Shown here: piece after piece, positions 1 to 64,000 of the stretch | Numbering within the stretch: the stretch's first letter is position 1 | How the letters are laid out: the number at the start of each line of letters is the position of its first letter | Origin: Catajapyx aquilonaris | Taxonomy: Eukaryota | Length of the DNA stretch: 64,000 nt | Assembly: GCA_000934665.2 (NCBI GenBank) | Contig: KZ537976.1 | Location: forward strand, 1 to 64,000 | Direction: 5' to 3' | Made by a program: the position numbers and the translations under genes | Notes under the pieces: model-generated | Databases searched by the model: none | What the model was told of the DNA's origin: nothing | What the model saw: only the letters and a program-made list of their open reading frames with translations

Positions 1-303
1 GTGTGGCTGGCGATTCTGAAGCTGAAGGATGTGCTGGCGGCTGTCATGGGACAGAGGGAGGACATGGCGCTGTGACTGGCAGCTTCGGAAACCACGAATG
101 TGAGCCTAAGAGGAGACTTTGCTAACTGTAGGGGCGGAGTGTGCAGAGTCTAGGAGCACTGTCGCTGACAGAATGGTGCCTTTGGATCCCCCCTTTGCTC
201 TCCCTTCCTTTGCTCAGGTGGCCAGTGGGAGCACAGCTCTGAGGAGGGAGCCCCTGAGCCCACAACATCCAGTGAGGGTGAAGAGGTTAAGACTCAGGCT
301 GGA

Positions 304-991
304 GTGAAAGAGACTCACAGGAAGGTGTTGCCAGACGCGGTGCTTAACGAAGGCTTTCGAGCCGTGACAAAGGTCAAAGAGGGCTACAAGGTCGGGTGCA
401 GATCAGCAGCACAGCAGGAAGCGGTTATCCAGGCCCTTGGGTCTAGGCAGGGAGCCGCGGCTCATAAGGCGTGGGGGGCCAGGCCCACTTTATTGATCAC
501 TGGAGTTGATACAGGCTTGACGAAGGGGACCTTCATGAGCGAGCTAGAGGCCAGGAATCGAGAGCTGTTGGCGGACCATCAGCCAGTCAGCGAACATGTA
601 CGTGTTGTCTCCAGTCGACCCTGCAGACGAAATAATTTCCGGCAGAATTGGGTCCTGGAGGTGTTGCCACAGCTACATGTTAAAATGCTGGAAGAGGGGC
701 GGATCCTTATTGACATTATGGTGTACAGTGTGCAGGATTTTGTCCGGCATGATAGACGTTCCCGTTGCTTGGCATACGGGCACGTGCAGAACGGCTGTAA
801 GGAGGAGCCGAGATGTGACTTTTGCGCAGGGGAGCATTGAAACCCAGGTATGCAAGAGTATCACTCCAGCGTGTCATAGCTGTATACTGGTGGGCCATTC
901 CACGACCAACCATTCTGTTGGGGCTGCCGATTGCCCAGTGTGGATCAGAAGACGGCAGCAGCTTAAGAATCGTGCCCTCAATGGCTGCTAA
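304..991 (+). pseudogene. Retrotransposon ORF1 (gag-like), frameshifted near 838
   Basis: ORF 304..840 ends RSRCLAYGHVQNGC-KEEPRCDFCAGEH. It continues in another frame (ORF 596..991) as ETQVC...CHSCILVGHSTTNHSVGAADCP, giving three knuckles typical of R1/Jockey ORF1. Confidence 0.8.
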
Positions 992-2138
992 TTATGGAGC
1001 ATTAAGGGTAGGGCAAATAAATGTGGGGAAGGGGGTGGAGGCCACCAGCCTTGTACTAAACTGGGCTATCAACACGAAATTGGACATCTTGTGTCTTCAG
1101 AAACCACACGTCCTCTCCATTAAGAACCGTCTTCGACAAGTGACATTTGTAGATGGAATGGGCAAGGTGGCGCTGCTGGTCCTTTGCCATGGCCTGAGGG
1201 TCACTCGCCTGTCCGCCTACTCTGGTCAAGGGGTTGATGCCTTTGGGGTGGGAAGAGCCGGCATGGAATTAGTCCTTGTCAACTGTAATTTCCTCCAAGA
1301 GTAGATGTGGAGCTTCGATTGAGGAGAATTGACAAGATTCAGCATTTTGCATCACCGTTTAATGCAGAGCCTGCTGTCGGAAGGCTGCCCCCAGGGACTA
1401 GCAGGGATGGTAGAGAGCTTCTTGGGCCCCAGGGAAATGAGATTGCCTGACCTGACATTCATTATGATGAGGGGCTGCCCTCAGGGATTCAGTATGGGCC
1501 CCACCCTTTGGAACCTGGGAATGAATTCTTGGTTTCGAAGAGTTTGGAGGACTGGGGTGAATCCACAAGCTTTTGCGGAAGACCAGGTCCTGCTGCTGCA
1601 TGATCCACCTCCGGAGAATATTGAAATGATGTGGCAGAGTTTGGAGCCGGAGCTCAGTGGGTGGGCCCGTGAGCTGGGGCTGTGCTACAACTCCAGCAAG
1701 CCGGAGGGCAAGCGGATCTGGTGGTGGGGCTGACCTTCCTGCCGGAGACCGGAGCAGCAGTGAGGAGGAGGTGTGGGCGACGGACAGAGGGGATTGGTGC
1801 CATGCCTTTCTTCCTGAGGGGACGACAACCATCACCTGCACGGACATGTGGCTCGGATCATATCCGGCCAAGGCCCATTCTGGGCTTACCTGTCTGGATT
1901 TAGGATGGAGGAGGATGCTCGATGCCCTTGCAATGGGGGACGCCAGGACACTGCTCATATGCTATGGCATTGCACTATCCAGGAGGTGCTGGCTGCCAGG
2001 GGTCCCCTACTCTGTGCGGCCGTGTCACAAGGTCTGGGTTGGCTGTGCCCAAGGATGGTCTTCGTCACCTGTCTCCTTATGGAATCCAGTACCTTCTTCC
2101 TAGCAGCAGACAGTGTATTATCAGTCCTAAATGCTTAG
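981..2138 (+). pseudogene. Retrotransposon ORF2 fragments (endonuclease, reverse transcriptase, C-terminal zinc finger)
   Basis: ATG 981 MAANYGALRVGQINV...DILCLQKP (APE N-terminus). RGCPQGFSMGPTLWN and AFAED (degenerate YADD) in 1329..1733. GQGPFWAYL...CPC...TAHMLWHC in 1848..2138. Stops, frameshifts and large deletions throughout. Confidence 0.85.
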
Positions 2139-2871
2139 ATCTTGCATTGATGACTTATGAATGATTGGACTTATGATGACTGGCGGATTGATGTCTGGCT
2201 GATTGGTGGCTTATGACTGGGTGATGGATGACTGGTGGCAGCCAAGTTGACGTTTTGTTTTGTATTAATTTTGCTATAAATGTTGTGAGTGAATGGGCTG
2301 TTGGGCTTTAACAGGCATGCTCGGTCCAATAAATTCCTAATAAGTCTATTGTAACCTATCAACATAACAGTACTGTCCAAATGGTTTGTCATAGAAAATT
2401 ATTGCGCAGTGGTGCATTCTACTCAGCTCATGAAACTTGACAACACATTAATTTGAGGCCGATAAGATCCACCTGAAAGTCCCAATTTTGAGTTCCTGGA
2501 GTGGCCAGGCATAGTTGATTTTCTGTGTCCTCCAGAACAATTGACACCAAGGTCAACTTCTATCAACTGACATGGGTTTAGCCAAATCTGGTCCAACTTT
2601 TCCCGTTAGGATGCCACCATGTGCTTTGTATACAATAATGGAGTTCCGTTCCACTTTTTGGTAATAGGGTTGTCTTGCAGAGATAATAATGATTTGTGCA
2701 GTTTTAGAAGGATGGATGTTGTGTGGATGTTTGGGTAATTGAGTAGACCAATTGAGGCCCTGCTGAACTTGTTTTGCTATAAACTGTGAAGCTCTTATTA
2801 ACATGACAGTGTGGAATGAAGTGGCATTTTGTGGTATGCATGTAACTGCATTTTTTTTCTCAACCTCTTAG

Positions 2872-3331
2872 GAAGAGCAAGAAGTCAAATAAGCTTGGTG
2901 GGAAGCGCAAGAGTGACGTGTTGGGCAAAGATGACTCCCGAGATTCAACTCCATCCAAGAAGCCAGCCGACTTTTCCAAATCTTCCACACCATCTGCCCC
3001 TGAGGGTTCCAAGACCCCTCTATCTGCTTCAGCTTCGACTAAGGATGTACCACAAATCCCATCTGCCTCTGCCTCTGCCTTGATCCCTTCTGCAGCTCTC
3101 CCATCTGCCACCTCGACTCCTCAACTGGCTGCTGCCACTGCTTCCTCCCACTCTTCCTCCTCATCTAATCAAGACGCTGGAGATTCTCCCCGCAAGAAGA
3201 GGGCCAAATTTGACCCTAACGTGGAGACTGAAGAGCAGTTTGTCACCAAAGTTGAGGTCAAAGTGAAGATACCTGATGAGCTGAAGCCATGGTTGGTTGA
3301 TGACTGGGAGATGATCACACATCAGAAAAAG
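2872..3331 (+). CDS. MRG15: MRG15/MORF4L1 internal coding exon (Lys-rich and Ser/Ala/Pro-rich linker, start of MRG domain)
   Basis: Acceptor ctcttag at 2871, donor aag|gtatgt at 3332. Encodes ...[47 protein letters not shown], a hallmark MRG15 sequence. Confidence 0.93.
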
Positions 3332-3569
3332 GTATGTTAGCCACTTTTCTCTAAGGTTGTTTATATGACGTGGAATGAGAAAGGAAGAAAGCTCATGCTC
3401 TAGGCTCCTGGTGGTGCAGTGCTTGGGTGTAGTCATAAAGCCTTGAGTGTGAACTGAAGTCATGCTTTCCAGATTGTGTTGGAAACATAGTGTATCAGCA
3501 CTGCTACTGTAAAACATTCAGTCAGACAAGTGTATTACATACCATATAAATTATTACATTCTCTTCTAG

Positions 3570-3834
3570 CTTGTGAACCTTCCCGCAAAGACAAGTGTGG
3601 ACAAAATAATGAGTGACTACGTGAAGCTCAAGACATCTAGCAAGGCCAACAATCCCAACAAGGAGAGTGCAGTGTTGGAGGTGACCAATGGGATCAAGGA
3701 GTATTTCAATGTGATGCTTGGCCCCCAGCTGCTGTACAAATTTGAGCGTCCCCAGTACGCTGAGATCATGCAGCAAAACAAAGATAATCCCCCAAGCGCT
3801 GTCTATGGGGCCGTGCATCTGCTGCGCCTTTTTG
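3570..3834 (+). CDS. MRG15: MRG15 coding exon (MRG domain)
   Basis: Acceptor ctcttctag; LVNLPAKTSVDKIMSDY...GIKEYFNVMLGPQLLYKFERPQY...VYGAVHLLRLF; phase-1 donor g|gtaggt. Confidence 0.95.
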
Positions 3835-4681
3835 GTAGGTAACCTTGCATCAGCCAACCATTTTTTAGGAGCTGAAGCGGCACAGGACTGATGTAGCAAG
3901 AATTCATCAATTAACTTGTCCAGTGGCTTAGTATTTGCACACGAGGAAATATCAAATGAATAGGATTTCTCCAGATGTAAAAGACATGTGCCATTCACTT
4001 TTTAAATCAATCAGTGCAGTGATGAGCATGGGATTTTCCATTTTCCAAGCAACCATTCAATGTATGTTGGGGGTTGCAGTAGTCCCTGAAAAAGAAGCTG
4101 AGTAGTGGAAAACACATTTAGAGGCAGCAGCTGAAAACATGCATTCTGTGTTGCACCACATCCATTGGCAGAAAACTCTTTTGATCAGAAAACAGATTCT
4201 GCCAAAGATCTTCGTTTTCACAACTCTGCAGACTTAGTCCTCACCATGCCATCCAGGCATGCAAAAGTAGTTACCGTAACTGTTTATCAAAAGGCCATGT
4301 GCTGTATGTGTGCACACATTCATCCCTCATCCGATCAGAGAGCAGGAGGAGAAAATATGTCTTCCTGCAGGCTAAAAACAGCAAATGTTGACTGGGTTTG
4401 GTGGTGGGCCCATTCTGAGTGGCCTTTTTTCAGCTCTGTACAGCTATTTGAGGGGAAAGCCAGTTTATGCACCTGATGCAGGATGAAAATTTCCTGCCTA
4501 AAAAGAGGCTAGAAGCATGATTTAGGATGTTGTGCAGCATTGGGCCCCATTTCAGACAGACTTTATCTGTGATTCTAACAGCCACTGATTTCCTGCATGT
4601 GATTTAGGGAACACCCAATTTCCAATCATCTAGATGCAAAGGTCAGCTGTGAACAAAGAGTTCTGCTATAAAATATATATA

Positions 4682-4860
4682 CAGGGTGTCCATAAATGTT
4701 TGTCAACTTTTGAAAGTTGTGCAATTTCTATTGGTTGCGGCTTGGTTTCGGTGTTCAATGGCAAGACAGGCATAGAACGAAAGAGCACATTTTGAAGTTT
4801 TTGTTGCACACACTACAAGTGCTCAATATGAGCACATTTCGTCACACGACACACATCAAG
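4682..4860 (-). mobile_element. Tc1/mariner transposon 3' remnant within an MRG15 intron
   Basis: TA-flanked terminus TA|CAGGGTGTCC at 4680-4690. Minus strand 4860..4813 reads LDVCRVTKCAHIEHL*, matching the C-terminus of a mariner-family transposase. Confidence 0.75.
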
Positions 4861-5682
4861 GCTTGAGGAGATACTTTATTCATCAATAAGAGTTTGCTGT
4901 TTCTTGCTCCTGAGAATCTGCAAAGAATAATCCGAAGAGAACATGTAAGTTTCCATGGCCGTAGAGACTAGCAAGGCATCCTTGTGTGTGTATGGGTTGT
5001 GTTTTGCATGAGAAATTCCCTGAGTGGCCTTTTACGATCTTTGTATTTGGGAAGATAGGTGTATCTTAAGACTGGATAGCTGCTTGGCAGAGCCTGGTTC
5101 TGATTACGAAACAGGGTGGCATCAGTTTGAACTCTTGCCGTTGATGTGGGTTGCAATTGGGGGACTTCCAGAATTCCCATATGACATTTGTATCTTTACA
5201 TCAACTTCAATCGTCAACCTAATGGGGCTCTCATAAAGAACTGTGAGACGCTGCCAAAACCACAACCTTCAGTGGCAGATGAGGTTGACTCCTTCATGTG
5301 GGTGTGTTGAACGTTGTGAAATACAAAGCATGTGGTTGAGATACAGCACCTCTGCTCCATGTAATACAGCGTGATTGTGGTTCATGCAGGTGATCCATGA
5401 AGGACATATTTGGCATTATGATGCAACATTTCATAGGAATGATATTTGCCTAGTGAATGTTTTCCAGCCAGTGACAGGCATTCACATTGTGAGCTGCATA
5501 TGACATTGATATGCAAGGTGATCTGTCCAAATCCAGACAGTAATGTTATCTGGTGACTTGTCATTGATTAGAGCAGTTGTTGCTCTCATCACATGACAAG
5601 GAATGTATTAGGGTTGGGCATTTTGCCCGTTTTACCGGTATGCAAACTTGAATTTTAAATTTGTTATTATTTTTATTTGCAG

Positions 5683-5767
5683 TAAAACTGGGGAGCATGC
5701 TGGCTTACACCCCTCTGGATGAGAAGAGCGTCCAGCTGTTGCTGTTCCATATCCAGGATTTTCTCCG
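5683..5767 (+). CDS. MRG15: MRG15 coding exon
   Basis: Acceptor ttgcag; (V)[27 protein letters not shown](R); donor cg|gttagc; phases match both neighbours. Confidence 0.93.
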
Positions 5768-6069
5768 GTTAGCATTTCTTTTGATACAGGGTGTTTCTCT
5801 GCACAAGCTAATGATCCAAATGGTGGAGGATGGGGAAAAGTTTATGGATATTATTCACCCCTGGGTGATATAAACGTAATCGATGGCATGTGAAAAAGTA
5901 AAGGTAGCTGCATGGGAGTTTGAATGCATGTGAATTACAGGGATGCTTAACACTTGAGGCTTCTGGGCTAATATGAATGCCAGAGGTAATGATCACTTTA
6001 ATTTATTAGTGCTCTTGTACTTTTGGTTAAAGTCTTGTTTTGTTTCTCCCTCTCTTTCTTTATATTTAG

Positions 6070-6154
6070 ATATATGCACAGGAACAGTTCAGCGCTTTTC
6101 AACCTCCAGGCGTACGGTATTCCTCCGCCGGAGTATCAACGAAAGGCAATGTGA
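6070..6154 (+). CDS. MRG15: MRG15 last coding exon
   Basis: Long pyrimidine tract then tttag; (R)YMHRNSSALFNLQAYGIPPPEYQRKAM*, matching the conserved PPEYxRKA C-terminus; TGA at 6152-6154. Confidence 0.93.
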
Positions 6155-6256
6155 AATACGGAGGACGATGGGGAGGATGACTTTGGGGCACCAGGGGGAG
6201 GTGGGGGGTGGGACTCTGGGTGAATGGGGGAGGCAGTAGGGTGGGGTGTGACTGAA

Positions 6257-7053
6257 AATAAATGCTCCCCTTTCTGCAGCTTTGGAGTTCGACCCAGAAA
6301 CTGGTGTAAGGGGCACTTGGCTTGGGGCCAAAAGGTAAACATAAGGAGGGATGGAACTGATGGGTACTGTCATTGACTAGGAAGTTATGTCGTAGTGTAG
6401 GGAAGGATTTGTACTTTTATATTCAGATGGACGTGGAGGTTGCCGACTTGGGAACCAAGGGGGCTCATGTTGTAAAATTAATATTGCACAAGTTCAGTGT
6501 GATGAGCAAAGTTATTTGGAAGATATATCCACTTGATTGGTACCTGATTTTTTAATCAATGACAGTTAGTGCTAAAGCAACCTTGCTTATTAGCCTTGGT
6601 TGCACGTAGTGTAGTCTGGAAAAGTGGTTTTGAAAGTGTACATTTAGCTTTTCGAAGTAACGAGGAGCGTGTTTTGTCATGATCAGCGTACGAGTAAAGG
6701 GTGTGAATTTCAAATATCCTCCTCACCCCCTTGCCTCCTCCTACCTGCATCCTCTGCTGCTTCGGAGAGAGTTGCCACTGAAAATAGCTGCGAATCCCAG
6801 CAGCCCTGAAAATGCCAGCAGAGGGGGATTGGGGAGGGGCCAACTAGAAATAGATCTGGTGGGGAAATAAATGCCTGGCTAAGATTCTTCACTTGACATT
6901 CTCTTACGCCCCAAACTCATTGCCTTCAGCTTCCTTCTTCATCCTTCGAGGGAATTTTCATTTTTGGCCTATATTGTAGTAGGATAAGGTCGAAATGGGC
7001 CACTCATGATGGCGAAGCTTGCTTTCCACTGTGTGTTGCTTAAAGAAAATAAA
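6257..7053 (+). terminator. Candidate MRG15 polyadenylation signals
   Basis: AATAAA at 6257, 6866 and 7048 downstream of the stop; which is used is unknown. Confidence 0.4.
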
Positions 7054-10000
7054 GGTATGCACTGTACCCCTGATTATATTATCCGTGCATCGCCAAAACC
7101 AGTTTTAAATGAAAGTCCAAAATAATGTCATTGTGTCATGCAAAAAAAGGAATATGACATAATTTTTTCAGAAGTGAAACTAAAAATCTATTTTAAGTTT
7201 TATTATTTGGATTATTTCAAGCAACATACAGTATGTACAGTGGTTAATTTAAAACTTCTGAATAGCTCATTTTTACTGTATGTATAGGACCATCTTTGGA
7301 TTATTAACAGTGTTTTCAAATTTTCTGGGCACGCCTGTACATTAGAACAGATAATTATGAGTACAGTGTGTGAAAATGTGTTCAGAGCGAATCAAGCTTC
7401 AGAATGCATTTATGGTCTTCGTCCATTTGACATGTTTTGCCATACGGTTCTGTTGATCTGCATTTTGTGATGTATTTGGACATTGTATCAGGCATTTGTA
7501 ATGTAAAAAAAAATGTGCAATTAAATGCTGGTAGTGTAACCGACTTGTTTATTAATTAAGAGACTGTCATCATCAGCAGCTGCTGCGTGTCATCCTAAGT
7601 AAAAGAAAAATCGATCGTCCGCATCTAAAAAAAAAGGGTATCAAGATAATGGGAAGAAATTCCCTGGAGACGCTTCCAAATTTTCCAAGACATTTCTCGC
7701 GTTGTTATATGCCTTGTGAGCAGCCAACTTTGTTGCACACTGGCTATACGTGACTGCATTATCTGCATATTATACCAGCCATCAAGTGACAGCAATCGCT
7801 CGTAAAAATAACATCCAGTTGAGCAATCGAAATCCATGTCATTGTCACATGACTCGGATTGCTCAAGGAAACGCTTTTGAGTTATTCGATGTTGATTCCT
7901 CGGCCAAGTGTGGTTTGCCCTCGATACAAGCCCGTGATAATAAAGACTCGGCTTTGGCTTGTATACGAAGAGAGAGAAAAAAAGGCACACGATGGATGAC
8001 GCATTTGAAGGGCCAAATAAGGCGAAGTGAGCCAAGAGCCGCATATGGAAGTTGAGGTGTTTTGTAATGGGCCACGGTCACCTTTTTGGGGAAAGGTGGC
8101 CCTTGTGTGCCCCTGGTTAGACGCCATCGAGACCGGCCTTGATTTTACCTCCAAAGCTTTGCCACTTTGTTTCCAATGCCTCATGATTCGGGAAGTGCGC
8201 GGGATTAATTAACTGAGAAACTTCTGCGAGACACACGATAAAAACTAGGTCATTGGCTCAGAAAAAGTGGGCTACCCAAATACCCAATAGATGGCTAATT
8301 GCACTTTCGTTGAGATGAAATATGGATGTTTTTTCTTAAAATAATTTGCTTTCTAGGACTTAAAAAGATGGCCAGGAGGTTTTTTTATTCGCAAACATTC
8401 GGGTCAGTCGGTTGTGTTTTCCAATTTGCGCTTGTGCCATCCCGCTTTTTTTTTTCCTGGCTGTGTGTATACAAGGTTTAAATTAGAAGCATGGTAATGG
8501 CTCTCGATTAGGGAGCTAAATTCAGATGGCGAACAATTAATTTGCAATTGTTGTGTAACATGGATCCGACCGATTTTTATTGCAATTTTTTAGATTGCGA
8601 AAAAATGCGAACACTTATGGCCAATTAAAACTTTGCTCCAATTTTGTTACTACATCTAGGGAAAACAAATCTGCATCGCATATACGTAAATCTGGATGGT
8701 TTTTAAATAAATCATGTTTATACTCCACGAAAAAAGCCGAAAATTCGCAATCAATTACAGTATAATGAATACGTTGCAGAGGTTATGTTTTTACTGCAAT
8801 GCAACGTGTTGGTTGTATACGAAGTTATAAAATAATGTAACAGTAAAAAAAAAGTCATTTGCATACAAAAGTCTGTTCGAGGGCACAGTTTGTAGGTTAA
8901 TTGCAATCCGCATTAAAATTCATGCGCGAATTAATTGGCCTCATTTTTATTGTTCAGAAATATTCATATATTACACCTGATTTTTAATTGACCGCGTTTT
9001 TTTCTCTCTCTCTTAAATACAATTTGTTCGGAATTTCACTTCCGGGCTGGAAACCCTTTCCTGTATTGTTTAAAATTCTGGAACAAGCGCCCAATTTGTA
9101 ACACTTTGAGCTTCATTATACCATAGGTGTTGTCCACATTACGCCAGGTATGTCAGGAAGGTGTAGGACATTTGGGGGTCCGCACCTTTTGGAGGTTTCC
9201 ATCCTGGCGACCTTACAAGGACGAAGCAAGACCGAATTACAGGTCGGTCCGGACCTGCCAACTGAGTCACCCGAACCTATATTATGACATCCTTTTTGTG
9301 TCAACTTGCAGGTTCAGTTACCCAAACGCCCTCGACAGGAGGAGTAACCGTGTCAAACATTGATATCACTTGCCCATATAATGAGTTTCTCGAACGTGAC
9401 AAAAAAACGGTGCATTGTGACAAATGCTTGGCATACTTTGAGAGCAGGCCCGACTATTTTGGTTTTGACCAGACGCAGTTGGGGGTCAAGTGTCACATGG
9501 TAATTACGTGTTAGTGAGAGGGTCGGTTTATAGCCCCCCCCCCCCCCCCCAAATCTCTTGCGAAATAGCTTCCCACCAACGGGATATTTTTTAAATACAT
9601 TTTTTTTTTTGGACTCAATACAAGTGCTGTGGGGGCGCCAATGACGTTGGAGATGAAAAAGATAACTTCGCACATTTCACACTCGTTACTAAATCACTCT
9701 TTTTGGAGATGGAATGAGTCCGACCCTCTCTTTTCAAGGCAACCGGACAATTTTTCACATTCCCTGCACCAGGAATAACAATAGACCATGCTATATTATT
9801 TTCGCACTAATTGAAAACAATTCCATATAAAAATGTTGTGACTTTACACTTGGGAATAAATAAATTTGTGGCAATTACACAGACACGACTACAATTTGTT
9901 GGCAAATTACTGGGACAAACTAGGTAATAACGCAGGTGCCGGTTGCCTAAAGGGTGAAGAACGGCGTTTGAGTGATTTGCAATTTTTTTTTTGCATTGCC

Positions 10001-11823
10001 AAGTGGTAATGGGAGGTGCACGACTAGATAACCTTGTAACCGTTTTCTGACATTGAATTAATGGAAGAAAGGTAAACTTCATTTTGCACTGGGCAATTTT
10101 CCAGTGTTCATTGTCACTGCGAGTTGTGCCAATCAGTCCTGAGGGAATGTTATTTGGAACCAGGATGGGTGTGGGGGAAACCGGATTTGCACATTTCTGG
10201 AACCATCCCTCCAGCAAAATACCTCCATTTTTTCAGCTCATTACAATGATTTGTGCATGATTAGTATCAGAAGATGAAATTAATTTTAATTCCGATTCAA
10301 CTGCAAGAATAGCTTCCTTGGGGGAAAATAAAAGCTGATGTGTGAATTGGTCTTGTACAGAGCTGATTTCCTTTTCGTTATAGAAGAGTGAGCCTGATGT
10401 TTCCTCTCCGTACATCTCTTTGGCTTTGGTAATAGCCTGAAGACATTGTTTGCATCACTGGGCTGTGTATGCCACACAAAGATTACCGCCCGGGATTTCA
10501 TCATCATTCCGCCCGTGAAATTACAGAGTGAGATGCCCCGAGGACATCGTGATTCGAGTTGTTTTTCGAGCACCTCGCCCCTTATTCGCATGCAACTCGA
10601 ATAGGACACCCGGAATGAACCACATTCTTGGTGCACTGGGGTCCACTCCCATCATCCTCATCATCATTTTGAGAGAAAGAAAAGGTGCAACAACCGTCAA
10701 CCCAATCCAGCCTCTGCTGCTTTAGTTTTCTTGGACAAAGTCAGCTCCTTGAGGGAGATATCCGCTAAAATAAGTGGTGTTCCAAAAGTCGTTTGGGCTG
10801 AGAGCTGTGTAAGGACAGGGTAAGGCGATCCGGGGCCGTCTGTGAGGAAACTTGGCGCTGCTGGCATACCAGTCGTCTCCTCGGGGCCCAATCTGCCTCA
10901 GTGCTCCAAGAGTCTCCGACCAGCTAGGTTTGCGACTCGAGACACCCGGCACTCTCACGGTTGTAGGTACGTACCCCCCCAGAGTTGGTGACAAGTCTAG
11001 TGACCTGTGATCAGTGATGCAAGTGACCACACACAATTTTATGGAGATGGGATTTTTGTCATAGAAAAAAATGGTTGTGAGAGTGGTTGTGTGAAAGTGT
11101 GCAGTGGACAGTATAATTATAGTGACAATTTATTACGTGCACGGTTTTATGATTATGGTGAATTGCCGCGCAGTGCAAGCACGTTTTAATCGACGAATCT
11201 GCATATCTGCAACATGCACATAGTTCATGACACTCAAACGACACGTTCATTGATTCAAAACTATGATTTATTGTCACCACACCCTGCTGACAACAACATC
11301 CACGCACTGTCACACTATACCAACTCACCACATTGATAATAAGCGATTTGGCTATAGATTTGGAGGACGAACCTAGGCAAAGAGCTCGGTTCAAATTTGG
11401 TTATGCAAGAGAGAGGCTACTGGGCCTATTAAAAGAAGCATACAGAATTAGTCCAGGATGCCCGCATCCGATGGAATGTCACCTGGCTCGGGAAAACAAT
11501 TCAGTTGCGTAATGACCACTCTTTTTTGCACGTAAGGTGGTTAGGTTAGCAATGTCATTGACATCCATATACATCTCGGATACTCATTACCTCATAAACA
11601 GTTAGGCAACAAAAAAAATGACCGCAATCGTAGGTTGCGTCCGTCCTTGAGAAAAGAAGTTAACCTCTACTTTCAATTTTTTATATATACCACTATACTT
11701 GATCGGAGTTGTCCCTGACTGAAAAAAAAGGTTATTTGGAGGACCATACTGAATTGCTGTACCGTTTTCTTCTGTTATAGCTTTCTCCTTGTCGTGTGAG
11801 GGACCCCCTACACAACAGCCACC

Positions 11824-11937
11824 ATGGATGCCATCAAGAAGAAGATGCAGGCGATGAAGCTGGAGAAGGAGAATGCTATGGACAGGGCTGACGCCTGTGA
11901 GCAGCAGTCTCGCGACGCCGGTCTCCGTGCCGATAAG
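11824..11937 (+). CDS. Tm1: Tropomyosin muscle-type first coding exon (aa 1-38); exon probably begins at 11781
   Basis: Kozak gccacc[42 protein letters not shown]; donor aag|gtgtga. An upstream acceptor (ttctgttatag, 11780) implies a non-coding first exon. Confidence 0.97.
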
Positions 11938-12059
11938 GTGTGACCTCACTCAGAATATTCACTTAGAAAAATAATTGTGACATACTCTTGATGTCTAGGA
12001 AATGACCTAATTTGTCTACAGTACGTTACTGACAAAAATTATTTTGAATTCCAATAAAG

Positions 12060-12185
12060 GCCGAAGAGGAAGTCCGTGCCCTCCAGAAGAAGATCCAGCA
12101 GATTGAGAATGAATTGGACCAGACCCAAGAGAATCTCATGCAGGCCAACACCAAACTGGAAGAGAAGGACAAGGCTCTGCAGAAC
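12060..12185 (+). CDS. Tm1: Tropomyosin exon (aa 39-80)
   Basis: [42 protein letters not shown], 126 nt; AAG acceptor, donor gtgagt. Confidence 0.96.
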
Positions 12186-13187
12186 GTGAGTACCTTTTTA
12201 TATCGAAAAATTTCGCTCCGAAAAAAAACAAACATCGCAGGTATTTAACGTGGGCAAATATTTGGCTCGTGTAATACCTTCCAAACCGAGAGCAGGATGC
12301 TCTGTCTTGGATGACCTCCAGGAGATGAAAGGATTTACCCTGCAAGCTCTTGTCCGAAATAGACTTACTTAACCATTGTATAACGCAAACTCCGCTTTTG
12401 CTGATTGGGGATGATTTACTAGCAAATTATTCCGCTCGAAGAATGTGAACGACCTCATTGTCCAAAAAGCGAGGCAATGGAGCCATCAGTTTCGATTTCG
12501 ATTCTGGCCTGCAGGCGGTCAATCTTCTTTCATGCAGATCACTTTCCTCACGTGGGAAGGACACCTCGGAAGAACCGGATTTTAAAAATCTTATTCAAGC
12601 CTGGTCTGGAGTTGAACGGACCCAGACGCACACTCTTGAGCTTTGATCAAGTGGGAAAGGTGAAGATGCTCTCTAACATTCCAACGGGTGTGAGTCATTT
12701 CAAGAGGCCAAATTTTGGGGCCTCCTGATCACGCATTTGAGACCTGACATGTGTTTTAGGGCGTGGGCAACGTGTGGCGTTAGTTTGCGAAAAACCAGAT
12801 TGGTTTATTGCTCTTGAAAGCAGGGTGAAAAAAATGCGAATTGCGTAAGTTTAGACTCTTTAGAGGGTGCGAAATTAACGGACTCTGAGGTGTGGGTTGG
12901 TTGAACAGACCCAAGTCCTGCTCCAGAAAACAGATCCAGTTCTCTGTCGGAGCTGAGACTGGAAGCCAAAACGATCTTTTAGAAATAAACATCAAGTAGG
13001 TTAAACACACAGGCGATTTTTAGACACCGCGACATTTGCAAACTGCCAAATGTGGGCAAGTCCGACCCCGGGGAAAAAAAATTGGGGATTTGCGTTGGGG
13101 GCGGGTTTTCTTCTTCTTTTGCAGAGTTTAAATCTCGAGAGAACAGGTAATGTAATCTGTCTAAAATTGGCTTGGGCAAGAGGGGCG

Positions 13188-13229
13188 TTAAATATAGCCC
13201 AGTGACGCAGGAGCCATTTCCAAATATGG
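13188..13229. promoter_or_regulatory. Candidate muscle enhancer: MEF2 site plus CArG (SRF) box
   Basis: TTAAATATAG (YTAWWWWTAR) at 13188-13197 and CCAAATATGG (CCW6GG) at 13220-13229, in the intron after the muscle-specific exons. Confidence 0.55.
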
Positions 13230-14863
13230 CGCATGTTAGTAGTGTGGGTGATTTTGGAATGGAGCCTGCTGCTGGCTGGTTCCTTGCTCGTTCCTCGGTT
13301 TGTTTTTTTGTAAGCGAGAGCATTTGAATATGGCGATGCCGGAAAAAATAAAATAAAAAAGCGACAACAGAATAATGTATTGCAGGGTCCATTTACTAGA
13401 CTGTGCACCGGAAGAAGGGAGGGGAGTGAAGTGTTGAGCTCTTAAGAAACTGGGATAAAATGAGAACCAGGGTTGAATCTGCTCAGAACCGTTGCAAGGT
13501 CGGCCTCATTATACACACACACACTACAGTAACTCGGAATGTAAATACCTTTTCGCAGTTTCCGCCCCACAAAACAGAAATAGGCGCCCGCAGGAAGGGA
13601 GCCTGTCGTGTGCCTACTCTCATTTCCACACTTTTGACGTTTATGCAGGTGACTTCCGTTCTCACCATGTGGAGCAAGGCATTTCCCATTTAAAGTTTAG
13701 TGAAACGCAAATGTAAAACTGGGATGAACATGTACAGGAAATGGAAACAAATGGGGAGGGAAATATGTCCTTGAATGAACTCCTTATCATGCAAATCGAA
13801 TGAACAATTATTTTATGAAATAATATCTTCGTATACAGATATAGGGAAGTATCGACAGGCAAGAGCCATTAAAATTTAATACTCTGCATAATATTTGATT
13901 TAGGAGAGCTTCCGTAATGTAGATAGGAATGAATTTGCAATATAAAAATAGTGACGCAATGGGTTCCAGTACTTTTAATTGATCAGTACCTCCAGAACTG
14001 TACAGTAGCTTAAAATTTACTTGCAATATTACTGGTTATCAGACTGAACCCCTATAGTTTTAAAAGAAGAAAAAAACTTATTCAGTTCGTGAACATCCTT
14101 CTTGTAGTATGCCAGCTTGGGACTATAGGATACGAAATAAAATTTTAGTTGAAAATGTCGGAAAGCTATTAATACTTCCCCAAACGAATACTGATGAGAA
14201 TTTTAATAAAAACTGGTCACGACGCCACAAGGCTTGACGCGAAACATCCAGAAAATGCAATAAAAGCAATTTTATCGAGCAATTGCTACATAAAAATTTG
14301 GCAATCTGCGCCACAGTGACGTAAAATTATAGATGAGTAATTCAGAAATGTAATAATTTTATTACGCCCTTGGCGGTAATGCAGAAATATAAAACATGAA
14401 TAATTATTGCTATAAAATATAGGCAATGAAAACATCCTTTATTAGTAAAATCAAGAGTTCATTTGTATTACAAAAATTTCCATGATAATTCAAGAGAGCG
14501 CTAATATTTTCAATTCACGGGGCACTTATAGAGGCAATTGCTGAGGGAATGACATATGCCGATCAAAAACCGCGAATAATTAGGTCGTAAATGCACAATT
14601 TATAATCAAATCGTTATCTCCACGCACTTAACCAGCAAGCAATACAAACGTTATCGCACTCTTTCCGCTCAAATTTGTCAGGCATGCCATTTGTCAAATG
14701 AATTCATTACTGATAAGCGGTCAATGACACTGATTAATTTTCTGGAGCCTCATTCCTGCCGCCGCTCTTTTTCCCTCGTTCCGTTCCGCTCCGTTAAGTG
14801 AACGGCGTGTGTCAGGCGCCTGAACGCGGCCATCATGGCAGAGCGAGTAGAGGGCAATCAGAA

Positions 14864-15307
14864 ATGGCCGAGCGTGAGTCGGCGGACGGGGCTGAGCGAG
14901 CGAGAGTCAGTTGGAGGGGAGGTTCAGTCGAGATGGTCGCTCCGGGAGACGAGGAGGTCCTCAGCTGGGACGAGGCCAGCGTCGAGAGGCGCCGTCTGCT
15001 CAGGCTGCAGCGTCTAGGAAGCATCGGAGGAAACAGGACAGTACCAGTCGGTGGAAGACACGCAACAAGTGTCAACTCAAATGTCGAAGCAGGAGAGGAC
15101 GACCCAGAGATTGCAGAACTGTCACGACTGCGATGCACCAGCGAATGCACCGAACTGATAGCCGAGAGAGAGAAGCGGAGGCAGAGGAGATGCGCAGACT
15201 ACCCAGGGTTCGCTTTCGGATCATCCATATTCAGCTCAGACACCATGATGAAGTTCAATATCATCAAGAACGAGCTGCACAATATCATGAAGACGCAGTT
15301 GAAACGG
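14864..15307 (+). CDS. Tm1: Atypical alternative first exon of tropomyosin (Tm1-I/C-like non-coiled-coil head, 148 aa)
   Basis: Open frame ending DDPEIAELSRLRCTSECTELIAEREKRRQRRCADYPGFAFGSSIFSSDTMMKFNIIKNELHNIMKTQLKR. Phase-0 donor cgg|gtcagt is in frame with exon 21104. Start codon uncertain. Confidence 0.85.
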
Positions 15308-15900
15308 GTCAGTAACAATAGCGGTTCTCTCTCCCTAGAAATTCTTTTTCACTAAACGCCTAAAGGAAGTGGGTGGACGAAGGGGGTGGAAATCAGCTGG
15401 CAGGAGGCCCACACACAGCAGCCAAGGAAAAAAAAACTCAGAGCTCGCGAGAAGACTTGCGGCATCTGGCGGATGGAATGGATATTCCGAGCTGGGTTTT
15501 ACACTCGGCAGAGGGATGCATAAACTCGCCCAAGTTCTTATTTGAAAGGTGACCTCATATCCGCTCTTATCGGGTGGTTGTGTCACCTCATGACATACCT
15601 CTCTGATGAATAGCGTTGCGTGCGAGATTATCTCTGGCTCGAATTGCGCTGATTTCATATTACAGCTCACATGGGAAGAACCGTATAATCATTCCACTTA
15701 CCCCGTCCATTATTACTGGACTAAACAAGCCTACAAGTATATTCACAGACTGTGGTCTACAATAAGGAAGGCTCTTTAATTACCCATCTAAAAATATAAA
15801 TGGGACATCTGATTGCATATGAATGTGGTGGAATTCTGTTGACAGCAGAACTCTGCCAAAATTGATATTGCGTATTTTTAGGCTGGTTATGATGCCTGCC

Positions 15901-16001
15901 ACATTGGATGGAATTTTCGTTGTACTACTAGTCACTGCTAACTTAGCTATACCATTGCATTACACTGGTGCTAGTAGTACGACGAAAATTCCACCTAAAG
16001 T
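15901..16001. mobile_element. Short palindromic MITE-like element (family also at 55027)
   Basis: 31-bp imperfect inverted arms acattggatggaattttcgttgtactactag / ctagtagtacgacgaaaattccacctaaagt. Confidence 0.65.
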
Positions 16002-16889
16002 TTCAGCAGCTGGAGTATTTACACCGGACTGAGCCCATGGTCCACATACATAAAATTTAGCGTACAGATTGATGAACATGATTAGAACATCCGATCAGTG
16101 CGCTAGAAACTTCTCGTATTTAGACCAACGTGTCACTAGATTTGGAATTGCCGCCACCTTTTGGACCAACAATGGCGCCGCGCATATTGGATCCAAAATG
16201 GCGGCCGATTGGCGCTACCTTGTCAGATGCAATGGAAAAGGGCGAGGTCCTGACCCGGTCCGAACACGTCAGTTTCAGCACGCGCGTATCATCTAAAAAA
16301 ATCAGCTTCTGTTAGCACAAAGCACCAAAACCTGACCTTAAAGTCAGAGACGCGTTTCATTCGACTAGTTTCTTTCTTTTTTTTTTGCCCCTCGTCGGAC
16401 ATACAGCACGAACTCGAAAAGAGAGGCGCGCCCTGTGGCGGATTGATACATCATGGCACATCCGCTTTTACCTCCCAATGCCCATGGATAAAGTGCAAGG
16501 CCTGACCTTGTACCGATGTGACCTCTGACATCGCGGTCAACCCAGGTCAAACCGGCATGTGACTAGTCAATACCACCTGTTCGCACAAAACATGTGGAAC
16601 TACTTTACACCGCGGAAGGTTCCCGGTCATGTCAGCAGGTAGTTGCCGGCCGGATAGCTGTAGCGGCTATTGTAGTAACCGTTCTCCTGTTGGTTAAACT
16701 GCTAGTTGATTCGAACATGTACTGTTGACTAGCGTCCACTGCGTTGTTGTTTGTACCTATGAAGCCCGTATGAAGCTCACTTTGTCGACGCCGAACATGG
16801 AGCAAGCACCGTGCTGCAAAAGGCCAGCTCACTCTTGGCCATACAGCCCCCGGCCACGCCACTAGCAGCTACCAGCAGCTGTGCTAGAT

Positions 16890-16925
16890 CCCGCCCTGCT
16901 AAATCCCCGCCCTTCTTTGCCAGTC
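16890..16925 (+). promoter_or_regulatory. Candidate promoter of the cytoplasmic tropomyosin isoform
   Basis: Two GC boxes (CCCGCCC at 16890 and 16906) followed by an Inr-like CCAGTC at 16920, ~135 nt before ATG 17057. Confidence 0.35.
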
Positions 16926-17056
16926 TGGAAAAGAGTCTCTCGAACAGTTGTGCAGTAGAAGGCTCCCATCTTGTGAGGTCCTGCAGGTGGTCGTGTGTGT
17001 GTGCCGGGTTGTGGTCGTTTTCGTTGTGTGGAGTTCAGATAGAAAAAGGAGAAGAT

Positions 17057-17164
17057 ATGTCGACGGCGGTGCAGCAGGGCACGCTCCTGGACGTGCTGAA
17101 GAAGAAGATGAGGCAGACCAAGGAGGAGATGGAGAAGTACAAGGAGGAAGGGGAGGAGCTGCAG
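17057..17164 (+). CDS. Tm1: Tropomyosin cytoplasmic-type first exon, 3' end lost in an assembly gap
   Basis: [36 protein letters not shown], then N at 17165; matches the arthropod non-muscle tropomyosin N-terminus. Confidence 0.93.
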
Positions 17165-17613
17165 NGGGGGAAGGTCATCGTCTTGATTGACCCCCTCCGT
17201 ATAAAGTGCCCTGCCCTGTTCCGTGAATAAAATGGGACAGGTTGGGCTGTAAAAAAAAAAAGTCGCCTAATGTGTTCCCCTGTCAAGTTAGACAGTACCG
17301 GGCCATCTTAACTCATGAATTTTGATCGTTAGAAAGAAGCGGATTGACCACAAAAGTAACCCAACCTGGCCTAATCGAATGCATTCTATTCCACGAATAA
17401 ACGGACATATTAAATATGATAGTACAGAACAGTCCAGATCAAAGAATTGTCGAGGAACAGTCATCCTGCCAATAAAAGTATCTAGACTAACCTGTACTAT
17501 CAGTCCAACAAGAATTGTCGCAGCGGCAGCGCACGAACTACAATCTACGAGCACAGGGACACGAGAGACTGTAGTTCGTGCGCTGCTGCTGCGACAGTTC
17601 TTGTTGGACAGCA

Positions 17614-17812
17614 GGTACCGTTCCATTAATAAATAGACATTGCCCAAATGTTACATACTTTTTAAGCTAATGCGTTCCGTTCCATTTATTAAATGGTACA
17701 GTTTGCAAATGTGCGAACCTGTTCTGTTCCATTAATAAATGAACGGGGGTTAAAAGTGAAAGACATTGTTCGTACCGTTCCATTTAAAGGTACAGTTTGC
17801 AAATGTGTGAAC
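17614..17812. repeat. Degenerate local direct repeats
   Basis: ggtacagtttgcaaatgtgYgaac twice (~17695, ~17789) and gttccattaataaat twice (~17620, ~17726). Confidence 0.6.
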
Positions 17813-20800
17813 GTAGCACACTTCATTGGCTGCGATTGTCCACAACGGGCAGCGAACCCTGAAGTAATTGAGGTGCGACCTTACTGACCCTGTTGTGGGA
17901 ATGGGGTGGGGTACAGGGTGGGTGAAATATGGGACAGGACATCCACCCGCAATGTGTTGCTTTTTGGTAAAATTGTTGCGGTGCGTCCTCTCTCTCCAGT
18001 GGAAGGCCACATACGCATAATGTGGGGCGTGTTTGCCAATGCTGCTCAGGGACTGCGCACACAAAAAAAAACCTGTGTGTGAGAGCGAATATATTGTATT
18101 CAGGTGGGCAGGTGGAATGTAGGACATTGCTGGACTTTATAAGCAGGAGTGACTAGTTGACATTTTGAGGTAATTTCCCTGCGTCAAATCCTATCAGTTG
18201 ATTGCGGCTGGTCCAAAGGGCGTGGTAGGTGTCGCACAGATTGAAATTCAAGGCCGGTGGTGACGGTCAGACTAATTGAAATTGATATGAGGATGACCCA
18301 GACAAAGGCCATTTTGCAAATAAGGTGGGAGACAACTCTTTGCAAAAAAAATATTTAAAAAATCGAATTGCAAGGTGGAGTTGTGGGGAGGGGTAGGTGA
18401 GAGGTGGTTTCTGCCAAATTTGGTCAGTTGTGGGGAAGCAGCGGACACCCTGACGCCCATACCCGTTGACCCTGGCAAGGTGAGGCCATGTGAGTCATTC
18501 AACTCCAGGCTAAAATGCAAAGGGACTCGGCCTCCCTTCTTCAAGATGGGATGGAGCACGTGCAAAAAAAAATTATGCGAGATAAGCTTGCCCTCTTTGC
18601 TTACACTTCTGAGACATGTACCATTTCCTAGAGGGCCTTGACTCATTAGAGGAGGGGGGGGGAAAGTGGGGCAGGTTTCAGTACTTTTATGGGCAGAAAA
18701 TGATTGGCCTGCAGCTTTAGTGTGAATATTCCGACAACCTCTACCACGCACACAAGCACTGTGTGACCCTGCCGGCAGCGAAAGAAATGTAGTGTACATG
18801 TGACATAATGGCAGGAAGGCTGTTTCATTTTGTGCAACAAAGAGACATGAAGGTCGTTAACAGTGGGTGCTGGAATGGAGCAATTAAATGAGGATTGGCT
18901 GGCTGTATAAATATGTGTTAGTGGATGCTATTGTGTTGCAAGTGTTTGAGCAAGTGTATTTTGCACCTGATAGTGATTCATGCTCTTGAAAAACTTATCA
19001 GAGAATACTCTGTTACAATGGCGTTGCTTGCATTACTTTAATCAACAATGTTATTTGCAGTGGGGCGTTGTTGATAATGCGATCAAAATCAGCCAATGCT
19101 CAGTGACTGTACAATGAATTTTGCAATGATGCTGTCAGTATAAGTAGGTTATAGATGGCACGGATTAACAGGGTGATATGAAAGTCCTGCCTGGCAGTTG
19201 CAAGAAGAGCCAGAGTTGGCCACGCAGCATGACAGATCGAAAGGGGGATGTGCGGCCAAGAGATCCACTTTCACTTTGGGCCATTGGAAAACGAGAGGAT
19301 TGATGGCCCCGTCCAAAAATGGCATAGGTGACCTATCAGGTTGGGATGAAGGAGGGAGCTGAAAGTTGGCACACACTTTTTCTGCCTTCTGGGTCACACA
19401 CAGGAGAGGTTACAAGTCGAACAGGAAGGGTAGGCAGAGGCTAACTGTACTTACTAGTTGGTTGGTTGGAAAAGGACAATCAGCTGCTTTACAGGGAATT
19501 TTTTTTCAGGAGGCAGCGTGTGAATTGAGGGTGGAGTCACCTGAGGGCAATGATGGGTCGTTGATTCCATGAGGAAATAGTTTTTTTTATGCGTCTGTAA
19601 TGAGAGGAAAGGGGTTGTGGTTTTTGTGGGCATCACCATCAGCCAGTTAACCAGCTCATCTGCCTATATAAGGCAACCTGGCTACCTTGTCCTTGTATGG
19701 GGATTGCCTCTATCTGCTTTTTGCTATCAGCAGGAACACTGTGCAATACTGCAGTGGAGGCGCTGAGATAAACATCAGTTAAGGTGTATGATCAGTGGCC
19801 ATTGAACCAATTGAACGCAAATGGCATTGCTGTATTAACGGTCAAAATGGCAGCGGGTGTTGGTGACATCCCGCATTCCAGCACGGCATTCCAATGTGTC
19901 TGCTGCTCACCCCAGAAAATTTTTCAACATCCTTTCCATGTGTGACCTTGCTGGCTGAGGGTCGAGCGTAACAGTTACGCGGTCCTAAGCACTATATGCG
20001 TTGTATTGGGGTTTGGCTCTGCGGTGTAGTAATTGAACTGACCCCTCCCTTCCTTCCCTAACTCATTGGGAGTTCTTCCTATCACAGACTGGAAAGGGAA
20101 GTCTGTGGTTTTTAAGGAGGAAGACAACCTAGAGATTAGAGGCCGTAAATACTGTATAAAAAAAGCTTGAAGGTGTGGATTCTTCTGATGGTCTTTGATG
20201 AGTCCGCTGCCACCACCTGAATGGGACTGGAATGTCCTGGAGGGTTGGATGCCAACATGCAGTAGTAGTACACCACTCTTTGGAAATATGCCAGGCTCCT
20301 TGATCATGCATGCTAACAATCTAAACAAGTGGAAGTTTCAGAAGCGTCTTCAAGGTTGTGATGTAACCAATTTAGGCAGGGCCGGACCCCGGCAGCGTGT
20401 GTGGGCTGATTTTGTAACCTGTTCACTAATACCGCCTGGGTTTGATATGAAAAGTCTCAAGGACATTAAGTGCTCCCGATTTGTGATGCACTGTACTCTC
20501 TCTAGGGCTACTAGTGCTCCTCAAACAGACTCTCATTTAGGTTGGTAAAGGATCTGCTTGGCCTTGGGCTGGGAGTGTTATGGTTGTGGAGGTGTGGAAG
20601 ACCATGACATTGGAAGCTTCATATGTTTTTAGGGCAATAATGCTTCTGGCTGCTGGGCAGAACATTTTAAGCCATGCATGATGTCACCAATTTGCAATGC
20701 ATATTTAGCCATTTTGTTGACTAGAGAGGTTGTGTATTTTGCACTTTCGCATTAAAATGAAATGTTGGGTGATTTTATTCTTGGGCTGGATTGAATATTG

Positions 20801-21103
20801 CAATTGTTTCAGGAGGTGTAAAAATTCCATAAATCTGATGTGCACATTTGTGTAAATTCAGATTGTCATCTGCATATATCTGCCATAAGTCAACTTCAAT
20901 AATAGTTCTACTGTACACCTCAGATATGTTTTCCTAATTTTCACAGCTTGCACTTTCAAAGTTGCAGTGCAGTTCATTGCAGTCGTGGCTTATTCCACGG
21001 CCAATATTTGCCCCCGTACATTTTCTGTTAAAAATGCATAATGTGTTCACACTGTCGTGTATAAGGAACAGTGTCGCTTACATGTTGCATCTGTTTTATC
21101 CAG

Positions 21104-21237
21104 GCTGAGGCTGAGGTGGCTGCCCTGAACAGGCGCATCCAGCTGCTGGAGGAGGACTTGGAGCGCTCAGAGGAGCGACTTGCCACCGCCACCACCAAGC
21201 TGGCTGAGGCTTCCCACTCTGCTGATGAGTCGGAGCG
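21104..21237 (+). CDS. Tm1: Tropomyosin common exon (aa 81-125)
   Basis: [44 protein letters not shown](R); ccag acceptor, gtatgt donor; 134 nt. Confidence 0.97.
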
Positions 21238-22034
21238 GTATGTATCATACAATGTTACAATATTTTGATAAATTTTCTTTGCTCAAATCTTACGGGAAAC
21301 GTTAAATGTGATATGATTACAAACTAGTTTAGTTCTTGTGATGCCAGTTTAGAAATTGAGCTGAAATTTTTGTTACATTATTGGGAGTAATTAGTGGGTG
21401 TAGTCACTGTTTAGCTGCATGATTTTATAGCTATAATTTGTAAGGTTTTATTTCAGGTATTATTTGTTGACCTTGTGTTTTGTTGATTTGTTTCTCGAGA
21501 GTATCTGCCCTCTGCCTTGACCAGGTTCTCACTCTCTTGGGATTTCAGCATTGCGGGGTAGAAGTGACAATTTTAAAGTCAGGGTGCTCCTGCACAATGA
21601 TAGAGTGAAATATGGATATCTCTCCAATTATTATTATTTTTTCTTCCGGTAATCTGTAGATTTGAATTTGGTTTTTGTTTTTTTACTTGGGGGAGCCAAA
21701 TTTGTAACAGCAGAGATTTAAAACTATGTTGAGGTATCTAGAATACACATGCCAGTTTTATGAGTGCAGGTTCTGATAAAGTTGTTTTGACAAAGGGCCA
21801 GAACTGAATAGAGAGTGAAAACCCTGTCTTGAGTCTAATTCCTTGGCACTATTTCAATTTTTTTTTTTTGTGGTGTTTTGCAATGCAGATTACATCTTTC
21901 TTCACAATTTAAATTCGGTAGTCTTTTACTTGTCGAGTGTCAAAACAAGGGAACAAAATTTTTCAAAATTTATGGATGAAGGAGCAAAACTCTAATTATG
22001 ATTGGTAATGTGTCTGTAATTTGTGTGTTTGTAG

Positions 22035-22152
22035 GATACGGAAAGCTCTTGAGAATAGAACAAATATGGAAGATGACAGAGTGGCTATCCTCGAAGCTCA
22101 GCTTGCTCAGGCTAAGTTAATTGCCGAGGAAGCTGATAAAAAATATGAAGAG
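22035..22152 (+). CDS. Tm1: Tropomyosin alternative exon 4a (cytoplasmic type)
   Basis: IRKALENRTNMEDDRVAILEAQLAQAKLIAEEADKKYEE; 118 nt; gtag / gtaaga. Confidence 0.95.
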
Positions 22153-22325
22153 GTAAGAACAACCCCATTTCCCCCAACTTTCAACTGATGCACACAAGTC
22201 TGTTTTGAGTTTCAGGCAGTCGAGTGGAAAACCGTCAAGCAAAATATGTGTAGCAAAAAAATCCTATGGTGTTAGAAAGTGTACTAATAGAGCCTGGCAT
22301 CGTCTGTGCTTTTTCCTTCCCACAG

Positions 22326-22443
22326 TATGCGCAAGGTGCTTGAGAACAGGAGCCTCATGGATGAGGAGAGGATGGACCAGCTTGAGAGCCAGCTCAAGGA
22401 GGCCAGGTTCCTGGCTGAAGAGGCAGACAGAAAATATGATGAG
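22326..22443 (+). CDS. Tm1: Tropomyosin alternative exon 4b (muscle type)
   Basis: [39 protein letters not shown]; 118 nt, same phases as 4a. Confidence 0.96.
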
Positions 22444-23599
22444 GTGATTGGCTCTTGCAAGCCAGCACCACGATGAAGCATGAAAGAGTGATCCAGTGTC
22501 TCTCAGTCCATCCCCATACATAACTGCTCCCAGTTTTTGGTTTCTCTTGTTAACTTTTCCCTGCCCTAGTTGTGTTTTGTAACTGACAAAAAAGGGCGGA
22601 CATTGAGGTTTCCAAGTATGCATGTGGGGTTGTATGTCATGTTAAAAAGAACGGTTAAGGCAAGGTCACAAATGTAGTTTTTCATATATATTATGTGACT
22701 TGTAATAATGGGACCATTAAGGACCTTGACAATGCTATTTAATTCAAGTGTCCTATGAAGTTTTAAGTGCTATTTCTTGTGGGACTTTGGCGGTTAAATA
22801 TAGCCTTTGAGCTTTTGAGCTTTGACCAATGTGATACAAGCTGGTATCACAACATATACAATACTATGCGAGTGTGTTTGAATCCAGAATGTCGGCCCTG
22901 CAACCTGTCCATGCATTTAGTTGGCTCCAAAAATTGAGAAGAGTAATCGCATGACAGAACACACACATAGCCAGCATTGAGGATTTAGTCGCTGCTCTCC
23001 ATCCCATTATATATTTTAGGGGAATCAATTTTTCTTACTACGTGTTAGAGCATGGCTCTTTTTCTTTATAATTTTAGAAGGAATGGATCGGTTTGTTCCT
23101 CTCAGCTGTGTTTCGGTGTGTGTTCTGTTCTGTAAATGAGATTTTTGGCTGCATGCTGACAAGACTCACAGTGTGTTTTGTTTTCTTTGCAGGCGAGAGA
23201 TATATGAAAATATATAACATTGTGTTTCTCATACAGTTTTATTGTTTTGTTTCCTATTTTTTCATCATAACAGCTACTAACGTGTGGTTGTGGCGAACAA
23301 ATCTTTTTCTGCAGCTTTAACACATCGTCTAGTACATAGCAAGGCCGCTTTAGTTTAGATGATTTTGATTTGTTTGGACTAATTGCAACTGAACGTCATA
23401 TTTAGGACCTTAGATGCTTGTTCAGCATGTCATTCGCAGTTTAGCACCCTCGGGTGCTCAGCCAATTAAATACTTGAAAGGTAAAATTTCTTGCAAAAAA
23501 AATTAGACAAATTGGCCTTCTACATTTAAAAAATAACAAATCTGGATGCCGTCAGAATTGAGCAAAGTTCTGGAAAGTGACGCAGGAATTGCTTTCCAG

Positions 23600-23670
23600 G
23601 TGGCCCGTAAGCTGGCCATGGTTGAGGCTGACCTGGAGCGCGCTGAGGAGCGTGCAGAGACTGGTGAATC
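23600..23670 (+). CDS. Tm1: Tropomyosin alternative exon 5a (muscle type)
   Basis: [23 protein letters not shown](S); 71 nt; ttccag / gtaagc. Confidence 0.96.
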
Positions 23671-24007
23671 GTAAGCCTCTCTTTCAGTCTGGGCATGAAG
23701 GAGTGCTGCCTGTTCTTGTTCTGTAGAAGAGTATTGTTGCAATGAAAATAACATCATTTGAGAATTACACTAAGTCTGGCCAAAACATTACTGTCAGTTC
23801 TGCCTATATGGCTGGGAAGATTCATTTTTTTGCAAAGCATCTTTAATTTTATAGATATAGATTACTATATATAATTATATTCTATGACTTGAATTTTTGT
23901 AATTCTCAAGGGATGAACTGTGGTGTGTGACACATTTTGAGTTGATTTGCATGGAATTTTGTGAGTGGCTTGACTGCATGTTCTTTTCTGTGTTTGTGCA
24001 TGGTCAG

Positions 24008-24078
24008 GTGGCTCGCAAACTGGTAATGCTGGAACAGGACCTGGAGAGGGCAGAGGAGAGGGCCGAGCAAGGAGAGTC
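24008..24078 (+). CDS. Tm1: Tropomyosin alternative exon 5b (cytoplasmic type)
   Basis: [23 protein letters not shown](S); 71 nt; gtcag / gtaagt. Confidence 0.94.
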
Positions 24079-24464
24079 GTAAGTATAGCTTTGCACCTGG
24101 CTGAAAGAAATTGCATGACTTTTGTTGGGAAGTTGTTGTTAAAGGAGCACAGAGAGGCTGACTTTTAAAAAGCACATAGCATCATGAAAGTGTTCAGAGT
24201 ATTATGATTGGCACATTATAATTGCCAGACATGCAATCATCAGCGTTAAATTAATGTAAATGATTTTGAATGATTTTTGCTCATGATTATAGTCATTTAG
24301 TTCATGGCAAACAATAATTTCTCTGTGCATCCAGTTTATGCCTATTTGTGTGATGGCTTTTGATTCTGCACTAAATGCGATGATCGAGTGGGTTTGCATG
24401 CAATTTTTATCATTATATTTTTACACCACAAGAGATGCATCTGACATATTTTTTTGCATTACAG

Positions 24465-24540
24465 TAAGATCGTGGAGCTTGAGGAGGAGCTGCGTGTTGT
24501 GGGTAACAACCTGAAGTCTCTGGAGGTTTCTGAGGAGAAG
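24465..24540 (+). CDS. Tm1: Tropomyosin common exon 6
   Basis: [25 protein letters not shown]; 76 nt. Confidence 0.97.
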
Positions 24541-25159
24541 GTATATTGGAAGCTACCTGGCTTCCACCAATTGTTCTCTAAGTTCAAATTACAATTGTTG
24601 ATCAATTTTTATTATCCCAGTACATGCTCAGCAATCTTGCAATTTTTAGTAGTTAGTAGAAGGAATTTTGACCAAAAGTCACAATGGTCTTGATGAGTAA
24701 TTAATCATTACATTTTTATTAATTTTGATAATGTTTAAATGGTAAAATATTTGTAAATGACAAGCCTCTTTTCGCTGATTCGCTACATCACAAACACACA
24801 TTCATCACAGTAGACTAGCCTGTCACAATTCAGTAGCCACCGTCTGTGGAAGAATGTGTGGCAAGTACTTATCTACACTAGTTCTAATCATTACAGTTTA
24901 GTAATTGAGTAGTGCATCACGGACCAGTATAATTATTTTTCCTAGCCCTTGCTCACAACAAATGACATTAATATTTGTGAAAATCAGCACTTTTTGATTC
25001 GAAACTTTTTTTGAGTAGAGCAATGTTTTTTCTCGGACTCACCCTCCAACTGCCCGCCCCTGTGGTTGGAAACACTAGAAACTGTTGATAATTAACGACT
25101 CACATGTATCCTCTTTTTTCTCCCTCCCTATTATTTGATATCGTGACCTGTGGTAACAG

Positions 25160-25222
25160 GCTCGCCAGCGAGAAGATGAGTTCAAAGAGAGCATTAAGAG
25201 TATTACCTCTCGGTTGAAGCAG
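25160..25222 (+). CDS. Tm1: Tropomyosin alternative exon 7a (divergent third variant)
   Basis: ARQREDEFKESIKSITSRLKQ; 63 nt; aacag / gtaatg. Confidence 0.85.
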
Positions 25223-25674
25223 GTAATGATACCTGCATCCAAATGCCGCAATTTTTGCCTGGCAACACTAACTCTGGACGGCTTAAAGGCCACCTATCGC
25301 CATTAAGCGTGTGGCCAATTTTTGTGGTTCCGTCTGGACGTCATTTTTTTTCATTTTTCCTACCTTGGACCCTACCCACATCCTCGCGTTGATATGCTGG
25401 AGACAGCAGTTTGCATGACACTAAAGCATGACAATCTAGACCGGGTGGAGTTGCCTCTAGAAAGTATGTGGATGGGGAGCTATTTGGATCTCAAAAAGGT
25501 GATGAAGTTCCTCTAGCGTTTGAGTTCAAAGATGGAAAAATTTGGATAGGAAAACTCCACCTTGTCTCTTCCACACTAAAACACTCAATCACATCGCAAG
25601 AGGCTTCATGGGCATATCATACACTGCTGCGGAACTCTTGTCCCAATTAACCCCGAGGTATTCTTGAATCCCAG

Positions 25675-25737
25675 GCCAACCAGCGTGAGGAAGAGTACAA
25701 GACTCAGATCAAGACCATGACTTCCCGGCTCAAGGAG
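25675..25737 (+). CDS. Tm1: Tropomyosin alternative exon 7b (muscle type)
   Basis: ANQREEEYKTQIKTMTSRLKE; 63 nt; cccag / gtaaaa. Confidence 0.95.
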
Positions 25738-25945
25738 GTAAAACCCAGACGCAGGGAATGGTTCTGGTGGTGTAGTCGTGCTTTTTTTATTTGCACACAG
25801 AATTTCGGCATTCCTGAGCGATCGAGGCTGTGTCATGTCCCTCCAAACCCTTTGCCCCAAACCCAGTTTGTTAGGATCTGTGTTTTTAATTTTGTTTATT
25901 TAGAGTAGATGTATGATCCATCCCTTTTGTGTTAATTTCTTTTAG

Positions 25946-26008
25946 GCCACACAAAGGGAGGAGACTTTTGAGGAGCAGATCAAGGGTCTTTCTACTAGAC
26001 TCAAGGAG
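25946..26008 (+). CDS. Tm1: Tropomyosin alternative exon 7c (cytoplasmic type)
   Basis: ATQREETFEEQIKGLSTRLKE; 63 nt; ttttag / gtaaat. Confidence 0.93.
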
Positions 26009-26979
26009 GTAAATTGCGAATTTTCAAAAAATATTGGAATTGCCTTCATTAAAATAGGCATTCAATTTGGGCTTTTTATAGGTGGAAGCTTTTGGGTTGA
26101 GGGGCAAATACTTGTGCTCTTGTCTACGCTATTGGGAGACTGTCTCCTCCCTACTTTGTCTTTCTTTTCAGTCTTCTCATTCCTTGGTGCACATTCCTGT
26201 ACAACATAGGTTCCTCCAGACCATTTTTTGTTCTCTTTCCTCCTCCCTGCCTGTTCTTGTCTTTTTTAGTTGTTCTGTTGGGTCCGCCCCAGCTAATCTC
26301 TGCTTCCATTAACCCCACCTCTGTGCCCTGTATTCCGGATCAATTGTTGTGAAAGGAGAGAGAGCGAGGCTTGTGTGATTGGGGGAATGCAAGAATCCTG
26401 TCGCATCAACTCAATTCCTCCAGTTTGTTGTACATGAGTAGTGTAGTTAGTGTAACTGGAATTGAGTTGGCGTCTAAGTAGTAGTGTATATTTTTTTTGG
26501 ATCCTGGTAGCAGATGTAGCAGGTACAGTGTAGGCTTTTTCTGGAAGTCGGTGGTGGTGTGCAAAACCGAGTGAAATTTCCAATTACTTTAGAGCTTGCA
26601 CTAAAACTCTTGATGGGAGGGCTAGCCTTTAATTTGAGCGTCTTAGCATGTTCTCAACATATTACAGCATGTGGGATTTTTTTCTCTTTTTTATTTTAAT
26701 TTTTTACATAATTGACGTACCATTAATGGTGCATGAATTTGGTGAATTGGCTGTTCGCATTTTTTGGGGATACATTTTACAACTGGATATGCTATGTGGT
26801 GCTCTCAGGTGAGATATCCAGTTGTTGATGTGTCGTCTTGATGTAACTTGTGTTAGTTACAATGCCATGAATTTGATGAAATTTTGCTAATGGGGGTTAG
26901 TACGAGACTGAGAACTCACGTGCCTGATGTATAATGGAGACATTTCTCCCCCCCCCTCGTTCCTCCAATTCCTACATAG

Positions 26980-27049
26980 GCTGAGGCCCGTGCTGAGTTT
27001 GCTGAGAGATCCGTGCAGAAACTCCAGAAGGAGGTTGACAGACTTGAAG
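26980..27049 (+). CDS. Tm1: Tropomyosin common exon 8
   Basis: [23 protein letters not shown]; 70 nt; catag / gtaaga. Confidence 0.97.
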
Positions 27050-27725
27050 GTAAGATCCTTTTATATAGTCAATTCAATTTTTTCAACAGAATTATTCACA
27101 TATTTGCTGTCATCATGATTGTAAGTTACGATCAACTCTATATTTTCGTCGTGTTGATGATGGAGAGGAAAGGGACCTAATTCCATAGGTTGCTTAGAAC
27201 TAATTTGTTCTCCTTGGCCCCTAAAGAGTAGTAGTTGCACATTTGTTTATTAGCAAATCAAAACAGCGACTGTTTCGCCTTCAAAACGGCGGCAGTGGAT
27301 GTTTCACCTGCAATCACCCCTTTTTTTGCCATAGATCAACTTTGATTTTCTGTATTGGGGCCCCCCTGGAATTTTCATTTTGACTTTTTCAGAGTTGCAT
27401 GCGACTTGAGACAAGTCGCATGTCTACTGCTTCCTGATTTTTTCTTATATCTTCAATTTTTCTGTTCCCTGTATACATTTTGCGTTGTAGTTCCGTGTAG
27501 TGTCCATGTCCCTGTAACGTCCTGTCTTAGTAACACATACAAGTACTGCACTTTTCACCTCTTTGTAAGAAAAGTATTGGGGAGGGAATGGCCCTGGATC
27601 ACTTATTTTGGATCTCAGGAGGTTAAACCTGCAGTACGAAGCACGAGGGATGAGTTTCCTCGCAGACCCGAAACTTTCCCAAAACCCCTTGTGACTAATA
27701 TGGCGTCCCGGCACTCTTCTTGCAG

Positions 27726-27808
27726 ATGATCTCCTTTCGGAGAAGGATAAGAGCAAGCTGTTACAGGAGGAGATGGAAGCCACTTTGCAGGATATCCAGA
27801 ACATGTAG
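27726..27808 (+). CDS. Tm1: Tropomyosin terminal exon 9a (cytoplasmic type)
   Basis: DDLLSEKDKSKLLQEEMEATLQDIQNM*; 83 coding nt after tcttgcag. Confidence 0.95.
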
Positions 27809-28743
27809 GAAAGTTGGGTTGGGGGAAACATTTTAGAAAAAGAGAAAAAAAAGAACGAAACTTAAATAGCAAAAATAAGAGGGATGAGAAGCCCCAGGTT
27901 TGATTCGGTACTCTTGCTTTGTATTTTAAAACTTTTCGTTTTGTGTTAGAGGGAGTGACGTGAGTTGAATGTGTTTATTTGTCGTTTGTTTTTTTGGATA
28001 CTATGACATTCCCCATATAATGCATGGTAGCATAAGTTACGATTTAATGTCCCTGTTTTTGACTGATTTTATTTTTGTAAGCATGTTCATCGTTGGCAGT
28101 ACTAGTTGCACCTCGTTATTGGTTAACCTGTTCGTTTGCTAGTTCTCAGGATTAATGAATTTAAAATTTTGTCACCTTGCATTCCGTATATGTTATGTCG
28201 TGAGGTCCAAAGTATATTGACCAGATGCCAATAATAGAATCAAAGTGCATTGTAGTTTTGTAGTGTGAGACTGGCAATTTGTCATGTTCCCATGTGAAGA
28301 GGCAATTATTTCAAGTATTTGTTAATCACTTCGTTCTGAGGTGAATAAGTTCTACAGCATCCAAAGTGATGTTTCGTGTGCTTGTGATTTATTTTGTTGT
28401 TCTGTGGAAGTTTTATTTGAGTTCAGGTATGAACACACTAACCTTAAACATATCTCAATTGTATTTCCATGATATTCACACACCAACACATTCCTGCCCT
28501 TTTTAAACATTTGTTTGTAAGCTAATTGCTTGGGAGAGCTGCCTGGCATGCATTTCTAATGTTTGATTCCATATTTTTTTTCCTAGTCATTGTCTCAAAC
28601 TTGGGGCTTAGAACTTCAGTCTTCGTCTTCTGCAAACGGACACGAATTGTCTGTGTTTTCTGGTGCTTCTATCTCCTACCTGGGATCAAGTTCTTTGTGT
28701 TGGGTACCTTTTAAGGTGGTGGGTTTTTCCCTATTCCTTGCAG

Positions 28744-28826
28744 ATGACGTTGTCATCGCGAAGGAGAAATACAAGGCCATCTGTGACGATCTGGATGTCA
28801 CGTTCTCTGAACTGACTGGCTATTAA
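28744..28826 (+). CDS. Tm1: Tropomyosin terminal exon 9b
   Basis: [27 protein letters not shown]; ccttgcag acceptor. Confidence 0.92.
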
Positions 28827-29319
28827 GAATTGGGTGTCGGGGGTTCTGTGTCTCTTTTTTCTTGTCTGTTCTTGTCCTTTCTTTACAATTGGCTGTCGGG
28901 AATTACGGTCAGTGTGGCGGTGTTGGTAGCATGAATTGAAAATATAGCTTGCAGTATGTTGGGAGAGCCATGCTGGTTACTAGTCCCCACAGCCAATGGC
29001 CTTCCTTACAACTTGTTTTGATTGGTCAGATCACACCAAATGCATTATTTATCATTTTTTTTTCATTCACCAATTAGTGACTGTAGTTAACTCATGCGCA
29101 TATATAGTCTTGTAATAACAGCCGTCTTTCATGTGTAAAAGCTAACTCCTTTGCTTCTGTTGGGTAGTGGCATTTTACAATAGTTGGGTAGCGTGGCTGC
29201 TAATTTGTTTTTGGCGCCGCCAATTGCAATGTCGACTCTTGAATTTTCTGAACTGTTTATGTGTCTGTCATCTGTACACCGGGAGATGCTGATCTGGAGT
29301 CTGTGTTAATTCCTTGCAG

Positions 29320-29402
29320 ACGAGTTGGTTCATGAGAAGGAGAAATACAAGGCGATCTCGGATGAACTGGATCAGACCTTCTCTGAGCTCACTGGCTACT
29401 AA
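29320..29402 (+). CDS. Tm1: Tropomyosin terminal exon 9c
   Basis: [33 protein letters not shown] at 29669. Confidence 0.95.
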
Positions 29403-29960
29403 AGCAATGGCTGACACAGAAAAAAATACATATGCGCAGAAAAAAAAAATGTATAAAGGCTGGGGGCTGGTTGGTGCTACTCGGCTCAGCTTCAAATTCG
29501 TCTCATGTCCCTGCTGCCTGCCTGCCTGCTTGCTACACATGCAACTGGTTCTTCCGCCTGGTTTCACATCTTTTCTTTTCGCCTGTTTCTTTTTGTTCCT
29601 TTTTACTGGAATGTAAAAACGCTGAACTTAACAGCCAGGATAGGATGGGTAGTCTCTGGATTCTTACAAATAAAAAACAAAAATTGTATGACTCACACGC
29701 ACACGTAGAGTTAAAATTAAGACGCTCAGCTGTTTTTATTTTTTCTTTACTACTGACGCTGTGATTGATCTGACAAAGAAAACATTAAAAAAAGAGAAAT
29801 TTGTAAAGAGGTGCAACTATTTTGGGGAAAACTTCAAAACCCTCCCAAGTTGTCAAAAAAATTTGCTTTTCTGTTAAGGTCTAGTTTTGTGCGCTGTGAA
29901 CAATATTTTATATGTCCCCGCCCCTCTCCTCCCCCCCCCTCGCCCTCCAAAGGCCCTGCC

Positions 29961-29961
29961 N
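29961..29961. other. Assembly gap (single N)
   Basis: N flanked on both sides by gccctgcc within a C-rich tract. Confidence 0.9.
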
Positions 29962-30062
29962 GCCCTGCCCCCGTCCCTCCCTGCCCTCCCCAAAGTACGC
30001 CCCCAAAGATCAGTGATTTCTGACACAAGTCTCATCGCCATACTCCCCCCTCCTTTTTGCAG

Positions 30063-30145
30063 ATGAATTGGTTCACGAGAAGGAGAAATACAAGTCTATT
30101 GCCGATGAGATGGATCAGACTTTTGCTGAATTGGCTGGCTACTAA
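30063..30145 (+). CDS. Tm1: Tropomyosin terminal exon 9d
   Basis: [27 protein letters not shown]; ttttgcag acceptor; AATAAA at 30507. Confidence 0.95.
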
Positions 30146-31668
30146 AAAAAAAAAAGCGTGCTCCATGCGGTTAACACTTTTTAGTGTCAGCGATCACGAC
30201 CTAAACACCGTCATGAAGCGAGATTTTTTTCTCTTATATATTTTTTTCCTTAAAATTTTTTTTAAATGCGACTTAATTTGCCAGATGCAGCTGCCTCGCG
30301 AGAGATTATAACATTATATCAGCATGACTTTTTTCTAAAGATGGGGTGACAGGTGTGGGGGGAGAGGGATGTGTAATTTTTCCTCGAGGCAACTGAATCT
30401 GGTGACTTGAAAGAAAGAATAACGATTTGAACGTGGGGAAATTGGTTGCCATTTATTTGAATAATTATTTGCTTGTTATATTATTATTGCCATCAATGGG
30501 TTACACAATAAAATGGGTGGACTGACTGATGAGGGTGTAGCCAATAATTTTTATGGTTCCATGCAGAGTTCTAATCCACTTGTACTATGCAAAAAATGGG
30601 ACAGGACTCTCCAAGTTTTTCATTATCTTTTTTGCATTATTTCGTTCCCCGCCAGTCTCTTTTTTGGCTAATGAATCTTGAATAGTTAAGGAGAGCAAAG
30701 TAGCGGCCCACCTCCAGAGTTTAGGAGAACACGCGTCAACTTTTCACATGTGCCGAATTTGATCCAGGTGTATTTTTACACAATTTTTTGTATGGTGTTC
30801 CATTGTTGCCATGTTTAACTGTGCACGGCTACGTTAGAGCACAAGAGAGGACCCATATCGCCGCTTGTTTCACCAGAGTAAAAAAAAGAGGGTTTTTCCA
30901 GCTTGAGTACTGTGGCTTGGGTTGTAATTATTATCGAGAAGTAGCAGCGAACGCAAAGAAGAGATTTAAAAAAAAAGAATAGCGGTAATTGTGTATAAAA
31001 TGGTTTCATACAGCCTTTTCTTATAATGATGATTGTACACTACAAACTATGACAGGTTTTTTGTGTTATTATAACTCTGAATTAAAAAAACGATGAAACT
31101 GGAGAAAACTTGACATTGGGTTGTCAATGCTTTATGACTTTGTTTATTATTATTATTTTTGACCCAGCATTAAAAAATGCAAATTAGACTTCCACTTTTG
31201 TTATAGTAAAAAAAAAAAGGGAAATGGCTTGTTGCTCATGGTAATGGCAATAGAGAGAAAAAAAATATTTCTGAAGAATTGGTTCGTTATTTACCTCCTG
31301 CATTTTTCATGCGCCATGGATGCATTTTCCTTGCACTTGCAGGACGGTTGATACATTTTCAGGCAATGGATTGTTGTACGTTACGTGCGACACCAACGGT
31401 GCGGCTGTATAACTGAGGACAGTGCTGAAAATTGGACGTGGTTGTTGCGGTAATGCTTCCTGCATCATAATTAATTGCTGTGTAATTAAAGCTGTGTGCA
31501 TAGCACATCCAATAGTCTAGTGGGAGATGCGCACACGCTGTGCAGCTTACCACAATTGATTACTCTTGCTAAACTAACGTTTTGGTTGAGGAAATTAATC
31601 CAATGCCTGAACAGTAGCTGTACTACCTAGGTACAGCAATTTTCTGACTGAATCAAACGTGCAGGTTA

Positions 31669-31771
31669 TAGGGATGGGTAACCAAAATCAAAAATCGATT
31701 GTAGGAGGGTCGATTCTGAAGATCGAATAATCGTTTTTTCGATTTAATCTATCTATATTTTCCCATCCCTA
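31669..31771. mobile_element. hAT-like MITE
   Basis: TIRs TAGGGATGGG / CCCATCCCTA with repeated internal (A)TCGAT motifs; no intact 8-bp TSD. Confidence 0.55.
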
Positions 31772-33023
31772 TTAAGTACAGGTATGATTAGCTGTACACA
31801 AGTTGGAGTAACACTTGTTGGGCTGGGAAACATACAGCCGCACATTGTAATGTGAAAGAAATGCATACGCCGCTGACCGCATTTGACTGAGCAAGCAGGC
31901 TGTACTTGCAGGTAAGTGTCTGGATCATGTCAGTACTTGTCTGGCTCTGGTGGATTGAGACGTCGCGTTGATAGTTGATAGTGTGACGCTCAGGTGTATA
32001 GATGAGCACAACAGGTGTCATAACACGAATTCTGATGCTGGGAAATAGTGGGCCGGGTTCGGATCCGGTTAGGCCCCGTGTGAATGGCCCCATCCGGTCA
32101 TATGTGGGTCACACGTGATGGGCCATGTGAGCAGGTTCCGGGTTAGTGGCATGTATGGAGGGGGTTCCCAAAAGGTGGAAGTGTGTCCATGGCAACTACA
32201 GTGTGTGCAGTGGGTGGTTGGGGGAGAGGGATTGGAGGAGGGGGAGGGGTGGTTTTCCCCCCCAATGTTTCGATCGGTGGTTCCTCCAGAGTCCGGAGCG
32301 CAGTCTCACTCATATCGACTCCGGCGCCTCGTCTGCCACCGTGTCTCTCTCCCCTTATTCGGGAGTCCCCCAACCCCCTCTTCCAAAATAGTTGTGGTGA
32401 CCTGACCTGCAACCCATCCAAATAATTCGGCAAGTGTGTGACAACAGAGGGGCCAAAAAGGGTCGGAGAATCGGTGCACGGAGATGGTCCGTGGAGGAGG
32501 AAGTGCGGACGATGGGCCCGAAATCAAGGCTCTTGACACAGGTCAGTATTGTCTTATTGAAGATGTGGGGGGTCAGAGGTCAGGGTGTCAGAAAGGGCAC
32601 GGCAGGTGGTTGTTGATGGGTTCGAAATGGCATCGTTTTTCTAGGGTCTGCTCCATGGCGCATGATCGGTGTCTGGTTGAATACTGTACCAGGCGTGCGT
32701 CACCAGTGCAACTTGAGGCTCTTGGTGCCCACGCGTTTTGCCAAAGAGAATATAATCAAAAAGGACCCGGGCCTTACTTGTGCATATTGTAAGGGCTGAC
32801 CTCTAATTAACCTTTAGCAAACACCTGCTCGCATGAACTCCTTGAATTATGGAGAGATCCAAGCGCCTCATGCTGCTCCAGAAACACTTCTTATCATATT
32901 GACAATGTGGGCAATGTTGGCATGTAATTATTTGTACAACATTGTACAAGAGGTACAGGCCTGGGAGGCTCTCCAATGGTGCAAATAGTTTTGAGGCAGG
33001 GATTACCTGCATTTGTGCATCTA

Positions 33024-33151
33024 CACTGTAAACCGCAAAACATTAAAAGTGCATCACTGGCGAGCATCAATTTTTAACGCTCTTGTGATGCTTTTTTGTT
33101 GCTAAAGTGATGCACCATTGATACTCTTTTAATATTTTGTGGTTTACAGTG
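33024..33151. mobile_element. MITE with CACTG...CAGTG termini, flanked by TA
   Basis: ~35-bp imperfect inverted arms cactgtaaaccgcaaaacattaaaag / cttttaatattttgtggtttacagtg. Flanks catcTA|...|TAgatg are consistent with a duplicated TA in a palindromic site. Confidence 0.7.
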
Positions 33152-33417
33152 TAGATGAAGTTGAAACTTGACTCCCATGCTACAGAAGACTTTTTGTTGC
33201 CTATGTGAATACCAGTTTAATGCTAATAATGTGCTGCTGCTATATGATTTGTTTAACACATTAGGGTTGTGTGTGATTGCATAACCAGCAGGATGTTCCC
33301 TGTTAGTCACTGGATGACGAAATGAAAATTTCCTTGCAATTATCAACTGACCAGAAACTATCAAAAACATCAGTCAAGCCTAAAATTAACTATACTAATG
33401 TTATAGTTACTACCTAC

Positions 33418-33686
33418 TACTCCCGATTATCCGGGCACCGCCAAAAAAATCGCATTAAAAGTTCGAAAAAAATGTCTATGTCTTGCAAACGAATAAATAT
33501 AAAAAAGACTTTTTCTATAGAAGACAAACTAAAAATATATGGTCTATTAAACCTTTAGTTAGAGCAACATACACTATATGATAATAAAACCTGCGAACAG
33601 CTCATTTTAGCGGTATCTAGGACCATTTTTTAATTATCTGTGTTTTCCAATTATCCGGCAGTCATTAGCTCGGATAATCGGGAGTA
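33418..33686 (+). mobile_element. pogo/Tigger-like non-autonomous DNA transposon remnant
   Basis: Perfect 16-bp inverted repeat tactcccgattatccg / cggataatcgggagta. Internal ATG 33472 gives MSMSCKRINIKKTFSIEDKLKIY, resembling the Tigger/CENP-B N-terminal helix-turn-helix start. Confidence 0.65.
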
Positions 33687-34064
33687 CAGTGCATTAGCAC
33701 CAAGTTAATAATTGTGTTAATAAGCGTTAATAAATTTCGTCAGTAGAAACTTCCTGTAGGCCTAAGCAGAACTTAATGCAGTGCCTTCAGTATAGTGAAA
33801 CTAGTCCCTCTTCGAGCCCTTTATTGAGCTTAATTCAGGCATACCCTTGCACGTATGATCTGCAAGTACGATCATTATCTTTCCAAATAATGGCCTAGAA
33901 GTTCCGCGAAAAAATGGGTAAGATTGACCTGATGGCATTTCATGATTTTTTGATGATTATGATCCACCCCATGCAAAGAGAGTCCCCGCTCATGTAATTG
34001 ATAGCATTTTTTTTTTGTTCTGGTATACACAAGCGGCTAAAGGGGTTACGTGTCTGGCCTTGCA

Positions 34065-34066
<2 letters not shown>

Positions 34067-34102
<36 letters not shown>
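34067..34102. repeat. (GA)18 microsatellite
   Basis: Perfect dinucleotide run. Confidence 0.97.
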
Positions 34103-34109
<7 letters not shown>

Positions 34110-37100
34110 GGGTGAGGCCTCGAGTATTGAACGAAGAGACTACACGGACATGTTTGTTGTGGTTTGGTTGGACTTCCCCGGTTGAGTCACGGATCACTTG
34201 GCACGAAGAAACAATACCCATCCTGTTAATTTAACCTGCCTTCCTCCCTTCAGCCAAAAACGAAGTTAGCTTTTAATTGAACCAAGTTTATAATTAAGTA
34301 ATTAGAAGCTGTGCGGGCATAAAGCCATGGCATGATTAATCTCATCAATTCCGCAAAGAGAGTACTTAGTTCATGGAGGAGACTAAAGTGCGAAAATGTT
34401 GCTTTTGTCAGGTTCGTTAAGTTGCATGTTATGAAGAGACAGCAAACGATACTCGTGTAGTTTGGACTCGGTAGTCTTAGGCCAATTTGCTGTCTCATAA
34501 AGGCAAGGAGTTTGTGCTAATTACTACTTTTCATAGTGGTCGACTCTATATAGTAACAAATATGCATTTCATCAGCCGTATTATTCATATTTTTTGGGGG
34601 GGTGTAACTGCAGCAAATTTTTCTGCCCTTTCGGTCAACCTCTAGGGCGCCATTTTTGTAAGGGCTGGGAAGTTTTTACGGGATAAAGAATGGTCTCCGG
34701 GCGTTTTCCAGATGTTGCAGCTGGGTTCTTAATAAATTTGGAAAATGTATCTCGCTGGAAACCTGCTCCCCTCTATATATGTCGTTTTTCTGGGGGGTGC
34801 TGCTGTGTACACTCGGAAGAAACACCGCTGGAAGAACTTTTAGAGTGGAATATTATTCCGAAATATTAGCAATTCAAAACCTGGGAGCTAGGAAACCCCG
34901 GGGGGTTTTTTTTTTGCTTCAGGAAAATTGAATCATTTGCGAACATGTGCTGCTTAGATTTCTTTTTTTACAGGTTCCGGTTGGTTGAGCCCAACAATGC
35001 TAATAAGAAGGTGTGATAAAATGGTTCATTTTCATTGCTGGAGAGGGGAACAAGAGCTGAATTTCTGCCAATAAAACTTACGTAACGTGGTAGCCGAAAA
35101 TCGCGAGAAATGGGCGTGATCATTATTTCCTCTCCTATTTTTTTTCTTCTTCTCCTTTTTCTCTCGACATTTCCCATGGCTGAGTGAGGGAATTGGATTG
35201 GGGACAAGGGGGATATGCTCTCCAAGAGATGAGTGTCGGGCTCAAAATTCCCAATTCAGGATGCGACCCTATTTGATTTGCGGGATCATCATGTTGTAGT
35301 ACACCCACGTTTTAGTTTTTCTCCTGTTTTTATATAATTTTTTTGCGAGGCTCTGTGGGAATGACACCTCTAGTGGCTTGGTATACCACACTTTATTTAG
35401 TTTAGACTTGATCACCGAATCGTGTTCGGAAGTAATAATTCCGCCAGCTCCCATTTGCATAGCCTTCATGCAGTCTCTTCTTGAAGTGCGAAGGTAGTAC
35501 GCCAGCGGACTATGCATAATAATGTGCGGGGGGCCAATTCTCCTGGGGCTCGTCAACAGCTGATCCGAATTCTTTTGGCAAACTCCGGCGCATGTCCTCT
35601 AACCTTGCTCTAGATAGCAGCCAGAGGGTGTTACCAAAGGAAAAATCACCCTCAAAGTTTATAATCACTTTAAAAAATATTTTGAAATGATCATTGTTGC
35701 CCGTTTGTTTGCAAAAGTGTCATATGCAAATTATTGGCAATAACCTGGTGGGGTATTCCTCATTCGCTGCGTGGTTTTCCTTCAAAGGAGAATATTGACC
35801 TGCGGCTAACGAGGCGAAGTTGAATGTAATGATAATGATGTTTGGGGGTTATCGTATTGATCAGCATGCCCAGGGTATCTACAGTAAAAGGGAAGGTCAT
35901 TGGAGGGCTTGCTGCGGGCCTCTCCGAATCAAGGGATCTAAGCTCATGGAAATTGCGGACCAGGAAAAGCCCTTAGTGGGATTGCGATAGAGGAGTTTAA
36001 ACGGGGCTTTAATTGGAGGTCTAAGCTGCTCGGTTCCCAAAAGCAAGGAAAAGTGTGGGCGGGGTCATTTGTACCCGGAAAACTACAATTAGAGGGGGGC
36101 AGAAGCCCCACATTATCCGCATATGGAAATGAACTCTCAGTATAAATACAAATAGGCGGAAAGTGCAAAAATCTGCAAGTGTAATGACTGTTTATTTCCC
36201 AGTTTGACTCAAGACATGCAGCAGCATAACTCCTGTATGATCGTCGTTACATGCAGAGTACTGCGTTTTAGTGCTTTTGCAAGCTGCAATGGAAGCTTTG
36301 GTTTATGGGACAGTAAATGCGTTTTTTTTTTTTTTTTTTTTTGCGAAGCAGTTTGACCAAGAAAGTGCGTGTGGTTCATGGTGCAGTAAGACTCCGTGCT
36401 TTGGAAGGGAAACGGGTTTATTCCTCTTGGAAGCTTGCAGGGGGAGTTTGAGGAGAGATTATCCGGAGTGGGTTTGGGGTTAAAGGCAAGTCTGGAGGTA
36501 ATTGGCTGGTCGGAAGTTTTTCGTACAGAGACGAGAGTACTTTTTGGGCCATCCCGGTTTTTTATTTTCGGTGCGCCTGGAGCTATGGCCGCACTTGACT
36601 TTTAATTGTCTTTTTTTTCCCCGTGGCAGGAATTGCTCTTGTATGGTCATGAACGTTATGAGAGTAAGACAGCAGGAGTTTCTTGTGTTAATTAGACTTA
36701 CATAAAATGCAGCTCTGTAACAATGAAAGATGTCAAATTAGTTTGGGAGAATTTTTAAAATAAAATATGTCGCGCTAATATCCGTGCTTCTGAACACGAC
36801 CTGCTGAAATCATAGGGATTTCCTGCTAAATCTAAATTAAGATTGCGAAGATACTTTCATAACTGACAGGCTACGTCCATCCATCATGGGGATGTCTGGA
36901 AGGCGGGTCGTCGCCCTTAACACGGGCCTGAAAAGTGTTATGAAAAGAATAAGACTTGTCAATAATAAACCTGGTTGAATAGACACGCCGTTTTCTCTGG
37001 GGGCTGGGATGGAGTTATCTAGTTATCTATTAGATTTAGTGGGTCATCTCGTGGAGCTGCGAGAATGGCAGGTTGCTGTCAGCCTCGTCAAAAGTTTTGA

Positions 37101-40100
37101 CATGAAGCATCAAGATTCGGGGCGGGATGTTGGAAGAAGGGGAGAAAAAAAAATTAAATGAGGGAATGATGAAGGCTGTTGGCATGTTATTATCTAAGGG
37201 TTGATGAAAAGGTTAAACACAGTTGATTAAAAAAGTCGGTAATTGCAACTGATAATATACGCCAGTGAAACTTGCAGGCAACGGATTTAGCAGAAACCTG
37301 TCAATCGCATAATTTTGGGCTTGTTTCGTCGAAAACCTCATTTAACAGATATTCCCGGAATGAGGACTGATTACATCATATCACGCAATTCACGATCGTT
37401 TTTTAATTATTATAGGCATGTAAGTCTTATACATTTGCACTACTACAAAGATTAATTATGCCTGATGCAATAGCTTAATTCATCGCTAGGATATTCATTA
37501 GCAGCACATTGAAGTTGGTTAGCTCCATGAATGACTGAAGGCTCCGAGATAAACAGGAAATTCAACGTTTGATCAATTACTGGAGGCGGATGGCGTGCTG
37601 GAGACGTGTCCTCTCGAGTGTCGTTCTCATTACGGTGGTGCTGATCACGCAGGTGAGGTTGTCAACCCTGTAATGCGACACTTATGCCGCACAAAAGGAA
37701 ACCCTGCCTCTCTTTGGGTCGTCCTCAGATCATTCACCCTACGGTTGCTTTCCGTCTCCTCGATTCCGAGAACACTCTTGTGGGTCTAGAGCAATTAGGG
37801 TTATGAACTAACACAAGTCTACAGGCAAACTCGGGTCCTCCCCGACTAATTGAGTTTGCAATTTGCGATTGAGATTTACTGTGCAGTTAATCCGGGTTCA
37901 TGTGGAAACTCGACGCGTTTAGGAAGACCTCAGTATACTCATGTCCGGTTTTCTCCAGCCATTTAACCGACCCTTGTAAGAGTTAACAGTACTTTAAATG
38001 CCCTAGAAGCAGTTAGTCCGTAATGGGCTGAAAAACCTGGCATCTAACACAGTAGCTGTTAACTGTTTAGAAGAAAAAATAATTATAAGCAAAATAGCAG
38101 GTTGAGCCATTTTGTATTATACGTACATGTGAGTTGTTCAAAGTAGAGCTGCGACCACTGCTGATTTTCTCAGCGGTGTTTTCCCAACATGGAGATCGCA
38201 TATACTGGCTTCCCAACCGTATAAGGAAATCCTATTTTGTTGGTTACAAGTTGGGGTTAGTAACTTAAAACTTGCTACCACTGAAGTAGATTGGGGAGCT
38301 GACGATGCCTGGGACCTGCTGCACGATGAATAATTATGAGAAACAAAAGCCGACGCCATAAAGCCCTCCCGTAATGGGGACGACGTAATGCGATAAAAAA
38401 AAGCTGGAGAGAAGTAGCGCATCACTCCTCGTTTTTGCCGAGCTTTTCCTGCGCAAACGAGACGACTTTTTTTTTCCTCTCTCTCTTTCCCTCTGATATA
38501 TATTTTAAAACTCTCGTCCTGGAGGGAACAAAGTGCATAACTTGTCCTCGTCTCATATTCGATGAAAATGGGTTCCCCTGTGTGCAATGTGGTCTTGTTC
38601 TTGTCTCGGATATGACCAGAATAAGCTACCTTTTGGGGGATGCATGATCTGTGGTTCATTGATATTAAGCGTCTGTGCAGTGCGTCATGGTTTAATTAGC
38701 CTATAATTCGGATCTGAAACTGTTGAAATAGATTCTAACAATATTATAAGAATTTAAATTAAATTAATGTAAGACTTGTACATAGCACGTTACAGTTGTG
38801 TCATTTTTCAATGCAGTTTTAACAAGTTTATGGGAATGTAATTTATAAACTACCCTGCTAAGTGCTAACTTAAATGCTGACGAGGTGGAGATGGGGGAGG
38901 GTCGAGGTGTTACGGGAGAGACGATGTGTACTCTCTGCCCTCCAGCTAGCGACAGAGGAGTTTCTACCCCCATTGCGCATGCGCGGAACGGCGGCCAATG
39001 GGAAGCTTCGCGGTAACAATGTGCAGCCTGGGCCAATCGGAGGGCTCGATCGTACAACAAAAGATTTTAATATAATATAGATCATCACTTTTTGGTTGAT
39101 GTTCACAAGATGTTCATACCAAACAAATTGCTAAGACATCTGCAGCTATCAAGTATTCATTGCCATCTTGCAGGAAGACATTTTGGTGTTCAATGTTTAG
39201 CAGTAAAACCAGTAATTAGGTTCTGGCGAGATGGGGAGACAACCTTGCCCGGATTTATAACCGAAATCGATAAAATCGGGTGATGACACCAGTTGTTTCT
39301 TCACTTGCAGTAAAGTGTCTCTCTTTACTCTGTCCTCGCTTTCATCTTGCTGTGTGTCTGTGTAGGTGTGAAGGAAAAAAAAGCGAGTTATGAGTTTTCT
39401 TTCGCAAGGTTGTGTGCAGTTGGGGTTTCGCTTTCCTAAATGGAGCTCCCTGAGTCAGCAGAATGTGGGAGGAGTAGCCATGGAAACTGAGACCTTAGCT
39501 GACTGGACGAGGGCTGTGAACATATTTCTCTCTCTCTATCTCTCGCTTTTTCTTTTCCTTTGGGTTGTTTGAAGATGGCGAACACGATGGGAAAAGCGAG
39601 ATAATTGATGGAGCCGGCAGGTATTTGAGACTGAGCAAATTGTTGACTACAATAACTACAAACGATTTCTCTTTAAAATACAACAGCATTTTTATTTATT
39701 TTTTAATGTTAACAATTCAGTGGGTATATTTTGCTACAAAATGAAAGTGAAATGAAAATGAAAGTGAAACAAGGTGGGAGGATTGGGTGTCAAGAGCAGC
39801 GAGAGATTTATATCTGGGCTGGTGCACCATAGATGAGTAGATCGATTTTGGGTTTCCCCCTGCAGGCTGACCATCACAGTCTGATGGCTTCACTCGGATT
39901 TCAATAGGCTTTAGAAAGTCGTACAGAGCCAATGGAATCGGTCCGATAGTTCGCAGTGTGAGTGACAGATCAGGCCCATGGGGGCTGACAAAAAAAGGGG
40001 CATGCTGGCAACTGGGTCACTACACCCAATCACCAAAAATGTTGTTCTAGTTTACCGCACGTTCAATTTATTCATGGAAAAAACCACGTGAAGCTGCGAA

Positions 40101-43100
40101 GGTCTGATGAAAAGGAAATGAAAAGTCGCGGCCTGTATGAACCAAAATGATGCGCAGTAAGCAAAAGTACATCTGGCCTTTTCTGCTGTGATGTAATTAT
40201 TGCATAATGGAGTAGAGAACCATGTCGAACTGACTGGAAATTCACTGTACACTGCTTTGTGATATGCTATATAGTTTGTGCGTAGTGCATGACAAATGCA
40301 ATTTTCTGCTGCTGCTGCTGCTTTTTTTGCACAAACGCGAAAGTTACACCGCGATACAATTTTGACGCAAATGCTGAACTGGTAACTGACCCAGATACAG
40401 TCATTCACAGTATTGCATTACAATTATTTACATGTTAGTAGGGCAGCTCAATATTACTGTTGAGTATTACTAACCAGTTATTATCGGGACAGTTCATACC
40501 GCGACATGTCTTTTTAAAATTGTTGTAGCATTTCATTCTGTTAATGATAACAGTAAATGAGAAATATGCAACATTGTGTGTGATATTATTCTAACTCATA
40601 ATAAGTACATTACTGCCCGAATTGCTATGAGAAAGTCACACCCAACAGTCGTTATTATTAACACCGTGCTCATGACTGGGGAAAGCGCTTGAATCTGACG
40701 AATGAATTACTCTCGACAACAGGTGTGGGGAACATTCAACTTGTCCAATGTGCAGGCGGAATGGAATATTAGGTTTGCAATTGGATTTTGATTGAACCGT
40801 CTGTTGCCTCATGCACTTACACGTACAGTAACTGCGAAAATTCAAAATGGCAACACGCTCTCTCGCACAGTAATACCATGTTTTTAGTAGTTTTTTTTTT
40901 TTTAAAGCGGTAGAAAGTAGACATTGCCCGGCAGAGAGTAATTTCATCCTGGCTGCTATGCAACAACTGGTATGACTAACTAGAAGTATAACCGACAGGC
41001 GCAAAATTTTCTCTCATTTTTAAAACGGAACCAACCGCGAAAAAAATTGTTATTATCGCAATGGCTTTAAAAACCTGAACTTAAATTTCAATTGCTTAAA
41101 AAAAACGTCCAACCAAAATTTAGGTCGTCATTATCGGATCAGTCACATTCAATATTATGATTGTCGCCGGTGGTGTGCTGTGCAGTGGGTGTTTTACATG
41201 TAACAACATGGCACATGCTCTCATTTTCATTATCCATTGCCAATCTTTTTTAAAAAACAGCAAAGCGGAGTGCGATTTTTGTTCAATTTTTAATCAGCAT
41301 GAAATTTTGAATATTTTCTAGCTTGTTCGCCCACCTGTTGGCACATTTATAATAAGCACACGCGGAAGGTCACAGGGATTGTTTTATGGCGGGGCTGCAA
41401 TAAAAACTGCGTATCGGCTGGGATGTAGAGCCATAAATTCACACGTCAAATTACATATAACACCTGATGGGTGTGAAATACCCGGTGACGTCACTTCCAT
41501 TGTGCGCCTCTGTAATAGATAACACTTTCCGTCTCATTTTAAAAGGTAATTAGCGGCATTGTAGCTGTTAGAAGAGAGCCTTTACGGTGTAATGCACTTA
41601 TGAACGAATTATTCCGTTCAAAAGGGTAAAAGGTGCTGGAGAATGGCGCAGAATGTTATTTATTTTTAACTAGAGAGCTCCGACCTTTTCTGTCCTGAGG
41701 TTATACGAGGAATAAAAAGTTTTGTTTTCATGTGTCACTCGCAAAACTTGCGGCATGCAATATTGCAGGCGGACAGACATTCCTGGCGTTCCGCAACTCA
41801 ATTATAATGGGCTCCTATTGCAGTAGTTGATATAGTAATTTTATGAGAGGACAAATCAAGCCGGCTTTACGTAAAAACATGCATAAATTAATTGTAAGAC
41901 AGAATATTATAAATTTATTTATTTGCATTATAAATTAGACGTTAGACTATACTGTGAATCTACCAATTTCTCATTTGCTGATTCGTTTGTAATGGAGCGG
42001 ATGATAAAATTTCGCCAAAATACTGCCAGTACATCGTATACACGATTCAGTCGGAGAGAGATAAGTTAGTGGAGCAGAAAATGTATCTGAGGAAATATCC
42101 GGTTGGTAACGCCATTCCCTTCCGCACTCGAATGCAAAATCGATATCCGGAATTTCCAGCGATGCCTTCATTTTTGGAGTTATCTTTGATTTAGTTCGCG
42201 GTGAAATTGAGACAAAATAGGCACAGGTTGTCTTGTATAACTGGAAAATTCGTAGGTTGGAACGACTCCAATTTTCGATAGGATAAAAAAAATGTACCGG
42301 CGACTATAATCCTTTAAGATGGTGCAGCGGTGTAAGCCTTGCGTCGTAGTGCATTAGGCCTACATGATCCGCATTGTTTGGAATATACTGGTGTACTTAC
42401 AGTATGTACAGTATGCGCCTGTTGCGTGCCGGCCGGCTTACCTATACTTATTCTGCATTAAACTCTTACTCCGCCTGAAAAAAATATGCGGCACATACTC
42501 ATACAGAAAAGTCTCAGAAAGTTTAGCTGATAATCCTGTTAATTAAATACCGCCCTGTATTAAAATCGGCGCATAATTTGCCTAAAAAATCCTCCCACGC
42601 ACGCCAACCCTCCACAAATCCTATTACAAGCCAGATGGTTGGTCCACATCACAAACAAAAAAATAGAAGCGGATATCCAGCTATAGAAAGCGACCTCTCT
42701 CCAAAGCCCACAATGCCGTTAAAATTTCCTGCATAATATCCGGTGCATCGAGTCCGGAAAGCAATTGCTGCAGTTGAAACGTGGGGGGTTGGAGTCGCAA
42801 TGGAGACGAGCGTGAAACCGCGTGGGCTTGGCCTGCAAATGGCGGAAGGGAAATCCGCGAAAGGACCTCAGGGACTGTATATTGCAAAATTGCAAATGAC
42901 CACCAGCTTGCAACTGCAGACGCCTCCCTTCATTATCATCATCCTTGAAAAAGTTTGTTGCGAATTTTGCGATTTCATTTTTGAGAAAGGTCGGCCTACA
43001 TGTAACCATATTTTTTTTTTGTATGAAGTCTCATATACAGTTGTTTATTGTACATAAAAATTGAGCAACTGCACATATTTGGCGAGATTTTTTTTTGCGA

Positions 43101-46100
43101 TTTCCGAGCAGGCGTCATGTCCATGTGGCGGGGGTCCATAAACATTAATTTTGGAATATGCCGGTCACAGGGCATATTTCAGGAGGCGACATATGACAGC
43201 TGGGATGACACACTATGAAATGAGTTAATTGGCGCTTCACGGGTTGTTGCGGGGACAGGGAGAGAAATAATTGCGGTGCTATTAACAGTTCCGCCAAAAA
43301 AATTATGACACCCTTTGACTTTTCGGACCGACATTTGGAGCGGATGTTACAAAAGTTGGGATTTCTCTATCTCTATCTATTAGGACGATGTAACTGGGGC
43401 TGATTTAGAGCCGTCATAAAACAAACTGGGTCGTTCGAAGGGTCATAGGACAACAGTGAAAATAGGACGTGTCCGTGGGATTGTTGGCCAGCAATCTTAA
43501 GCCCCATTTTTACTGCCCTGCAAACACTGTACCTGTCCGATGGTGATTAACACAGGGGAGCTCGGGCCTAAATTAATTGCTCTTTACTGCATCCGGCTTG
43601 ATCCGAACTCATGGGTCCTAGAATCAAAGGCTGGAAGTCGTAAATTTAACTTGGAATTGGGAAGCAAGCCTTAGAAAGAAGCAAGAAGCCAATGAAATCT
43701 CGCGAGGATGTGGACTTGAAGTTGCAATCCTCTCTTCTGATTGGACAGGCTGCTTCTGTGTCGGAAGATTGACTTGCAGTATTTGCAGTTCCTGAAGGAA
43801 AAGGGAGGGCACAGTCGAATTAATTGAACCGGGCTAAGGCTCTCGCCTTGAATGCTAATTCGTCCTGCAATATACGAATTCTTGTGTCAGTTCTGAGAGA
43901 TTGAGAGAGAAAAAAATGCATGTTATAAACATTTGAAGCGAGGCTCTTCCTGTTTTTTTATACAATTTATTTTGACTTAATTTGCAGCAGTCTGGTTGTT
44001 GACAGCCTGCAGAAGACTTAAAATGCATGTTATGCAACGGCACGTCATACCCGTCGTGACCTTTTTATAAAGCTGCCTAATTAGTCATGCCCGTGTGAAC
44101 CTAAGCGACTCTGTGATGATGACTACAAGGGGATTTTGTCCCTGGGATTGCATCAGACCTGACAGTATACATTTTTTTGGAATCAGGCCCAGAGTTGCGC
44201 CGGGGTTTTTTTTTTTTTGTTGATATCAATGATCAGCGATGGGGGGGGGCAAAATTTAAATGATGGCACACGAAATTGGAGGCTTGTGTTATAGTATATG
44301 TTAGCGAATCGATATTGCACGGTTGGGGTGGGCTCTAAAAATGGAAGGCTCTATAACCCCTCCCCGTCCCCATTCTGGGGGTTGTACACACTCTTTGAAG
44401 GCCCGGGAATTCAGCGGAAATCCCACCGAATTCTGGAAATTCCGGAAGAGAGGCTGGGGGGAATCCAGGTCGACCCTACAGGGTGATGCAAAAGGCCTTT
44501 TCGGAATATCCTCGTGAATTTATGGGACTAAATTGCTCCAGTTCCTTAGCTGTAGTTCAGTAAAATTAATTGAAGCAATCAATTCTGAAAGTGTTTTTTC
44601 TCCTATCTACGAGTGTAAGTAAAATGGTTGAGAAATTACTCTGAGAAATGACAGTCAAAAAAGAGGAGCTGTAGAGCCAAGGTTGGCTCGGTCAGTTACA
44701 AAAATTCAAATAAAGTCAAATACGAAATTCTGACTAAAAGCACTAAAGGTGATGTATGCACGAGTTGAAGAGTAGACTATACAGTATATTGCACAAGCCT
44801 GCTGCAATGTAATCGCAAAATTATTGCATAATATGATGTCTTCGATTAAGTTTCGTGCCACCGTGCATGACTTACATAATGATTCATTAATATTCAAGCG
44901 CTTACATCATGATTGGGGCCAGAACTGCCAATATTAATTAGAGCAATTTTGACATTAATTTTGTCGAATTTTTTTGTGCAAATTTGGTGACACCACAGAT
45001 GAACGCGACAATTCCAGCCATGTGTCGGAAAGAGGACCTCTCTAGAGAGCCTGGTTATAATTAGGCCCAGAGCGTCTCTGTTTACATATATTTCATGCCG
45101 CTGCTGGGAACTCAGGTACACGTCACACGCTTTTCCGATCGATCTCTCTGCAAAACCTGCCCCCCCAACTCACAACATTTGCACCGAGCCACCAGCTCTA
45201 GCTAGGTTGGATGGGATTGGGGAGGTGAGAGAGATGGTGGGGGATGGAGGGTATAGGGGGGGAAATTGCATTAATCAGAGGAGGGGTCCCAGAAGTATTT
45301 TCGAGTTCACGGGCTCGGTTGGATCTCGATTTAGGGTACAAATCGCCCTTACATTGCTGCTGGAAAGCACACGTTGCATGATATAAGGGCAGTACCATTA
45401 GGAGGTAAAGCCACGGAGCATATTATAGTCATTTGCGCAACAGCAATGAAACTGGATTTGGCCCAGTTTCCTGTTCTGTAAAAGACCCAAAACGGAAACG
45501 TGAGAACTCGAGAAAATAACGCTAGCACGCAGAGAACGTCTGTAATCGCTTTTAGCACTATTAAAACCTCTGATAAAACTAGGAAAAAAACTTCAAGTGC
45601 CCACGATTGTCCACGTAGTATTAATTTCATCGCATAGATGGCGCATCCTCCCTCTCTGCACACTACTGCCACTTAAGGTCGTGCGATGAGTAGGAGTACT
45701 ACATGCACTTATCTGAACAGAGTTGATGAGTCACTCCGGACAAAGAGAGGTACAGACTCAAGCCAATCCTATACATGAGAAGTCCAAACCCTGGACCTTA
45801 GTCGTGGTAGGCCGTGGGATTAGCAACTACACAACCCCCTGTAGTGTCGACAGGTTGTTTCTCGTTGTTTTTCAGCGGATTAAAGTTGGCACAAGCTTAA
45901 TCCCTTGGTCCGTTTACATTAATGAGCTTGAAGAGAGGTGAATGCGCCTCGTGACATTAATATTTCCGGAGTGCATTTAGGCTCCTGGGGGCGCATATTT
46001 GGAGGACACGTGACTCGGGATTTCCTTTGCCTGGGAAGGGCTTAAGCCAAAAGGATGCCATTGATCCAGCTAGAGGCCAACTCCTTTCCCCTGTAAAATT

Positions 46101-48912
46101 CCAGGCAGGAGCAGCCGTTTCCTCCATTTGGGAACATTTCTCACGAGATGTGTGCGCATTTTCAAGGGGAGGGGAGGTGGGAGAGGGTTCCATGATTTAT
46201 TGGGTGATAATAGAAGCGCTGGAAAGCCGGGTTGACAGATAGGAAATGGGCCACTACTTCATTTTTTTAGTAAAAAGGAACTCCGGTTTGTGCAGGTAAC
46301 TTATTGGATTCGAATTTTTATATCTCCTAAAAATCGCAGGTTGATGCCAAGCAAAATTGGAAAAAGTGCAGAAGTCCCCAGGTTAATATCTAGATGGAAA
46401 AAGTTCACCTTAGCCAATTTTGCATTAGTGTTCAGGACCATTTTTTTCCACCACGAAATTCAACCGGTTGATGGCTTGAACAATTTGTAGCTCCCTCTTG
46501 GACTGTGGGGGCCACCCTGGGCGTTTGCAATATTGTAGGAGACGCCTCCTCCTCGAAAAGAAGAGCCTCGTGATTGCTCGTGGGGCAGGGTCAAGCGGTG
46601 GAACTATTGATATTTCCTTATCCACTGCGGTACAAGGCGAGGGAAAGTGAGTGTATATACTGGACCTCCAGTGATGACGCAGCTTAGGGCATTTTTTTGA
46701 GGGAGTGTTTGGGGATTGGTTTTGCACATCTGTCATTGGCGAATCCGTTATCTTTGACGTGCAGAGTAGGATAGAGTACGTCTCAAACTCAATTCTAGCA
46801 GGATTGATGGTGGGGATGGTTTGCGCATAGGATAGTTCGTGGGGCTGCTTAGCTAAGTAATGTATGACTGGGTGTAATTAGCATATATTATCGCATGTTG
46901 GGGGGCTTGAAGGGTTGGGTGCGCAGTACTTGACGGACTTTTTTATCGTTTCGTGCAAAGCAGCATTTTCAGCACAGCTTTCTTTGCATGTGTAACGGCA
47001 GTATATACGCAGTGCGTGGCATGCACACTGTTGCCAATTTCTCCAGAAATTCAGCTTAATGCGGGATTATGAATAATTTTTTTAAAGACACGATATAGGC
47101 CAACCTGCACGTTGCTGTAAGAAAAATCCTCGCTGGTATATGGCATGAGATTGGCAGACATATTGAGCTGTACTGGTCTGCATGCAGCGGACCACTCTCT
47201 ACTTTATAAAAACACAATTTTGAACTTTAGCTTGTACTGTATGACGTCCGCAGGGGGATGTCAGAGAGATGTGGGGGAGAGGGAGGGGGGGGGGGGAGAG
47301 GGAGGCGACAGCTTGGGCCAAAAATTGGACACTTGCGGACTGGAGCGGAATCGAGTGGGTTACAGTGTTGAAATTGTTGTGGACAGCTTGTGAGTTTGAT
47401 CGCTTAACCGGGGGAAAAACACGGCGATAAAAACAGCCGTGGACACATCTGAGTAGTTTACAAAAAAAGTTGTGACCTGCGAAAAGTTGGGCAATTTGTG
47501 CACTTTCAGGAAATTACACCCGTAATTTTTGTTAGGAACCATCGTGATTTGGCTGCAGTCCGCAACACCACAGTGTACGTGGGAGGAAGGAAATTAATGG
47601 GCCATTGACTTCAACAAGTTTAGAGAGAATGTAACCCCGATTATTGCTTGCAACGCAAACTGCTTGCTGAGGTAAACAATAGCCTTACCACCTACCATTA
47701 TTGGACTGTGGACATGGCCAGTAATCTGTTTACGAACTATGGGAAAGTTTTTAACAAAAATGATGACCATGTATGTATGGATAATTCTCAGTCATACTCA
47801 GCATCTGATAATGGTCCAGCATCACCTGTTGCTAGATTTTCAGACAATTTCATAAAGCTTCGATGCTGCTGCACTGAACCAAAAAGGCACAGTAGTATGC
47901 GAATTCCCAACATGAACAAAACGGGCAAAAACGTGACATGATAAATATTTGACACGGATATTAATAAAACACTTCGCCGTAGATCCGAGACGTTTTGCAA
48001 ATATGACAGTCCCCATCTTGTGCCAAATATTTCTCGCACATATTAGGTTATTCATATGCTGTCAGCGTAAGGCTGGCGAGAACATAACGCCAACTGCTTT
48101 TATCGAGATAGGCTTTTCCAGACTGCGATGTTTTACAGCCTGAGCGTGAGGGCGTGAATAATTTAATAACCGTCGGAGTCGTCTTTCTGAAACGCCCTTG
48201 AAGAAACGCCCTTTCTATAATCCTGCGAAGGTTCAGAACCAAACCCGGCGCCCTTTTGTTTTGGCAGCCAGCATAATCTGCAGGGGCAAAACTGCCTCTT
48301 TACCTCTTCAAACCCCAGGCCTAAGTAATCCGCCCCTTTGCTGATGCCAAACAAGAGGGTTCTTTGCATCTCAAGCGCTCCCAGCCTTCTCTACACCAGG
48401 AAATTATTCCTCTCTCTCTCTCTCGGATATCGTTTTGAGTAAAACGGCTGCGTGGGTCTTAATGACGTCACGCTGAAAATTAACGGTCGCGATGGAAACC
48501 TAATTTTCAGGGGAAGTCGAGGGGGGAATTATTTGGTCGACTCGCTGTTTTCATCAGCAAACACAAAAGGGGAAGAAGGCGGAGAGAGAACCAAAGAAGG
48601 CGAGGGGAAAAAAAGCCATTGATTTCCCAACGGAGGAGTTGCACCAAGTTTCTTTCCGCTTGCTCCAAAAGATCCGCGTCCGGTTTTGTGACGATGGAAA
48701 CTACCCAAACCTGGGTTTTCCTAGTCACCAGCACTTTGCACTAACAGATTGAGAGACCGGTGGTTGCTTTCAGGAAAAAAGACATTTTCCGGGTCATTTA
48801 CGCCGTGTTGGGCACACGGAGGGGATTTTAGGATCCTAGGAAACACAGAGTGGTCCACAGTTCCAGAGAAAAAGCAAGAGAAAAAGTCTCAACTAATTCT
48901 ATTGTAACTGTA

Positions 48913-49196
48913 CAGTGCTGGGACATTAATTCCGTCGTACTGCTAGAGACAATTTTCGATGCGGCAGAAGTGCGCATCTAATTGGTGGAGTGCGAACCGT
49001 GCGAGTAAGAAATGGTAGGCTTTGGGTGACGTCACCGGATGGGGACAAGCGTTTTTCTTCATTGCTCCCAGCAGGTGACGTCACCCAAAGCCTACCATTT
49101 CTTACTCGCACGGTTCGCACTCTATCAATTAGACATGCACTTCTGCCGCATCGGAAATTGTCGCTAGCAGTACGACGGAATTAATGTCCAGCACTG
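48913..49196. mobile_element. Tc1/mariner-type foldback MITE (284 bp)
   Basis: TA|CAGTG...CACTG|TA; ~123-bp near-identical inverted arms (48913-49036, 49074-49196) around a 37-nt spacer. Confidence 0.9.
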
Positions 49197-52100
49197 TATT
49201 ATAAATGGATTTTTTAAACAAGCGCAACCGAGTGCGCACCACAGTTATCGCATCGTGCACGGTCGAAACAAATTATAATTATAATTATAATCAATGATAG
49301 CTCTGACTCATCCTGGCAAAAACAAAGACACAGAGGCATATGCGCAAATCAATTATATCTGTTTTAAGTTATCAGTTAGATTTACATGTTAGAGTGAACA
49401 ATCTTCGCGTGTCCCAGTGTGGAGCATTTGGCATCACTCAGTATAGCCTACCCTTTTTTTCCATTGGACGTGTGAGAGGGTGGATTTATGAAAGATCATG
49501 CATGGAACACGCAGGAGTTTTATGATATTATTTTTGTGAGTGTGTGAATTGGGTGGGGTTGACCTGCTTCCTGATTTGGTGGGGTTCAAGTGGTCGTGTT
49601 GTGGGAGGGTTCGAGCGTGGTCAGTTCAATGGCCTAATTGGGGGGCATTTAAGGCATTTACTGCCCCCACGACTTTATATGCTGGGGATGTGTCATAAAA
49701 GGGCAGGGCAATTAAAATTATTCGGAGCATTTGCCACGCACAAGGAAGAGAGCTCTTTCCGCGGTACTAATGCACGATTACTCGGAATTTGAGATGAATT
49801 CAACGAACCATGTGGTTCGAAATTTGCTGCTGTTTTGATTTATTACTCCGATTTTTAAATGCGTCGTAGAGCATTAGTGGTTTTTTTAAAAAATGGGGCT
49901 ATATTTCTGGAAATAATTTGCTTGGAATTAATAAGCACAATATTAGCCACACGACGCAGCACTTTTTGCATAACAGTCATGATTTTGCCTTCAATACCAT
50001 ATTATATACATACATATATTTAATTGAGATGAGAATTTACCGATGAGAGTCCCCGAACGATATGTGGAATATATAAACTTTTCCTACATAAACCGCTTAT
50101 AAAATATTATTAAACAACATCGGTCGCAATTTCGCCTGAGAGGAAACCTTGCATGCGGAAGTCATGATGCGAACTCGATTTGCTGAGTTAACAATTTATG
50201 CTGGCTTACATACGTACTGTATCTCATCATATATGCGCTTCTGTAGAGGAACATTAATCATGCAATTACGCCTGCCCTTCGCCATTTCTGCCAAGTAAGG
50301 TGGCAACGGGTAACAATTTACAGTAGGCTTTATTGCAATATGTCAGAAAGTATTTCGCCTGGGAAGCAGAAAATTGATTTTGACATTTCACAATCAGGAC
50401 TGACATTATTGTGAGAACTTATAAAATGAATTTTAGAGACGTCAACTTCTACAGCTAAATGTCGTTTAACTAGTGGTTAAAACCTTGTTACATAACGTAC
50501 CTGGATGAATCTATATAGAACGAATAATTTTCAAAGCGTAATCCGGTATGACTCTCACCTTGTATATAGGTTCATCGAATCATCCTAACATAAAGTGCTT
50601 AGTCCTGTTTTCTCCAGCACTCAGAGTTCCTGATGATATTCTTCACTGGAGCATTTTGAGATGCCCTCCAGGTCCCGCATTACTGCGCAGCACATTCACC
50701 GAGACCCGAGATTTCAATTCCCGGGGTCAAAGAGCCAAAAGACGCAAGGTCTATAACCGGGTTCCATCAAAGGGTATAAGCTTCACTCGACCCGTATATT
50801 AAGAGAACCCGGCCGGAACACCAATTTTTGTCAGGAAATAGTTTACTACCTCAGAGAGAGAGAACGAAAAAGCACAGACGACCTCACGGGGTCATGCGCA
50901 TCGGGCCAAACCGGAAGGTCAATTCAACCTCGTACGTTTAAGAAGATTGGATTTTCCTCCTGCTGAAGCTACAGGCGACTGATGCTGTTTCCTTCCTCTG
51001 GGGCACTTGTCGACACGTCTCACCATCACCCCGTGACACCCTCCCTGTGTTTGAGCTTTACCAGAAACTTACTTGGGAGGTTCATTTGGAGGAAGTAATC
51101 GGGGAGGAAAATTACTCCAAGGCTCTCTCTTGATCTCACTGGTGGCTTATGCATGTAAAATACGGGGTCCAAAGTTTTGCAGACTTTTCCCCGGGAGAAA
51201 GCCCCTCTGTAGGAATCCGGGCAGATGCGGCTGCAGGGTAGGGTGTAATGTGGGCGGCACCTGCAGATTGCTTCCTACATACCCACAGGGTGCTGGAAAA
51301 GGTCCCGCAGGGTTTGGGTTACTTGGTCGTTTAAGACCGGTTGTACCAGCGACAAAAATTTTCCCAGATTTTACACTATCACATGAGTTGTCACTGTCAG
51401 TGTGGAGCCAAAATCACCTTGCACTTTGCCGTACAATTTTTGCTCGAAACCTAAACAGCTGACCACCCTGTCTAATTTTTGCCTGGTTAAGGCGATAATT
51501 TTTAATTACAGCCGGTGTGTCACGATGTATAAATGAAAAGCAATGAAGATTGCAGCTCGTATGCTAACGGCGATATGGCAGCAGCTTTGTTTTAAGAACA
51601 GGGCTTGTTTTCCACAGTGTCAAACGATCGCTTCAGTGCAGCGCTTGTCCCAGTGTCGCCAGTTTTGCACGGGCTAATCGCGAATTAATTGCCAACTAAT
51701 TACCCCCGGTCAGCATAGATGGCGACCATAATTGCGCCCACTAACCGCCGAAAAAACACTATTCTCCCTGTATACATGCATAAGGCCAAATTAAAATCGC
51801 ATTGTCACTCGCTCTGTGAAAAGGGTCGGAACGACATGCTTGATTAACTCCGGGCCATTCAGTGCCCAAAATATGAGAGGGCTTACCCACTCTGGACTAA
51901 TTTCTTGCAAAAGTTTACTGCGGTTTGTTGGAGAGGCAGCTTTGAATTTTGACGCATGTTATTACAAGTTACACACCTCTGAACTTCGCGTTCATTTCTG
52001 AATCGCATTTAACTGGTGCCATGTAACATGATTGTTATTGAGCTTCATCCTGAGAGATGATTTAATTTAAAACGTCCGCAGTCTGTTTCCTCTTAGCAGG

Positions 52101-55026
52101 CACAGGATCTGGCAGCCAGATAATGACCTTAAAAACCGTTACTTTTCATGGCAGAGGGTGTCCACGGTATTTAATGACGCCGTAAAACCAGCTTGTTCAT
52201 AGTAGCTTTGGGACCCGGTGTGTCATTACGCAAACCCGACTGGATTTTTCCCCCGTAAGTCTGCCGTCTCTGTCGCCCAATTCGTTTGGGACGTCCCCAT
52301 TAATATTTTTGCGAATTCTCCTCAACGGACAAGCTATAGGTTCTCAAAACCGAGTCTGTTTTTTTCAGACAGCAGTTTTTGCACCAAACCCGACACAACG
52401 AGTCCGCCAATCGATAAAATGGCGACTAGTGGGGAAAATGCCGGCGTAAATAACGCAGGAGGGAAGCTTAAGGGGGAAGGTGGGGAGGGGAGGCATGGGA
52501 ATAAAAAAAGCACTTTTTATCCTCACGAGAATGAGGCCTTTTTTTCTACCTCCAGTGTATAATGCAGAGTTGGTGGCCCAAAGGAGAAGGGTACGAAGGA
52601 GGTCATTCTCCTGGTGTGACCTGCAGGAGAAAGCTGTGGTGTCAATTAATTCAGGGTAATGTCCCCGCTAAGCTGACACCTAGCACCCTTGGACACGAAC
52701 TTGTGATGAGGCTGTTAGTGCTCACCAGGGGACGTTTTGAGATAAACACTAGACTGGATGAAGACCCGAATATTTTGGGGGGAAACACTCACAGTACAGA
52801 TGAGCTGGACATTAATGGCGGCCCTATCTTATAGCGTCAAAAGAACGAATCAAAGTGATGAATTTCCCAATTTCTTAAACGCCAATCTTCGATCTGATAT
52901 GGTGAACTTGAACTGGATTTGAGCGCATTGCCCTCCCGTCTGTTGGTTCAGAATTTTTTGAAGCGGTGAAGTGTGTGGTGGGATTTGGTTTTGAGTAGGA
53001 AAAGGAGGGTTTAGCCACCGCAATGCAGATGCCTTTGCAGGTTGGGTTTTAACATCTGGAGTGCGACAAGCCCTGGGGACTGTTTCAGTAGGATCTTGAA
53101 CTAGTTGCAATCTGGCGGTCTCTGGGACGACCCCGGATTATCGGAGAGGGTTTTGCAGTATTCGCGGTCTGTGAGCTCAAGGATGAGATAGGATGCTGTA
53201 GTATAGCAGAGATCTGAAGGTTTTGCGTGGGTTTGTGAATGAGAAACTGCGTGGCATGTTGCGTTATAGGAGGAGCGAATCAATATTGCCTTCGGGTGGT
53301 TTATGTGGACTTAGATTGCCCTATGTAGGTATCCGAATTTCCGGAGAATTATCCGGTAGGTTAGAGCCGTGATAGGTGACGCAAAGTGTGATCCGAATTA
53401 TTACCTGGGGGGAAGGAGTCATAAACTGGTTTATGGTCGTGATAACGGTCGTGTCTAATGTCCACACCGTTCAAGCAATCAGGCATTGTCGTGTAATTGC
53501 GCAAACACTTGAGAGTTACCGCATGATAAATGATAAGGCTTGAAAGTGAAGTGATTGGGAGTCAAAAAATGCTGCCTGTAAAATAAACCGATTTTCGAAT
53601 TTTACCTCGAAATTATGCAGATATATGCACGTGTAATACTAAAAATCAACAAACAAGAACATTTGCATGGACAAAACCGATTTTTTGGGGATCAAAAATT
53701 GGCTTCAACCGCTAGAGGGCGACAGAATTCGCCATAATCCAAGGCGACAACAATGTTATCAGATTAAGTCGAGCATAATTTTCCTCGTCGGAATGTCAAC
53801 AGTTCTACAGTGGCCATTTACGTCAGGGCTACACCCTCGTGGAAAAAAAGAGAAGGTTTCCCTGTTTCCTCCAGTTTCTCTGGTTTCCCGTCGGTGGTGC
53901 TCCATCCTCGGCAGGCTCTCGCTGCTGCCACCTGCTCGACGAGCGAGGCACCCACAGTGCGACGACACCGTCATTGAACTTGCGCACTGAGCACTCCGCA
54001 AGTGCTGCACCGAGTAAATGCACTGCACACATCCACATGTCAAGAGCGGGAAAATTAAACATTTTTCGAAAATACTATTGCTTATTTTTAAGCAGTAGGC
54101 TACTTTTAGGAATTAACTATTAGCTTTTGATATATTAAGTTGTGCGGAGAGTATAGGCCTAATGCAAGATATTAGTTAACCATTTTTATGTTGGAAAGTG
54201 TTGCATAGTAGCAAGCAGATTATACGTAGTGTCGTAAAAATTTCATCTTGAAGCGACGAACTTGAGGAGATAAAATTTTTGCTGTCAACATTTCCAATAA
54301 TGGTTCCGATCGATGTCGGTGCCTTCGGGTTAATATAATGACCTTCCGGAGAGAGGATTGAAGGATGGATGGGATCTGATAAGCTTTGGAGTTCCCTGAA
54401 CTCTCTTGGCTTCAACTGTGAGTCACCCACAGGCGTGGGTGTGACACATCCTGCGAGGCTTCACCACTTCCAGAATAAATTACTGCTGCATGACAAAGAC
54501 CCGCAGTTTTTATCGTAATTAGTAGCCTGATAATTATCTGTCTTCCTGATATTGATTGGATTACAGTCTGTCTGGGGCTTAAAATGGGTCTTAACAAGTC
54601 AGGCGAGGCTATGATGAAAATGTGATTACATGCAGTCGATTTTTCTTCGCTGAGTTACGAGTTTGGAATTCTGCGGGCAAGGACAGGGTGAGTCATAAAT
54701 ATTTCCACAAACGTGTAAGGAATTCCTAGTCATTGGCCCATCAGTATCATTTATTATTCTATTGTTGTAGCCTATTATTAAAAGTCTAATCAATCCTTTC
54801 TGACCAAGTGACTGAGATTTTTTTAAAAAACCACTACGATCATTAAGCATGTAATGCAAGATTGCGTATCGATTGCAACTTGCAACTAATATTAATCAGA
54901 GATAACGATTGATATTGATTAGCGTCATTTTTTTTTGCGAAAAAGATCCTCTCGACTGAAATATTGCACGATTCAAGTCGTGGATTTGGCTCAAAAATAT
55001 ACTCTCGTATAAATTTCGAATTAGAG

Positions 55027-55144
55027 ACATTGGGTGGAATTTTCGTTCCACTGCTAGCTACTGCTAACTTAGTCTACCAGGCACTGGTACTGTACTACTA
55101 AGTTAGCAGTAAATTAGCAGTGGGACGAAAATTCTACCCATTGT
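55027..55144. mobile_element. Short palindromic MITE-like element (same family as 15901)
   Basis: ~47-bp inverted arms acattgggtggaattttcgttccactgctagctactgctaacttagt and its reverse complement; aligns with 15901-15945. Confidence 0.7.
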
Positions 55145-58100
55145 TTTAAAAGCGTCATAAAATATACAATCATTTTATACAATGTTTCATACGTAATTAG
55201 ACAACCTTAATGACTCCCTCTCTTTGTCCCAGCTGTTTGCAAAAACCTCTCTAGCCTCTGCAGTGCATGTTTCACCCGGCAGATGGAATGAGGACATTTC
55301 TGCGAGATTTTCCGGGTTTAGCGAATCCTCCGCCAGAGGAGATGTGTCACCGGTTTTCGCAATTTCGCAGATGATTCATCGATTTTCGCCAGTGCAGAAT
55401 TCCGTCGCCAGATGGGACAGGCGGACTGCAAAGCTTGATTTAGTCTCCTCCCAGGAATTAACGGCCATTTTTTAAACTTTTTTATTACCTACCGATGATT
55501 GGCCTGCACACATCTCCTGCCAGACACAACTTTTTCTCTCTCTCTTTCTCTCTTCCTTTTTTCTTTGGCCGTAAACGTCTCAATAAGGCTGGATGCTCGT
55601 AAAATCCGTGCAGAGAGGGGCCAATTTTACAGCCCGGCGGTCGTTTTTCTGCAAAATGCGAACACTTGAGACTTTTGTTCTATGGCGGAACAAGGGCCCT
55701 TGGGCGTCCTCTTTTGTGCAATGCTGCGGTTATTGGATTTTTGTCGTACCTGCGCAACCTTCTTCCTTTTGAGATCTTTTGCTGGGGTGGAAGAGGCAGG
55801 AGCAGAGTCCATTAGAGGCCGGCACGTGTGTGCCTCTGCAGCCCAGGCGTCGCTCATTACCCACCCAGCTCATGTCTTGCACCACGTTTCTCTGAGAAAC
55901 CGACCCAATTCCCTCTGCCAGCTTCCGTATACACATGTGAAGACTCATCATAAATCACTCGAACCAACGGATATCAGTTACTTCCACGGATGCTACCTGC
56001 TACCCGAGTGCAGAAATACCGTGTAATTGAAAAAAAGGAATCTATATCTACTCGTGCATACCTAATCTAACGGGAGAATTTCCTTCTGACGTGATTCTGT
56101 TAAATTGGATGCAGTTGGATGTGACCAACCGGATTCGGGTGACGGTGTTTGGTGATTCAGCGGTTGCATTGAGTGAGAAATTCTCCCCGCACAGAGTTGG
56201 CCTCCCCCCCTTTCCACACAACCTGGCAATTAACCGGCCAGCAATTATGATCGGCATAATTTTATGTGCGCAGTGCAAAGCGCCGAAAGAGCTCTCCCTG
56301 GTTCCCCCCAAAAAGTTGGTCCTGTGTACAGCAAAGCCAAACTGATTGAACCTGCAGCATTAATGGCAATGATCGAACGCTGAAACCGCTTCCACGTTTG
56401 CAATTCAGAGTTTGAGGCTTCCCGTGTTCAAAATTTTTTTGTCTCTCTTTCGCGGGTGTCGACACGGTCGCCGAATGACGCGTTTCCAAACTCTCCCACA
56501 GGAGTTCTCTCTGAAACGAATAGTTTTTTTTAAGGGAGATTGCAACGGGAGGGCTTCATTTATGGAGGATTTTCTGCACGTTATAGTCTCGACATTTTGA
56601 ATAGCGGATATGTGTGTGATAGCGACTGACACGTGCCACAGTTTTGTGAACTACAACTGCAATAACAAGTACAGATTTCGGGGATAGTCTGTAGACCTTG
56701 GGTGTACGGGTACTAATAAAGCAAGAAATTAAATTGGTTATAAGTATACTCCACGATAATAATTATTCCTTGTAGCTATATACATACTGGTCCCAGTCCA
56801 GCAGTGTTTATAACGCAGGTGAGGAAAAAAAAATCGATTCCTATTATCACGTACGGCGAAGCATGTCGCCCTTCCCTGACCATATTAATGAATTCCTGCA
56901 CTCGCTTTAATTAGTCATTGTCACGAGCAGGGAGCGCTTATTGGGAACCTGCGAATTTATAATGGCATGTGACGTCCTTTCATGGACTTTATCGCGCTGA
57001 GTAGCGCTGGATTTTAAACTAATGCAAACATTAAGTTGTGGTCGGGCTGATAGGCTTCCACCGACATTATCTTGCGCTTGGAATAATTATTACTGTGTCC
57101 TCACGATATTTCAGACTGACAGGAGATTGCTGAATAATACACCAACATTATAGTTGAACGCTCTTACTTGAGAATTCAGAATTCAACCTGGTTTCCGAAC
57201 ATGGCCTGAAATAAACTTAGAGAACATTGCCAATTAATTGTAGCCCATTATAACTTTTAATTTGTCATTAGGATTTTAAGACCTTTCGCGTCGTTGGTAA
57301 TTTGATTGGTCGTGACATTTGCAAATGTTCGGCTGTGATTATTTCAAAGCCTGTAACGTGATTTTATATCGTACTTCCAACCTTGTTTGTACAAAAAAAT
57401 TTACCACCCTCCCGAATTTGATGAGCAGCAATGCACAGGGGGTCGGTATTTCTCATAAATTTTATATAATCGGAGGAAAAAAGCTGCCCCCCGTATTATC
57501 CATTAAAGGATTTATGGCCGATTAAAGATTAACTTTAATCGGATTTATGACTTTGGCCCAATAATTGAAAGGTTAGACTGCCAAAAATTTGGAGCAAAAA
57601 AACATATATTTTTTATGACGCTACCATGGAGGGAGAAATCCCTCTGGAAACACTATTCGGGTATAACTCTAGTAATTCAGGTGTGTTCAATATCCGTTCT
57701 AATATCCAGCAGCGATGATTGAAAATCGGAGTTGGAAATTCGAAAGTTAATTATCAGAATCGAACTTTTTTAACTGCTGGAATTAAGATTTAATACTTTG
57801 CAGTTAGCCCTTTGAAGCCAATAAGCGAAATGGAATTTTCATTACTGGCGGAGAGTAACTATATAGTTTGAGCAGGTACAAAAAATTGTGCAATTATTTT
57901 TTTCCCAGGGTTTAAGAGTGGCAGTTAAATAGTTTAATCCCACTAGCCCGCGCATTATTTACATGGCCCGGTAAATAAGTTAAATCCGGCTCCGTTTTTG
58001 GACGTCTCATAATTTCATATACACCTGGCTCGCAAGGGCTTATATTTAAAGAGCCCGTGTCGCATCCTTTATTCTGAATGACAGTAATAGACTTTTGTTG

Positions 58101-61100
58101 TCCCCCGGAGTGGAGGCCGCAGAGGTGCAACATTTTATGCTACCCCGAGACTTATCTCAGGGGAATGCCTGCAAGTCCCCGTGATTTGTTGGCCCCCCGG
58201 ATTTTCGGTGGTTAAAATGGCGGAGGTCCGAGGCCTAGTCGATAATAAACTGGGTTTGAAAAAAAACAAACACTGTCCCAGTTGGGAGGCCCCATGTGTG
58301 GGAGTGATATCAGCAAAATAGCCTCTGCGGATGGGATTTGGGTCCTGTCAATTCCCTCATTATGATGGGTCTCTTGATAATTAAGCGGTGGTCAGGGAAA
58401 GGTATTTTTTTTGTTTGTTTCGGAAGGCTCAAAAAACGTGGTTACACTCCGGCGCTCCGACTGTTTGTAGTCTGGGTGTGGAAATTTTTGGCGGCTTCGT
58501 TTGTTTGCTTTTCAAGGGAACCAGACCTGTGGTCAACAACAGAAAAAAAACTGAGCGTCACGTGTATATGCACAAGTGAGAAAATATGCAGAATACCTGT
58601 GTGTGAGCGAGGGTTTTTTTATGGTTCAAAAGTTTGTTTGCAACGTGTTGGACGAGGCAACATTGCTTATCAAATAAACTCCCCATGTTTTTTGGAGCAA
58701 AGTTTTGCAAAGCCTCGGTTTAAAAAAAATTTGCGCCATGCTGACCACATTAAAAGTATCCAGCTTTGCGCGGTAAATAATATGGTTGCTTTTGATGTGT
58801 CAACTGCGAATGAATTTTTAGAGGCGAAAAAATTCACACCTTAACAATTAGCTTAAAAATTAAATTTCCAGCTTTAACTCGCAATGTTTTTAGAATTCCA
58901 ACCCGAACATGATTTATTCATTTAATTACGCGTAATTAATTATTTTGCTAGCTATTTATGTGAGCAGCAGGAGTGCCAATATGGAAACTGTGTGGTAGTC
59001 AGTTTCTTAAGCATTTGCAAGGGAATTTTGCGTCATTTCGTGTCCAATTTGTCCAATTTGCGAATGACGTCACTTAATAATTCTACTGGGTCGTCACACG
59101 GCGTCGGATAATAAAAAATACAACTGAGTTAGCGTTATAACTTGTCAGAAAAAGGAGGGAGGGAGCCGCCACCTCCCCTTGCCTAATTAAAATTTGATGT
59201 TCGTCAGAGCACAGCTTTTCGCGCGAAGAAAGCTGGAGTTGCAGAATATTTTGCACGAATAATCGCGGGCGGGTTGGGTCGGTGGAAAATCTCTGCAGCT
59301 CCCGCCATTTTTTTCTTCTTCTTTTTCTAGACATTTTCCGGCGAGTCACAAAAGTTTTTAAAAAAAGTGGAGGAAAGAGAGAGAACTGAGAGAAATACAA
59401 AAAAAACTGTAAATCGATGCAAGACCGCTCTAATTTCCATCTCCACATCTCTAGCTGGAGGAGTCCCACTTCCACTGCCATGCTTCGTTTACTGACAAGG
59501 AGGAAACCCTTCCGTCTCCTTTCTTGCTTGTCCCCCACAAAGCCTCTCAGCCATTGTGACAAAGACATTTTTTTAAAAAATCTCCAAAGGATGGGACCGC
59601 TCTCCTGCTTGATTTTAAGAAAACTTAATTTTTTCTTGATCGCGTTTCGGAATTAATTGAAGCGTGCAAAAAAGTGAAGTGCTTGTTGTATGAGTTATTC
59701 GGACGACTCATAATATGCGAGTTACAATTCTGATAATTATTTTTTTGGAAAAATGAATTTCGTGAAGAATAATTTGGGCCCACTCTACATATTGCAATGT
59801 CTATACATATGTGCTGAATATGATAGGGGAAGGCAGTAAAAATGAATTTAGCTTTTACATGCAAAATTAATGTACCCATGAGGACCGCGCAAGCAGCCTT
59901 GTGTAAACTAAACAGTGCTAATTATATAAATACAGGAGCTACAGCTCTGTTTAACGTGCTAGAAATTATCTGGCCTTTCTAAAATGTAAAATTAGCACAA
60001 CCGTGCATAACTGCACCAATATTAACATGCAAGAAAAATTAACATTTCATAATATTTTTATAACAATGAAAAATTCATTTTTGTCCTCATATAATGGTGA
60101 CCCGGACCAGACATCATTGGTATAATTTTTTTCATTTTCTTGGGGGCATATTATCGCGTTGGTGGCGTATCATTACGAAACATCCTGTGCTTTTCAAAGA
60201 GCCAGCAGTTTGCTTACTAATTCCTCGAAACCCCCATTTAAAAAAAAGCGGATTCTCAAAGCCTCCACTCCATCTTAATACTTGGAGAGCTGGCAGCGGG
60301 CTTGTGTTTCAGCGAATGTTGGAGGGAAACCGCTGCCGGGCCCTTCATTATCCCTCACTAATCGTGGATTATTGATGACCCCAGCTGCACCACTGCATCC
60401 CACCCACACCCCTCCTCACCCTCACCCAGCATCGCCTATAAAAGCTTCGAGCAAGCGAGGGCAGTGGTCTCACAAATTTTGCAGGGCTGACGTGACCCCT
60501 TCCTGCTGCGTGGTTGGAGTTACGTACGTTTGACACGCATCGAAGAAACCGCCTTGGAAGCAGTATAAGTGTATACCAATTAATTTATCCGATCCTGGAG
60601 AGTGGCACGTCTGAGCCGTCTGGTGCAGTAGATGGCAATAATCGTTTAAAGCGGATGAAATGGAGGCGTCGGTGCCGATGTTGACATCCACTCCGGGAAG
60701 GCAAACATTTTAAAGCGCGGCGTCCATCTTGCCTGGGACCCCATATAACAAGAGAGTCTTCTCCGTCACCTGCAACGACTTTGCTGCAGGGGTCTTGCCC
60801 CCCCTTCCCTTATATGTGATGGGGCTGGGTATAAAAGCATCCCTTAGAAAGACGGGGAACATCACAGAGGCAACAGGCACTTTCCTTTCTCAGTCCCACC
60901 CCCGTCCAATTTATATATATCTCAGGCCTGTGCTAACTAAACGACCCGAGTGCTTCTGGCACTATGGCTTGCTGAGTTTCCACGCCTTCCGACGCCATTT
61001 ACGCGGGACTCTCGGAGCCAAACTTCTACCTCGGAGGGAGAATTTGCCAAGTGAACTGGTGCCCCACGGGTGTCCTTTCTGGGAGGGGGGGTCGAATCTA

Positions 61101-61889
61101 GTTCTTCCTTCCTGTTGCTGCTGAACGCAACCCCAGCCGGCCATGACACCATCAGGGTCATTCACATCGTGCGCCGCCATTGATGGGGGGCAAAATGTAA
61201 GCACAGTAAACTCACCTGAACCGGCTCGTGATGAATATTTGCGAATTAGTTCACCAGAAATCATTGCCAATTTCGCCACCTGTCTGATGCCAAATCCTGG
61301 TTGTCAGAAAGATGCAGTCTCGTTTAGTTGAATAGATTGTGACACCGTAGCCACGTGTGGATTCAGGTGAGATTTATATTGTCACCGTTATGTCCATCAC
61401 GTGTGTTTGGAATATCCGTGACACATTAGTAATCCACTTTGGTGCTTTCTGTCAGTCTAGATAATTGATCTATCACATCCTGTTACCATCAGCATCAGAA
61501 ACAGTTTTCAAGTTGAATGGCAACGTTCAGAGCAACAATAATGGCTGTTTACATCTATAATTTCCGCCACTTGTGCTCTCGCTCGGTAATAAGATTAGAG
61601 CCTTATCAGCAACAATTGAGGCCAATTAACAGCAAGTGGACCAGCCTTTAATTAAACCCCCCATTGGCTTGTGCACAGGGGGATTGGGAGCGGGCCCCTG
61701 TCGCAACAACTCCATACAATATTATCGAATACCATTAAAATATGAATTGACAGGCGGGGCCCCTCGCTCGTGTTGCGCCTACATAATTTACAAGCATAGG
61801 TTAATTTCATTCGTGCCAATAAATAGAGGGGGGAAAGCAAGGGAACAACAAAGCCATGTTTATGGTATTGTGAAGGCTCGAACTTGTTG

Positions 61890-62028
61890 ACAAAACGACA
61901 AATGCGCGTGTGGGACAAAATGGCTGTTTAGAATGTACAACAAAATGGCGGCTGAAAGTGTGGAACAAAATGGCGGATCAAAGCATGACACAAAATGGCT
62001 TCCACGAGTCTGACTGACACAAAATGGC
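61890..62028 (+). repeat. Phased array of ACAAAATGGC (YY1/Pho-like) motifs with divergent spacers
   Basis: Exact copies at 61915, 61940, 61965, 61990, 62019; degenerate copy ACAAAACGAC at 61890. Confidence 0.85.
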
Positions 62029-64000
62029 AGGCATGAAGGCAGCTGCTGCGAATATAGCGGTACACTCTTGCCTTGATCCTTAATCTAGGGAAAAGCCTGC
62101 AGAGAGAATCGCGGTGGGAGGGACAATATTTGCTCAGCTGCAGAGACGAAAAAGAAGGGATGGCAGGGGGGGGGGAAGGAGGAAAAGCTTTGAAGTCGGC
62201 TGCCGGAACTCCTTATTTACTTGAGATGAAGACCCTTCCCCGGCTTGAACTGACCTAGACTGAGCAATTTCTTACACATTTTCTCTCAGGGCACAGGATA
62301 ATGGGTTTTGAAAAGACGGCTCTCTTCCTCTTGTGCGCTTTGATGTTTCGATGTGAACCGAAGGGTAAGAAATGATTGCAATATTTTTATCTGGCTCATA
62401 TACAAAGACGAAGGAGGTCCCCCTTTTTATGAGGGGGCACACAAGAAGCCTCTCTCTAGCAGCGTGTGAATTCAAGTGGAAACTCGCAAAGACGAGGGGG
62501 TGGTGGTGAATCATTAACTCATTACTGGCAAGAACGCTGGCGTAATTGCGACGTTCAAATGCCTGTCAGCCAGTCCTTTATTCCAGTACTTTATCTCGTG
62601 GCCTCCTGTGGCAGCAACTTGGTCCGTGCATCCACAAGTTTGGAATTGCTGCCTGGGGAGGGGGAGAATATTATGTCTCTTGTAATTATAATGGCATTAG
62701 GATCAGGATGGCATGTGGTCGTTTGTCATCTAAGGCCGCTTTGATAAAATGAGCACTTCTGAATTCATGTTGCACCTATAGGATTGTCTCCAGTCCGCTG
62801 ACGTCTCTATTACCTCAAGGTGTTCTCGCATTTAATCACTGAAAATGGAGAGTTACAAATGCCCATAATGTCTACAGTACCATTTCTACATGGAATCGCA
62901 TTTATTTCGATTTAATTTTCAATGGTAACAATGGTGGAACAATGTGAAACTAATAGGAGTAGTCTACATAGATGCTTGCGTAATATTTCTGTATCAGTGT
63001 TTGATCCAGGTATTGCAACCAGTTGTTAATTTTTGTTGAGTGTATAATATTGTTAGTTGCTCACTGCTCGACTATATACAGTATAAAGAATTAAAGCTGG
63101 AAATAAAGAAAAATACAAGCCTGCCTGAAACGTGTAATGGCACATTTTTTGGCAGCGAATTTATGTCCAATTTGCGATTTAATATTGCCGGTCTTACAAA
63201 GGAACTTTTGAAGCCTTCAACTCTCGTGAATGACACGTTATGGATTAACGTCGGGGATTGCACTGTCCAGGAGCCCAGGACTTCAATGACGTGACCAATT
63301 GCATTTCTGGTTCTGGTGCATCGCACATGAAGTTAGCTTGTAGTAATGAATTCCTAGAATGTTCCGGTGCGTAACAGGCACATGCAATTATTCTTTGTCT
63401 TTGCATGATTGCCATCACATATGGCATGCTGCACTATCGCAGATTCGAATGACAGTTACGTGCTGCTGTTTAAACATGATTTATTACAATTGTCGATTTT
63501 ATAATTCTGGCCGGGATTTTTACACAGGAAAGCTCGCTTTTAAGCAGTTCAGAGATGTGCAAAATTATGCATAAAATTTCTAAATACAGGTTAACCTGGG
63601 CACCTGGCACTGTTCAAGTACAGTGAGAGACACTGATGCAGACTAGACATGTAATTTCTTCAACTACTACGTTCCAGGTCAAGGTCGCCAATTCCGGTGC
63701 TAGATGTCGTATAATCAGATTCCTCAGGTTCTTGATGGCCACTAAATAAAAGTTGAGGTGCGAAAAGGGAAGAGGAGAAAGCGATTTATTAGACCATGAG
63801 AATTCCACTTGACGGGTTTATCTGAGGGGGAGGAAAGGGTGTCGAAAGTTGGGAAACAAGATTTCCCCATTTCCGTCCACCGTCCTCCATCAATATTCAA
63901 AGGAAAATGGGACTTTAACCTTATTTCCACAGCATCCGTTCAGAGGAACACTACGACCACCCTCACATTTTTGCGTCAAGTCATATTTAGCCTGACATTT

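Follow-up and report, generated by a model that had tools for sequence, protein, structure and literature searches.

The window, that is, the whole stretch of 64,000 nucleotides that was analysed, carries a tropomyosin gene on the forward strand, and the feature under study, a 148-codon open reading frame called here the head exon, lies within it. To obtain the gene layout, four insect isoforms that carry the head were compared with the window by tblastn, motifs were scanned for, and the RNA-derived contigs of run X2 were used. The following features were placed:

1323-1730, forward strand: fragment of a reverse transcriptase (Pfam RVT_1, E 2.5e-8), presumably left by a retroelement
3176-6151, forward strand: C-terminal half of MRG15/MORF4L1 in four exons, upstream of the tropomyosin gene
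11824-11937, forward strand: muscle-type canonical exon 1 (X2 contig joint 11934>12057, cut +3)
12060-12185, forward strand: canonical exon 2 (X1 and X2 both show the joint 12185>21104, with GT..AG ends)
14835-15017, forward strand: upstream ATG with an overlapping 60-codon ORF, out of frame with the head (from the sequence only)
14864-15307, forward strand: coding sequence of the head exon, 148 codons (protein P0001), one of the tropomyosin gene's alternative first exons (sequence and frame, homology, X2 contigs)
15101-15307, forward strand: conserved core, head residues 80-148, DPE.AEL..LRC.S..TE..AERE.RR..RCADYPG.AFGSSIFSSDTMMKF.II.NELHNIM.TQLKR (column conservation, 355 sequences)
15248-15307, forward strand: residues 129-148, MKFNIIKNELHNIMKTQLKR, counterpart of fly aTm1 262-281, the unique 20-residue extension of the coiled coil, from the 7BJS_C and 7BJG_A matches
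15308-15313, forward strand: splice donor gtcagt, phase 0, directly after ...TQLKR (sequence)
17057-17164, forward strand: cytoplasmic-type third alternative first exon (sequence), interrupted by N at 17165
21104-21237, forward strand: common exon 3, tropomyosin residues 81-125 (Pfam Tropomyosin, E 1.1e-11; joints 12185>21104 and 21236>22325, cut +1)
22033-30142, forward strand: remaining tropomyosin exons, with the mutually exclusive sets 4a/4b, 5a/5b, 7a/7b/7c and 9a/9b/9c (tblastn; X2 GT..AG joints)

According to this layout, three alternative 5' ends, the head exon among them, converge on exon 3, which alone scores 45.1 bits against a Pfam PF00261 gathering cut-off of 38.6. The internal first-exon position of the head was confirmed, as it follows muscle exons 1-2 and precedes common exon 3. 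Low-molecular-weight cytoplasmic tropomyosins are produced from an internal promoter, with a first exon that replaces exons 1-2 and is joined to exon 3. The exon at 17057 is of this cytoplasmic type, with a coiled-coil N-terminus for actin binding, whereas the domain encoded by the head exon is mostly disordered and has no Pfam match. The sequence-only reading had claimed an internal first exon for a 148-residue head ending in phase 0 toward 21104, and the ORF, the donor and the acceptor are all present as claimed. Translation starts at the ATG at 14864 (MAERESADG...RCADYPGFAFGSSIFSSDTMMKFNIIKNELHNIMKTQLKR) and ends with ...KTQLKR at 15307; an in-frame stop is located 22 codons upstream of this ATG (14795-14797), and the frame is shut 15 codons beyond the donor. 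The donor gtcagt has a C at position +3. The acceptor of exon 3 (...ttatccag before 21104) is in phase 0, matching the phase of the head donor, and from the sequence exon 3 at 21104 would be the expected acceptor for the head exon. The ATG at 14835 is situated 29 nt 5' of the head start codon, and its overlapping ORF likewise opens with MAER. This ATG could compete with the head start codon, and the ORF may be a regulatory uORF if transcribed. Because of this out-of-frame upstream ATG, the true N-terminus of the head depends on the transcription start.

Drosophila Tm1-I/C (aTm1) has a disordered N-terminus on a short coiled coil and binds kinesin-1 for oskar mRNA transport; its rod is shortened (tropomyosin residues 81-165) and followed by a unique low-complexity C-terminal tail. 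Homology of the window head to the unique exon of this protein was found in two comparisons. Chain C of PDB entry 7BJS matched with E 2e-10, its residues 2-32 aligning with query residues 118-148 at 28/31 identical positions (GRSIFSSDTMMKFNIIRNELHNIMNTQLKR in the chain, GSSIFSSDTMMKFNIIKNELHNIMKTQLKR in the window), and 7BJG_A matched with E 7e-4. In BLASTP, the Drosophila innubila protein P0235, which reads RCADYPGLAFGRS..., was identical to window residues 74-148 at 54/76 positions (71%, E 8e-36). The junction that the sequence-only reading had given for the fly protein proved essentially right in both 7BJS_C and P0235. Only residues ~74-148 can be aligned with the fly head; the first ~73 cannot. 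In PMC8247599, 7BJS is described as Drosophila aTm1 252-334 with Khc 855-942, and 7BJG as aTm1 262-363. The PDB chains and the numbering of that paper equate fly M262-R281 with window M129-R148, which places fly I267, L271, T277, Q278 and L279 at window I134, L138, T144, Q145 and L146, respectively; the equivalents of L296, L300 and L307 are kept in window exon 3. In the fly, the triple mutation I267A/L271A/L279A abolished Khc binding, and I267A/L271A impaired oskar localisation (PMC8247599). As judged from the aligned residues, every fly residue tested for kinesin binding is retained in the window head and exon 3.

The 69-residue core (residues 80-148) is near-invariant in ~355 database proteins and also in the 59-sequence alignment A1. 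The columns identical in 100% of the 355 sequences, a set picked by similarity with a regular expression that itself enforced DYPG and the terminal L[KR]R, are R90, C91, E97, C110, D112-G115, A117, F118, F123, I134, N136-L138, N140, L146 and R148, and thus include I134, L138 and L146, the counterparts of the mutated fly residues. Among the same sequences, the first ~79 head residues are not alignable. The motif LRC...RRCADYPG..F, singled out beforehand as the conserved part, was recovered as a near-invariant LRC...RRCADYPG.AF block in both the 355- and the 59-sequence comparisons. The cysteines C91 (15134-15136) and C110 (15191-15193), invariant in the 355 homologues, flank a predicted helix (96-108), and we know of no function for them. 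The 7BJS_C and D. innubila matches, the kept equivalents of I267, L271 and L279 and the near-invariant core together argue for a true aTm1-type head exon. The segment 14864-15307 is very probably an internal alternative first exon of a multi-promoter arthropod tropomyosin gene and the orthologue of the exon that gives fly aTm1 its N-terminal domain; we put the probability of this whole explanation, including the mechanism proposed below, at about 0.8.

The head ORF is far beyond a chance ORF, since at E<=1e-3 it matched 898 longer proteins as well as 278 near-length ones, and 301 representative clusters (50% identity) matched it, of which 267 reached E<=1e-10. In the 15-billion-protein collection that was searched, the head protein of the window itself was missing. 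Its closest relative is P0123, a protein of 190 aa with 75% identity over residues 31-148, and the N-terminal segment SWDEASVERRRL...NRTVPVGG is common only to P0123. The motif RGHQ[HY]HP, present in 231/359 homologues, was not found in the window head. The best named head matches are mayflies, and the named holders comprise nine insect orders, a krill and a copepod. They include Diptera (Drosophila, Glossina, Anopheles, Aedes, Uranotaenia, Bradysia), Lepidoptera, Coleoptera, Hymenoptera (Odynerus), Neuroptera (Chrysoperla), Hemiptera (Parthenolecanium), Odonata (Hetaerina) and Ephemeroptera (Cloeon, Neocloeon), and among crustaceans the krill Meganyctiphanes norvegica, in which the head is spliced to exon 3, and the copepod Tigriopus californicus. 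No chelicerate or myriapod name occurred among the named rows of the best 120-150 matches listed, which is not evidence of absence. According to the Discussion of PMC8247599, aTm1 'is present in Drosophilidae'. In the literature covered, no discussion of aTm1 outside Drosophila was found; Cho et al. 2016 and Veeranan-Karmegam et al. 2016, two key papers beyond that coverage, may address conservation. The head is not confined to Drosophilidae: it is already visible in public gene models, and current annotation pipelines already predict the orthologous head exon in other species.

The neighbouring gene offers a second view of relationships. A Pfam search of the 143 window ORFs of at least 85 aa matched only MRG and the reverse-transcriptase fragment. 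For the MRG15 exon, the best named matches among the 120 listed were Ischnura and Anabrus (77%), Ladona (76%) and Periplaneta (75%), that is, Odonata, Orthoptera and Blattodea, with none above ~77-78%. In a 22-row tree, made of the window and 21 named hits hand-picked from the 120 listed, the window fell outside the starred decapod and chelicerate+myriapod clades, and the tree resolved its position among insects no further. The description of the source as an 'apparently non-insect arthropod' found no support, as the best named matches are mayflies for the head and insects for MRG15.

The sequence that follows the core in other proteins is informative about the exon boundary. Tropomyosin exon 3 comes next after ..L[KR]R in 82 of 346 matches, whereas in 246 the next residue is V, because the GT donor is read through on unspliced contigs; three end at this point, and 15 have other continuations, two of them into the cytoplasmic-type exon. 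In the krill protein P0238 and the mayfly proteins P0008 and P0014, the head is spliced to exon 3 exactly at the core end. On these comparisons, the exon boundary is conserved across species. In two of the database homologues, one being Tm1 of Trypoxylus dichotomus (P0147), the cytoplasmic-type exon rather than exon 3 follows the head.

In run X2, the contigs are 99%+ identical to the window and show GT..AG joints. This run holds 0.64 of the sampled words of 14700-15400, a stretch of which the head exon makes up 63%, and the contig depth is 21.6 in the bin 14805-15425, compared with 0.87 and 2.02 in the flanking bins. Run X1, a metatranscriptome, was rejected as support, as it holds only 0.07 of the words at 90-95% identity and derives from another organism. 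Some X2 contigs run unspliced through four introns (22417-23199, 24512-25187, 25980-27007 and 27020-28771; depth 14.5-24.2) and represent either pre-mRNA or retained introns. Since these intron-spanning contigs have a similar depth, the depth over the head exon alone is no proof of mature mRNA. A further signal at 17289-17909, with an X2 depth of 21.9 and a number of long loose ends at 17488-17554, probably stems from a repeat or belongs to another transcript. Among the 15 listed of the 22 joints over 11700-30300, the canonical ones are present and 15307>21104 is not, which has no bearing on its absence; splicing of 15307 to 21104 in this animal is therefore predicted from the sequence and from other species.

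These results bear on two alternative explanations. The head ORF might be translated with no splicing to tropomyosin, in which case it would be a nested, stand-alone gene or would give a product of intron retention whose end reads ...QLKRVSNNSGSLSLEILFH. The missing 15307>21104 joint in the listed set, the large share of read-through ORFs among database proteins and the annotation of the Tigriopus head in its own locus would fit such a product. Nevertheless, the read-through proteins come mostly from short assembled contigs on which the gene caller ran past the donor, and their post-donor tails are mutually unrelated; moreover, all named full gene models splice the head to exon 3, and even the Tigriopus protein has a tropomyosin-like coil directly after QLKR. 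We regard unspliced translation as very improbable. A decaying, unused relic exon could be suspected from the weak-looking donor and the upstream out-of-frame ATG, but the frame is intact, the invariant positions of the 355 relatives are all kept, the nearest relative P0123 retains the identity given above, and a discrete RNA-derived contig signal covers the exon, so a relic is scarcely credible. An expressed first exon spliced to exon 3 accordingly remains the preferred reading.

The gene is a tropomyosin gene, and the head itself is not a tropomyosin coil. When the head exon alone was searched against Pfam at E<=1, no family was returned, PF00261 Tropomyosin included, and 32% of its 148 residues are charged (24 K+R, 24 D+E). 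The AlphaFold2 model based on the 59-sequence alignment had a mean pLDDT of 62.5 and a pTM of 0.25, with only short helices at residues 37-51, 81-89, 96-108 and 125-144, in line with the earlier description of a charged head that is no tropomyosin coil. The helix 125-144 is the most confident, the 10-residue blocks across 121-150 averaging a pLDDT of 77, 91 and 78. For residues 80-124 the confidence is only 54-70, and the structure of the CADYPG block is therefore unsupported. As modelled, the protein fits a mostly disordered head that would end in the crystal-structure helix.

In the window as in fly aTm1, an alternative first exon lies inside the tropomyosin gene and its phase-0 junction reads KR|AE, in the window as predicted from the sequence; the head is largely disordered, and its 20-residue helical extension runs, or in the window would run, into common exon 3. 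They differ in head length (148 residues in the window, 281 in fly aTm1), in the first ~79 residues, which in the window are unrelated to those of the fly, and in the substitutions R268>K and N276>K from fly to window. The proposal of a more compact head held in comparison with Diptera/Lepidoptera (median 238 residues, 90 spliced models) and failed in comparison with the mayflies (139 and 152) and krill (147), which are alike in this respect. The same core and junction as in the window occur in Cloeon dipterum isoform X13, Neocloeon triangulifer X4, Hetaerina americana models, Helicoverpa zea tropomyosin-2 X7 and Meganyctiphanes norvegica CAL4111999.1.

A further difference concerns the rod. 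No equivalent of the low-complexity tail exon of fly Tm1-I/C was found in the window, where the rod is probably full length; in this search, made without the fly tail sequence as query, read-through past the exon 4a/4b donors stopped after 10-11 codons. Among 90 spliced models of other species that begin with M, 58 show 200-209 residues beyond the junction, which corresponds to the full 204-residue rod. By analogy with these models, the head of the window is most likely joined to all 204 residues of the tropomyosin remainder (residues 81-284) and not to the fly short coil with tail. Drosophila Tm1-I/C reportedly forms intermediate-filament-like polymers, a finding ascribed to Cho et al. 2016. 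Proteins of this kind are defined by a head, a rod and a low-complexity tail and by spontaneous assembly into filaments whose diameter lies between those of F-actin and microtubules, and the fly tail is required for filament formation. Since no tail exon was found and most models elsewhere have the full rod, filament formation is not to be assumed for the window protein, and the same applies to the oskar-linked function of fly Tm1-I/C.

The full rod raises the question of whether an orthologous head could do another job. Joined to residues 81-284, it might belong to an actin-associated tropomyosin of the low-molecular-weight type with a regulatory extension, or to a self-assembling filament protein, rather than to a kinesin-1 partner. 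This would agree with the whole rod of most annotated models, unlike that of fly Tm1-I/C, with the early stops past the exon 4a/4b donors in place of a fly-like tail and with the filament formation reported for the fly, as paraphrased in PMC5603733. The strongest conservation, however, falls exactly on the kinesin-binding helix residues, the head is devoid of the canonical N-terminal overlap region of exons 1-2, and the extension itself, as argued in PMC8247599, causes an antiparallel, non-actin topology. Such another job is considered unlikely, and a kinesin-1 partner is the reading followed here.

The proposed mechanism would begin with transcription starting just upstream of the head exon and splicing of the head to exon 3. 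Residues ~125-148 and exon 3 would then form one continuous helix, which, as in 7BJS, would pack antiparallel on the coiled coil formed by two chains of the kinesin-1 heavy-chain tail, its target being the kinesin tail's alternative cargo-binding site instead of actin. On the basis of residue conservation, this antiparallel docking of helix 125-148 with exon 3 on the kinesin heavy-chain tail is the most likely arrangement. The block 80-124 (LRC...RCADYPG.AFGSSIFSSD) would adjoin the auxiliary microtubule-binding and IAK autoinhibitory region of kinesin, and the charged, poorly conserved first ~79 residues would be a lineage-specific disordered arm. We know of no published experiment that gives the CADYPG block within 80-124 a specific function. 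In PMC8247599, the antiparallel topology is the reason for which the fly N domain is placed near the IAK motif (Discussion), and the Khc IAK region is described in PMC10948360 as unaffected by Tm1 252-334 alone and affected by 1-335. The N domain also binds RNA in flies (PMC10948360 / PMC8247599). By analogy, block 80-124 is the strongest candidate for the N-domain portion which, in flies, keeps kinesin inhibited and binds RNA.

The copepod provides a contrasting case. In Tigriopus californicus LOC131877252 (P0252, 296 aa), the head core is like that of the window (64% identity in tblastn) and the coil follows directly after QLKR. Unlike in the window, the head is annotated as a locus of its own, and its coil, short and divergent, scores 26.4 bits against Pfam Tropomyosin (below 38.6) and is followed by a proline-rich tail. 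This layout of head, short rod and tail is closer to fly I/C than the window gene is. Taken together, these comparisons permit a broader reading, which we hold tentatively and rate at somewhat less than an even chance. The 69-residue core would be an ancient kinesin-1 tail-binding or regulating module of insects and crustaceans, older than oskar-based germ plasm. Its last 20 residues with exon 3 would dock on the alternative cargo site, while the LRC...RCADYPG.AFGSSIFSSD block beside AMB/IAK would act as a switch that keeps kinesin inhibited or binds RNA; in the copepod, the module would have been transferred to a separate gene that has a short rod and a tail. If this is true, the fly 'I/C' layout would be a recurrent and not a Drosophila-specific solution, and the remark on Drosophilidae in PMC8247599 would greatly understate the range of aTm1.

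In the fly literature, Tm1-I/C figures as peculiar to Drosophila and bound up with the transport of oskar mRNA. Judging by the spread of homologous sequences, the age of the head module is much greater than this literature implies, and the finding of a kinesin-binding extension with a still better-conserved upstream block in a distant arthropod points to a putative general, old regulator of kinesin-1. The window result itself is ordinary, in that it concerns an orthologous exon and not a new system, and its main value is comparative, lying in the age and the sharpness of the core. The short invariant motif RCADYPG.AF...SSDTMMKF, at fly residues ~230-261, is the place to mutate in flies when the function of the N domain is addressed.

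Several homologues deviate from the common pattern. The copepod-type protein P0252 and its relatives P0229 and P0248 have a longer basic linker and a divergent short tropomyosin-like coil. P0185, P0128, P0233 and P0130 form a head subgroup with a common upstream ..SERTVIG.. motif, and P0185 runs on into a divergent tropomyosin-like coil (Pfam 53.3 bits). In P0003, a hypothetical protein of Aedes albopictus (681 aa), the head core occurs twice in tandem with the same read-through tail after each copy, which looks like an assembly or annotation duplication.
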